Made by a program: the position numbers and the translations under genes | The notes under the pieces: model-generated | What the model saw: only the letters and a program-made list of their open reading frames with translations | Told to the model about the DNA's origin: nothing | Database searches by the model: none | Shown: positions 1 to 43,535 of the stretch, piece after piece | Numbering within the stretch: the stretch's first letter is position 1 | How the letters are laid out: each line of letters starts with the position of its first letter | IMG/VR virus record: IMGVR_UViG_3300048574_000396 | Location: 1-43,535 of that record | Source: a virus | Lineage: Duplodnaviria; Caudoviricetes | Length of the DNA stretch: 43,535 bases | Strand: one strand, 5' to 3'

Positions 1-306
1 TCACTCGCAAAACGCCTTGTTGAGCTCCTTGGGGAATTCCTCCAGCAGGGCTTTGTTTAAGAAGAAGCATGTCCATTGGCCGCGCTTTTCCCTGAGGATG
101 ACGCCAGCCTGTTCGAGCACCGCCAGGTGCTGGGAAACCGTGGATTGCGCCAGGCCTGTGGTGGTCACCACGTCCGCCACGCTGATGCCCTCCTCGAAGT
201 ACTGTATCTTGTCGCAGCAGGTGCCGATGGTCTGGTCCTTCATGGCCTTGACGATCTGGTACCGGGTCTCGTTGCCCAGGGCGTTGCAGATTTTCGAGAG
301 CTCCAT
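1..306 (-). CDS. ArsR/SmtB family transcriptional regulator (host gene flanking the insertion site)
   Basis: 101 aa; 'ALGNETRYQIV', 'SVADV...GLAQSTVSQHL..L..AG.I..EKRGQW' winged-HTH pattern; Cys pair CCDK; GGAGGGG RBS. Confidence 0.9.
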   Translation of the reverse strand: MELSKICNALGNETRYQIVKAMKDQTIGTCCDKIQYFEEGISVADVVTTTGLAQSTVSQHLAVLEQAGVILREKRGQWTCFFLNKALLEEFPKELNKAFCE

Positions 307-326
307 GAAATCCCCTCCCCGGACGC

Positions 327-379
327 ATCGTATTTTCCCGATACCACCGTCATTATATCGGATTTTTGCGATATGTCAA
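327..379 (-). promoter_or_regulatory. sigmaA promoter of the ArsR gene with two ATCG-N8-CGAT operators
   Basis: Minus strand TTGACA (374-379), 16 bp, TATAAT (352-357); inverted repeats ATCG-N8-CGAT at 357-372 and 327-342. Confidence 0.7.
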
Positions 380-422
380 TGGACTCCCGGGTAAATTTTG
401 ATGCGCTGTTGCTTTGGCAGTC

Positions 423-460
423 AGAAAGCCCCGAAATCCTTCGATTTCAGGGCTTTTCTT
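423..460 (-). terminator. Intrinsic terminator downstream of the original tRNA-Met 3' end
   Basis: AGAAAGCCCCGAAATC-CTTC-GATTTCAGGGCTTTTCT hairpin adjacent to the CCA end of the tRNA fragment. Confidence 0.8.
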
Positions 461-462
461 GA

Positions 463-508
463 TGGTAGCGGCGGTCGGATTCGAACCAACGACACTCCGC
501 GTATGAAC
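463..508 (-). repeat. tRNA-Met(CAT) 3'-half fragment; att core copy 1
   Basis: Reverse complement GTTCATACGCGGAGTGTCGTTGGTTCGAATCCGACCGCCGCTACCA: anticodon loop TTCATAC, T-loop TTCGAAT, CCA end; no 5' half; 45/46 identical to 2874-2919. Confidence 0.9.
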
Positions 509-802
509 ACGATTTTTTGGGGTTGTCAGGATTATTATTTCCTAATTTATAGGCGCTGAAAAAGGTTGGCATATTTGTACACAAACTGTGCAACGGCAAA
601 GCAAATACCATCATTTCAAATGAGGGCATTACAGCCTACAGCATGTGCAAAAGGTACGTAATAGCGGTGGCAATATGGGTGGATGGTAGGATTCCGCATT
701 CGTGTAAAAGCAGGGAACGTGAACTGAGCGGTGTGGGCTCTGCCAGTTGCAGCATGAATAGCACTTAGCAATAATCGGCTTCCGAATTAATCCTGCGTTC
801 GC

Positions 803-852
803 TTGCATTATGAGCAATTCGAGGTTATAATAATAAATAGAACAAATGTTCG
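803..852 (+). promoter_or_regulatory. sigmaA promoter with LexA (Cheo/SOS) box
   Basis: TTGCAT (803-808), 17 bp, TATAAT (826-831); AGAACAAATGTTCG at 839-852 fits the Firmicute GAAC-N4-GTTC consensus. Confidence 0.75.
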
Positions 853-1000
853 ATATTATTTGTGAGCGCTTGATTTTCTTGGGTATCAACGGGAGTAGAT
901 GGAAAGGATGGAATTTATTTTTTCTGATAGCGGCATGCAACAAAATGCCTTCATAAAGGGACTAAACGCTTCATAGCCTAGGGATAGAGGGGGTGTTTTC

Positions 1001-1156
1001 ATGGTTGTCAACCAAGAGGAAGCTTTACAGGAAGTCTTAAAAGCGATCATCACGATCACAAAGCGAACGGGGGATAGCGGGATCATTCAAGATGGCGCGG
1101 GTGAATTTTTGGCGGCTTGCTCAAAACTTGTGGATTCCTTTAACAACATGCACTGA
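1001..1156 (+). CDS. Small hypothetical protein (51 aa, not in the ORF track)
   Basis: MVVNQEEALQEVLKAIITITKRTGDSGIIQDGAGEFLAACSKLVDSFNNMH; GAGGGGG RBS 7 nt upstream; downstream of the SOS promoter. Confidence 0.55.
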   Translation: MVVNQEEALQEVLKAIITITKRTGDSGIIQDGAGEFLAACSKLVDSFNNMH

Positions 1157-1241
1157 CGAAGGAAAACCTCTGATCCCAGCCAAAGATTTAGAAGGTAAAA
1201 AATTCGGATACAGGGCCTAGGCTGTGGTGGTTCAAACGTGC

Positions 1242-1270
1242 TTTACATGAAAAGCGGCTTGTGCTAGAAT
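1242..1270 (+). promoter_or_regulatory. sigmaA promoter for the protease gene
   Basis: TTTACA, 17 bp, TAGAAT with extended TG. Confidence 0.6.
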
Positions 1271-1303
1271 GTCAATAACCAAAGGTTGGGAGGGGCGTGC
1301 CGG

Positions 1304-2299
1304 ATGAATTCTGCACAAAAGCTGCTGTATCAGGAAATCGAAAAGGCGCGTAACTCTAGGTTGCTTGTGTATGCCACTGGTGACCGGCAGGGTATGGAGA
1401 CTCAAATAGGGAACGATGCAACTGATTACTTTGCTGAGCATCTCGACGCAATAGGAATCGTTCATAAAATTACTCTGTTTCTATATACCTGTGGTGGTAA
1501 TACTTTGGCTGGTTGGAATATCGTTAACCTAATACGCCAATTCTGTGACGATTTCGAGGTCATTGTTCCTGTAAAGGCTCGAAGCACAGGTACATTAATG
1601 TGCTTGGGTGCTAATAGGATAATAATGACAAAGCAAGCAACCCTTGGGCCAATTGACCCAAGTATGAACACACCATTAAACCCGGTAGCGGCATCCAACG
1701 GGCAAGAGATTCGTGTACCAGTTAGTGTGGAAGCAATCAAAGGATTTCTTGAGCTCGCGCGGCACGAATTAAATGCTAACGAAGCGGCGCTGGCAAGCAT
1801 ATTTGAAGTTCTCGCACAAAATGTTCATCCATTGGTGCTTGGCGAAGCGTATCGTGCAACCGGTCAGATCAAAATGCTAGCTAAAAAGTTACTTGTCAAT
1901 CAGGTATCGGATGAAGATAAAATTGAGAAAATTGTCTCGTTCCTTTGTAGCGAGTCGGGAAGCCATGACTACACAATTAGCCGACGAGAAGCAAGGGACA
2001 ATCTAGGCTTAATTATTGAAAAACCTGATGAGGCGCTGTACGGTTTGATAAAGAAGGCATATGATGGGATAAGAGATGAATTGAATTTGCGTACACCTTA
2101 TAGCCCTGCGTTGTTGTTGGGGGCCCAAGGTTCTCGTCCATATTGTGAAAGGCGTGTCCTGCTCGAGAGCGTTGCTGGAGGTGTTGATGCATTTGTTTCA
2201 GAAGGAGTATTAACAAGAATACCACTTCCACAGAACCCGTCGGCTATCGCAATCAACGACCAGCGTACATTTGAAGGGTGGAAACATTATGATGAATAA
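1304..2299 (+). CDS. SDH-family (ClpP/crotonase-fold) serine protease
   Basis: Motifs 'LFLYTCGG', 'A.STGTLMCLGA..IIM...A.LGPIDP' (nucleophile Ser), 'SHDYTISRREA'; GGAGG RBS before ATG 1304. Confidence 0.85.
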   Translation: MNSAQKLLYQEIEKARNSRLLVYATGDRQGMETQIGNDATDYFAEHLDAIGIVHKITLFLYTCGGNTLAGWNIVNLIRQFCDDFEVIVPVKARSTGTLMCLGANRIIMTKQATLGPIDPSMNTPLNPVAASNGQEIRVPVSVEAIKGFLELARHELNANEAALASIFEVLAQNVHPLVLGEAYRATGQIKMLAKKLLVNQVSDEDKIEKIVSFLCSESGSHDYTISRREARDNLGLIIEKPDEALYGLIKKAYDGIRDELNLRTPYSPALLLGAQGSRPYCERRVLLESVAGGVDAFVSEGVLTRIPLPQNPSAIAINDQRTFEGWKHYDE

Positions 2300-2480
2300 G
2301 GAATCTATTCAGAATCTCGTGTATCTTCCAACATCTTCTGCTCTTGAGAAGCCTTCAGATGATAGCGACAATCCTCGTTCGTTGATTAGTTTAATGCGAG
2401 ACAAGACAGTCATTGCTGGTTACGAGCTAAATACACCGGTTGTGCAGACTCAAGTATACACCATTTGCATTACTCTATGA
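2289..2480 (+). CDS. Small hypothetical protein overlapping the protease stop
   Basis: ATGATG at 2289 overlaps the last codons of the protease; 63 aa. Confidence 0.5.
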   Translation: MMNKESIQNLVYLPTSSALEKPSDDSDNPRSLISLMRDKTVIAGYELNTPVVQTQVYTICITL

Positions 2481-2831
2481 TTCACTGTTCCGCACATATT
2501 CTGTTCTTTTTGTCACCCCAATCCTTACAGTCAAGAAATGGCTGTAGGGATTGTTTTTTACACTTGTGCCGCAAACACCACCGAACGCAAGGCGATTCTC
2601 ATCGAGGATTACGCGATGAACCTTGCCAGAAGGACACAGGCCGCTTATGTCCAAGAGGCATTTCCAATATATCTACCTTACGCGCATCGTCATGAAACGT
2701 GTTTGAGCTGATTAAACTAATAGGCACAAAATACTGAACAAACCGGATGTTTTGTGCAGAAGTTCTGCCCTGGAAACGATAATGAGACTTCCGGTTCAGT
2801 GATTTCTGCCAGAAAAAAGTGCGGTATATAC

Positions 2832-2872
2832 AGAAAAACAGTGCATCTTCTGATCCGAGATGCACTGTTTCT
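2832..2872 (-). terminator. Intrinsic terminator next to the second tRNA 3' fragment
   Basis: AGAAAAACAGTGCATCT-TCTGATCCG-AGATGCACTGTTTCT hairpin abutting the CCA end. Confidence 0.8.
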
Positions 2873-2873
2873 T

Positions 2874-2919
2874 TGGTAGCGGCGGTCGGATTCGAACCAA
2901 CGACACTCCGGGTATGAAC
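2874..2919 (-). repeat. tRNA-Met(CAT) 3'-half fragment; left att core of the prophage
   Basis: Reverse complement GTTCATACCCGGAGTGTCGTTGGTTCGAATCCGACCGCCGCTACCA; similarity to tRNA stops at the anticodon loop, typical of tyrosine-integrase sites. Confidence 0.9.
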
Positions 2920-3001
2920 TGAATTATATGCCTACCTCTGCCTGTAGAAACCCAGTAAATTAGGCATTTTCCCTACCATGCACGGGGATGCTCGAGAAAA
3001 G

Positions 3002-3022
3002 AAAGTTGCATAAAAGTTGCAC
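3002..3022 (+). repeat. Putative integrase arm-type sites
   Basis: AAAGTTGCAT-AAAAGTTGCAC tandem repeat (11-bp period) about 80 bp inside the att core; same motif at 43484-43505. Confidence 0.65.
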
Positions 3023-3156
3023 TTTGGGCAATGCTCTGTGTTTCTTTGTCAGCTACTAGTTTTGCGGCTGTTTGGGTTCCGGCCAACGGAGTCGAACATT
3101 ATTGCCCTGCCTTCTCTATAACAAGTTGTTCGACACACTCCTTACATCCTTTTCCA

Positions 3157-3783
3157 TTAAGATATTCGGATGTCGTCGAAAACTACGGGAATTCTTTGAT
3201 TCAACTCGTTAAATATTAGTTTCGCAATTTGTTGCATCTGAGGATGAGCGAAAGTTTGTGTTCTTAGTCTAAAAAAGTGTCGCCACTCCCTTAGGTTCAT
3301 TGTTACAATTATCTCGGTCTTTAAACTGTTAGGCAACACTGATCGTGCTTCTTGCGGCGATGAACCAGATTTCAATAAATCCATATACACTTTTTCGCAA
3401 TAACACATTGCGTCATGCCACATCGCAAATTTTGTATCATCACTTTCATAAAATAATGGCTTAATACAAGTTATTTCGCTTCCGTATTTGCTTTTTGAGT
3501 AATTGCAATACCGAGTGCTTTCTTGGCTATAACTAGCTATTCTGTGTCTCACAATTTCGTGTGAAACGCCTCTATCGCATATTACCCTTACTGTCACTTT
3601 TTCATGTTCAAGTACCGACTCGTGCCCGTTGTCAAGAATTTTACGAATAAATTCTTTCGACGAAGAGTCAGTAATCGCGCTTTCGCTCTTATAACATACC
3701 CGTCCATATCTTTCAATATTTCGAATAATTTGATCTCCATCAATGCAGTCTTCGATAACAACATATGGTTCAATCACTTTCAC
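3157..3783 (-). CDS. thyX: FAD-dependent thymidylate synthase ThyX
   Basis: Signature RHRIASYSQESTRY (RHR-x7-S), HESVLEH, 'EARSVLPNS..TE...TMNLREWRHFF.LR....AHPQM'. Confidence 0.95.
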   Translation of the reverse strand: MKVIEPYVVIEDCIDGDQIIRNIERYGRVCYKSESAITDSSSKEFIRKILDNGHESVLEHEKVTVRVICDRGVSHEIVRHRIASYSQESTRYCNYSKSKYGSEITCIKPLFYESDDTKFAMWHDAMCYCEKVYMDLLKSGSSPQEARSVLPNSLKTEIIVTMNLREWRHFFRLRTQTFAHPQMQQIAKLIFNELNQRIPVVFDDIRIS

Positions 3784-3787
3784 TTTA

Positions 3788-5503
3788 TTAATTTCCTTTC
3801 AAATGAAATTTATATACGCATGTTTCTGGGTCATTTTTACATATCTCAATGGTATACCCGCTTATGAGGAATTTAGATAGCACACCGATTTTTGACAAAG
3901 AGACTTCGAGGGTCTCCTCGCCGTTTCCAACATTCTCTCTATTAATGAGTCCGATTACCTTGTGAACAGATACTTTTGTATCGGATTTAATAGTATTACA
4001 TATATTCAGAATCGTCTCTCCAGTGTTGTTTGTGCCGACGATTAAAACAGGTTTTACAGATCTATCTTCGATGATTTTATCCTTGATTGTCTTTATAGAC
4101 TTTTCCCATTCCGTAAATCTGGTAGATTTATCTTCGGGTATAACGTAGGCGATAGGCTGATTTATTATAAAACCGATGTGAGATGATATAATAACTCCGC
4201 TATTCGCGATACCTATTAATAGATAATTATCACCTAATTCGTCGGGCAAACAATCAAAACTGTTTGAATAGAGATAGTTAATAAACGCCTGAGATATTCT
4301 ATCCAATAGCTTGTGGCTCGTTAATATACCGCTGCAGTCTAATTTGTTACGTGTTCTAATGCTGTTTTGGCGGCCTTTTGCGCTATGAAGAAGATAATGA
4401 CCCTCATAAAATAGACCATTAGACTCTATGTGCGCATGAATATCTTCAATAAGCGATAGTATGTTTATCGTTTTTGTCTTCTTATCTTTATCGGCGCTTC
4501 TTTCGACAATCTTGTCATACTGCGACTTAAAACTACGATTCTTCCATTCAATAACGATACTTTGATTGAATTGCACATGTTCCATCTCATTTATCGTCTT
4601 AGCAACATTCAGCAATTCACGGTTAAGTTTATCTACAACTTCTTTTAGCAGCTGCAGGTAATATGGCCGATTAGTAGCAATAAGTGCTTCATTTAACACT
4701 AATGTCACTGTTCCGACACCTATATTTACTGTTTCAACTAATTCGAGTTTATCCCAGTACTTCTTTGATATGTCGTCTGCCGGTTTGTTTGTAATACCAG
4801 TTATTCTACTGGATGAGCAATCGAGTTCATCTGCCCATCTCAAATATGCAGATAATTCCCTGAGCCGCATATTGCCATTACGGTCTTCTTTTTGTACGTC
4901 GGCATATAAGAACAAGTCTCTGTTTAATGTATCAAATGTTCTCTCGTTCTCTAGCTTAATATCGCTGTGTCCTAGAATTACCCAAGCTACAGCCTTTTGA
5001 ATTCTTTCATCTTTAACTACATATTTAAGTACTGTGGAAAGGTCGCTATGAACCTTCTTCAGTTCATCGTTGTATTTTGGTTTATCTGGTGTAACACCAT
5101 TCTCGTATAACTGATTTAAAACGTCTTGATCTATTGTATAAATATTGTCTTCAATGGTCGTGGCAGCATATTTGCTTACAATACCCGATCCATTCAATGA
5201 ATGAATAGGCCTGCCATAAGGATTATATGCCATATCGATGTCGTGAAGTAAACAAGCTAACTGAAATACATATAGTTCATCAACCGAATAATCAGATGCA
5301 CGCAATAGTTTGGATGCATTAATCAAAACTCCTTTAATATGATGTTCATAGTCATGTGGTGTGTATGCAATTGGTAAAAAGTACTGATCCTCAGTAAATA
5401 TATCCCTGATTCGATCGTGCGTTTTAATCCATCGATCATAAAGATCTGAGTCGTTTTTCTTAATTCTCTTGTTGATCTTAAGATTGTCGAACCATTCAGC
5501 CAC
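3788..5503 (-). CDS. HD-domain phosphohydrolase fused to a degenerate C-terminal type I PRTase domain
   Basis: N-term 'TPHDYEHH', 'CLLHDIDM', 'HS', 'GHS', 'LRWADELD' (HD metal ligands); C-term 'GHYLL', 'LIGIANSGVIISS', 'VLIVGTNNTGETI' resembling orotate PRTase; GTG start with AAGGAG RBS. Confidence 0.75.
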   Translation of the reverse strand: MAEWFDNLKINKRIKKNDSDLYDRWIKTHDRIRDIFTEDQYFLPIAYTPHDYEHHIKGVLINASKLLRASDYSVDELYVFQLACLLHDIDMAYNPYGRPIHSLNGSGIVSKYAATTIEDNIYTIDQDVLNQLYENGVTPDKPKYNDELKKVHSDLSTVLKYVVKDERIQKAVAWVILGHSDIKLENERTFDTLNRDLFLYADVQKEDRNGNMRLRELSAYLRWADELDCSSSRITGITNKPADDISKKYWDKLELVETVNIGVGTVTLVLNEALIATNRPYYLQLLKEVVDKLNRELLNVAKTINEMEHVQFNQSIVIEWKNRSFKSQYDKIVERSADKDKKTKTINILSLIEDIHAHIESNGLFYEGHYLLHSAKGRQNSIRTRNKLDCSGILTSHKLLDRISQAFINYLYSNSFDCLPDELGDNYLLIGIANSGVIISSHIGFIINQPIAYVIPEDKSTRFTEWEKSIKTIKDKIIEDRSVKPVLIVGTNNTGETILNICNTIKSDTKVSVHKVIGLINRENVGNGEETLEVSLSKIGVLSKFLISGYTIEICKNDPETCVYKFHLKGN

Positions 5504-5515
5504 AAATACCGCTCC

Positions 5516-6550
5516 TTACTTTACATAGCATTTATAGTAATTAGAAACATAATCATTGATGCCAAACAAAGTTAAAATCGGGCGTGACGTATTTGGTTTT
5601 TTGAACCGTGCAACCCCAACAGCACAAACTATCTTCGCGTTTTTAGTATCACACAGCATTTTTACCCGACTAAATTCAGTACCTATGCACATGAAGTCAA
5701 ATATATAGCAGTAGTTTCTTCCTCTGTGAATTTTATCGTTCATCTTTTCGTCCATTATGGAAATTGTCGGTCCAACGTTTTTTAGGAATATTACGGGTTT
5801 CCTAATAAGCGCAGAAATTGAACTCGCCAACACCGCTCCATTAACACTAGCACAGATAAATGCATCTATATTATTCAATTTTCTATTTATTGAGCTAATA
5901 ATTAGTTTTACCATCTCGAAAACAATTAAGTTCATAATGCTCGGATCGCTGACAACAGATTTAATGTCGACGTACCGATTTGCAGTAATGTTTGATGATA
6001 TTATTGCAACTTTGCTTCTGCTGCGCAATTGGTAATCGGGGCATACATTCTTAAATATATAATTCATTTTGGCGTAATCGATTCCAACACCATATTTGAG
6101 TGACTCGAAAAGCAGGCTACATCTTTCAAGGTTGCTAGAATTATCAGAGACTATGACACCATTACCATTGTCTACCAGTTTTGAAATGTGCGTTTTTGGG
6201 GTCTGACTAAGAATTAGTTTTGTAGCTTCCTTTGATTCATTCATGAAGTATATTGTCTTGGTCTTTAAAATTTCAAATACTATCTCTTCAAAAACATGTA
6301 CAGCAGAGTGTTGGATATCTCTTGCATCCCACACAATTATATCTTTTGTATTCGCAAACAGCCCTTTAGTAATTATTTCTACTTTTTCATCAATATACAC
6401 CGACTGGTCAATATTGACAAATATAGAGGCAAAACCTAAATAGTCTTCTTGTTGAATGCACGTTTGATTCCACAACATCAAATTGTTTTGATGAATGGAT
6501 ACGTAGGAATACTCAACATCCGTTGTAACGAAATTGTAAAAAAGCATCAT
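5516..6550 (-). CDS. PRTase-fold protein with a possible N-terminal STAS-like domain
   Basis: C-term 'RYVDIK', 'FICASVNGAVLASSIS', 'CYIFDFMCIGTE' (PRPP-loop position); N-term 'IIVWDARDIQH...IYFMN' STAS-like. Confidence 0.65.
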   Translation of the reverse strand: MMLFYNFVTTDVEYSYVSIHQNNLMLWNQTCIQQEDYLGFASIFVNIDQSVYIDEKVEIITKGLFANTKDIIVWDARDIQHSAVHVFEEIVFEILKTKTIYFMNESKEATKLILSQTPKTHISKLVDNGNGVIVSDNSSNLERCSLLFESLKYGVGIDYAKMNYIFKNVCPDYQLRSRSKVAIISSNITANRYVDIKSVVSDPSIMNLIVFEMVKLIISSINRKLNNIDAFICASVNGAVLASSISALIRKPVIFLKNVGPTISIMDEKMNDKIHRGRNYCYIFDFMCIGTEFSRVKMLCDTKNAKIVCAVGVARFKKPNTSRPILTLFGINDYVSNYYKCYVK

Positions 6551-6553
6551 TGA

Positions 6554-7642
6554 TTACCCCTCAATAATCACTTCAATATGTACACCGTCAAAGACGTTAT
6601 TACATATTTCGAATGTTCCGGTTTGATTCTCAATGATTCTAACGCGTGGATTTAGAATTAGTTTGCGAAGAGCTATCCTGTTAATGCGCAAACAACCATC
6701 ACTTTTATTTTCAATGTCCGGTTTTATATAGAACAGCTTGCAAACAGTAAACGTGTCAAGCCTCAAAATTGTATCGACAGAATGGATTAAAATGCTCCCG
6801 CCGTTTTTATACACCAATTCATATATGACATCCGAAAGCCCATACTTTTCTTTAGTATCTATCATCCAGAAACATAATGCTTCAATTATACCAGCTAAAT
6901 TTCGAAATGGAGTATTACCAATTTTAACGAATTCGTCCATAGTCAGTATGCGTGGTGCTGCTTTCGATTGCTTGTACTTAGATTTCATGCTGTTATAATA
7001 TCCTACACCCGAATCTGTATTCGAAAACGACAAACCCGACGATGAGTAGCATTGAAATGTATAGAATGAATCCGACATACCATGTTCAATTGAGTTTATT
7101 ATTATATTTGAATATGCCTCGATCAGTTTTTTCTTGTTAAGCGCATATCTATCCGAAAGCTTTTTCTTATCGAAAAGAGCATCCAACTTGTTTCGTACAT
7201 CCGAAAATACTCTGTCTTTCGAGGCGGCAATATCCTTAGATTCATTTATATTAAAAATAGAACGATTAATCTCTTTGATAGTTTCAATCTTTTCAATGTT
7301 GTAACTCTTTTTTAAATCCATTTTCGTGGAAAGATTATATGAGTTTAGGTTCGAACTGAACAACCTAAAGTGATCGGATAACATAAAAAAATCTGTTGAT
7401 ATTAGATAAGACACTACCGCACTTGACATTCCAAACAATAAATGAGGTACATTTCTGCCATTTTGATAAAATATATGGAAGTAACTTAACAAACTGCATG
7501 TCGCACCAGGCGTAATATGATTTGTCTCCTTAAAATCAATAATTAGCTTATCGTCATCCGATAGTAGATACTCGTAAAATTGAGGCAAGACAACACTATA
7601 TAAAAAATCAGTATCTAAAATTGCTGGCATGCAAATATGCAT
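6554..7642 (-). CDS. STAS-like domain plus GHKL (HATPase_c-like) ATPase/kinase
   Basis: 'LIIDFKETNHITP..T.SLL', 'VVSYL..TDFF' (STAS); N-box 'NIIINSIEHG', G1 'TDSGVG', G2 'YGLSDV', G3 'GVHIEV'. Confidence 0.7.
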   Translation of the reverse strand: MHICMPAILDTDFLYSVVLPQFYEYLLSDDDKLIIDFKETNHITPGATCSLLSYFHIFYQNGRNVPHLLFGMSSAVVSYLISTDFFMLSDHFRLFSSNLNSYNLSTKMDLKKSYNIEKIETIKEINRSIFNINESKDIAASKDRVFSDVRNKLDALFDKKKLSDRYALNKKKLIEAYSNIIINSIEHGMSDSFYTFQCYSSSGLSFSNTDSGVGYYNSMKSKYKQSKAAPRILTMDEFVKIGNTPFRNLAGIIEALCFWMIDTKEKYGLSDVIYELVYKNGGSILIHSVDTILRLDTFTVCKLFYIKPDIENKSDGCLRINRIALRKLILNPRVRIIENQTGTFEICNNVFDGVHIEVIIEG

Positions 7643-7691
7643 AGTTGTAGCCCTCTATACAGTATAACAAATAGAAAGAAAATGATAATAT

Positions 7692-7720
7692 ATAATAACA
7701 TAAAAATTAATAAAATGCAA
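7692..7720 (-). promoter_or_regulatory. sigmaA promoter for the four-gene thyX operon
   Basis: TTGCAT (7715-7720), 17 bp, TATTAT (7692-7697) with extended TG; AGAGGG RBS before ATG 7642. Confidence 0.65.
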
Positions 7721-8094
7721 ATCTCCTAAGGTTAAAATATTACGTTGATAAGTGCAAAATAAACAAAAAGGCTATACCATATTTAACGCGCTGATTAAAT
7801 GACACTATTGCATTTACGACCTTCAAGGATTGATATTGAAGACGGGGTAGGATCAATAAGGAACCCCCTGCCAGCCTATCGGCCAGAGGAAGTTTAGCGA
7901 TTACTACGAATAACTGGGATTGGGTGCAATTTTTGCTTTAATGAGTCTGTCGAGATCAACGTCGTAATCCTGCTCATCGTCAACATATACAGCATTACTG
8001 CTATCATTTCCTGCTTCTTCGTTGTCCATCATCGTGTTCTGGCAATTTATCGAGGACCTGCCGGATCAGCTGCCGGCGGTTCCCTCGTGTGTTC

Positions 8095-8310
8095 TCAAAG
8101 AATAACCCCTTCGTCGCCGCCGGGATGAAGCATCAGCAGCTTGCCGGTGGTCCTGAGCCGCGGCATCTCATTGGGGAACTGGTCACCCAGCGCCTCGATC
8201 CTGGCTACATCGTCGTCAATCAGTTTCTCGCCAAGCTTCCAAGCCGCCTGCTCATCGGCGCATTCCATTTCCTTAAGCACCTTTTTGAGCTTCGATTTCG
8301 GAATCGGCAA
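8095..8310 (-). CDS. Small hypothetical phage protein
   Basis: 71 aa; GGGAGGG RBS upstream; overlaps the 3' end of the MTase gene. Confidence 0.5.
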   Translation of the reverse strand: MPIPKSKLKKVLKEMECADEQAAWKLGEKLIDDDVARIEALGDQFPNEMPRLRTTGKLLMLHPGGDEGVIL

Positions 8311-9055
8311 AACAATCGTAATCCCTCCCTGCCTTTTCTAGCCGCTCCAAGGCGGCAGTGTAGTAGCTCCCGGATAACTCAATGCCCACCGCGTCATAGC
8401 CCTCCATCGCGGCCGCCAAGAGCGTCGTACCGCTGCCAGAGAATGGGTCCAGGATCACCCCACCGGGTTCACAGATCTGAACAATCTGGCGCATCAGGTC
8501 CAGTGGTTTCTGCGTCTGGTGTACTCGTTCCGGCCCGTGCTCCTGGGTATAGGTGAGCACGCCGGGCAGCACCCTCACGTTCCGGTCGACCGGCATGGGG
8601 CCGTTGCTGGCCCAGGCCACAAATTCTGCCTGTTGCCGGAAGCGGCCCTTTTGCGGACGGCTGGTGACCTTATCCCATACCGCTACACCCCGCCATGTCC
8701 ACCCCGCCCACTGGATTGCGTCGGTGAGGGCGGGCAGCTGCCGCCAGTCCGAGAAAACACATAGGGGAGCGCTCGGTATGCAGAGCGCACGGGCTTCACG
8801 GAGCCATTCTGACATCCATCGGGTCCAGCTGCGCTGGTCGAGACTGTCGCCTTCGAAATCAGGGTATGGGCAGCGTCCTTTGGTCGCCGTATATTTCCGT
8901 GCGGTACTTTGCTGTTTTCCTGTGAGACTACCGGCGCCACTGGAGTAGGGCGGGTCGGTGATGATTGCCGAGAAGGTATGGTGCATAGCCGGGAGCAACT
9001 TCAGGGCGTCACCGTTGAGAAGGTCAATTGAGTGGCTGTTGAGCGTAATAGTCAT
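8273..9055 (-). CDS. Orphan DNA amino-methyltransferase (N6A/N4C, beta class)
   Basis: 'ITDPPY' catalytic motif before 'HQTQKP' and 'ILDPFSGSGTT' SAM motif; GGAGG RBS before ATG 9055. Confidence 0.9.
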   Translation of the reverse strand: MTITLNSHSIDLLNGDALKLLPAMHHTFSAIITDPPYSSGAGSLTGKQQSTARKYTATKGRCPYPDFEGDSLDQRSWTRWMSEWLREARALCIPSAPLCVFSDWRQLPALTDAIQWAGWTWRGVAVWDKVTSRPQKGRFRQQAEFVAWASNGPMPVDRNVRVLPGVLTYTQEHGPERVHQTQKPLDLMRQIVQICEPGGVILDPFSGSGTTLLAAAMEGYDAVGIELSGSYYTAALERLEKAGRDYDCFADSEIEAQKGA

Positions 9056-9072
9056 GCTTGCCTCCGAAAAAT

Positions 9073-9117
9073 AGAACATGTGTTCTAATTATACCTCGTG
9101 CAAGGACAGTGAGGCAA
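9073..9117 (-). promoter_or_regulatory. Promoter with LexA box upstream of the MTase
   Basis: TTGCCT (9112-9117), 18 bp, TATAAT (9088-9093); AGAACATGTGTTCT at 9073-9086. Confidence 0.7.
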
Positions 9118-9131
9118 GCGAACGGGGGATT

Positions 9132-9160
9132 AAAAAACCGGCCAGCTTTGAGCTGGCCGG
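9132..9160 (-). terminator. Intrinsic terminator after the two-gene moron
   Basis: CCGGCCAGC-TTTGA-GCTGGCCGG stem; the adjacent A-run gives a U-tract on the minus strand. Confidence 0.75.
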
Positions 9161-9169
9161 CGGGTTTAT

Positions 9170-9679
9170 CTACTCGTCAAGACGATATTCACCTTGTGGA
9201 GCTTTCGGTTTCTTGCTAACGACAGGAGCAGGCGGTGTGTCTAGGGAAGCGGTTATTCGAAGGAGATAGTAGCCAGCTCCTATTGTGCTGATAGTATATG
9301 CGACAAGCAATCCCGCTCCATATGATAGGACCCAACCTTTTAGTAGGCCGGTTGTATCGACTGTTATTCCGGCGCATATGCAGAATATTATTAAAACCGC
9401 TCCGAGTATCAAGGATTCTGTATATCGGCACCTTAGTTCAGCCATTCCACCATCTTGTCGAATCTTTCGCATAATGGGACTTCCGCTAAGGCCCACTAGA
9501 ATCGAAACAGAAGTAAGAATGAATCCTGAAAATGTAGTCGCACAAACGATAATAGCATTTAGAACAAATTCAATGCGGCTCACATTGCACGAAGGATTGA
9601 AGTGAGATACAACGTAGTAAGCCGCTATCCCGAAGAAAACGGGAAGAGCGACCACAAATATAATCCATGGCCGTTTCAT
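9170..9679 (-). CDS. Multi-pass membrane protein (about 4 TM), second gene of an AT-rich moron
   Basis: Four hydrophobic segments; 23 bp downstream of 9703-10581. Confidence 0.75.
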   Translation of the reverse strand: MKRPWIIFVVALPVFFGIAAYYVVSHFNPSCNVSRIEFVLNAIIVCATTFSGFILTSVSILVGLSGSPIMRKIRQDGGMAELRCRYTESLILGAVLIIFCICAGITVDTTGLLKGWVLSYGAGLLVAYTISTIGAGYYLLRITASLDTPPAPVVSKKPKAPQGEYRLDE

Positions 9680-9702
9680 ATGGATCAGCGCCCCTTCGCG
9701 AA

Positions 9703-10581
9703 TTATCGATGATAGTCTTCGCAGAACTTCTCTTTTAGGGAAATAAACAATCTTTTGTGAGTAATTGGATTCTGCCGTGAGTACTCCATTTCAAACGTGT
9801 ATGATTCTATGTCGTCTAATAGGTCGATAGTATGTATTTCAACGTCTTCATTATCTGCCATACGGACCTCTAGTTTTTGTGCGCCTGCAGCGTATGCTTC
9901 TTTGATAAGCTCAGAGGCTTCATCAGCGTTAAGATAACCAGATTTCCTTCCAAAACCAATAGATATAGTTACGCTGCTTCCTTGGTATCTGTTAAAGACA
10001 CGCAGGATTCTTGAGAGGCGAGATTGGTTCTCAGAAGAATCCGAAAAATCTGGTTCGCACGTAAACACTACTTTTCTATATTTCTTTGTTGGTGTCATCT
10101 GGCCGATCCTACTCTTCGGGGCAATGGGCTTTAGTAGTATGCTGGTTTCTGCTGGGAGTAAATCTCCGATGTAAGTTCCTAGAGAGCTGAGCGAAATACC
10201 AAAAATGTTGCGCTGAACATAAAGTCTACAAGTAAATTCATCATACAGAGCTGTGATTGTCTCGGCAGGATACTTTCCTTCCTCTAGCTCAATAAGCTCA
10301 TATTCACCCTCTTCTGTGGCTATCCCGGGAAGCATCTTCTCCCTCAGCCTCAGAATTTGAAGCTCCCAGATTCGCTCTTTTTTATGTAATCGGCAAATGT
10401 GGAATCTATATTTATCTCCTCTGATCTCCTTTACAGTTCTAGAAACCGACGACGCCTCAATGGATGTAAAGAGATGGCTTAGGTCACAGGGAGTTTCATG
10501 CTGAACGGAATCTTCGTCTTTTTCGAGATAAAATGGGCGCATTTGGTCGAAACGCACATTTTTCTTGCTAACCACGCACAA
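9703..10581 (-). CDS. DUF6731-like soluble protein (moron)
   Basis: 'LRLRE..LPG....G....I.L......E....LYD.....L.VQRN' pattern recalled for this family; AT-rich; own promoter. Confidence 0.55.
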   Translation of the reverse strand: MCVVSKKNVRFDQMRPFYLEKDEDSVQHETPCDLSHLFTSIEASSVSRTVKEIRGDKYRFHICRLHKKERIWELQILRLREKMLPGIATEEGEYELIELEEGKYPAETITALYDEFTCRLYVQRNIFGISLSSLGTYIGDLLPAETSILLKPIAPKSRIGQMTPTKKYRKVVFTCEPDFSDSSENQSRLSRILRVFNRYQGSSVTISIGFGRKSGYLNADEASELIKEAYAAGAQKLEVRMADNEDVEIHTIDLLDDIESYTFEMEYSRQNPITHKRLFISLKEKFCEDYHR

Positions 10582-10608
10582 TCCCTCTCTTTTGTTCCAA
10601 TTACTGGG

Positions 10609-10637
10609 ATTGTAGCATTAAGTTATTCAAAAATCAA
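10609..10637 (-). promoter_or_regulatory. sigmaA promoter for the moron pair
   Basis: TTGATT (10632-10637), 17 bp, TACAAT (10609-10614) with extended TG. Confidence 0.6.
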
Positions 10638-10681
10638 TATTAATATTCCCCGCCAGCCTCTCGGCCAGCGGGGGTCGTGTA

Positions 10682-11182
10682 TCAGGTGATCAGGTTGGGC
10701 TGTTTCGCTGTCTCGAAGAACTCCTGGATAAGAGCGTTGACGATCGCCGGGTCAATGATGATTCCCTTGGTCTTTAGGAAATCAGTTGCCCCAGCCAGCT
10801 TCTCCGGGCCGTGCCCGGCCCCGTATGCCTTCTCCATCGCCGCCACAGCAACCCGGGTCCAGTAATCAATCCTGTCAAGCTGCTCGGCGGTCGTGACGGC
10901 TTTGAGCCAAGGGATGATGTATCTGGTGACGATCAGTGCCAGGACGCCCACGAACGCCTGCAGGAGCGGCGTGAAGTCAATCGGTGTCGGCGCACCACCC
11001 GGTTCAGTTTCCTGGGCCACCTCCGTGGCCGTCTGCACAATGGGCGCCTCCGTGGGCTCCAGTACGGCCGTCTGGCCGGTGTCGGGTGGCGCTGCGGCAG
11101 ATGCCTCAGCAGCCGCGAGCAGGGGCACAGAGAGGCACAGAGCGACCAGGAAAACCAAGATCAGTGCGAAGAGCTTCTTCAT
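10682..11182 (-). CDS. Holin, LL-H-like family, with N-terminal signal-peptide-like extension
   Basis: C-half 'IIPWLK...QL..I..W..VAV.A.E..YG.G.G.EK' typical of LL-H holins; located in the lysis cassette. Confidence 0.7.
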   Translation of the reverse strand: MKKLFALILVFLVALCLSVPLLAAAEASAAAPPDTGQTAVLEPTEAPIVQTATEVAQETEPGGAPTPIDFTPLLQAFVGVLALIVTRYIIPWLKAVTTAEQLDRIDYWTRVAVAAMEKAYGAGHGPEKLAGATDFLKTKGIIIDPAIVNALIQEFFETAKQPNLIT

Positions 11183-11460
11183 GGGGTTTCCTCCTTCGTT
11201 TTTTGTCCGTGGTCATAACGTAGGTGATCATCGAGTCGCTTGTGGGCCGCTTTACAGCTGGCATCCAAAGCGGTGATCGCAGTGGATTGGGCGGGAACGC
11301 AGTCGACGGTCTTCTTGATGTACTCAATGTCGACCTGCATCTTGGTGAGGGTGGCGGTCTTGTCGTCGCCTTTGCCCTTCAAAGTGAAGACCGCGACCAG
11401 GAGCGTCAGCGGCGCTCCCAGGGCTTGCATGATCTGAGTGAACGCGGCCAGCGGATCCAT
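11179..11460 (-). CDS. Lysis-cassette membrane protein (holin/XhlA-like, TM plus coiled coil)
   Basis: N-term TM followed by coiled coil and 'AAHKRLD'; overlaps both neighbours. Confidence 0.55.
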   Translation of the reverse strand: MDPLAAFTQIMQALGAPLTLLVAVFTLKGKGDDKTATLTKMQVDIEYIKKTVDCVPAQSTAITALDASCKAAHKRLDDHLRYDHGQKTKEETP

Positions 11461-12449
11461 CAGCCGACCACCTCCGCCATCCTGGCGCTGATCCACGCGT
11501 CCTGATCCTTGTAGCGGACTCCGAACCAGCCCTCCGAATCGTCGCCGGTGCGCGTGAGCTTCTCATCGCGCTTCACCGTGCCCAGGCTCTTGGAGTTGGT
11601 GCCCGGCCCCTTGCGGACATTCGCGGTCACCGACGCGATCACCAGCACTTCACCCGCGCCCGGCGCGGTCTCCTGGGCGAGGATGCGGCTGAGCGTCACT
11701 TCGTCCGCCTGTCCGGTCACCGGCAGGCCCCTGTCCTTCTGGAAGGCTGCGACGGCCTTCTGTGTTTCTTCGCCGTACTGACCGTCCGCGCCCCACCCGG
11801 GCAGCTCGTACCCCTGCGCCAGAAGCGCCTGCTGCATCGTCCGCACGTCGTTGTTCTTCATGCCGACCGACAGCGAGGTGCGCGTGGTGGGGTTGGCGTC
11901 GTCTTCCGGATTATCTGCCACGTCATCCGCGATGAAGCGAACGACCTTGATCAGGCCCTTGTTGCCCCGGGCGGTCTTCGTTTCCGCAGCCTGCCTGGAC
12001 CGGCAGTACGACACCATGTCATGAGTTTTCGGATGACCGCCGCCGTGGCCGAACAGCGTCACTTTACCGCCCTTGATGGCGTACACCATTTCCACATGGC
12101 CAACATATCCGGCGTAGGCCCTGGAACTATCGGTGCCAGCATAAAGCAACAGATCGCCCACGCGAAGCGCGCTAATGTCCGTGGGCACGCCGTTTTTGAT
12201 CGCGCAGTTCACGGCGACGGCCGCCTTATTCAGGTAGATCCCCACCGTGTTCCCGCCGATGTTGTTCAAGCCGATGCTTGCCCGTTCGTACATCTTCCTG
12301 ACGGAAGAACTGCAGTCCGAGTAATACTTACCGTCCTTGTATTTCACAAAGACGCATTCCCGCCGCACCGAGTCCTGCGAGTAGTTGTTCCGCCCGATGA
12401 TCGGTTCCGCTTGAGTTGCCACTTTCGCCCGCTTTTCCTCCGCAGTCAT
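11460..12449 (-). CDS. Endolysin: NlpC/P60-like peptidase + PG_binding_1 + SH3b
   Basis: 'YSDCSS', 'GDLL', 'GHVE' catalytic motifs; 'ADGQYGEETQKAVAAFQ...GL.VTG' PG-binding domain; 'ANVRKGPGT...GW..V.Y' SH3. Confidence 0.9.
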   Translation of the reverse strand: MTAEEKRAKVATQAEPIIGRNNYSQDSVRRECVFVKYKDGKYYSDCSSSVRKMYERASIGLNNIGGNTVGIYLNKAAVAVNCAIKNGVPTDISALRVGDLLLYAGTDSSRAYAGYVGHVEMVYAIKGGKVTLFGHGGGHPKTHDMVSYCRSRQAAETKTARGNKGLIKVVRFIADDVADNPEDDANPTTRTSLSVGMKNNDVRTMQQALLAQGYELPGWGADGQYGEETQKAVAAFQKDRGLPVTGQADEVTLSRILAQETAPGAGEVLVIASVTANVRKGPGTNSKSLGTVKRDEKLTRTGDDSEGWFGVRYKDQDAWISARMAEVVG

Positions 12450-12509
12450 TCGTTTCCCCTCCTTTGTATAGGTCGATTGTATAGGTCGATCTTTCCTCCA
12501 CCCGATACC

Positions 12510-13505
12510 CTACGCCGCCGCGTCCGCGTGCTTCCACCCGCTGCCTGTATACGTGACAACGACAGACGCGCCGTCGCTGGTGACGATGTTCGCGCCGCCT
12601 GCACCGGTAATCTGGATAGGTGCAACGGAAGAGGTGACGGGCGTGGCGAGCTGGTAGAGCACCTGCATGGGCGTTCCGGCGGTATTCCACGCGGCGAGAA
12701 GCGCGTTGAAGGCGCTGGTTTTCTGCGCATACGACCATGCATCTGACCAACCCGTCATCCGGGTTTTTAGTACAAAGATAATAAATTGATTCGTTCCCGG
12801 ATTAGAGCAGCAGCACTCGACGCTTGTGTCGTTTGGAACACCCGTAACCCAAGGGAACATAGAGCATAAACAAACCGCTGCGTTTGCCGCGCCTTCGTTC
12901 CCTATCGCGAATCTAGCGAATAGGGTATTGGTTGGCTGCGTCCCGGAAAGCCCAAAGTCGGCGCTGTATGTCGCCAGGGCGGTTCGACGCGTTACATGCC
13001 CGTCGTTGCCGATCTCGTCCTCATATCCCACCAAGCCGTAGATCGGAGTAGCCGGTGTAAGCGTGCGGTCTGTGCCATTCACAGTGGCCTTGACCGATGC
13101 CTTCCCGCTGATCGCCCGAATATTCGCAGGCGACGGCGTGCCGCTGCCTGCTTGAGAAGCGATGGTTTTGACCGTCACGCCGAGCGCCGGATTATCATCC
13201 CGTAAGTCCTGGATCGTCACGGATGCGCCGGACTTCGAGGCCGCGTAGCTGCGGGCGTTACTCGTCCCCAAACCGGTCCACTCCAAAAGCTCATCGGGCG
13301 AAGGCGTGGTGTACCGCCAAAGCTTACCGACTGCGGGAGACACGGGCGGGTTTACCCCCGTGTGCAGGGTGTTGATCAGCGGGATCAGGGCCGCCAGGCC
13401 GTCGATTTTCGTGCCAGGTGGAACGGTCACGCCCATCGCGGCAATCGCGGCGGCGATGGCCGTTTTCGCGTTCGCAATGCGAGTAAGGTCCGTTGCGATA
13501 CCCAT
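12510..13505 (-). CDS. Tail fibre / receptor-binding protein
   Basis: N-term 'AK.AIAAAI...GVTVP..TK' fibre motif, 'GTPSP.N.R.I.G', 'VLYQLATP'; position after the baseplate genes. Confidence 0.65.
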   Translation of the reverse strand: MGIATDLTRIANAKTAIAAAIAAMGVTVPPGTKIDGLAALIPLINTLHTGVNPPVSPAVGKLWRYTTPSPDELLEWTGLGTSNARSYAASKSGASVTIQDLRDDNPALGVTVKTIASQAGSGTPSPANIRAISGKASVKATVNGTDRTLTPATPIYGLVGYEDEIGNDGHVTRRTALATYSADFGLSGTQPTNTLFARFAIGNEGAANAAVCLCSMFPWVTGVPNDTSVECCCSNPGTNQFIIFVLKTRMTGWSDAWSYAQKTSAFNALLAAWNTAGTPMQVLYQLATPVTSSVAPIQITGAGGANIVTSDGASVVVTYTGSGWKHADAAA

Positions 13506-13517
13506 TTTTCTACCTCC

Positions 13518-14312
13518 TCACATCGCCGCCAACTGGGCCGCAAGCCCCTCGATCGCGGCCAGGTCCGCGTAAAAATTCGCCTGCGTACCCGCGTATCCGC
13601 CCGCCTGTGCCGCTGCGAAGGCGGTTTGCCCCTGCGGGCCCTGAATCGCGCCGAGGTTCGTCCATGCTCCCGCATCGACGTCCCACACGTACACTTCATT
13701 TTCGACCCCGGTGCCAATCGCGTACGCGTCTCCAGACATCCCAACCGGATGACTGTCCTCCAGGGCAGCCAGCGTTGGGTACAACCCTTTGATGTGGATG
13801 CCTGCGAAGCTCCGGGCGTATTCCGCAGCCGCCTCCGCCTGCTGCGCGGCGCTGTTCGCTGCTGCGGAAGCGGCGCTCATAGCGGCGATTTGCGCCAGCA
13901 GATCGTCGATCCCCGGGATTACGTCGCCATCGTCGATGATCCCGCCCGTAACCGGATCGCCAATGCTGATGATCTTCTCCAGGAGCGTGACGGGGCCACG
14001 TGAAGGACCGGTGATGCGGAACACGCACCGAACCTTTCCTTTGACTGCATAGCAGCTTTGGGTCATCAGGAAGCTGCAGACGTTCCCGCTGATGTCGCCG
14101 AGGATAAATACCCGGTTGCCGTCCTCACGGATGAAGTTTGCGGACGCAGTAGCGCCGGAAAGATCGGTAGGATCGTTTCCTTCGAGCACTTCAATCTGCC
14201 ATGTGTGGGCTTTGTCGTCGCCAGGTAGCGCCAGCACGGTCGGCAGAACAAGCGGCCCACGGCCTATACCTTCCGCAAGATCTACCTGGAAGGGTAGCAT
14301 CCAGTTGTCCAT
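13518..14312 (-). CDS. Upper baseplate protein (BppU/DUF2479-like)
   Basis: 'DLSGAT.SANFIREDG' BppU-type N-term, Ala-rich coil, 'GDAY..G...VYVW....W.NLG.IQGPQG'. Confidence 0.7.
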   Translation of the reverse strand: MDNWMLPFQVDLAEGIGRGPLVLPTVLALPGDDKAHTWQIEVLEGNDPTDLSGATASANFIREDGNRVFILGDISGNVCSFLMTQSCYAVKGKVRCVFRITGPSRGPVTLLEKIISIGDPVTGGIIDDGDVIPGIDDLLAQIAAMSAASAAANSAAQQAEAAAEYARSFAGIHIKGLYPTLAALEDSHPVGMSGDAYAIGTGVENEVYVWDVDAGAWTNLGAIQGPQGQTAFAAAQAGGYAGTQANFYADLAAIEGLAAQLAAM

Positions 14313-14322
14313 CGTATCCCCC

Positions 14323-14943
14323 CTATGCGATCCTGAACAGATTCGCGTTCAGGTCCTCGCAGGTATTTTCATTGGACAAACTCCTCGTGATGCCGAAGGT
14401 AATTACATCCCCGACCGCGAGCGTGGCCAGCGCATATCCGCAGACCCTTTGGCCGATTGGACTGGTCTTGTTGGTGTACATCCTGGCGATCTCGCTGATC
14501 AAGGCTCCGTTTTTCAGCCACCTCAGCACAGCGTCCGTGTTCGTCAGAAATGCGTCGCAGATTAGTAAGTACGTGCCCGCAACCAGGCACGTCAGCCCTG
14601 TGTCCGAATCCACGCTGAAAAGGGGCGTGTACCGTTGATAGCCGATGGTGTAGCCCGTGAACAGCGTGCCAATTCCGGTGCTCGCGGCGCGCGCAAAGCA
14701 TAAATTCTGAGAGGATTCGATCTGGGTAATTCCGGCGTTCGCCGCAGTCTGAAGGGCCAGCGCGCTGGTCTGCGCCGTACTCAGGTTGGCGTTTTTCTGC
14801 GTGATGTCGGCGTCCTGGGCGGCCAGCGCGCTCGCATTCGAGGATGCCTTCGCGTCGGACTCCTGCACGCCGGTTTCCAGGTTGTTCAGCGCGGCGGCGG
14901 TCGGCTTGTCACCCATGCCCCACGTTTTTCGGATGTATGCCAT
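14323..14943 (-). CDS. Short tail fibre/spike paralog 3 (C1q/TNF-like head)
   Basis: N-term 'Y.RKTW..G....AAALNNLE.GV'; C-term 'AGTYLL...KNG...LAVGDVI'. Confidence 0.6.
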   Translation of the reverse strand: MAYIRKTWGMGDKPTAAALNNLETGVQESDAKASSNASALAAQDADITQKNANLSTAQTSALALQTAANAGITQIESSQNLCFARAASTGIGTLFTGYTIGYQRYTPLFSVDSDTGLTCLVAGTYLLICDAFLTNTDAVLRWLKNGALISEIARMYTNKTSPIGQRVCGYALATLAVGDVITFGITRSLSNENTCEDLNANLFRIA

Positions 14944-14953
14944 GCTGATCACC

Positions 14954-15586
14954 TCATGCGATTTTCCGGATCGCGATCATACCGTTACTCCCTGAGATCG
15001 AGATGCCTCCGCCGCCGTACAGGACTACCCGCATGCCGATCTGATACCCGACTGCGAGCGTCAGAACCGCCATATCGGACACCGTGAAAACGCTCCGATA
15101 GCCGCTCCCTCCGCCGCCATACATCAGCACCAGCGTTTGCCCGTCCAGCCGGTGTAACTCGGCATCCGACGCAATCAGCCTCGCCGACCGGAGTATCTGG
15201 TACGTGCCCGCCTGAAGGATTTCGATGTTCCCGCTGTTGTTCTTGCACTGAGCGGAATTGATGGCGCGCGTCGTGAATCCGGAGAAATCCCGGGTGACAG
15301 ACGCTGCAGTGGATGCCGCCGCAGTGGCGCCATCGAAAAGGCTCCAGCTGTCCACCAGAATGCCCGGCGGCGCGACCTGCGACAGAATCGTATTGCCGTT
15401 GGCGACGTTGGCATTGATCTGGCCGATCGCGTTTCCAACGTCGGTCAGCGCCAGAGCAGTATCGCCGCCAGCCGTTTCGTGGGCGCCGTTCAAAAGGTTC
15501 AGGCTCTCGATTGCGCCCTCCATCTTGTTCAGACGCTCAATCGAAAGCCTGCTGCCCGCTGCCCAGGTAGTTTTTATGTACGGCAT
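14954..15586 (-). CDS. Short tail fibre/spike paralog 2 (C1q/TNF-like head)
   Basis: N-term 'YIKTTW..G....IERLNKMEGAI'; C-term 'AGTYQI...LAVGYQI'. Confidence 0.6.
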   Translation of the reverse strand: MPYIKTTWAAGSRLSIERLNKMEGAIESLNLLNGAHETAGGDTALALTDVGNAIGQINANVANGNTILSQVAPPGILVDSWSLFDGATAAASTAASVTRDFSGFTTRAINSAQCKNNSGNIEILQAGTYQILRSARLIASDAELHRLDGQTLVLMYGGGGSGYRSVFTVSDMAVLTLAVGYQIGMRVVLYGGGGISISGSNGMIAIRKIA

Positions 15587-15595
15587 GTTACCCTC

Positions 15596-16240
15596 CTACA
15601 GCCTCCGGACGGTCGCCTTGAACGCCCACACGGACGCACCGCTGGCCAGTTCAAATCCGAAGTGGATCTGCGCCCCGGCCTCTAGATAGCGCACCACATT
15701 GGCGCTGACAATGGCGATTTCTTGTGCAAAGGAAACGTCCGGGTAGTTGATCAGCTTGATCCGCTCGAAGGATACGCCGTTTTTGTAGATCCTCATGGTC
15801 GCTTCCGGCCCGTAGATCGACATGTTGAACTGGAACATGTAGTATCCGGCCATCGTGACTTTGAAAGCGGAGGAACTTACGGATTGATAGGGGAAGCTCC
15901 CTATGGTGTACCTGCTGGACCCGTTCAGGATCACCGCCGACCCGGGACCAACGGCTGTTCCCCCCGTCAGCACCAGCATCGAATTCCGAGCATTGAACAC
16001 GTTCTGCGCCTGCGTAGCCAATGCCAGATACCCCGCCGATGCCGCCGCTTTCGCCTGTGCATCCGTCCTGAGCGCCTGGGCATGCCTATAAACAGAGTTG
16101 GCGTTCGCCGCATCGTAGCCCGCCCCGGTCGTTTCCGCCTGCGCTACGGCCGCCCGGATGCCCTCCTCCGCGTTGTTCAACCACCCAGGCGCGTCGGCGC
16201 CGCTCTGGCCGTTTGCCCAATTGTGCTTGGTATAGCTCAT
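15596..16240 (-). CDS. Short tail fibre/spike paralog 1 (C1q/TNF-like head)
   Basis: N-term 'YTKHNW.NG.....WLNNAEEGI'; C-term 'FKVTMAGYYMF...IYKNG...YLEAGAQI'. Confidence 0.6.
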   Translation of the reverse strand: MSYTKHNWANGQSGADAPGWLNNAEEGIRAAVAQAETTGAGYDAANANSVYRHAQALRTDAQAKAAASAGYLALATQAQNVFNARNSMLVLTGGTAVGPGSAVILNGSSRYTIGSFPYQSVSSSAFKVTMAGYYMFQFNMSIYGPEATMRIYKNGVSFERIKLINYPDVSFAQEIAIVSANVVRYLEAGAQIHFGFELASGASVWAFKATVRRL

Positions 16241-16241
16241 A

Positions 16242-17897
16242 TCAGTACCTCAGCGTGGACGATACGCGCAGCCCGCCTTCAAGGCTGATGGTCTGCTTCG
16301 ACATCCGCGCGGTCTTGGTCGTGCCGTCCCGAAGTGTGACTGCCACGAAGTCGCCGGTCTCCAGCGCCGGATCCCCGCGCCAGGGCATGTCCACCCACTT
16401 CCGGGCGTAGCCATGGTATTTCAGGATCGACCACGCCAGATTCTTGAAGTGTTGGGCAGCGGCCGACGTGAAGGTTGCTGCGATCGGGTTCCCGGATATC
16501 ACCTGCTCCTGAATCCCGTTTTTTGATTCCTCCGTGGCATCGTTCTTAAGCGCCTCCAGGCTGTCGCCCGTGCCGTACTTCACGCGCATCCTCGTCGGCC
16601 CGCCCGCGTTGTCGGTGGTTTTCAGCCCGCCAAAGTACGCCGCGGGGCCAATGGAGAACACTGGCGACCCGAAAAGCCCGCTCTCCGGAGCGTTCTCGGC
16701 GATCAAGTTGGCCACGCAGCGGATCTTCATGTCCCGCGTCTGGAAGATGGACCCGTTGACCATCTGCGCCGCGTATCGGAGCACTTGACGGCAGGTTGCG
16801 CCCGCGAAATCCGGAGCTGCCGGGATCGACAAGTTGCCGTAGGCAGCATCCGAGACAAACTCAACGCCGAACCCGGCACAGGCGAACACGTCTGAAATCA
16901 GCGCGGACAGCGTCGCGGGGTATGTCAGCGAGGATGTTTTCGCATAGACCACGCCGTCAAGCCCTGTCAGCATATCCGTGGCCTTGATCGTGATCGGGAT
17001 TTCGCCATCCTCTTCGCCCCAGTTGGATACAAAATAGGTGCCCATGGGGACCAGCTCGTTGCTGCCGTCATCGTAGACCAGCCCGGCGAATATCTGGATG
17101 CGCTTTTTTCGCATGTCCAGGCCGTAGATAAGCCCGGAAGCGTTGGCCTTCGAGTACCTGCGGTCAGAATTGTCCAGCGAAAGCGTCAGCGTGCTGGCCA
17201 GACAGGAGCCGACCTCCACCGATGTGCTGGCCTCCACCTCCTCGTCCGGAATCATGGTCAGGATCCGGTCACTGCCCGTCACGACCTCCGCCGCCCCGGA
17301 ATAGCATTCGGTGACTTTGCAGGTGCGCCCGGCGGCGGTCCACTTTTTCACGATCAGCCGGATGCTCTTTACCGCAGTCACTTCGGGGTATGTGCCGCCG
17401 GAAACCAGGGTAAGCGCAGAAGATGCGTTCCCGGTGACCGCCCAGCGCCCGATCTCGGTTCCGGCAGAATTGAGAAATGCCACATCGAAATCCACCGCGT
17501 ACTCGCTCAATCGTTGATCGAAGGCCACGGTGAAGTGGTTGACCCGGGTCGGCGCCGTCAGCGTCATCGTAATGATTTCCTGCACCGCAAATGTGCCGCC
17601 CGTTCCGGAAAGCTGTGTGCCGACGTAGCCCGTCTGCCCGTAGATCTTCGACGCGACGTATTTCGCGTCGCCCACGGTCCAGGCGCTGTCCAGCGAAGCG
17701 TAAGCATAATCCGGCTGAAGAACGCCGTCCGACAGCTGGGCGGGCTTGGATGTCTCGTCTGCCGCCGGCGTCGTGACGCTCGAGATGCCTGAATCCAGGA
17801 TGGACCCGGTCAGGTCAATCCTGGCCATGACCTGCACCCGCCTCGATACAAGCGGATTTAGGACCGCATCTCGCCACGCGCTGGAAACGGACAGCAT
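16242..17897 (-). CDS. Baseplate hub / Tal-like tail protein with a probable carbohydrate-binding insertion
   Basis: 551 aa after Dit; 'VPMGTYFV', 'WRGDPALETGD.V.V' motifs of siphophage tail-tip proteins. Confidence 0.7.
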   Translation of the reverse strand: MLSVSSAWRDAVLNPLVSRRVQVMARIDLTGSILDSGISSVTTPAADETSKPAQLSDGVLQPDYAYASLDSAWTVGDAKYVASKIYGQTGYVGTQLSGTGGTFAVQEIITMTLTAPTRVNHFTVAFDQRLSEYAVDFDVAFLNSAGTEIGRWAVTGNASSALTLVSGGTYPEVTAVKSIRLIVKKWTAAGRTCKVTECYSGAAEVVTGSDRILTMIPDEEVEASTSVEVGSCLASTLTLSLDNSDRRYSKANASGLIYGLDMRKKRIQIFAGLVYDDGSNELVPMGTYFVSNWGEEDGEIPITIKATDMLTGLDGVVYAKTSSLTYPATLSALISDVFACAGFGVEFVSDAAYGNLSIPAAPDFAGATCRQVLRYAAQMVNGSIFQTRDMKIRCVANLIAENAPESGLFGSPVFSIGPAAYFGGLKTTDNAGGPTRMRVKYGTGDSLEALKNDATEESKNGIQEQVISGNPIAATFTSAAAQHFKNLAWSILKYHGYARKWVDMPWRGDPALETGDFVAVTLRDGTTKTARMSKQTISLEGGLRVSSTLRY

Positions 17898-17901
17898 TTT
17901 C

Positions 17902-18306
17902 TCACCTCTCGATCAGATTGACCGCCACACCGATGTATCCCTGGATCTCGCCCGTGTCAAGGATCCGCTGCGGCGTGTAGCTCAGGTCGCCCTTGTAGAC
18001 CGTGATGGTCCTCAGGCTCCCGGTCTTGTCCACGTAGTCCATCGTCTTCCACATCCCCTGGCTCAGTAGCGTTTCCAGCTTCGCCAAGTCCGCCGGAAGG
18101 AGAAATGCAAATCTCAGTTCGTGCTTTTCGACGTTGCTGCGAACCAGATCTGCGACCAGAAACCCTTCCGCATTGCGCTCCGCGTTCTTCTGCAGGTCGC
18201 TTTTCCCGGTCTGCCATTCGGATGGGCAGGGGATCGTCACGCCGTTGATCCGGATCGGCGTCAGCTTCACCTGCCCGTCCGCGTAGGTGTAGGTCATTGC
18301 CACCAT
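17902..18306 (-). CDS. Distal tail protein (DUF6711-like)
   Basis: 'ING..IP.P', 'ERNA.G.LV', C-terminal 'NLIER'; directly after the tape measure gene. Confidence 0.7.
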   Translation of the reverse strand: MVAMTYTYADGQVKLTPIRINGVTIPCPSEWQTGKSDLQKNAERNAEGFLVADLVRSNVEKHELRFAFLLPADLAKLETLLSQGMWKTMDYVDKTGSLRTITVYKGDLSYTPQRILDTGEIQGYIGVAVNLIER

Positions 18307-18308
18307 GG

Positions 18309-20717
18309 TCAGGTCACCTCCGGCATCAGGATCATGCGTCCGGTCCGCCGCTCCTCCTGACGGATCGCCTTCACAACCAGCCGCCCAAAGACGGTATCGC
18401 TCACCATCATCTGCCCATCCACGATGGTTTGCCGGTTTCCGCCGCCGCCCTGGTTGGCGTCCACGTACGCTTGCAGAAGACCCTCATAGACCGCCTGCCG
18501 AATGCCGCCGGTGATCTGGTCGTTGTTTGCGACGGCCGGCCGGTTTCCGATCGTGCCAACCATTTCCGGCCCGCGCTCCCGTGCGACAAACAGCTGACCG
18601 ACGGGCGGGAAACCGCCCTGGGCGTATCCGGAGACGGAATAGCTGTCGGCCTTGCGCTTTTGCTGATCGATGGCCCTGTTCGCCGTGATCAGTACCGCTG
18701 CGATGCCCGCGGCAGCGACGCCCGCCCCAATCAGGCCTCCTACGATCGAGCCGTGCAGGATCGCGAACGTCGCGGCCAGAAGGCCGATAACAGCCACCAG
18801 TGAGCTGATCACGGTGAACACCTTTTGGGACGGCGTCATCTTCGGCCAGGCCTTCGCAACCTCCATCACCACGTAGGTAATGCCCGCGATGGCCGCGGAG
18901 ATGGCCAGCATCTTCCAGTTCAGGTTCCCGAGGATTGTGATCACCGACTTGATGCTTGCGATCATCTTCGGGATGTCGGAGATCAGTTTCATGATGGTCC
19001 AGGCCGCGAAGAACGCCACCACCGCCGCGGTGATCGATTCAACCGTGCTCTGGTTGTTTTTGCACCAGTCGGAAATGCCCTGAAGCTTGTCCCGCAGCCC
19101 CTTCAGTGCATTGGTGATGATGTCGCCTGTCCACTTGCCGATCGGCTCAATGAACTTCTCCCACAGCCAGCTGAAGACCGGCTTCGCCCCGTCGATGATA
19201 TGGTTCAGCGTCTCAATGGCAATGGCCACCGTGTCGATGGCCACCGGCACCACGCTGTTCGCGGCCCATTCCACGATCGGCCGGATCGCCTTGTCATAGA
19301 ACCACAACAGGCCTTCGCCGATGCGCTGCGCAAAAGGCGTCACAGCCTGCCACAGGCGGGTGAGCTTGTTGGTGATGTCTTCCCAGCCGATGTTGCTGAC
19401 CAGCCGTGTGGTCGTGTCCAGGAAGTCGGGGAGTCCCTTGCCCAGAACCCATAACCCGATCGGCTTTAGCGCGTACTCATAGAAGTTCTTCAGGTTCAGC
19501 CACACGAAATCGCGCGCGGGCGCCAGCGCCTCCCACAGCCGCTTCATGGCCTCTACCGTCGGCTGTGCCGCTGCCTTCAGCTTTTCGAGCCATGCCAGCG
19601 CTGTTTTGATCCACTCCGGCTTGCCCAGCGTCTGGCTGAAATCCGGCGCAAGTGGCGTGCTGGGCGTCTTGCCCGAAGATCCGCCGGTGTTGTCCCGGCT
19701 GATGTCGTTCAGCTCATCGAACGATGCCAGCGCGCCGCGCGCGGCCTTGTTCGCGTCCTTCAGTGCGTCGGCCTGCGCGTTCGTTGCATTGGCCGAATCG
19801 TACATCGAGCTGGCGGTCTGCTGCGCCTGGGCCGCGGTTTTTCCGAACAACGCGGCGATGAACACCGCGATGTTTCCTATCACCTGTGCCAGAACCTGCG
19901 CGAACTGGATCAGCGTGGGCATGATGCTTTGATAGATGGGCGCGAAGGCGGTCAGCAGATTCCCTTTGATCTGCGCCAGCGAGGTGGCAAACTGCTGGTT
20001 TGCCATCGCGGCCCGCCCTGTGAACTTGGCCATCGCCATGAAGGACTTATAGATGATCAGCGATACCAGCACGCCGCGGACCGTCCGGCCCAGCGTCTTA
20101 AAAATGGAGTTGACAGGGTTCATGGCCCGTGCCGACCGCCCGGCAGATTCACCTACCGCGCGCTCAGCGTTTTTCGCGCTTTCGGCGATGCCTTTGAAGC
20201 GGTCCGAGATGGTTTTCTTCGGCGCCACCTTGTCCGACATCTGCGCCCCAGTCTTCCCGGCGGCCGCCATGGCGTCCTCCATTTTCCAGATGGACGCCGC
20301 GGCATTGTCGGACTTGGTGATCAGCCCCGCGATCTTCGCTTCCGTAGCCGCGATCTGAGAACGCAGCTTTACCGCCGCTTCCGCCGATCGAGGCGAGCTT
20401 TTCATTGACGACGCGGTGTTCATCTTGGCCTGCATGCCAGTCAGCTTCGCCTGCTCCGCGGCAATCTGCGCGTTGGTCGCGTTCATCTGCCTGGTCAGGT
20501 TTTCGATTTTTACCCGTTGCGCCTGAAGCGCCGCATCCGCACCCTTGTTCGTGGCGCTGGCGGCAAGGCCCAGCTTCTTCCGAATCCTGTCCAGGATCGG
20601 GCTGATCTTGCCCTCCAGCGCCTGCAGCGCGCGCACGCCGGTGGAACCCATCTGATCAAGTTGGCTGGCATCGCCGCCTACGACGATCTCCAGGCGTTCC
20701 AGTTCCTCACCCGGCAT
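18309..20717 (-). CDS. Tape measure protein
   Basis: 802 aa Ala-rich coiled coil, 'LASFDELN', Trp-periodic repeats, TM region, '[21 protein letters not shown]'. Confidence 0.92.
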
Positions 20718-20723
20718 GCGCGC

Positions 20724-21167
20724 TCACCTCCGAACTTTCGTATTATCGAACGCTTCCCGGAACCTGTCCCGAGTTGTTCGCCAGTCTTTTTGGGCTTCAT
20801 CGTCATCGATCAGGCCTGGGAATGCCTCTTTGAGGCTTGGGTATTGCTGTCTGTGTTTGCTGAAGAGATTCGAAACCCCGAGGGTGATCAGATCCGCGAG
20901 CTTGTAGGCTGTCGCCGCCTGCCGCGCCGCCTCGTCGTTCCTACGGCGCACGACCGCCTCAATAACGCGACGCGCCTCCCCGAAGGTCATTTCCCAGAAC
21001 GCTTCAGGGTTCACGCCGGCAGCCACCAGGTAGGCATAGGCCTCATCCGTTTCCTTCGTCAGGCTTCGGACATCTCCCGCGTTTCCTCTTCGGTCGGCTG
21101 GTTGATTTCGCGGGACAGGTCGATCATCCCCTGCGGGGTGATCTTCGCCGCGTCCTTCGGAAAAAAA
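20724..21167 (-). CDS. Tail assembly chaperone, C-terminal (GT-like) frame, probably reached by -1 frameshift
   Basis: 'GVNPEAFWEMTFGE' motif; open in the -1 frame relative to 21059-21472; no convincing start of its own. Confidence 0.6.
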   Translation of the reverse strand, partial: FFSEGRGEDHPAGDDRPVPRNQPADRRGNAGDVRSLTKETDEAYAYLVAAGVNPEAFWEMTFGEARRVIEAVVRRRNDEAARQAATAYKLADLITLGVSNLFSKHRQQYPSLKEAFPGLIDDDEAQKDWRTTRDRFREAFDNTKVRR

Positions 21168-21472
21168 CCGGTCACCTCGGCGATCTTGGTCACCAGCTCC
21201 ACGAACTGCTCCGTCGACCATCCGGCATCCACCATCCGGTCGATCAGGTCGCAGGTGCCTTCGTAGCTGTACTTTCCGTGCTCGCCCGCGAACGGCTTCA
21301 GCGAGACGTACAGGATCGCGGGCAGGTACGCGAAGACATCCATCGCCTTGTTCTGGTCCCCGAGGATCCCGATGACCGAATCCCCCAGCATCTTGCCAAG
21401 CTCCGCGTGATCACGGGTGCGGATGCGCAGCTTGAAGGTCTTGTCCTCAAACTCCAGTCTGTAGTGGTCCAT
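21059..21472 (-). CDS. Tail assembly chaperone (G-like, DUF6096-like)
   Basis: Between tail tube and tape measure genes; 'GFF' encoded by T TTT TTT. Confidence 0.75.
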   Translation of the reverse strand: MDHYRLEFEDKTFKLRIRTRDHAELGKMLGDSVIGILGDQNKAMDVFAYLPAILYVSLKPFAGEHGKYSYEGTCDLIDRMVDAGWSTEQFVELVTKIAEVTGFFPKDAAKITPQGMIDLSREINQPTEEETREMSEA

Positions 21473-21514
21473 GTCTTCTCCTTCCGGGGGCCTTTACAGG
21501 CCCCCGCTTGTCGA

Positions 21515-21949
21515 TCAGGTGCCGCTGGGAGCGGGCGTGAAGTTGAGTGATGTGGCGGGGATGATGTTGAGGATGTAGGTCGGCGCACCGTTCACTTCCT
21601 GGCCACTGGACCTGCAGTCCGGGTAGCCTTGCCAGCTGTCCTTCGAGCCGTCCGGCCAAGTGATCTCCCAGTACTGCGCCGCGGTCGGACTCAGCGCGCG
21701 GAGTGCCGCGTACTCGTCGACCGTGCCGTCCGCGCCGTAGAAGCCCTTGAAGCCTGTGAATTCCAGCGCGTCGTTAGCCCTGACGCCCGGGGCGAATACG
21801 CGCGCGTCGTCGGCCAGCGTCGTCACGTCAATGGACTCGCGCGCCCCGCCCATCTCCGGGATCGAAAGCAGGGAGTAGAGCCGCGTCGTCGGCGACGCCG
21901 TGGCGCCGTACTTAAGCGTGGCGCCGATGGAGCTGATGGGCTTGTTCAT
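21515..21949 (-). CDS. Major tail tube protein
   Basis: 'IPEMGG..ESIDVTTL.D', 'ITWPDGS...W.G' siphophage tube motifs. Confidence 0.85.
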   Translation of the reverse strand: MNKPISSIGATLKYGATASPTTRLYSLLSIPEMGGARESIDVTTLADDARVFAPGVRANDALEFTGFKGFYGADGTVDEYAALRALSPTAAQYWEITWPDGSKDSWQGYPDCRSSGQEVNGAPTYILNIIPATSLNFTPAPSGT

Positions 21950-21953
21950 TTTC

Positions 21954-22349
21954 TCACCTCGCGTATATGATGTTGTCGCCTGTGTCGAAGAGGCCGGTGA
22001 AGCGCTGACTGCGCCGCACCAGCCCGTTGGGCAGGGTCGATTCGTCGTCGGTCGTGCAGTGCGGCAGGACGCCCAGCATCGCCTGAAGCGCGGGATGCGC
22101 GACGGTGCTCACCTGAGCGCGGGTTTTCCCGAAGTGGTCCAGCCGGACCTCCACATCCCAGCGCCGCACCTCCCGGGAAGCGGGCATGTACTGGCCATTG
22201 GACAGGTACACTTCATAGACCGTCAGCGGGAGTTGTATGCCTGCCTGCGCGGTGAACAGATCCGCTGGGTACGACGGCTTGGTGTTCGGGCTGACCGCCT
22301 TCACTGCATCGTACACCGCGTCCTTGACCGCCTGCATGGCGTCGATCAT
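21954..22349 (-). CDS. Tail terminator protein
   Basis: ATGA overlap with the upstream gene at 22346-22349; position before the tail tube gene. Confidence 0.6.
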   Translation of the reverse strand: MIDAMQAVKDAVYDAVKAVSPNTKPSYPADLFTAQAGIQLPLTVYEVYLSNGQYMPASREVRRWDVEVRLDHFGKTRAQVSTVAHPALQAMLGVLPHCTTDDESTLPNGLVRRSQRFTGLFDTGDNIIYAR

Positions 22350-22927
22350 GCGCCTCCACCTCCAGCCTTGAGCGCCCGGATGCGCCGGTTGATCGCCGCG
22401 ATGATCACATCGCGCGCGAAGGGTTTCTCCGCCAGGAATGCCGGCCACAGGTACGGGTTTGCCTCCATACCGTCCGACCAGACAAAACCCGGCTTGTGGT
22501 CCTTCGTTTGCTGCCCGGTATCGTCGTACCAGTACCACGGCTCCTGCGTGTAGGCGGTGGACGGGAGCGGGTATTTCGGACCGTAAGGGCCGCTTTTCGA
22601 TGCGATGCCCTGCGGGCCGGTGCCCATCTCCAGGAACACCGGCATGGGCACCGTTCCCCATTTGCCGGTGGTCACGAACACGCGGGCCATGACCTTTCCA
22701 TCGCGCTCCACGACTTCGGATTCGATGGCGCTGGCCAGCTGCGGATCAACGCCGGCCGCGAATAAGTGGGCGCGCGCCTTGATCTTGTTGGTGATCTCCG
22801 TCAGGCCATCCCGCATGCCCGCGCGAACCGCTTCGGGCATGGCCTCCAGCTTCGCGATGGCTTCGTCCAGCCCCTCGATCCCGCCTCTGACCGCCTTGAT
22901 CCCATAGAGCCTCTGCCTTTTAGCCAC
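22346..22927 (-). CDS. HK97 gp10-like tail completion protein
   Basis: 'FLEMGTG', 'PW.W', 'GMEANPYLWPA' motifs. Confidence 0.8.
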   Translation of the reverse strand: MAKRQRLYGIKAVRGGIEGLDEAIAKLEAMPEAVRAGMRDGLTEITNKIKARAHLFAAGVDPQLASAIESEVVERDGKVMARVFVTTGKWGTVPMPVFLEMGTGPQGIASKSGPYGPKYPLPSTAYTQEPWYWYDDTGQQTKDHKPGFVWSDGMEANPYLWPAFLAEKPFARDVIIAAINRRIRALKAGGGGA

Positions 22928-23264
22928 CGAAGGCGCCCCGCTTCCCGATGTCGCACCGGTACTGGCGGGCAGTGGAGCGGTCCGCGATCACCTTGTAGTC
23001 CGGATCTCCGGTTGTGGGCGCATCGACCCATACGCCCTCGCCTTCCTTCAGTCGAACAGTGCCGGTGGAGAGCGTCCGCACGCTGGGCAACTTCTGACCG
23101 TACTGCGCCGCCGCGACTTCGCCCGCCGGTACGCCGACCGTGGCCATGAACTCCTGCGGCGTTCCGAAACCCATGATGTCTTCGCCGTCGCCGGTCGTGC
23201 CGCTCTTCACGGGGGGCGCGTGGTGCAGCACCTGAAGGTCGCTTACAGGTCCTCTCAGTGGCAT
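22920..23264 (-). CDS. Head closure (stopper) protein
   Basis: 114 aa; 'YG.KL', 'EG.GVWVD...PDY.V'; position between adaptor and gp10-like gene. Confidence 0.65.
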   Translation of the reverse strand: MPLRGPVSDLQVLHHAPPVKSGTTGDGEDIMGFGTPQEFMATVGVPAGEVAAAQYGQKLPSVRTLSTGTVRLKEGEGVWVDAPTTGDPDYKVIADRSTARQYRCDIGKRGAFGG

Positions 23265-23280
23265 GACATTTCACCGTCCT

Positions 23281-23577
23281 TCATTTCGCCGTTGTTGCCA
23301 GTCTCATGTCGGTCAGGAGTGCCACCTTTTCGGGCGGGAGAGACGAGATGCTCCGCGATACGCCGCCCTCGGAATGGCTGCTCTCGCCTTCGATGCCGCG
23401 CTGGTTGTACCGGATCACCGCCAGATCCACCTGCATGCCCTTCAGAAGGTCGGGTACCTCGGTGCGGTTCGTGAAAAGCAGGATGTCCTCGCCCGCGCTG
23501 GTGATCAGGTCCTCCAGCACATTGTCCGGCTCCACAATCGGCTGGAGCCGTGCTTTCAACCGGTCAAGCGGTTCCAT
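23281..23577 (-). CDS. Head-tail connector (adaptor)
   Basis: 'DLAVIRYN.RG.EGESSHSEGGVSRS' motif. Confidence 0.85.
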   Translation of the reverse strand: MEPLDRLKARLQPIVEPDNVLEDLITSAGEDILLFTNRTEVPDLLKGMQVDLAVIRYNQRGIEGESSHSEGGVSRSISSLPPEKVALLTDMRLATTAK

Positions 23578-23627
23578 GCCATCACCTCCAGGAAATTGAT
23601 CAGGGCCGGATCACTCCGGCCCCGTCA

Positions 23628-24491
23628 TCAGGTGGTCGACTTGTGCAGGTAGATGCCGGCGACCTTGTTTTCGTAGGCGGCGTTCACGCCGACGATCCGG
23701 TAGCCAAACTTCCACGCGTCCGCGTCCTGGTTGGCCTCGGGAGTGATCACCTTCGGCGCGATGTGCTTGGTGAACTGGATCACCGCGGGCTTGTGGACGA
23801 TCTCGAAGTTGATGTTCTTGCCGGTCGTCCCGTCCTTGGAGTAGCCGCCGTCACCGTTGGCCGCGAGGGTGATCTTGGTATAGAACCGGGTCTGGGGCAC
23901 CTGCACGACGCTGGCGAAGTCATCCAGCACCGCGCGGGACTTCGTGTTGTCCAGGTCCTTGATCAGGTTGTACAGGGTAGCCGTGATGAACAGGATCCGG
24001 TCGGTCAGCGGAACCTCCGCTTCGTTCATCGCGTTCAATCCGGCGCGGAGCGCGGCGATTACCGCGTCGCCCGTGGAGAGCGCAGCGCCCGCCACCGTAC
24101 CGATGCCGCTGATCTGGGCCAGCTTCGCCAGACGGTAGGCGTCCACCTCCGGCACCACCTTGGTGCGGATGAACTCGCCCGCCAGTTTGCCGAAGGCGAT
24201 GCCCGCGGTCTCGGCATTGTCTTGGGTGTCAACGGTGAACATGCGGCCGCGGTCGTAGTCGACCGTCACGGTTTCGTTGGTCAGGGTCACGTCACCCGCC
24301 ACATAGCCGCTGTTGCGGTCGTAGTTGGCCAGGCCTTGCATGGTCATCTTGGGGATGATCAGCTCGTTGACGTTGGCGCCCTCGCGCGCCAGCTCCGGCG
24401 CGCCGTCCAGGATGGACGTAAGCGAACCGGCCTTGTACACCTCGTCAAGGATGGGGACGTACTTTTTGAAAAGGGCAATCGAGTTGGCCAT
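23628..24491 (-). CDS. Major capsid protein
   Basis: 'MANSIAL...Y...LDEVY', 'DRGRMFTVD..DN.ET', 'VVPEVDAYR', 'NQ.ADAW.FGYR'. Confidence 0.9.
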   Translation of the reverse strand: MANSIALFKKYVPILDEVYKAGSLTSILDGAPELAREGANVNELIIPKMTMQGLANYDRNSGYVAGDVTLTNETVTVDYDRGRMFTVDTQDNAETAGIAFGKLAGEFIRTKVVPEVDAYRLAKLAQISGIGTVAGAALSTGDAVIAALRAGLNAMNEAEVPLTDRILFITATLYNLIKDLDNTKSRAVLDDFASVVQVPQTRFYTKITLAANGDGGYSKDGTTGKNINFEIVHKPAVIQFTKHIAPKVITPEANQDADAWKFGYRIVGVNAAYENKVAGIYLHKSTT

Positions 24492-24514
24492 GGTTCATTC
24501 TCCTCTCGTTGTGG

Positions 24515-25177
24515 TCACTTTTTCGCAGCAGGGAGGCCTGCCGCCGCGCGCATCTGCGCGAGGTATGCATCCTCTCCGGTTTCACCCTTGCCGCCGGGCG
24601 CGCCGTCGCCCGCAAGGCGCGCTTTCACACCGGCCTGCACAGCGGCGCGGAAGGCCTTCTCCGCGGCTGCCATGGACTTCTCAAGGGCTTCCTCGTCCGA
24701 GTAGTTCAGGGCTTCCGCAAGATCCTTGGGCAGGCCCTTTTCGGCCAGCGTTTCCAGCGCAGAAGCCCGGAGCTCGCGCGTTTTGATGGTGCGCTCGCGC
24801 TCCTCCAGCGCCTTCTGGTTGGCCTTGCGGTCGGCCTCGGCGCGCTCTTCAGCGGACATCTTCCCGCGCTTCTCGCCTTCCGCTACGGCTGCGGCGATCT
24901 TGGCTTCGGTGTCCTTGCTTGCCTTGGCCAGGCGCTTTGTGACGATGGCGTCAAGCTCGGCCTGGGTGAAGGTCTTCTCGCCTTCACCCTTGCCTTTGCC
25001 GCCGTCATCGCCTTTCCCGTCGCCGTCGGCGCCGTCATCGCCCTGGCCATCGCCAGCGCCTCCGGTGCCAGCGCCACCGCCGGATCCGCCGTTTCCAGCG
25101 CCACCTGCGCCACCCGCGCCACCACCGCTGCCGTCCGCTGCCATCCTGCGCGCCTGCAAAAGCCTGAGATAGTTCAT
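24515..25177 (-). CDS. Capsid scaffolding protein (DUF4355-like)
   Basis: Gly/Asp-rich N-term, 'KTFTQAELD.IV.KRL', coiled coil; directly upstream of the capsid gene. Confidence 0.85.
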   Translation of the reverse strand: MNYLRLLQARRMAADGSGGGAGGAGGAGNGGSGGGAGTGGAGDGQGDDGADGDGKGDDGGKGKGEGEKTFTQAELDAIVTKRLAKASKDTEAKIAAAVAEGEKRGKMSAEERAEADRKANQKALEERERTIKTRELRASALETLAEKGLPKDLAEALNYSDEEALEKSMAAAEKAFRAAVQAGVKARLAGDGAPGGKGETGEDAYLAQMRAAAGLPAAKK

Positions 25178-25226
25178 GGTGTTCCTCCTCCGTTTATCGC
25201 CCGTCGGCTAATCCCGGTCACCCGGT

Positions 25227-25259
25227 CAAACAAAAACCGCGCTCCCGCGCGGCCTGTTT
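25227..25259 (-). terminator. Intrinsic terminator inside the head operon
   Basis: Minus strand CCGCGC-GGGA-GCGCGG followed by TTTTTGTTT. Confidence 0.6.
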
Positions 25260-25260
25260 C

Positions 25261-26334
25261 CTATGCTGTGATCGGCGGGCATCCTGCCGCCTGCCACCGT
25301 TCCCACTGGTCGTAATTCCACGTCGCCGGGATCAGGAGATACTTCCCGTCCTTGTCCTGCACCGACCGGTTCACCGTGGCCAGCCATTCCCACCCGTAGA
25401 CCGGGATGGTGGTCGACCGGCACCACGGGTGCAGCGGGGGCAGGTTCACGCCCGGCTTCGCATCCGCCACCATGTAGACCTTGCTCGAGTGCGCCCGGCA
25501 CACTTCGCTGGTTTTCTCGTCGAAGATCGCGACGAACTGGTACTCCTCCACGCCGCCGTCTATGTAGCTGCGAAGCTCGGAGTGGTTGGCTACATACGCC
25601 GTTTCCGTCACCACCAGCCGCGCGGCGACATACCGGCTGACATCGAAGGTCTTCATAAGGTCCCGGATGATGCGGTCATGGTCTTTCCCGCCCATCAGCC
25701 CGGATGCGATCTCCCGGCTGACCATCTGCGAGAGCTTCTCCGTGTTGTTCCAAAGCCGGTCGGAGTAGGAGATGCCCGTCCGCTTGTCCTTCAGTATCTG
25801 CGTCAGCTGACGTTCGCTGATCCCGGACGCGTTCCACCCAACTTGCGTACCCTTCTGCAGGTCGAAAGCGGTGCGCATGTAGGCGTCTTTGCCGACCTGC
25901 CTCAGGGCTTGCGTTCCGAGCTCCAGTTCACGCTGCCCCAGCCTGGCGCAGGTGATGTTCGCGCTCTCCTGCAGCGCCCTCAGGTTCGTGAGCCGGAACC
26001 GGACGGATTCGGCGTTGAGCCGGGCGCGAATACTCAGCTTGACCGGGCTGTCCTCCAGCGCGTTGAGCAGCCTTTTCAGTCGCTTCAGCTCAGTCTGTGG
26101 CGCGGGCTCCCGCAGGATTGACGCTGCTTCCTGAAACGTCATCCCGGTGCGCCGTGCGTAGCTGCCGACCAGGCGCTGTATCTCCGCGGAGATCTGAGCC
26201 TGCGCATCTTTATAGGCCTCGCCCAGCTGCTGGAGCATCCGGTTGTCCGCGCGGTTGTAGATCTCCTGGCGCATCGCCGCGCGCTCCTGCCAGTAAACGT
26301 CGTTCGGCAGGCTGGACATCCTGACCGTCTGCAT
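25261..26334 (-). CDS. Head morphogenesis / minor capsid protein (SPP1 gp7-like)
   Basis: 'RLVVTE', 'D.KTS.VC', 'PPLHPWCRST'. Confidence 0.88.
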   Translation of the reverse strand: MQTVRMSSLPNDVYWQERAAMRQEIYNRADNRMLQQLGEAYKDAQAQISAEIQRLVGSYARRTGMTFQEAASILREPAPQTELKRLKRLLNALEDSPVKLSIRARLNAESVRFRLTNLRALQESANITCARLGQRELELGTQALRQVGKDAYMRTAFDLQKGTQVGWNASGISERQLTQILKDKRTGISYSDRLWNNTEKLSQMVSREIASGLMGGKDHDRIIRDLMKTFDVSRYVAARLVVTETAYVANHSELRSYIDGGVEEYQFVAIFDEKTSEVCRAHSSKVYMVADAKPGVNLPPLHPWCRSTTIPVYGWEWLATVNRSVQDKDGKYLLIPATWNYDQWERWQAAGCPPITA

Positions 26335-26335
26335 G

Positions 26336-27736
26336 TTACTCCTCCAGGGTCTTGCCGCTGTCGGTGGTCACAGGCGCGTTCATCGGCATATCGAAAGCCT
26401 TCGCCTGCCGCTGCGCCGCTTCTTCCTCCTGCTTTCGCAGTAGGTCAAGCGCCTGTTTCGGGTCTTCGATCCACGGGATCTGCTTCAGAAGGATCTCGTC
26501 CGCGACGATCCCGCGAAGGGACTGGACCATCTTCGCGATCTCGTCCTCATTCACCGGCAAGCTGCGGGAGAAGGTGATCTCCACCGCTTCCGCGTCCAGC
26601 GTGGGGGAGGCGAGCTTGCCCATGAAATGCGCCATCATGCGCAGCCTCCAGCGCAGCGCCTCGCGGAAATACCGCTCTTTTTCCTTGATCAGCTGCGTGA
26701 ATCCGAACAGCTTGTAGCCCATCGTCACGCGGGAAGGGTTCCCGGCGAAGGAGTCGTCGGTGATGTCGGGCACCATGCTCAGCTTGTGGATCTCCTCCTT
26801 GATGGACTTTTTCAGCACCTCCACCTGCGTCTCGTCCATCGTCTGGATCAGGTATTTCGCATCGGCTGGGCGGTCGCCGGACTGTGGCAGCTGCAGGATC
26901 CCGTCCTGCTTGATCTGCTCCCTGGGCGTGCGCCCCTGGGCGTCTTTCTCCAGCCTGCAGCCGATCAGGACCAGCAACGCGTTCACGAACTGCTCTTTAT
27001 CGTTCACGCGGTCGGACTGCAGCACGTTCAGCGCATCGATCAGGCTGGTCACCCACTCGAAGTCGCCCATTTCGTCTTCGTCGTTCCAGTATTCGTTGAC
27101 GGGGATGCTGCCGAAAAAATGCTCCTCATCCTTGGCGGGCGCCGCGTCGATCAGCGCGTACAGTTCGGGTACCTCAAAAAGCTGCCGGTGCGTGGCCGTG
27201 TAGACGCTCACCCGGTATCCTGAACGGATGCCGTTGTTTTTCGTCATGACGCTGTAGTGCACGCCGAACAGCGGGCGCTTCTCCACCGTGTCGTCGTACA
27301 CCACGAAGGCGCTCCGGGGGTCTACCGCCGCGCAGCGCGGGTTCGCGTCCTTGTCGGCATAAAGAACTTCCGCCGCCCGCCCGAACTTCGAGGCGGTCTT
27401 GGCCAGCTCCATGTCCACCGCCTGGGCGTCACAAACCTTGTACGTCGCCATCACCGCCTCCAGCGCCGCTTTCTGCTTTTCGTCGCTGTAGGCCACCGGC
27501 GAGCCGATCAGGTACCCGGACGCCATCTTTGTGATATACCGGGCGTAGTTGTGGATCAGCCGGTTGTTCGCCTTCCCGGATGTCCGGACGCGCTCCGTGA
27601 TGGGCGGCTCGTTTTTGATGTACTTTTCAAGCCCATCCAGCCGCGTGCAGTTGTCCCGGTGCTCGTCCATGCAGTATACAAGCGCATCCCGGGCCACGCG
27701 CCCATTTTCGATGCAACCCTCGGATCGCTTGATCAT
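26336..27736 (-). CDS. Portal protein, SPP1 gp6-like
   Basis: 'NNRL.HNYA.YI', 'GDFE.V..LIDA.N', 'FSRSLPVN'. Confidence 0.92.
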   Translation of the reverse strand: MIKRSEGCIENGRVARDALVYCMDEHRDNCTRLDGLEKYIKNEPPITERVRTSGKANNRLIHNYARYITKMASGYLIGSPVAYSDEKQKAALEAVMATYKVCDAQAVDMELAKTASKFGRAAEVLYADKDANPRCAAVDPRSAFVVYDDTVEKRPLFGVHYSVMTKNNGIRSGYRVSVYTATHRQLFEVPELYALIDAAPAKDEEHFFGSIPVNEYWNDEDEMGDFEWVTSLIDALNVLQSDRVNDKEQFVNALLVLIGCRLEKDAQGRTPREQIKQDGILQLPQSGDRPADAKYLIQTMDETQVEVLKKSIKEEIHKLSMVPDITDDSFAGNPSRVTMGYKLFGFTQLIKEKERYFREALRWRLRMMAHFMGKLASPTLDAEAVEITFSRSLPVNEDEIAKMVQSLRGIVADEILLKQIPWIEDPKQALDLLRKQEEEAAQRQAKAFDMPMNAPVTTDSGKTLEE

Positions 27737-29040
27737 AGCCCTAACCCCTCCTTGCTCGCGGTGGTTGCCATTTCAGACGCCAGTGTCCATTTCTCCAGCG
27801 CATACCGCATCGCGTCCAGCAGATGGTGGAACCCGTCGTCCTCTGGCTCATTGATGAGCGTTCCGAACTTGTCCTTCTTCCAGCCGTGGTTCTCAATCTC
27901 CGTGATGAAGTTCACACAGCGTGGGTTCGCGACGATCTCATAGTCCTGAATCCACTGGATCCCGCCGATGACGCTGTCCTTGCCTTTTTTCGCGCCGGTG
28001 ACCCTGAGGCCGTAAGCATCGCGCAGGTTGTCAATAGACTTCGGTTCACTGTCCGCGACGATCTGCTCTTTGCCATATCCCAGCGCTTTGATCTTTTCCG
28101 CGATCTGCGCGTTCTGCAGGCCCCGCTCGTACATCTCGTCCCAAACGAAGATCTGCCGGGTTTGCCTGTCGATGAAGCCGACCCACAGCGCCGACGGGTC
28201 GTTCGTATACCCAAAGTCCAGGCCGCAGGCCATTTCCAGCTTCGGGTGGAGCTTACGGAAATCCTCGGACAGCAGGTTCAGCTCAACGCCCTGTGCCTCG
28301 CGCCAGCGTTCGTACACCATGCCGTCGACACGGCCCCAGTCGCCCAGGCCCGCCACCTTGAAGCGCCGCGGGTTTTCCTTGCGCATGCGCTCAAAAAGCG
28401 CGTGGTCGGCCGCGTCCAGCCATTCGTTGCAGGTGTAGTCCCGCGTCATGGCCAGGATGTCCGGGCTTGGCTCCGCATCGAAGAACCGCTTCTTCAGCCA
28501 GTGCTTTTCGTTCCACGGGTTGAACGTCAGCGTGATCTGTTTGAAAAGGCCCTCCGGCACTTCGCCGCGGATCGATTCGTCGATCACGTCGAAGTCAGAT
28601 TCCTTGCGGATCTCGTAGGCTTCCTCGATCCACATCCAGCACAGCGCGCCGATTTCAACCGTGATGGACGTTACCTTCAGCGGGTCGTCCAGGCCACGGA
28701 AGTAAATCTTCTGCCCGGTAGGCAGGTAGGTCATTTCCAGCGGCGATTCGGTGATCTTCCAGTGTTCTTCAACGCCCAGCCGCCGGATCGCCCACTTCAG
28801 CTCTGTGAAGCAGCTGTCCTTCAGCGTGCGGAAGGTCTTGCGGATGACGAGCAGGTTCGCCTCTTTGTACCGCACGTCCATCAGATTGGTGATGTACCAG
28901 AGCGCCGTGGTCTTGGACTTTTTCGAAGCGCGGCTGCCTTTGACTACCCGGTAACGGCCCTTGAAGTTCCAGAACGTGGCATAGCCCTTGCCAACCAGCT
29001 TCGGCAGGCTCTTTTCCACGTGAGGGTAATCAATCTTCAA
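27733..29040 (-). CDS. Terminase large subunit, PBSX family
   Basis: 'VKGSRASKKS' Walker A, 'WIEEA' Walker B, 'LTFNP', 'GLDFGY.NDP', 'HLLDAMRYA'. Confidence 0.95.
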   Translation of the reverse strand: MKIDYPHVEKSLPKLVGKGYATFWNFKGRYRVVKGSRASKKSKTTALWYITNLMDVRYKEANLLVIRKTFRTLKDSCFTELKWAIRRLGVEEHWKITESPLEMTYLPTGQKIYFRGLDDPLKVTSITVEIGALCWMWIEEAYEIRKESDFDVIDESIRGEVPEGLFKQITLTFNPWNEKHWLKKRFFDAEPSPDILAMTRDYTCNEWLDAADHALFERMRKENPRRFKVAGLGDWGRVDGMVYERWREAQGVELNLLSEDFRKLHPKLEMACGLDFGYTNDPSALWVGFIDRQTRQIFVWDEMYERGLQNAQIAEKIKALGYGKEQIVADSEPKSIDNLRDAYGLRVTGAKKGKDSVIGGIQWIQDYEIVANPRCVNFITEIENHGWKKDKFGTLINEPEDDGFHHLLDAMRYALEKWTLASEMATTASKEGLGL

Positions 29041-29536
29041 GCTGATCAGCCCCTGTGATGACGACCGGCAGTGCGATGTTGATGGTTTTCTTGTCGTTGA
29101 ACATGCTCAGCTGTCTGCCGATCAGCTCCAGCGCCCTCGTTGCGCCCTTGCTGTCATACTGCCAGAACCCGGAAGGTTTAAGGCACCGTTCCTCCTCGTC
29201 CCACTCCATGACCGGCTCCTTCGCCATGGAATGCTGCACGCATTCCCGCAGCTGGAGCAGCACCCAATCCGATGTCATGGCCAGCCGCGTGGCTTGCTCG
29301 GCCTGCAGTTCGCGCACGCGCGAGAGGATCTTTGCATTTCTCAACAGCCTCCAGGCTTGTGAGGCGGCGGTTTTCTTCGAATACCCCGCGCGTGTGGCGG
29401 CCTCCGTCCCGTTGTAATCGATCAGGTATTCTTCACAGAAGCGCTCCTGCTGCGCGGTGAGTTTTTCAGATACCGTTACAGCAGGCTTTTTCGCGGGCTT
29501 CTTCGTCCCGGCTTTTCGCTTTTTCACCCGCGTCAC
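29030..29536 (-). CDS. Terminase small subunit
   Basis: 'LT.QQERFCEEYLID.NGT.AA.RAGYS.KTA'. Confidence 0.92.
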   Translation of the reverse strand: MTRVKKRKAGTKKPAKKPAVTVSEKLTAQQERFCEEYLIDYNGTEAATRAGYSKKTAASQAWRLLRNAKILSRVRELQAEQATRLAMTSDWVLLQLRECVQHSMAKEPVMEWDEEERCLKPSGFWQYDSKGATRALELIGRQLSMFNDKKTINIALPVVITGADQLED

Positions 29537-29564
29537 CTCCTTCGTTTCGGCATCCTCGCATATG

Positions 29565-29600
29565 AAAAAGCCGCGTCGGCGGTATGCACCGGTGCGGCTT
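29565..29600 (-). terminator. Intrinsic terminator between the moron and terS
   Basis: Imperfect AAGCCGC...GCGGCTT stem with an A-run (U-tract on minus). Confidence 0.55.
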
Positions 29601-29629
29601 ATTGATAATACGGTTGTGCACTACGGGGG

Positions 29630-29980
29630 TTAACCTAATGCTTCACGAATAAGACTTGGTATTTCGGGAAGAAAGACGCGAAACGCTAAACGACTGCGAT
29701 CCTGGTATGTTTCGACTACCAGACCATCTTCTCTTAGCCTGTAGACAAGATGAGTTGTCAATTGACGTCCAAGGCCACAGGCTTCTTTCGGAAAATCTGC
29801 GTCGGTAGATTCAATTGAGATATTGCTCAAGTCACCATGCTTAATTGCCAACCTGGCACGTAGCAGTAGATGTGCCTTCACAGCCTTATAGGCCTCTTCA
29901 AGTTCTTTCTCCCAGTCGCCACCTAAAGTCGCTTTGTACGCATTCATCCGAGCCTCAGCAATTTCATCAAGAAAAGTCAC
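29630..29980 (-). CDS. Hypothetical moron protein (116 aa)
   Basis: AT-richer than its flanks; GGAGGGGG RBS; own promoter TTGCTT-17-TATTAT at about 30015-30043; terminators on both sides. Confidence 0.65.
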   Translation of the reverse strand: MTFLDEIAEARMNAYKATLGGDWEKELEEAYKAVKAHLLLRARLAIKHGDLSNISIESTDADFPKEACGLGRQLTTHLVYRLREDGLVVETYQDRSRLAFRVFLPEIPSLIREALG

Positions 29981-30061
29981 GCTATTTCCCCCTCCCCTTA
30001 ATTCTGATAACGCAATAATAATATTTAATCACATAAAAAGCAATGAATTTCTCGAGGCAAC

Positions 30062-30087
30062 AAAAAACCGCGCCTGCCGCGCGGTTT
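30062..30087 (-). terminator. Intrinsic terminator shortly after the late promoter
   Basis: Minus strand AAACCGCGC-GGCAG-GCGCGGTTTTTT. Confidence 0.7.
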
Positions 30088-30137
30088 GACCATTTGCCCG
30101 GGTCGGATGGTGGCTTCCGAACCATCCCGACGATACC

Positions 30138-30190
30138 ATAATACCACGGTTTCGGCGACACTGCATGCCATTTTCTGCCACTTAATGCCC
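30138..30190 (-). promoter_or_regulatory. Late promoter with 10-bp-phased activator repeats
   Basis: Minus strand GGGCA/TGGCA/TGGCA/TGTCG at 10-bp spacing (30186, 30176, 30166, 30156), then TG-G-TATTAT -10 (30138-30143); overlaps the 3' end of the activator gene. Confidence 0.6.
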
Positions 30191-30652
30191 AAATTTCATT
30201 TCGAGCTCTTTGATCGCGGCCAATCTGCGCTTGTTCACGTTCGAGCGCGAGAACCGGATTCGCGGCCCGATCTCCTCATCACACTGGTTGAGGCAATAGT
30301 AATACCGCATGATCGCCCGGTCGATATTGTCCCGAAGGTAGGTGATCAGGTCTTCAACATCCGCCAGTAGTCGGCCATACGTCTCCTCAGCCAGATCAAG
30401 GGCATGCCAATACATGTCCTCATGCTGAGCGTGCATTCCCTGCGGGTTATTCGTTCCGCGCGGTGAAAAGACATACTCATCCTTGCCGGGTACCTTTTCA
30501 ATGCGTGGCCAACCGGGATATCCGGCAGGGGAGCCATATGTCCCGGTTTGTGCTATCTGGCTTCGGATCGCGGACAGTTCGATTTCCGCATTCCGCCGCT
30601 TTTCCAGCATCGCCCAGATTCCACCGTAGCCCTCTACGATCTCCCTCGTCAT
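30182..30652 (-). CDS. Late transcriptional activator (ArpU/RinA-like, sigma region-4 HTH)
   Basis: C-term 'RAIMRYYY......EEIG.RI.FSRSNV...R..AIKEL'; position before the packaging genes. Confidence 0.75.
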   Translation of the reverse strand: MTREIVEGYGGIWAMLEKRRNAEIELSAIRSQIAQTGTYGSPAGYPGWPRIEKVPGKDEYVFSPRGTNNPQGMHAQHEDMYWHALDLAEETYGRLLADVEDLITYLRDNIDRAIMRYYYCLNQCDEEIGPRIRFSRSNVNKRRLAAIKELEMKFGH

Positions 30653-31521
30653 CAAGCACACCGCTCCTTTCGTGCCTTTTTCACCGCCGGACGCTTCCGA
30701 AGCCGTGCGGAAATGTGCACGCCCGGGAACAGATCGGATATCTTTGCCTCGCACTCCGTGAACGCGTACCCCGGGTTCCCGGCCTCGAAAATCCCCCGGG
30801 CTGCAATCCGGCAGTCCGCCACCATGCGCTCCATCATTCTGCGGGAAACCTTGTGGTCGGCCACCGTCACCTTTGGCTCCCTAAGGTTCCGGCTGGCGCA
30901 CCAGCGTTTGTTGCCCCGCTTCGACCGGGTGATGTACGCGGCCAGCGCAGCCAGCCCCTTTTCGTCCGGCTTCAGGCGGTCGGACTTCGCCCGGCCCCTG
31001 CCCCACAGCGCCTCCGCCACGTCGCGGTCCATCGCGCTCATGATGATGTGGTGGTGGACGCGCACCTCCCGGCCTTCATCCTCGAACTGGATCACGTACA
31101 GGTACCGGATCGCATCCAGGCCGTTCTTTTTCCGCCAGGCCTTCACCCGCTTGATGTAGTTCACGATGTCCCGACGAGCCTGGTCCATCGTGGGCGCCTG
31201 CCGCCCGGCGTAGGTGAACGTCAGGAACAGGTCCCGCGGCGTGAAGTTCTCATGGATCAGCCGGGTCACGCGCTTGGCGCTGTTCCGGGCGTTCAGGGTC
31301 TGCTGCGCCCTCCGGGTCACCGCTGCCTTTGCCCCCCGGTGCATCTTCGGTGTCCGGTACAGCGGGTAGATCTCCACTTCACGGTATTCTCCCGCCGTGA
31401 TCGTCTTGGTCCGGTACCCGACGATCTCCGGATCCCGCATCAACTCCAGCGTTTCCTCCGTGGTCGGCTGCTCAAACAGCGCCTCATACCCCAGCACCCC
31501 GGCTTTGCGCTTCCTGGCCAT
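30652..31521 (-). CDS. HUH-superfamily rolling-circle replication initiator-like protein
   Basis: Motif I 'FLTFTY', motif II 'RVHHHIIM', motif III 'LAAYITRSK', plus 'RW..SRNL..P'. Confidence 0.75.
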   Translation of the reverse strand: MARKRKAGVLGYEALFEQPTTEETLELMRDPEIVGYRTKTITAGEYREVEIYPLYRTPKMHRGAKAAVTRRAQQTLNARNSAKRVTRLIHENFTPRDLFLTFTYAGRQAPTMDQARRDIVNYIKRVKAWRKKNGLDAIRYLYVIQFEDEGREVRVHHHIIMSAMDRDVAEALWGRGRAKSDRLKPDEKGLAALAAYITRSKRGNKRWCASRNLREPKVTVADHKVSRRMMERMVADCRIAARGIFEAGNPGYAFTECEAKISDLFPGVHISARLRKRPAVKKARKERCA

Positions 31522-31544
31522 GCTCTTTCATCCTCCACGTAACA

Positions 31545-31760
31545 GGTCCCGAAGGTTCCAGGGGGGCAAGCCCCCCGCCACACGGCACCCCCCAGCCCTC
31601 CCGGGGGAGGGCCGCCCCTCCCCCGGCGGGCGCCGCCCCCACCCGCGGGCTGCTGCGGCAGCCCTTGAACGACATTTCCCATATCTGGATAGATGGCGGT
31701 TTATTAATACGGCATACTAGGACGGCAAAGCGGCTGCCCGCCGCCATTATATAATGGAAG
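31545..31760. other. Hairpin-rich non-coding region; candidate replication origin
   Basis: GGGGGG-CAAG-CCCCCC, GCCCTCC-CGG-GGAGGGC, GGGCTGC-TGCG-GCAGCCC hairpins; AT-rich TTATTAATA; palindrome CCATTATATAATGG; directly upstream of the Rep gene. Confidence 0.45.
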
Positions 31761-31762
31761 AA

Positions 31763-31978
31763 TCAGGTCGACGTTGCACCCGGTGGGAGCTTGTAGTCCT
31801 TTCTTACCTGAGCCTGAAGATCTTCTGAAGGAGCCCACTCGAAATGGTAGCGTTCCTTGAACTTCTCGGCGCCCAGTTGTAGCCAGATCCGCGCCAGCAT
31901 CCCTGCGTCATAGGACCGGCTCAGCGTCCGGTTGTCGTTGAATGCGAACACGATGGAGCCGTGGTCACTTGCGTACAT
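31763..31978 (-). CDS. Hypothetical phage early protein
   Basis: GGAGG RBS before ATG 31978; in the operon. Confidence 0.55.
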   Translation of the reverse strand: MYASDHGSIVFAFNDNRTLSRSYDAGMLARIWLQLGAEKFKERYHFEWAPSEDLQAQVRKDYKLPPGATST

Positions 31979-32007
31979 GGGAACACCTCCAGTTTCTGGT
32001 CTTCCGG

Positions 32008-33621
32008 TCAAGCTGCTTTTTCAACACACTCCGGCAGGTTCGCACGGACCAGCGCCGCCGCCACCGGCGGGCATACGGAATTCCCCACCCGGGCCACCTG
32101 CGCCTTTTTCGGGTACGGCTTGCCGCTGGCGTCCCTGTCAATGACATACTCCTCCGGGAATCCTTGTGCCCGGAAAAGCTCTCGCGGCTCCAGCATGCGC
32201 AGGCCGATGTCCACGATGGCGTACTGCTGCCCGTGAATTGTGACCAGTGCGAACCGGTCGTTTGCCGTCACCGTGTCAAGCGGCGCGCCTATTTCCTGCC
32301 CGGTACCCTGCCCGTAATACTTGATCAGGAACGCGCGTACTTCGCCGTAGTGCGTCCCGCCCGCCGTCACGGTCGGCATGGGCCGATTCAGATCCTGACC
32401 GTACTCCTCGCCGCGGAGCTTGACCAGATGGGCGGCGACTGGCGAATTGTGGTCCCGCGCCGTGACGGTGCCCAGCGGTTCCTCCGGGCGGCTGCCGTTA
32501 TTGATGAAGCCGTCGCCGAAATACTTGCTAACGAACGCCGAAACCAACGCGAACTTGTTGCCCTGGGCGACGATGGTCCCGACTGGCGCTTCGATGTCCA
32601 GCACGCGCGGCTGTTGCCCGGGCGCTTCGCCGTATCCCATTTGAATCAGCGTGGGCGTGACGAGGCAGTGCTCCGCCTTTGATACGATGGTGGTCAGCGG
32701 GTCTTCCGGCGAATACTGCCGCCTGTCACCCGCGAAGCCGTTCTGCCCAATGGCCGTGATGACCGGCGTCACTACGCTGAAGCGCGTCGCTCCAGCCATT
32801 ACCGTGTCCAGCGGCTTTCCGGTCGACTGCCCAATGCTGTTCTGCTGGAACTTCACGATGAACGGCTCTGGGTTCTCCACGACGTATTTCATGATCCCGC
32901 GCGCGATCCGGCGCAGGGTGGCCTCCGCCAGTGGTTTTTTCCGCTCGAAGATGGATGGGCACGGCAGCGACCAATCGATGCACTCCGCTGCCGTGCGCCA
33001 GGGTTTCAGCATGCCCGCCTGCACCTGCAGGCTGTTCGGCGCGCCGTGCGTTGGTTCCGGCCAGACGATGGGCCGACCGTCACGCCGAGCGATCAGATAG
33101 AAACGTGTCCGACTCGTCGGCGCGCCGTAGTCACACGCCGCCAGCTGCCGGTATTCCACGTGATAGCCCAGCGCCTCCAGCTGTTCCTTCCACCGCTCAA
33201 ACGTCCGCCCAACGAACCGCTTCACGGGCCTGCCTTTGCGGACGGGTCCCCAAGTGACGAACTCGGGGACATTTTCGAGGATGATCACCCTCGGCTTCGC
33301 AAGTGCCGCCCATTTCAAGGCAACCCATGCCAGGCCCCGGATGGTCTTGTTGACCGGCGTCGCGCCCTTCGCCCGGCTAAAATGCTTGCAGTCCGGGCTG
33401 AACCAGCAAAGCGCCACGGGCTTTCCGCCCGTCGCCTCGCGCGGATCCACCGTCCAGATGTCCTCGCAGTAGTGCTTCGCGCCCGGATGATTGGCAACAT
33501 GCATGGCAATGGCTTCCGGGTCATGGTTGATGGCGATGTCCACCGACCGGCCGAGCGCCAGTTCAATGCCGGTAGATGCACCACCGCCGCCGGCGAAGCT
33601 GTCAACGATCAATTCCATCAT
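32008..33621 (-). CDS. DNA (cytosine-5) methyltransferase with an expanded variable region
   Basis: 'DSFAGGGG', 'SPDCKHFS', 'ENV.EF', 'R.RFY', 'RAQGFP', 'GNSVCP'. Confidence 0.93.
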   Translation of the reverse strand: MMELIVDSFAGGGGASTGIELALGRSVDIAINHDPEAIAMHVANHPGAKHYCEDIWTVDPREATGGKPVALCWFSPDCKHFSRAKGATPVNKTIRGLAWVALKWAALAKPRVIILENVPEFVTWGPVRKGRPVKRFVGRTFERWKEQLEALGYHVEYRQLAACDYGAPTSRTRFYLIARRDGRPIVWPEPTHGAPNSLQVQAGMLKPWRTAAECIDWSLPCPSIFERKKPLAEATLRRIARGIMKYVVENPEPFIVKFQQNSIGQSTGKPLDTVMAGATRFSVVTPVITAIGQNGFAGDRRQYSPEDPLTTIVSKAEHCLVTPTLIQMGYGEAPGQQPRVLDIEAPVGTIVAQGNKFALVSAFVSKYFGDGFINNGSRPEEPLGTVTARDHNSPVAAHLVKLRGEEYGQDLNRPMPTVTAGGTHYGEVRAFLIKYYGQGTGQEIGAPLDTVTANDRFALVTIHGQQYAIVDIGLRMLEPRELFRAQGFPEEYVIDRDASGKPYPKKAQVARVGNSVCPPVAAALVRANLPECVEKAA

Positions 33622-33671
33622 GCCTTTTCTCTCCTGTGTCTTTATGCCGCACAAACACCAGCGCGTCGGGC

Positions 33672-34334
33672 TTACTCGACGTCACCTTTGCCGCTGGCCT
33701 CGCCATCCTCATCGCCCAGGTCCATGCGCTCCTGGAATCGGCGCATGGTTTCCTCGGCCTCCCGCTCGGCTTTTTCCGCGGCTGCCTCGGTGTCGGGAGA
33801 GGCGCTTGTGCGGATGGCATGAAGGGCAACCGACTGCACCTGGGCCATGATCGACTCGGCGGTCTTCTGTGTCGCCGGGCAGACCAGCGCGTTGCACAGC
33901 ATGTTGCCGTAGACGGCGATCAGGATATTCCCCCGGGCGTCGATGCGCTCATAGAACTCCAGAGCGCCCATCTTGTTCTCCGCGGGCTTCAGCGTGGCGA
34001 CAGGTACGAAGATCAGGCCGCTACCGCTGCCCAGCACCCGGAACAGCTCACCGGAATACCAGACAGCGCCCATGTCCTCCAGCAATTTTTCGGTGTCAGG
34101 CTGCGGCTCGATGGTCAACCGCGAGTCGTGCACCGTGTACTCGTAGACCTGAACGTCTTCGGCCTGCTTCGGCGTCAAGTCGAACAGGGCCGGAATGCTG
34201 CCGCTATGGATCCTCACGCCATCGATCGGGTACGCGTTGGATCCATCCGAGAGCCATTGCCGGCCGCCGGGTGTGTTGATGATCGTGAACGTCTCCTTCG
34301 CCATGCACAGCTTCTTGATCGCGGTCAACTTCAT
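33672..34334 (-). CDS. Hypothetical phage early protein
   Basis: GGAGGT RBS; 'QW.SDG..AYP..G' motif; acidic tail. Confidence 0.7.
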   Translation of the reverse strand: MKLTAIKKLCMAKETFTIINTPGGRQWLSDGSNAYPIDGVRIHSGSIPALFDLTPKQAEDVQVYEYTVHDSRLTIEPQPDTEKLLEDMGAVWYSGELFRVLGSGSGLIFVPVATLKPAENKMGALEFYERIDARGNILIAVYGNMLCNALVCPATQKTAESIMAQVQSVALHAIRTSASPDTEAAAEKAEREAEETMRRFQERMDLGDEDGEASGKGDVE

Positions 34335-34366
34335 GCCATCTACCTCCTTTGTCATGTGCGCAGGAA

Positions 34367-34816
34367 TCAGACTTCCCGGATCTCGATCCCCAGGTACTGC
34401 TTCATCTGTCGGCGCTTGCTCTTGTACTCGTCCGTCCGGAAGCCCTTCGCGTCCTCCACGACGTAGCGCCCGTCGTTCTCCAAAACCACGAAGTCCGCAA
34501 CATACCGTTTCCCGCCGGGAAGCGGAAAAGGCTGCTGGCGAACGAATCCGCGGATCTGGCCGGCCGCCAGCAGCATTTTCAGTTCCCCGTACCGTCCGGC
34601 CTCGCGCCTGCTGTCGAAGGTGATGCCATCGACCACGGTTTTCTCGTTCCCGTACTTGCTGCGCTTGCCCGGACGCTCCGCCGGGCCGGTGCCGTCACGG
34701 CCCCGCGGACTTGCGGAGCCGTGCAATTCCTTCGGCAGCGGCAAGCCGTGCTTGGCGCAGTACTCGCGCACCCAGGCTTCGTCGAAGGTGAGATCCGTTG
34801 GCGGGAGTTTTGCCAT
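34367..34816 (-). CDS. DUF1064-family PD-(D/E)xK nuclease-like protein
   Basis: 'SKYGN.K..VDGI.FDS..EA.RY', 'YVADF', 'VEDAKG.RT..Y..K'. Confidence 0.85.
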   Translation of the reverse strand: MAKLPPTDLTFDEAWVREYCAKHGLPLPKELHGSASPRGRDGTGPAERPGKRSKYGNEKTVVDGITFDSRREAGRYGELKMLLAAGQIRGFVRQQPFPLPGGKRYVADFVVLENDGRYVVEDAKGFRTDEYKSKRRQMKQYLGIEIREV

Positions 34817-35058
34817 CAGCCCACACCCCCTAGTTGCAGCTGCTCCAGCTTCTTCAGGTACAGCGTCGCCATCCGCCCGCACACCGCGGCAAATACGGGA
34901 TCGTTACCCGCCCGCTCCAGCTTCTTGAGCCACCTGTCGATGCGCTTCCTGTATTCCATCGCTTGCTGCACCTGTTTGTCGGGGTAGATCTTCCTGCTCC
35001 GCAGCCCGCCGGAGCGCGGATGGTGATACCGTTCAACCTCCATGAATGCTTTGATCAT
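34816..35058 (-). CDS. Hypothetical protein
   Basis: Start and stop overlap both neighbours. Confidence 0.6.
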   Translation of the reverse strand: MIKAFMEVERYHHPRSGGLRSRKIYPDKQVQQAMEYRKRIDRWLKKLERAGNDPVFAAVCGRMATLYLKKLEQLQLGGVG

Positions 35059-35198
35059 GCCTTCCGCCCTCTCTGCCGCAACCGGCCGGTTCTGTGCATC
35101 CAGTCCAGCGCCGCAAACCAGGCCAGCACCGCCCCGACAATGTAGCCCGCCAGGAATACGATCGGGCGGACTTCGAAAGCCCGCATCAATCCCTCCAT
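35055..35198 (-). CDS. Small membrane peptide (47 aa, not in the ORF track)
   Basis: MEGLMRAFEVRPIVFLAGYIVGAVLAWFAALDWMHRTGRLRQRGRKA; AAGGAG RBS; ATGA overlap downstream. Confidence 0.55.
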   Translation of the reverse strand: MEGLMRAFEVRPIVFLAGYIVGAVLAWFAALDWMHRTGRLRQRGRKA

Positions 35199-35201
35199 GC
35201 C

Positions 35202-35405
35202 CTACGCTCCTTTTCCGGCTTCCGCCATCATGATCGAGTGCTCAATCGTCTGCAGGTCCGCGTGCAGGATGTCCATGAACCTTTTGAAAGCTGCTTTATT
35301 CCGCCTGTACACCGAATTCTCAGGCAAGCTCTCATATCGCTGGATTGTCCGAAGCTGGTTCTGCCGGTGCTCCTCCAGTAGTTTCAACCGCTCGTTTGTG
35401 TTCAT
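35202..35405 (-). CDS. Hypothetical coiled-coil protein
   Basis: In operon orientation; start uncertain. Confidence 0.5.
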   Translation of the reverse strand: MNTNERLKLLEEHRQNQLRTIQRYESLPENSVYRRNKAAFKRFMDILHADLQTIEHSIMMAEAGKGA

Positions 35406-35511
35406 TTCCACAGAATCCACCCTCCTGCCCGGCATAGCCAGTTCAGAATCCACTTCATACCGCTGAGCTCCTTACTGTCCGACCACGTCGTCGGCCCTTC
35501 CGGCCTATGCT

Positions 35512-35766
35512 TCATACAGCCCAGCGACAAACCCTTCCGGACCTCCGGATGCGGGCTTCGCTGTCCAGCTCCGCCGGGGCGCAGATGTAGCGCGCGATGG
35601 AGTACATGTCCACCATCGTACCGGCGCAGGCGGATTCCAAGCGGCCGTCTGCCAGCATGCGCCGGATGGTGCTGGGGTCCCGGTTGATGATCTTCCCGGC
35701 CTTGGCCAGAGTGACGGTTTCACCGTAGCGGTCAATCATCGCCTCGGTGCGTTCCTTCAGTGTCAT
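35512..35766 (-). CDS. Excisionase-like HTH DNA-binding protein
   Basis: 'VTLAKAGKIINRDPSTIRRMLADGRL' MerR/HTH_17-type; AAGGAGG RBS. Confidence 0.7.
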   Translation of the reverse strand: MTLKERTEAMIDRYGETVTLAKAGKIINRDPSTIRRMLADGRLESACAGTMVDMYSIARYICAPAELDSEARIRRSGRVCRWAV

Positions 35767-35781
35767 GGTGCCCTCCTTCGT

Positions 35782-36228
35782 TTAGTCCGTCCGTCCGATT
35801 TGCGCCCGCATCAGCGTCAGGGCGGCGACGGCCTCATCGATCTCTTTTAAATAGGAAGCGCGCAGCATCGGATCGTCCAGCTGCCCGTCCATGGCGTCGC
35901 GCTCCACGCGCTCCTGCAGGGCCAGCACATCGCTCAGTTCGTACCGCACGCCGAGTACCGCGGCCAGAAGGCCGTTGGGCTTGGCCTCCCGGTACCGCTC
36001 ACGGTAGCTCTCGCAGTTGGAGAGCATCCAGCGGTGCCAGATCGCTTCCGCCTCCGCGCCTAGCGCGTGCTCGATGTTCGACACATCGTCCGGGTGCGGG
36101 TCCTGCTTGCCGTTCTCCCAGCGTTCCAGCGTGTCTTCCGATACGCCCAGTTGGTTCGCCAGCTGCCAGCGCGGAATTTTCCGCGTTTCCCGCATCCTTT
36201 TCAGCTCCAAATACGTGAACTCTGCCAT
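35782..36228 (-). CDS. XRE-HTH phage regulatory protein (CII-like position)
   Basis: 'RWQLANQLGVSEDTLERWENGKQDP'; the ORF-track extension to 36765 looks spurious. Confidence 0.75.
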   Translation of the reverse strand: MAEFTYLELKRMRETRKIPRWQLANQLGVSEDTLERWENGKQDPHPDDVSNIEHALGAEAEAIWHRWMLSNCESYRERYREAKPNGLLAAVLGVRYELSDVLALQERVERDAMDGQLDDPMLRASYLKEIDEAVAALTLMRAQIGRTD

Positions 36229-36266
36229 GCTGTTCAGCATCCTTTCGTGGTAAACTTGGTCTGTGG

Positions 36267-36494
36267 TCAGGCGAGGCGGCGTTCCTCCAGCCAGTTCACC
36301 GGGTCGAAACGGAGAATCTGGGAGAGCAGCAGGCCCGGCACGATGCCCGGGGATTTCAGCCCCTGCTCGATGTAGTTGTACATGCTCTGCGAGATCTCCG
36401 CGGCCTTCGCCGCTTCCTTCTGCGTCAGCCCGGCCGATGTGCGGGCCTTCACCAACCATCCCCGGTCGTAGGGTTCCGCTGCGGGTGTCCTCAT
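36267..36494 (-). CDS. Cro-like XRE-HTH regulator
   Basis: 'AR...GLTQKEAAKAAEISQSMY.YIEQG.KSP'; AAGGAGGT RBS. Confidence 0.8.
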   Translation of the reverse strand: MRTPAAEPYDRGWLVKARTSAGLTQKEAAKAAEISQSMYNYIEQGLKSPGIVPGLLLSQILRFDPVNWLEERRLA

Positions 36495-36633
36495 GGGGGT
36501 TACCTCCTTCGGATTCACTATTGATATTTTTGGAAAACAGTGATAACATTGGGGAAAAGCTAATAATGCTTGCGGCTTTTCTAGTTGGATGCTCGGTGCT
36601 GCATTGTTCTGAGAGCAATTGGAGGTATGGAGT

Positions 36634-36984
36634 ATGGGGAAGGACTTCACAAATGACGGTTCCGCCTTTATCGCTGTGCTGTACCGCGAGTATTGTAAAC
36701 GCCGAAAAGACAGGGCCTCGATTGAGCGGGCTATGTACTTCGGGGATGATAAAGAAATTCAACAATCTCTGGCACCCAAGCTCCTACTGGATGATGTTAC
36801 GCATCTTTGCTGGTATTTGGCCGAAAAAGGGATCTTGTCTGCTTCCCCCGGTGATAATCAAGCCAACGATGTATCCATTACGGATGACGGGATCGCTTAC
36901 ATGGAAGACCGCTTCCCCAGGGGCCTTGAAGATGCGTTGTCGTTCATAGGGAAGATTATGGCTCTTGTTCCTTGGCTGACCTAG
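36634..36984 (+). CDS. Hypothetical winged-helix (YjcQ-like) protein, antisense to the early operon
   Basis: GGAGG RBS; 'L...G.L......D.....V.IT.DGI.YME' wHTH pattern. Confidence 0.65.
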   Translation: MGKDFTNDGSAFIAVLYREYCKRRKDRASIERAMYFGDDKEIQQSLAPKLLLDDVTHLCWYLAEKGILSASPGDNQANDVSITDDGIAYMEDRFPRGLEDALSFIGKIMALVPWLT

Positions 36985-37248
36985 CATTCTAGGGTTCCTC
37001 GTCTCGGAGCATCGACACCGGAGCGACACGAATAGATAAAACCCGCTACCCGGCCGCTTATCGACAGTCGGTCTCAAACAGACGCTCTTCGGTAAGGTGC
37101 CGGTAGAGAAAACAGGCCATCATTCCAGTTTTTTTGAGAACTCTCCGGCGTCAGTTTTCGCCTTGGCTAAAGCGGCGTTTGTCCTCAAGAAGCCCTCCTT
37201 TTGGTCGATCGGTGATTTGGGGATTCGGTTAACCGCGGGTACGATCAT

Positions 37249-37292
37249 AGTATAATAGTGATTTCGCTATTTGTCAATAGTGATTTCACTAT
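37249..37292 (-). promoter_or_regulatory. Genetic switch: lytic promoter overlapped by two repressor operators
   Basis: TTGACA (37272-37277), 17 bp, TATACT (37249-37254); palindromic operators ATAGTGATTTCGCTAT (37255-37270) and ATAGTGATTTCACTAT (37277-37292). Confidence 0.8.
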
Positions 37293-37320
37293 ACTAGCAA
37301 ATATATGGGGGGCCTGCCGT

Positions 37321-37674
37321 GTGATACTCGTCGACAGGATTGAAGTCCTGATGCGCAAGCATGGGATCAAGACACGCAAAGAATGTGAATTGCTTTGTGG
37401 CCTTGCAAATGGCGCCCTTGGTAAGTGGGAAGCTGGCGCATTCCGCCCCTCTACAAGCAGCCTAGAAAAGGTTGCACAGTATTTTGGGGTTTCTGTAGAT
37501 TATCTTCTCGGCAATACCGATGAGACTGCGCCGTTTACTGCACCAACCGGCGACGAGAAAATCGACATTCTCGCCCGGGCGGCTCGGAAGATGACCGAGG
37601 AAGAAAAGGATAAGCTGATCGAAATGGCCAAAGTGTTGTTCCGGAAAGCGTTTGATGAATCGGATAGGACATGA
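37321..37674 (+). CDS. Prophage repressor (ImmR/CI-like XRE HTH, no S24 domain)
   Basis: 'LGKWE.G...PS..SLEKVAQYFGVSVDYLLG'; divergent from the lytic promoter. Confidence 0.88.
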   Translation: MILVDRIEVLMRKHGIKTRKECELLCGLANGALGKWEAGAFRPSTSSLEKVAQYFGVSVDYLLGNTDETAPFTAPTGDEKIDILARAARKMTEEEKDKLIEMAKVLFRKAFDESDRT

Positions 37675-37735
37675 CCATTAGGATGTATTCCGCCAGTTGA
37701 CAAGTATTAAGCCCGCAGGTGCTGAGGAGCTACAG

Positions 37736-39487
37736 ATGAGCATAGATGTAGAAGAAGTATCAGTATGCTACCTTAAACTTGAGTTAATGAAAAGCGAGTA
37801 TTTATCGGCTTATATAAATTCGAAGGATAAAGAGCCATCGTATGATGGTCACATCATTATTCATCAGGATAAAACTAGATCAAAAGAAGCAATAAAACGC
37901 GTCTTTGTCCAAGTTAAAGGAAAATCTGAAGAAGATTTTTCAAAGGAGTCCATTTCTTATCCCATTGAAATATCCGATCTCAAAAATTACCTCAATAACG
38001 GTGGGGTTTTCCTGATTGTTGGCTATGTTCGCAAGAATCTTCCAAGCTTTCCTATAGCGAAACTGTATTATGCTTCGTTAACTCCAATTACGCTGAAATT
38101 GTATCTTGAAGAAGCTAAAGGATCCGGGACAAAATCTATAACCCTACATGAGCTTTTGCTAGGCAGTGTAGAATTAACCACGAAGCTACTTAATTTTTAT
38201 AATGATTGTTCAAAACAAACTAGTTTTGCCTCGAAAAAGCTCTTCAATATTGAAGAGCTCGAGGCGACAAATATGATCGAGTGCTTAAAGCTGACAGTCC
38301 TTGCATCAGATGAGGATACTAGGAGTTTTGAAGAGCTCGTTCTAGAAAATGAACCCAATATCTATGCTGTGACGAAAGCTGGAGATGAATTACCAATTGC
38401 CATGGTTCCTGATTCCGTTTGTACAGTTAGGTTAATCCCGATAGATGTATGCGCCAATGGCATCAAATTCTACTCCGAGGTGCTTTTAGAGCGTGGCAAA
38501 TACAGAATTACCACAAGAATCGGAGACAACATAGAACTGATACAAGAAAAGTCCGTGCAAAAACCCGGTCTGAAATATAAAACAAGCGAGTATATTTGCA
38601 AGAAAATTATTGATCTTTCATTTCTTTATAATGCCATGGTTTCAGGTGGGTTCTATCTGGGAAATAGTTTTGTTGGCATGAAGTCAAACGAAAATGGATA
38701 TAATTCAAAAAACATACAGATATCAATTGGATTTTATGAAGATCTATATAATGCGTTTAAAATGCTTAGTGTACATGATGACGTCAAAATAAGCAATATA
38801 TCAAGGCTTGAGTATACTTACTCTAAAATTTTAATCGATGCATTCGTTAAGAATGTGCCTGTTCGATCAATGGGCGATGTTCCTGTGGTGGCAAAAATAG
38901 ATTTGTATGGATTGTGTTTTATGCTTGTATTTATTCAAAATGAAGACAAGACGCATAATGTGTACGATTTTTTTAAAACAAAGTTTAATGCTTATGAAGA
39001 TTCAGCGCTGATGCGGCCGGTATCGCAATACTCAATCTTGACACAAGAAGATTATTCTGTTATATCGAATATTAATTATGAAGTTATTGTCTCGTCGTTT
39101 ATTGATATGGGGTATTACGATAATGCTTTGTTTTCACTTCTGCGGATGATATTAGGCTATGATCTTTCTGGGAAAACAGAGACATTAAATGCGGCTAAGA
39201 AACTTGCCGAATGGTTGCTGTATGATCCTGGCACCACGATAGATAATGAGATAGCTATGTTGAATTATTCACAAATTATTAAGCGTGAGCGGGAGTTTAC
39301 TGATGAAGAATTTCTGAAATTGCAGTCAATAGCAGAAGATAAAAGAATGCGTGACGATATTCGTGTTGGGGCGTACCTGTTGTTGGGATCCCAAAGACCT
39401 GCTGAGCTTCTGTTCTCGAAAATGAGTCCTGACGAGCAGGAAGCATTCCGTCAGTATCCGATATACAGATTTTGGGAGTCACAGTAG
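37736..39487 (+). CDS. DUF4365-like PD-(D/E)xK domain protein (AT-rich accessory gene)
   Basis: N-term 'DKEPSYDGHI...RVFVQVKG', 'YPIEISDLKNY...GG'; GAGGAG RBS before ATG 37736. Confidence 0.7.
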   Translation: MSIDVEEVSVCYLKLELMKSEYLSAYINSKDKEPSYDGHIIIHQDKTRSKEAIKRVFVQVKGKSEEDFSKESISYPIEISDLKNYLNNGGVFLIVGYVRKNLPSFPIAKLYYASLTPITLKLYLEEAKGSGTKSITLHELLLGSVELTTKLLNFYNDCSKQTSFASKKLFNIEELEATNMIECLKLTVLASDEDTRSFEELVLENEPNIYAVTKAGDELPIAMVPDSVCTVRLIPIDVCANGIKFYSEVLLERGKYRITTRIGDNIELIQEKSVQKPGLKYKTSEYICKKIIDLSFLYNAMVSGGFYLGNSFVGMKSNENGYNSKNIQISIGFYEDLYNAFKMLSVHDDVKISNISRLEYTYSKILIDAFVKNVPVRSMGDVPVVAKIDLYGLCFMLVFIQNEDKTHNVYDFFKTKFNAYEDSALMRPVSQYSILTQEDYSVISNINYEVIVSSFIDMGYYDNALFSLLRMILGYDLSGKTETLNAAKKLAEWLLYDPGTTIDNEIAMLNYSQIIKREREFTDEEFLKLQSIAEDKRMRDDIRVGAYLLLGSQRPAELLFSKMSPDEQEAFRQYPIYRFWESQ

Positions 39488-39525
39488 GTTCTACATGACA
39501 TTGATAAAGAAAAGGTGGGCAGAGT

Positions 39526-41034
39526 ATGGCAAAGTGCAGACGTTGCGGCGATAACGGTCTTTTTCTCAAGGTGAATCAGGCGGGCTTCTGTGCGAAGTGC
39601 GAAAAGATTGCCAAGCACGAAGGTGAGATTGATCGTCTGAAGCGAGAAGCAGCCGAAGCCTCCAGCCGCGCCGCAGACGCTGTAAAGCTGCTTGCCCAGG
39701 CGGAAGAGGCGGCCAAGACACAGGCACTTCGCAATCTGGAAGTCTTGGAACGCCGCCTTTCTTCGGAAATCGCTCAAAAGACAGAGATGTTGACTGATCT
39801 GAGCGCCGCGGTTGCCGGGGCCTCTGCGGAGCTTGAGGCGGTTGAGAAGAAGGCGAGAACGGCCGAGAACCGCGTGAGCAAGGTGACGGCACTCTTCAAA
39901 TCCATGAGCTACGCGATAGACCACTTCATGTCGCCGGAGTCTGAATATCGGGATCTCAAGCCTGTCTTTGACGCCTGTGACTTTTCTTCCATTGCACCCG
40001 TCCAGCTCAATTGCATGACCATGAAGGCGCTGCGCGCCCGGTACCGCCAGAATGAGCAGCGAGTGCGTGAAGTTTTCGTCTCATATGAAAAACGCTACAC
40101 CACGAAGGCCAACGCCGCCATCTACAAGCTCATGGTGTTGGCCCTTGAGGCCGAGCTTCAGAACATCCTGCACACCATCAATTACGGGAAGCTGGAAACG
40201 GCACAGGAAGCTGTGAAGGCGCTCATCGAGCGGTACTATGCTATAGCGACCGATGGGAATCAGAACATCGCGCCGACGCTTCGCCGGTTCATCGGCCAGA
40301 TCGAGGAGCTGTATTTGGAAGCCGTCGCCATCGAGTACGAGTATTATGTGCAACGTGAGCGCGCCCGGGAAGAGCAGCGTGCCATCAAAGAGCAGATGCG
40401 CCAGGAAGCCGAGGAACGCAAGAAGCTGGAACAGGAACGCAAGCAGATCGAAAACGAGGAGAAGAAATACCGAACGGAAATGGAGCGCATCGCCGCTCAG
40501 CTTGCTCAGACCCCACCGGAAGACGAAAGCGCGGCACAGGTCCTGAACGCACGCTTGCAAGAGATTCAAGAGCAGCTTGATTCCGTCGAGGGAAAGAAGG
40601 CAGAGATCATCAACCTCCAGAACGGTAAGGCCGGGACTGTGTACATCATCAGCAACATCGGTTCATTTGGCGATCACGTCTTCAAAATCGGCATGACCCG
40701 ACGCCTGGAACCCCAGGAGCGCATCAACGAGCTTGGCGACGCAAGTGTGCCTTTCCCGTTCGATGTACACAGCTTCATTTTCTCCAATGACGCCGTGTCG
40801 CTTGAGTGTGCCCTGCACAAGGAGATGAACGAGCGCAGGGTCAACAAGGTCAACCTTCGTAAGGAGTTCTTCAACGTCTCCGTGGCGGAATTGCAGGCAC
40901 TTGTAGAGCGCCTGGATCCTACGGCGCCCTTCCAGATGACCGCCCTCGCCGAGCAGTACTATCAGAGCCTTTCGATCACAGACGTACCCGACGAGTGCGC
41001 AGTTGTAATCGACGAGGAGGACGAAGCCAGCTAA
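39526..41034 (+). CDS. DUF4041 coiled-coil plus T5orf172/MUG113 GIY-YIG domain protein
   Basis: N-term CxxC...CxxC; 'GTVYIISNIGSFG..VFKIGMTRRLEP.ER..ELGDASVPF.FDVH', 'RKEFF'. Confidence 0.88.
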   Translation: MAKCRRCGDNGLFLKVNQAGFCAKCEKIAKHEGEIDRLKREAAEASSRAADAVKLLAQAEEAAKTQALRNLEVLERRLSSEIAQKTEMLTDLSAAVAGASAELEAVEKKARTAENRVSKVTALFKSMSYAIDHFMSPESEYRDLKPVFDACDFSSIAPVQLNCMTMKALRARYRQNEQRVREVFVSYEKRYTTKANAAIYKLMVLALEAELQNILHTINYGKLETAQEAVKALIERYYAIATDGNQNIAPTLRRFIGQIEELYLEAVAIEYEYYVQRERAREEQRAIKEQMRQEAEERKKLEQERKQIENEEKKYRTEMERIAAQLAQTPPEDESAAQVLNARLQEIQEQLDSVEGKKAEIINLQNGKAGTVYIISNIGSFGDHVFKIGMTRRLEPQERINELGDASVPFPFDVHSFIFSNDAVSLECALHKEMNERRVNKVNLRKEFFNVSVAELQALVERLDPTAPFQMTALAEQYYQSLSITDVPDECAVVIDEEDEAS

Positions 41035-41071
41035 ACCAGTGTGAGACGGAGGCGGGAAGATCGTCTCGCCC

Positions 41072-41100
41072 TTGACAACCGAACATATGTTTGCTAAAGT
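41072..41100 (+). promoter_or_regulatory. LexA-repressed promoter for ImmA
   Basis: TTGACA (41072-41077), 17 bp, TAAAGT (41095-41100); CGAACATATGTTTG (41080-41093) in the spacer. Confidence 0.8.
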
Positions 41101-41170
41101 GGATGCGTTATACGGTGAAGCGTCCACTTAGCCTTTGGTGGGTGTGCTTCATAAGTCGATAGGAGATGTC

Positions 41171-41815
41171 ATGAGCTGCACTGCCCGCCGCCCGGATTAC
41201 CACCGCGCCACTCGAAACGCCTACCGCACCCTGATTGCTACCGGGATCGATAACCTGCCTGTCGATGTGACGGCCATCTGCAAACGCTGCCGGAATACGA
41301 TGGTGCTGTCCTTCAACGAAGTACGAGATTTGCTTTGTGAGGAGGATTTTGAGCCGCTCGATGGCCCAAGCCGTCTGGCGTTCACCTTACGTCGAACCAT
41401 TGAAGACCAGGTACATTATCTGATCTTGTGGAATGACGAGGAGATGAGCCGGAACAGCGGCCTATACCGTTTCTCCATGGCACATGAGCTGGCGCACATC
41501 GTGATGAAACATGGAGATGGGGCAGACTACGTGGCCGAGCTGGAAGCCAATTGCTTCGCCCAGCATCTTCTTTGTCCACGACCGGTGCTTGATGTCCTCC
41601 AACCCGCAGACTATTTGGAGATCAGTTACCTTTGCGGGGTCTCCCGCAGTGCTGCACTCGCCGTGAGGAACTCCCTCCGGCAGGAAAATCGGTATGTGGA
41701 TCCCGATATGTGGAATAAGATCTTTGCGGCGTTTAACTTGGATGAGAACCGAAATGTTGCAGACTATCTCTCGAGTGTTCAAAGGCACTTGCTCACAATA
41801 CGAAGGAGGCAATGA
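41171..41815 (+). CDS. ImmA/IrrE-family metallopeptidase (anti-repressor)
   Basis: 'RFSMAHELAHI..KH', 'E.EANCFAQHLLCP'; AGGAG RBS. Confidence 0.9.
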   Translation: MSCTARRPDYHRATRNAYRTLIATGIDNLPVDVTAICKRCRNTMVLSFNEVRDLLCEEDFEPLDGPSRLAFTLRRTIEDQVHYLILWNDEEMSRNSGLYRFSMAHELAHIVMKHGDGADYVAELEANCFAQHLLCPRPVLDVLQPADYLEISYLCGVSRSAALAVRNSLRQENRYVDPDMWNKIFAAFNLDENRNVADYLSSVQRHLLTIRRRQ

Positions 41816-41816
41816 A

Positions 41817-42326
41817 ATGGACACCGGCGTCACCGGCATTTGGATTGGTGTCTTTGCGGGTTTTATAACCGGTATTGTTTCCAGCACCATCGTTGCCTTT
41901 ATCTTTGACAAGCGACAGAGGATCCATAATGATCGAGAGAGATTTGAACTGGATAAACAGTTGTATTGTCGATATCTACAAGACATGTCCCTTGAATTGT
42001 CGTTCTTTGCTAGGAGAAACTTCGATGATTCTACAAGAATAGAACAGCTAATGAATAACGAGCCCATTAGATACTCGTTCGAGTGGCTTGATTATCAAAG
42101 CCAAACTAATAATATGGTTATTCGTTGTACGTTGAATAATATAAGTGATTCGATAAGAGATCATACCATAGGAAACAAAAAACATATCTTCCAGAAAGAT
42201 TTAAACCTTGCCCGATTATCGGTTCTCAGGATGAAACATGTTCCGTGGTATTTATTTAGAAAAAGAAAAAAAGTAGTGGTCAGTGATGACAAACCTCCTA
42301 TCAAGGGTGTGAGCCTTCCCTCATGA
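41817..42326 (+). CDS. Membrane-anchored hypothetical protein (AT-rich)
   Basis: N-terminal TM 'IWIGVFAGFITGIVSSTIVAFIF'; AAGGAGG RBS. Confidence 0.65.
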   Translation: MDTGVTGIWIGVFAGFITGIVSSTIVAFIFDKRQRIHNDRERFELDKQLYCRYLQDMSLELSFFARRNFDDSTRIEQLMNNEPIRYSFEWLDYQSQTNNMVIRCTLNNISDSIRDHTIGNKKHIFQKDLNLARLSVLRMKHVPWYLFRKRKKVVVSDDKPPIKGVSLPS

Positions 42327-42350
42327 GAATTTTTTTGAAAGGTATTGAGT

Positions 42351-43535
42351 ATGCCAAAGAGACAGAAAAGTGGCCTTTATCGCACAAAGGTCAAAATCGG
42401 CGTTGATGCTGATGGGAAGCCGCTTCTCAAATGGATCAGCGGCAAAACGAAGCGTGAGCTGGAAGAGTCTCGGCGCGAGGTTGAGGAGTTTTATATTTCA
42501 GGGACCGGTTTACGTGATGATCGGCTATTTGGTGATTTTGCCGTTGAATGGTACCGCATCCGGAAAGAGCCTTTCATTTCGCCGTCCTCCCAAGCCAGCT
42601 ATCGCACCATGCTCAATAAGCACGTCCTCCCGGCCTTCGGCGACCGGAACCTTCGCGCCATTCAAGCTGGTGAGATCCAGGCATGGCTCAACGGGTTTAC
42701 AGGTAGGTCCGATACCACAATCGCCTTAGCCCTTACGGTGATCCGCGGGATCATGCAGTCGGCCTGCGCTGACCGTATTGTTGGGAAGGATCCGACCGCT
42801 TACCTGATGAGGCCCAAGCAAGGCGCCGAGAAATCCCGCCGCGCGCTCACCACTGAAGAAACATCTGCCGTGCTTCGCGTCATAGGTCACCATAACCGCG
42901 GTGATTATCTGGCCGTCATGTACTATCTCGGCGTCCGGCCGGGCGAAGCCCGTGGGCTTAAATGGGGCGATTTCGACTGGAATGAAGACATGGTCCACAT
43001 CCAGCGCGACATCGACTATACGGTCAAAGGGGCGACTGAAGGGGAGCTGAAGTCAGAAGCTGCGGACCGTTTCGTCACGGTTCCCCCTGAACTCCGCTCC
43101 ATTCTATACGCCCGCCGGGGGCATCCCAAAGCCTTCCTTTTCCCGGGTGAGCGAACGGACCTCCCGCTCGCCAAATCCAGCGCAGAGCGCCTCTGGCTCG
43201 ATCTGATGCGCATGGCTGGGCTGGTTGAAGAGCGAGAGAGTGAGAAGCCCTGGAAGCAGACGGACATCCGCGCTGAACTTCGGCCGCTCATCACACCGCA
43301 CTACCTCCGGCACAACTACATTACCATGTGCTGGGAAGCTGGCATAGACCCGATGATCACGATGCGCATGGTGGGCCACGCAGACTACCGCACCACCGCG
43401 AACATCTACACGCACCTGACGGCGGAGCATCTGAAACGTACCCGGCAGGACATGGGGAAGGTCTTCAAAGCCCGTGCAACCGGAAAAGTAGCACAAAAGT
43501 TGCACAAATCGGCAAAGCGGTCGTCGAACGAATAA
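42351..43535 (+). CDS. int: Tyrosine recombinase (phage integrase)
   Basis: 'GVRPGEARGLKWGD' (R), 'LKS' (K), 'HYLRHNY' (H-x-x-R), 'VGH', 'NIYTH' (Y); N-terminal arm-binding and SAM-like domains. Confidence 0.96.
   Translation: MPKRQKSGLYRTKVKIGVDADGKPLLKWISGKTKRELEESRREVEEFYISGTGLRDDRLFGDFAVEWYRIRKEPFISPSSQASYRTMLNKHVLPAFGDRNLRAIQAGEIQAWLNGFTGRSDTTIALALTVIRGIMQSACADRIVGKDPTAYLMRPKQGAEKSRRALTTEETSAVLRVIGHHNRGDYLAVMYYLGVRPGEARGLKWGDFDWNEDMVHIQRDIDYTVKGATEGELKSEAADRFVTVPPELRSILYARRGHPKAFLFPGERTDLPLAKSSAERLWLDLMRMAGLVEERESEKPWKQTDIRAELRPLITPHYLRHNYITMCWEAGIDPMITMRMVGHADYRTTANIYTHLTAEHLKRTRQDMGKVFKARATGKVAQKLHKSAKRSSNE
43474..43505 (+). repeat. Putative integrase arm-type sites inside the int 3' end
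   Basis: AAAAGTAGCAC-AAAAGTTGCAC tandem (43484-43505) plus inverted GTGCAAC (43474-43480); matches 3002-3022. Confidence 0.65.

Follow-up and report, generated by a model that had tools for sequence, protein, structure and literature searches.

The operon described here is a conserved mobile cassette and likely an anti-phage system; we consider it quite probable that it serves defence of one kind or another. It lies near one end of the analysed stretch of viral DNA (the window, 43,535 nucleotides) and consists of four co-oriented open reading frames on the minus strand, here called G1 to G4 in order of transcription. The relevant features are:

7661..7688, minus strand: candidate sigma-70-type promoter with an extended -10 element (TG-T-TATACT, 7661-7669), from a promoter scan
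6554..7642, minus strand: G1, 362 aa, STAS domain and GHKL domain of the anti-sigma-kinase type
5516..6550, minus strand: G2, 344 aa, probable STAS-like N-terminal part and OPRT-like type I PRTase domain
3788..5503, minus strand: G3, 571 aa, HD-CE domain and C-terminal OPRT/PyrR-like PRTase domain; the predicted effector
3157..3783, minus strand: G4, 208 aa, ThyX, a flavin-dependent thymidylate synthase of a type common in phages; an optional member
3012..3022, plus strand: integrase-arm-like motif, recurring twice at 43484-43505 (at 43484 and 43495) beside the integrase
2874..2919, minus strand: att-like 46-bp repeat, with a second copy at 463-508

The initial annotation had been made from the window alone, and its description of the operon is largely borne out. 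The intergenic gaps are exactly 3, 12 and 4 bp, and purine-rich stretches resembling ribosome-binding sites occupy the last codons or the stop codon of each upstream gene. The operon is also far more AT-rich than its surroundings (35.2% GC versus 61.3% in the phage backbone at 11-36.5 kb). As to a dedicated promoter, the extended -10 element is indeed present, but promoter-like sites are not above chance (19 versus 21.5 +/- 4.6 in shuffled sequences). No terminator was called below thyX, the RNA fold there is no better than in shuffles (z -0.49), and an Rfam scan of positions 1-9200 gave 0 matches.

The proposed location at a prophage end next to att is likewise supported. Judging from the positions of the 46-bp repeat and the motif shared with the integrase side, the operon stops about 240 bp inside the att-like end. 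The motif has five matches versus 1.05 expected by chance, a number reached in 0 of 100 shuffles, and its copy at 3012 may act as an integrase arm site. By our reading, the 46-bp repeat looks like a 3' tRNA half whose anticodon is CAT; ARAGORN detected no whole tRNA there. All 14 viral loci with a related lysin (39-45% identical) are without the cassette.

Conservation and genomic context

The gene order is kept in 14 other lineages at about 15-35% identity, in line with the operon being a conserved unit. G2 is upstream of G3 in all 13 lineages with upstream sequence, G1 precedes G2 in all 11 with room for it, and thyX follows G3 in 11 of 13. Compared pairwise, the sequences have a median identity of 24% for G1, 24% for G2 and 31% for G3. 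The carriers are a prophage, a Tn7-like element, integrative elements and a provirus, which agrees with the mobile context suggested at the outset, and operon GC content is below that of the flanks in 11 of 12 loci. Samples of 398 and of 400 other genomes gave no full-length match, pointing to a rare and patchy distribution. G1 was not found in phage records, nor G2 among 72,556 plasmid records. A distant G1 is present in three Cytobacillus plasmids, beside MarR, ThiF and DarTG-like genes and without G2 or G3.

The expectation of a defence-island context also finds support: by raw count, 5 of 12 neighbourhoods have known defence or RM genes no more than about 6.5 kb away. Avs2 and NsnB/NsnC are directly upstream of the operon in L020. 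Elsewhere, the nearby genes code for an EcoRI-type methylase (L018), an FRG protein (PDC-S15) in Tn7-like cargo (L003), an OLD-like ATPase-TOPRIM protein (L005), and an RM-type protein together with UvrD and PD-(D/E)XK proteins (L004). Seven of the 12 neighbourhoods scanned have no recognised defence system; in L002 the operon sits amid housekeeping genes, and in L012 within a polysaccharide locus.

Domain composition of the cassette proteins

The domain labels assigned initially hold for all four proteins, with the exception that the STAS label of G2 is weakly supported. In the AF2 model of G1 (pTM 0.79), residues ~1-100 form a STAS fold (RsbS Z 10.1, rmsd 2.0, 91 aligned; RsbV Z 9.8; VIA) and residues ~121-362 a GHKL domain (SpoIIAB Z 8.9, rmsd 2.8, 127 aligned; VIA). 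The latter has the Bergerat fold, scoring Z 8.9-9.1 to SpoIIAB, UsfX and Rv1364c over 111-127 aligned residues, and G1 aligns with an RsbW-like ORF of L114 at an hhalign probability of 92.8%. Foldseek gave no match under E 0.001 for G1, and a sequence-only PDB search returned one weak kinase only. The residues of the ATP site are invariant (N183, G212 and G214 in 43/43 G1 rows) or nearly so (D210 in 42/43). The Glu four residues before the N-box Asn is found in 33 of the 43 and is replaced by Asn in the window copy. Matches to A7 in 12 Clostridia genomes (out of a set of 401, 2 of them unscored) were weak and covered the GHKL core only; having read L114 and L117, we took them for ordinary kinases or anti-sigma factors and left them out.

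The PRTase domain of G2 (residues 157-342) is about equally similar by fold to APRT (Z 16.1, rmsd 3.3, 159 aligned) and OPRT (Z 15.8, rmsd 3.4, 179 aligned; VIA), and Foldseek matches it to PurR and OPRT at E about 1e-8. Its profile matches to pyrE are weak, and a sequence-only PDB search gave nothing useful. For the N-terminal part, hhalign probabilities are 0.4% to an RsbV-like protein and 11.7% to the STAS domain of G1, while the list of fold matches was filled by PRTases and held none for that part.

Residues 46-263 of G3 correspond to the HD-CE family (PF24391, 61.5 bits versus a cut-off of 27), which matches 15/15 G3 rows at E<=0.01. The metal-binding HD site is intact and invariant, with H55, H87, D88, H101, H179 and D225 in 15/15 rows, in support of the initial reading. 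The analogy with dGTPases did not hold: G3 is an HD-CE protein in Pfam, and no model of a dGTPase from Pfam, PADLOC or NCBIfam matched it at E<=0.1. Nicastro et al. reportedly predicted in 2023 that the HD-CE family targets nucleotides in immune systems. G3's PRTase domain at the C-terminal end was assigned by profile only (PyrR E 5.6e-4; relatives to pyrE down to E 2.4e-7). Of 9 near-identical G3 copies in one gut lineage, 6 are broken just past the HD domain region; if real, these breaks fit a PRTase domain that activates rather than restrains. HD-only truncations of G3 persist in metagenomes.

Both PRTase domains have degenerate PRPP loops, as judged by the two-acid motif of such loops. In G2 the second Asp is present in 13/13 sequences and the first acid in 2/13; these two, L018 and L020, retain the acidic pair, so that some G2 proteins may be catalytic. 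Of the 14 full G3 rows, 2 have one Asp in the loop and 12 have none, and Thr-Gly is kept in all 14. The G2 and G3 PRTase profiles align with each other (probability 86%, E 4.7e-6). Models of pyrE or OPRT-like proteins are the best match for the PRTase domains of 4/5 G2 and 5/5 G3 tested, and all four other genomic matches of the G2 profile sit in pyr operons. Since the matches to pyrE are weak (E 1e-4 to 1e-7), and fold scores are as good for APRT and PurR, the preference for pyrimidines is a lean only. Nevertheless, with pyrimidine enzymes (OPRT/PyrR) as the nearest relatives and with degenerate loops, the domains likely bind nucleotides as sensors.

G4 is a clear ThyX (PF02511 E 4.9e-51; TIGR02170 137 bits versus a cut-off of 87.9), and the RHRx7S motif is intact in 12/12 operon copies. 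An earlier expectation about it failed. Operon copies do not constitute a dedicated clade, as monophyly was rejected (AU p 7e-10 for 12 versus 29 rows; 2.5e-9 under a mixture model for 12 versus 27 rows); an 86-row ThyX tree was built as a quick tree only. Among 80 viral loci where a close ThyX occurs, 79 show no G1-G3. One operon ThyX shares 91% identity with an ordinary ThyX from a phage. The gene is absent in 2 of 13 lineages, L008 and L024, which represent two separate branches, and we therefore take G1-G3 as the operon core. Among four host genomes, three carry a second thyX and one a full thyA, making the operon gene an extra copy. ThyX is thus an optional member that is exchanged with phages.

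Proposed mechanism and competing explanations

Our leading reading, held tentatively and at somewhat less than even likelihood, is that pyrimidine-nucleotide sensing gates the intact, predicted HD phosphohydrolase, with ThyX as a replaceable setter of the threshold. The PRTase domains of G2 and G3, predicted to be non-catalytic, would register a change in pyrimidine nucleotides brought about by the phage. As type I PRTases form dimers, we suggest that the two domains pair into the sensor. They would then switch on the HD domain of G3, and the predicted hydrolysis of nucleotides, most likely deoxypyrimidine ones, would stall infection. G1 might set the threshold by ATP/ADP-dependent contacts between its STAS and GHKL domains and not by Ser phosphorylation. 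ThyX would work as a normal enzyme that turns dUMP into dTMP and, as long as the cell is uninfected, keeps the pool being sensed at its resting level; any active ThyX would therefore do. The acids of PRPP loops bind ribose hydroxyls; the G3 loop, having Thr-Gly and lacking both acids, could accordingly fit a deoxynucleotide ligand, the most speculative step of all. The fully specified version, where a repeatedly captured phage-type ThyX fixes the dUMP/dTMP set-point of the cell, a dead orotate-PRTase pair reads departures from it and a phosphorylation-free STAS-GHKL ATP switch gates the HD effector, is rather unlikely to be right in every part.

The initial annotation had favoured a partner switch of the SpoIIAA/AB kind, with G1 phosphorylating a STAS Ser and thereby releasing the HD effector. 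G1 does combine STAS and SpoIIAB/RsbW-type folds with invariant ATP-site residues. However, the Ser motif of STAS domains is where the phosphate is accepted, and the corresponding position is Pro (P45) in 39/43 G1 and Ser in 2/13 G2 (an ungapped count), so that such a phospho-switch is improbable. Neither a sigma factor nor a PP2C phosphatase gene occurs in the cassette at any locus read, or among 58 flanking proteins scanned, and the G3 breaks, if real, fit an activating PRTase domain instead. We assign a similarly low probability to the idea that the cassette stabilises its mobile element as an addiction or toxin-antitoxin module, with G3 as the toxin and G1/G2 together with ThyX as the antidotes. 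Carriage on mobile elements of several types would suit such a module, and ShosTA sets a precedent of a PRTase-bearing toxin (PMC11961720). The lack of any G2 match among the plasmid records and the persistence of HD-only truncations count against it. An addiction function is compatible with defence.

Two further explanations give the pyrimidine link another meaning. The cassette could be directed at phages with uracil or hydroxymethyluracil DNA, in which case ThyX would drain dUMP to dTMP and the HD domain would remove modified deoxypyrimidine nucleotides, ThyX attacking rather than buffering. An intact ThyX in all 12 copies, additional to the host's own enzyme, would be expected of such a system, and DS-4 combines a thymidylate synthase and a 5-hmdU kinase domain (PMC13092281). 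Yet thyX is missing in two separate branches, and a domain reading modified bases was not found in G1-G4, leaving this explanation unlikely. Slightly less likely still is a metabolic or stress cassette without a role in defence, adjusting pyrimidine or thymidylate supply, for instance under antifolates or nucleotide analogues. It would account for three of the four genes being related to pyrimidine or PRPP metabolism and for the location of L002 and L012 away from defence genes, but hardly for degenerate PRPP loops, fast divergence, low GC content, patchy spread, the HD-CE nature of G3 or the adjoining Avs2/Menshen and RM genes.

How nucleotide-depleting effectors are kept silent and which phage cue they respond to is known for few systems, such as Clover and PUA-Cal-HAD. 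With its different wiring, the cassette is a compact test case that comes with natural controls, namely copies with and without thyX and the one in which ThyX shares 91% identity with a phage enzyme. It would provide a substrate that can be tested for HD-CE domains, present PRTase folds in the role of immune sensors and move ThyX, commonly regarded as an auxiliary gene of phages, to the host side. It also widens the discovery of defence systems to anaerobic Bacillota and further hosts that have been poorly sampled.

Relationship to known systems

No match to a named system was found, as the initial annotation had supposed: PADLOC 2.0 profiles hit 0/4 window genes, and among relatives they gave weak partial matches to unrelated models for 2/43 G1 and 1/16 G2/G3. 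We found no description of the gene set in the literature searched; Nicastro 2023 (doi 10.1093/nar/gkad879) and Burroughs and Aravind 2020 may already list the arrangement.

The likeness to HD-CE conflict effectors (PF24391) resides in the N-terminal domain of G3; here an OPRT-like PRTase is attached to that domain, and STAS-GHKL and STAS-like-PRTase genes come before it. G1 unites in a single chain both folds of the SpoIIAA/SpoIIAB and RsbV/RsbW partner switches, but the cassette lacks the acceptor Ser, the sigma factor and the phosphatase. PyrR is a top match of the G3 C-terminal domain, and PurR a top Foldseek match of G2. Both regulators use the PRTase fold for sensing and control transcription of biosynthetic operons; in the cassette the fold is instead fused to a hydrolase or to a STAS-like domain.

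Clover (CloA/CloB) has an HD-superfamily effector that thymidine nucleotides (dTTP) gate and a partner enzyme restrains (PMC12265719), a likeness to the scheme proposed here. CloA, however, is a dGTPase whose partner is a Pol-beta nucleotidyltransferase (PMC12265719); in the cassette there is no dGTPase match and no such partner, G3 being accompanied by STAS-GHKL, PRTase and ThyX proteins, and we assign sensing to the PRTase folds. ShosTA resembles the cassette in that an anti-phage protein combines a hydrolase and a type I PRTase domain, although ShosT is a Rossmann-fold pyrophosphatase that binds PRPP and disturbs purine metabolism, while the hydrolase here is an HD domain; ShosTA has no HD, STAS, GHKL or ThyX component (PMC11961720). 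Finally, the DefensePredictor report lists two validated systems with related enzymes but other gene sets: DS-4, with a ThyA-type thymidylate synthase, dNMP kinase, 5-hmdU kinase, TIR/NDT and NMAD, and DS-32, with a PRTase and NADAR (PMC13092281).

Operon layout and prophage context

Re-reading the sequence recovered the four closely spaced ORFs of the initial annotation, with gaps of 3, 12 and 4 bp and RBS-like stretches overlapping the upstream genes:

6554..7642 (-), G1, 362 aa, STAS and GHKL
5516..6550 (-), G2, 344 aa, STAS-like and PRTase
3788..5503 (-), G3, 571 aa, HD-CE and PRTase
3157..3783 (-), G4, 208 aa, ThyX

The operon is indeed AT-rich (35.2% GC versus 61.3% for the prophage). 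The promoter assigned to it exists as a site, but does not rise above chance expectation. The surrounding prophage encodes terminase, portal, tape measure, holin, lysin and integrase. A 46-bp repeat, which by its sequence we read as the 3' half of tRNA(CAT), lies ~240 bp beyond the operon's end. Next to the integrase there are two more copies of an 11-base motif found at 3012 (5 matches versus 1.05 expected), so the operon lies within the end of the prophage. Together, repeat and motif support the proposed location next to att. Further cargo and methyltransferase genes in the window are as follows:

509-2873, separate islet between the two tRNA-end repeats; possibly another cargo or defence unit, integrated in tandem
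1304-2299, SDH/Clp-fold serine protease (PF01972), followed by a small overlapping ORF
8273-9079 and 32008-33654, two DNA methyltransferases of the prophage
9170-10581, AT-richer pair between holin and methylase, DUF6731 and a membrane protein that weakly matches RexB (E 6.8e-6); another candidate defence pair
37697-41034, DUF4365 protein (596 aa, 37% GC) and T5orf172/MUG113 protein, lying between repressor and integrase; probably further cargo

Domain architectures

G1 has no match in Pfam, NCBIfam or PADLOC. Nevertheless, its predicted structure model bears out both domains initially assigned to it: residues 1-100 match STAS domains (RsbS, Z 10.1, rmsd 2.0, 91 aligned) and residues 121-362 match anti-sigma-type GHKL domains (SpoIIAB, Z 8.9, rmsd 2.8, 127 aligned). 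All 43 aligned relatives share the N-box Asn and the two DxGxG glycines. When the RsbV-like protein of locus L114 is aligned to G1, its acceptor Ser falls on P45, a position occupied by Pro in 39 of the 43. A whole-library search yielded 36 G1 relatives, and in the Atlas, Bacteroidota, Pseudomonadota and Actinomycetota have larger, unnamed families resembling G1 and G2. A distant G1 relative resides on Cytobacillus plasmids (L122:6908-14361) beside MarR, ThiF, DUF6527 and DarT/macro genes, so proteins of this STAS-GHKL type may also work in other systems.

The STAS-PRTase reading of G2 held for the PRTase. By fold, residues 157-342 form a type I PRTase (APRT, Z 16.1; OPRT, Z 15.8), with Foldseek matches to PurR and OPRT, while the N-terminal part resembles STAS weakly and has Ser at the acceptor position in 2/13 sequences. 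The HD-PRTase assignment of G3 was confirmed. By profile, G3 is an HD-CE protein with six His/Asp ligands invariant in 15/15 rows; two extra His in the HD site would usually mark a two-metal HD enzyme and not a dGTPase. The C-terminal domain of G3 has matches to PyrR and OPRT, and its profile aligns with that of the G2 PRTase at 86% probability. Both PRPP loops are degenerate: in G2 one Asp is kept (13/13) and the first acid is present in 2/13, while for G3 12 of 14 full rows lack any acid and all 14 retain Thr-Gly.

Conservation and the place of ThyX

Pattern scans of genomes, viruses and metagenomes produced at least 27 related loci, which collapse to at least 14 lineages (L001/L006; L002; L003; L004; L005/L026/L027; L007; L008; L009-L017; L018; L019; L020; L021; L022/L023/L025; L024); the scans were non-exhaustive and both totals are lower bounds. 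Among the listed lineages, G2 lies upstream of G3 in 13/13 with upstream sequence (in L001/L006 it is reduced to a fragment ~850 nt away), G1 precedes G2 in 11/11 with room, and thyX follows G3 in 11/13. Intergenic gaps range from -26 to +35 nt in the nine loci measured, and median identities for G1, G2 and G3 are 24%, 24% and 31%. The operon is solid and conserved. Named hosts include Thermincola, two other Bacillota and one Caldisericota genome. The cassette is rare: two samples, of 398 and 400 other genomes, gave no full-length match.

G4 is an intact ThyX, as proposed. The idea of a dedicated ThyX did not survive: a single clade of operon copies is rejected (AU p 7e-10; 2.5e-9 with a mixture model and two long housekeeping rows dropped). 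G1-G3 do not show up in 79 of the 80 viral loci that carry a close ThyX, two of the 79 offering <1 kb of upstream sequence. The L018 and L020 cassettes carry ThyX proteins that nest among phage ThyX (support 100/99) and are 91% identical to that of viral contig L033, where phage-like genes surround it. This fits exchange between operons and phages, in either direction. L008 and L024, which lack thyX, branch apart in the G3 tree, each with support and among systems that carry thyX; two losses are the simplest explanation. A second thyX is present in 3/4 host genomes and a full thyA in 1/4. The operon ThyX is thus an additional, ordinary enzyme that can be replaced, and its activity probably matters more than a co-evolved interface.

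The expected proximity to defence islands was observed in part. Our scan covered 58 proteins flanking the cassette at 12 loci (55 hand-picked from 99, omitting most housekeeping-looking ones, plus three more), and 5/12 have recognised defence or RM genes:

L020, Avs2, NsnB and NsnC, ending 157 bp upstream of the cassette
L018, EcoRI-type methylase near the cassette
L003, Tn7-like cargo with FRG/PDC-S15
L005, OLD-like ATPase-TOPRIM, in a provirus
L004, RM-type protein, UvrD, PD-(D/E)XK and integrase

The scanned proteins of the other seven, several with little flank, include none; of these, L006 adjoins an IS and L023 lies within an integrase/MobA element that follows guaA. Operon GC is below that of the flanks in 11/12 loci. 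The L003 cargo also carries a Beta protein and sce7726-family gene pair (L003:5319-7230). In the human-gut contigs L009-L017 the cassette interrupts a polysaccharide biosynthesis locus midway.

Predicted function and known systems

The operon is quite probably a defence system of some kind. Its working can be outlined more tentatively, at slightly under an even chance: the paired pseudo-PRTase domains would sense pyrimidine nucleotides and activate the HD-CE domain, G1 would set a threshold that depends on ATP but not on Ser phosphorylation, and ThyX would keep the dUMP/dTMP balance at rest. We lean towards pyrimidines because pyrE/PyrR are the (weak) best matches in 9/10 PRTase proteins, pyr-operon matches occur too, and thyX is linked; APRT and PurR fit the fold as well as pyrimidine enzymes do.

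The initial annotation had the HD effector released by the GHKL/STAS/PRTase subunits. Bearing on this, a 10-A run in the HD-PRTase linker of the L009 lineage becomes 8, 9 or 11 A in 6/9 copies, cutting G3 after the HD domain, and a 10-A run at this junction is also where G3 of L003 stops. These runs (L009:11066-11075 and L003:10917-10926) are the longest in each operon, in two distant lineages; the window has no such run. Phase variation or slippage is possible, as is assembly error: A-run length is the sole difference between L014 and L009, while copies L012 and L015-L017 contain many homopolymer indels resembling sequencing error. If the cuts are real, an HD domain on its own is tolerated, and activation is then favoured over release.

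No description of the cassette was found in the literature searched, which covered related papers and supplements in part, including the portions covered of PMC7824862, PMC9503650 and the PUA-Cal-HAD preprint (10.64898/2026.01.15.699771), and the operon is apparently undescribed. Its function is a prediction, of a nucleotide-targeting defence, and is directly testable. As far as the portions of the sources covered go, the cassette shares parts with ShosTA (PMC11961720) and with DS-4 and DS-32 (PMC13092281) but belongs to none of them; Clover (PMC12265719), of which it is likewise not a member, is the nearest in proposed working.
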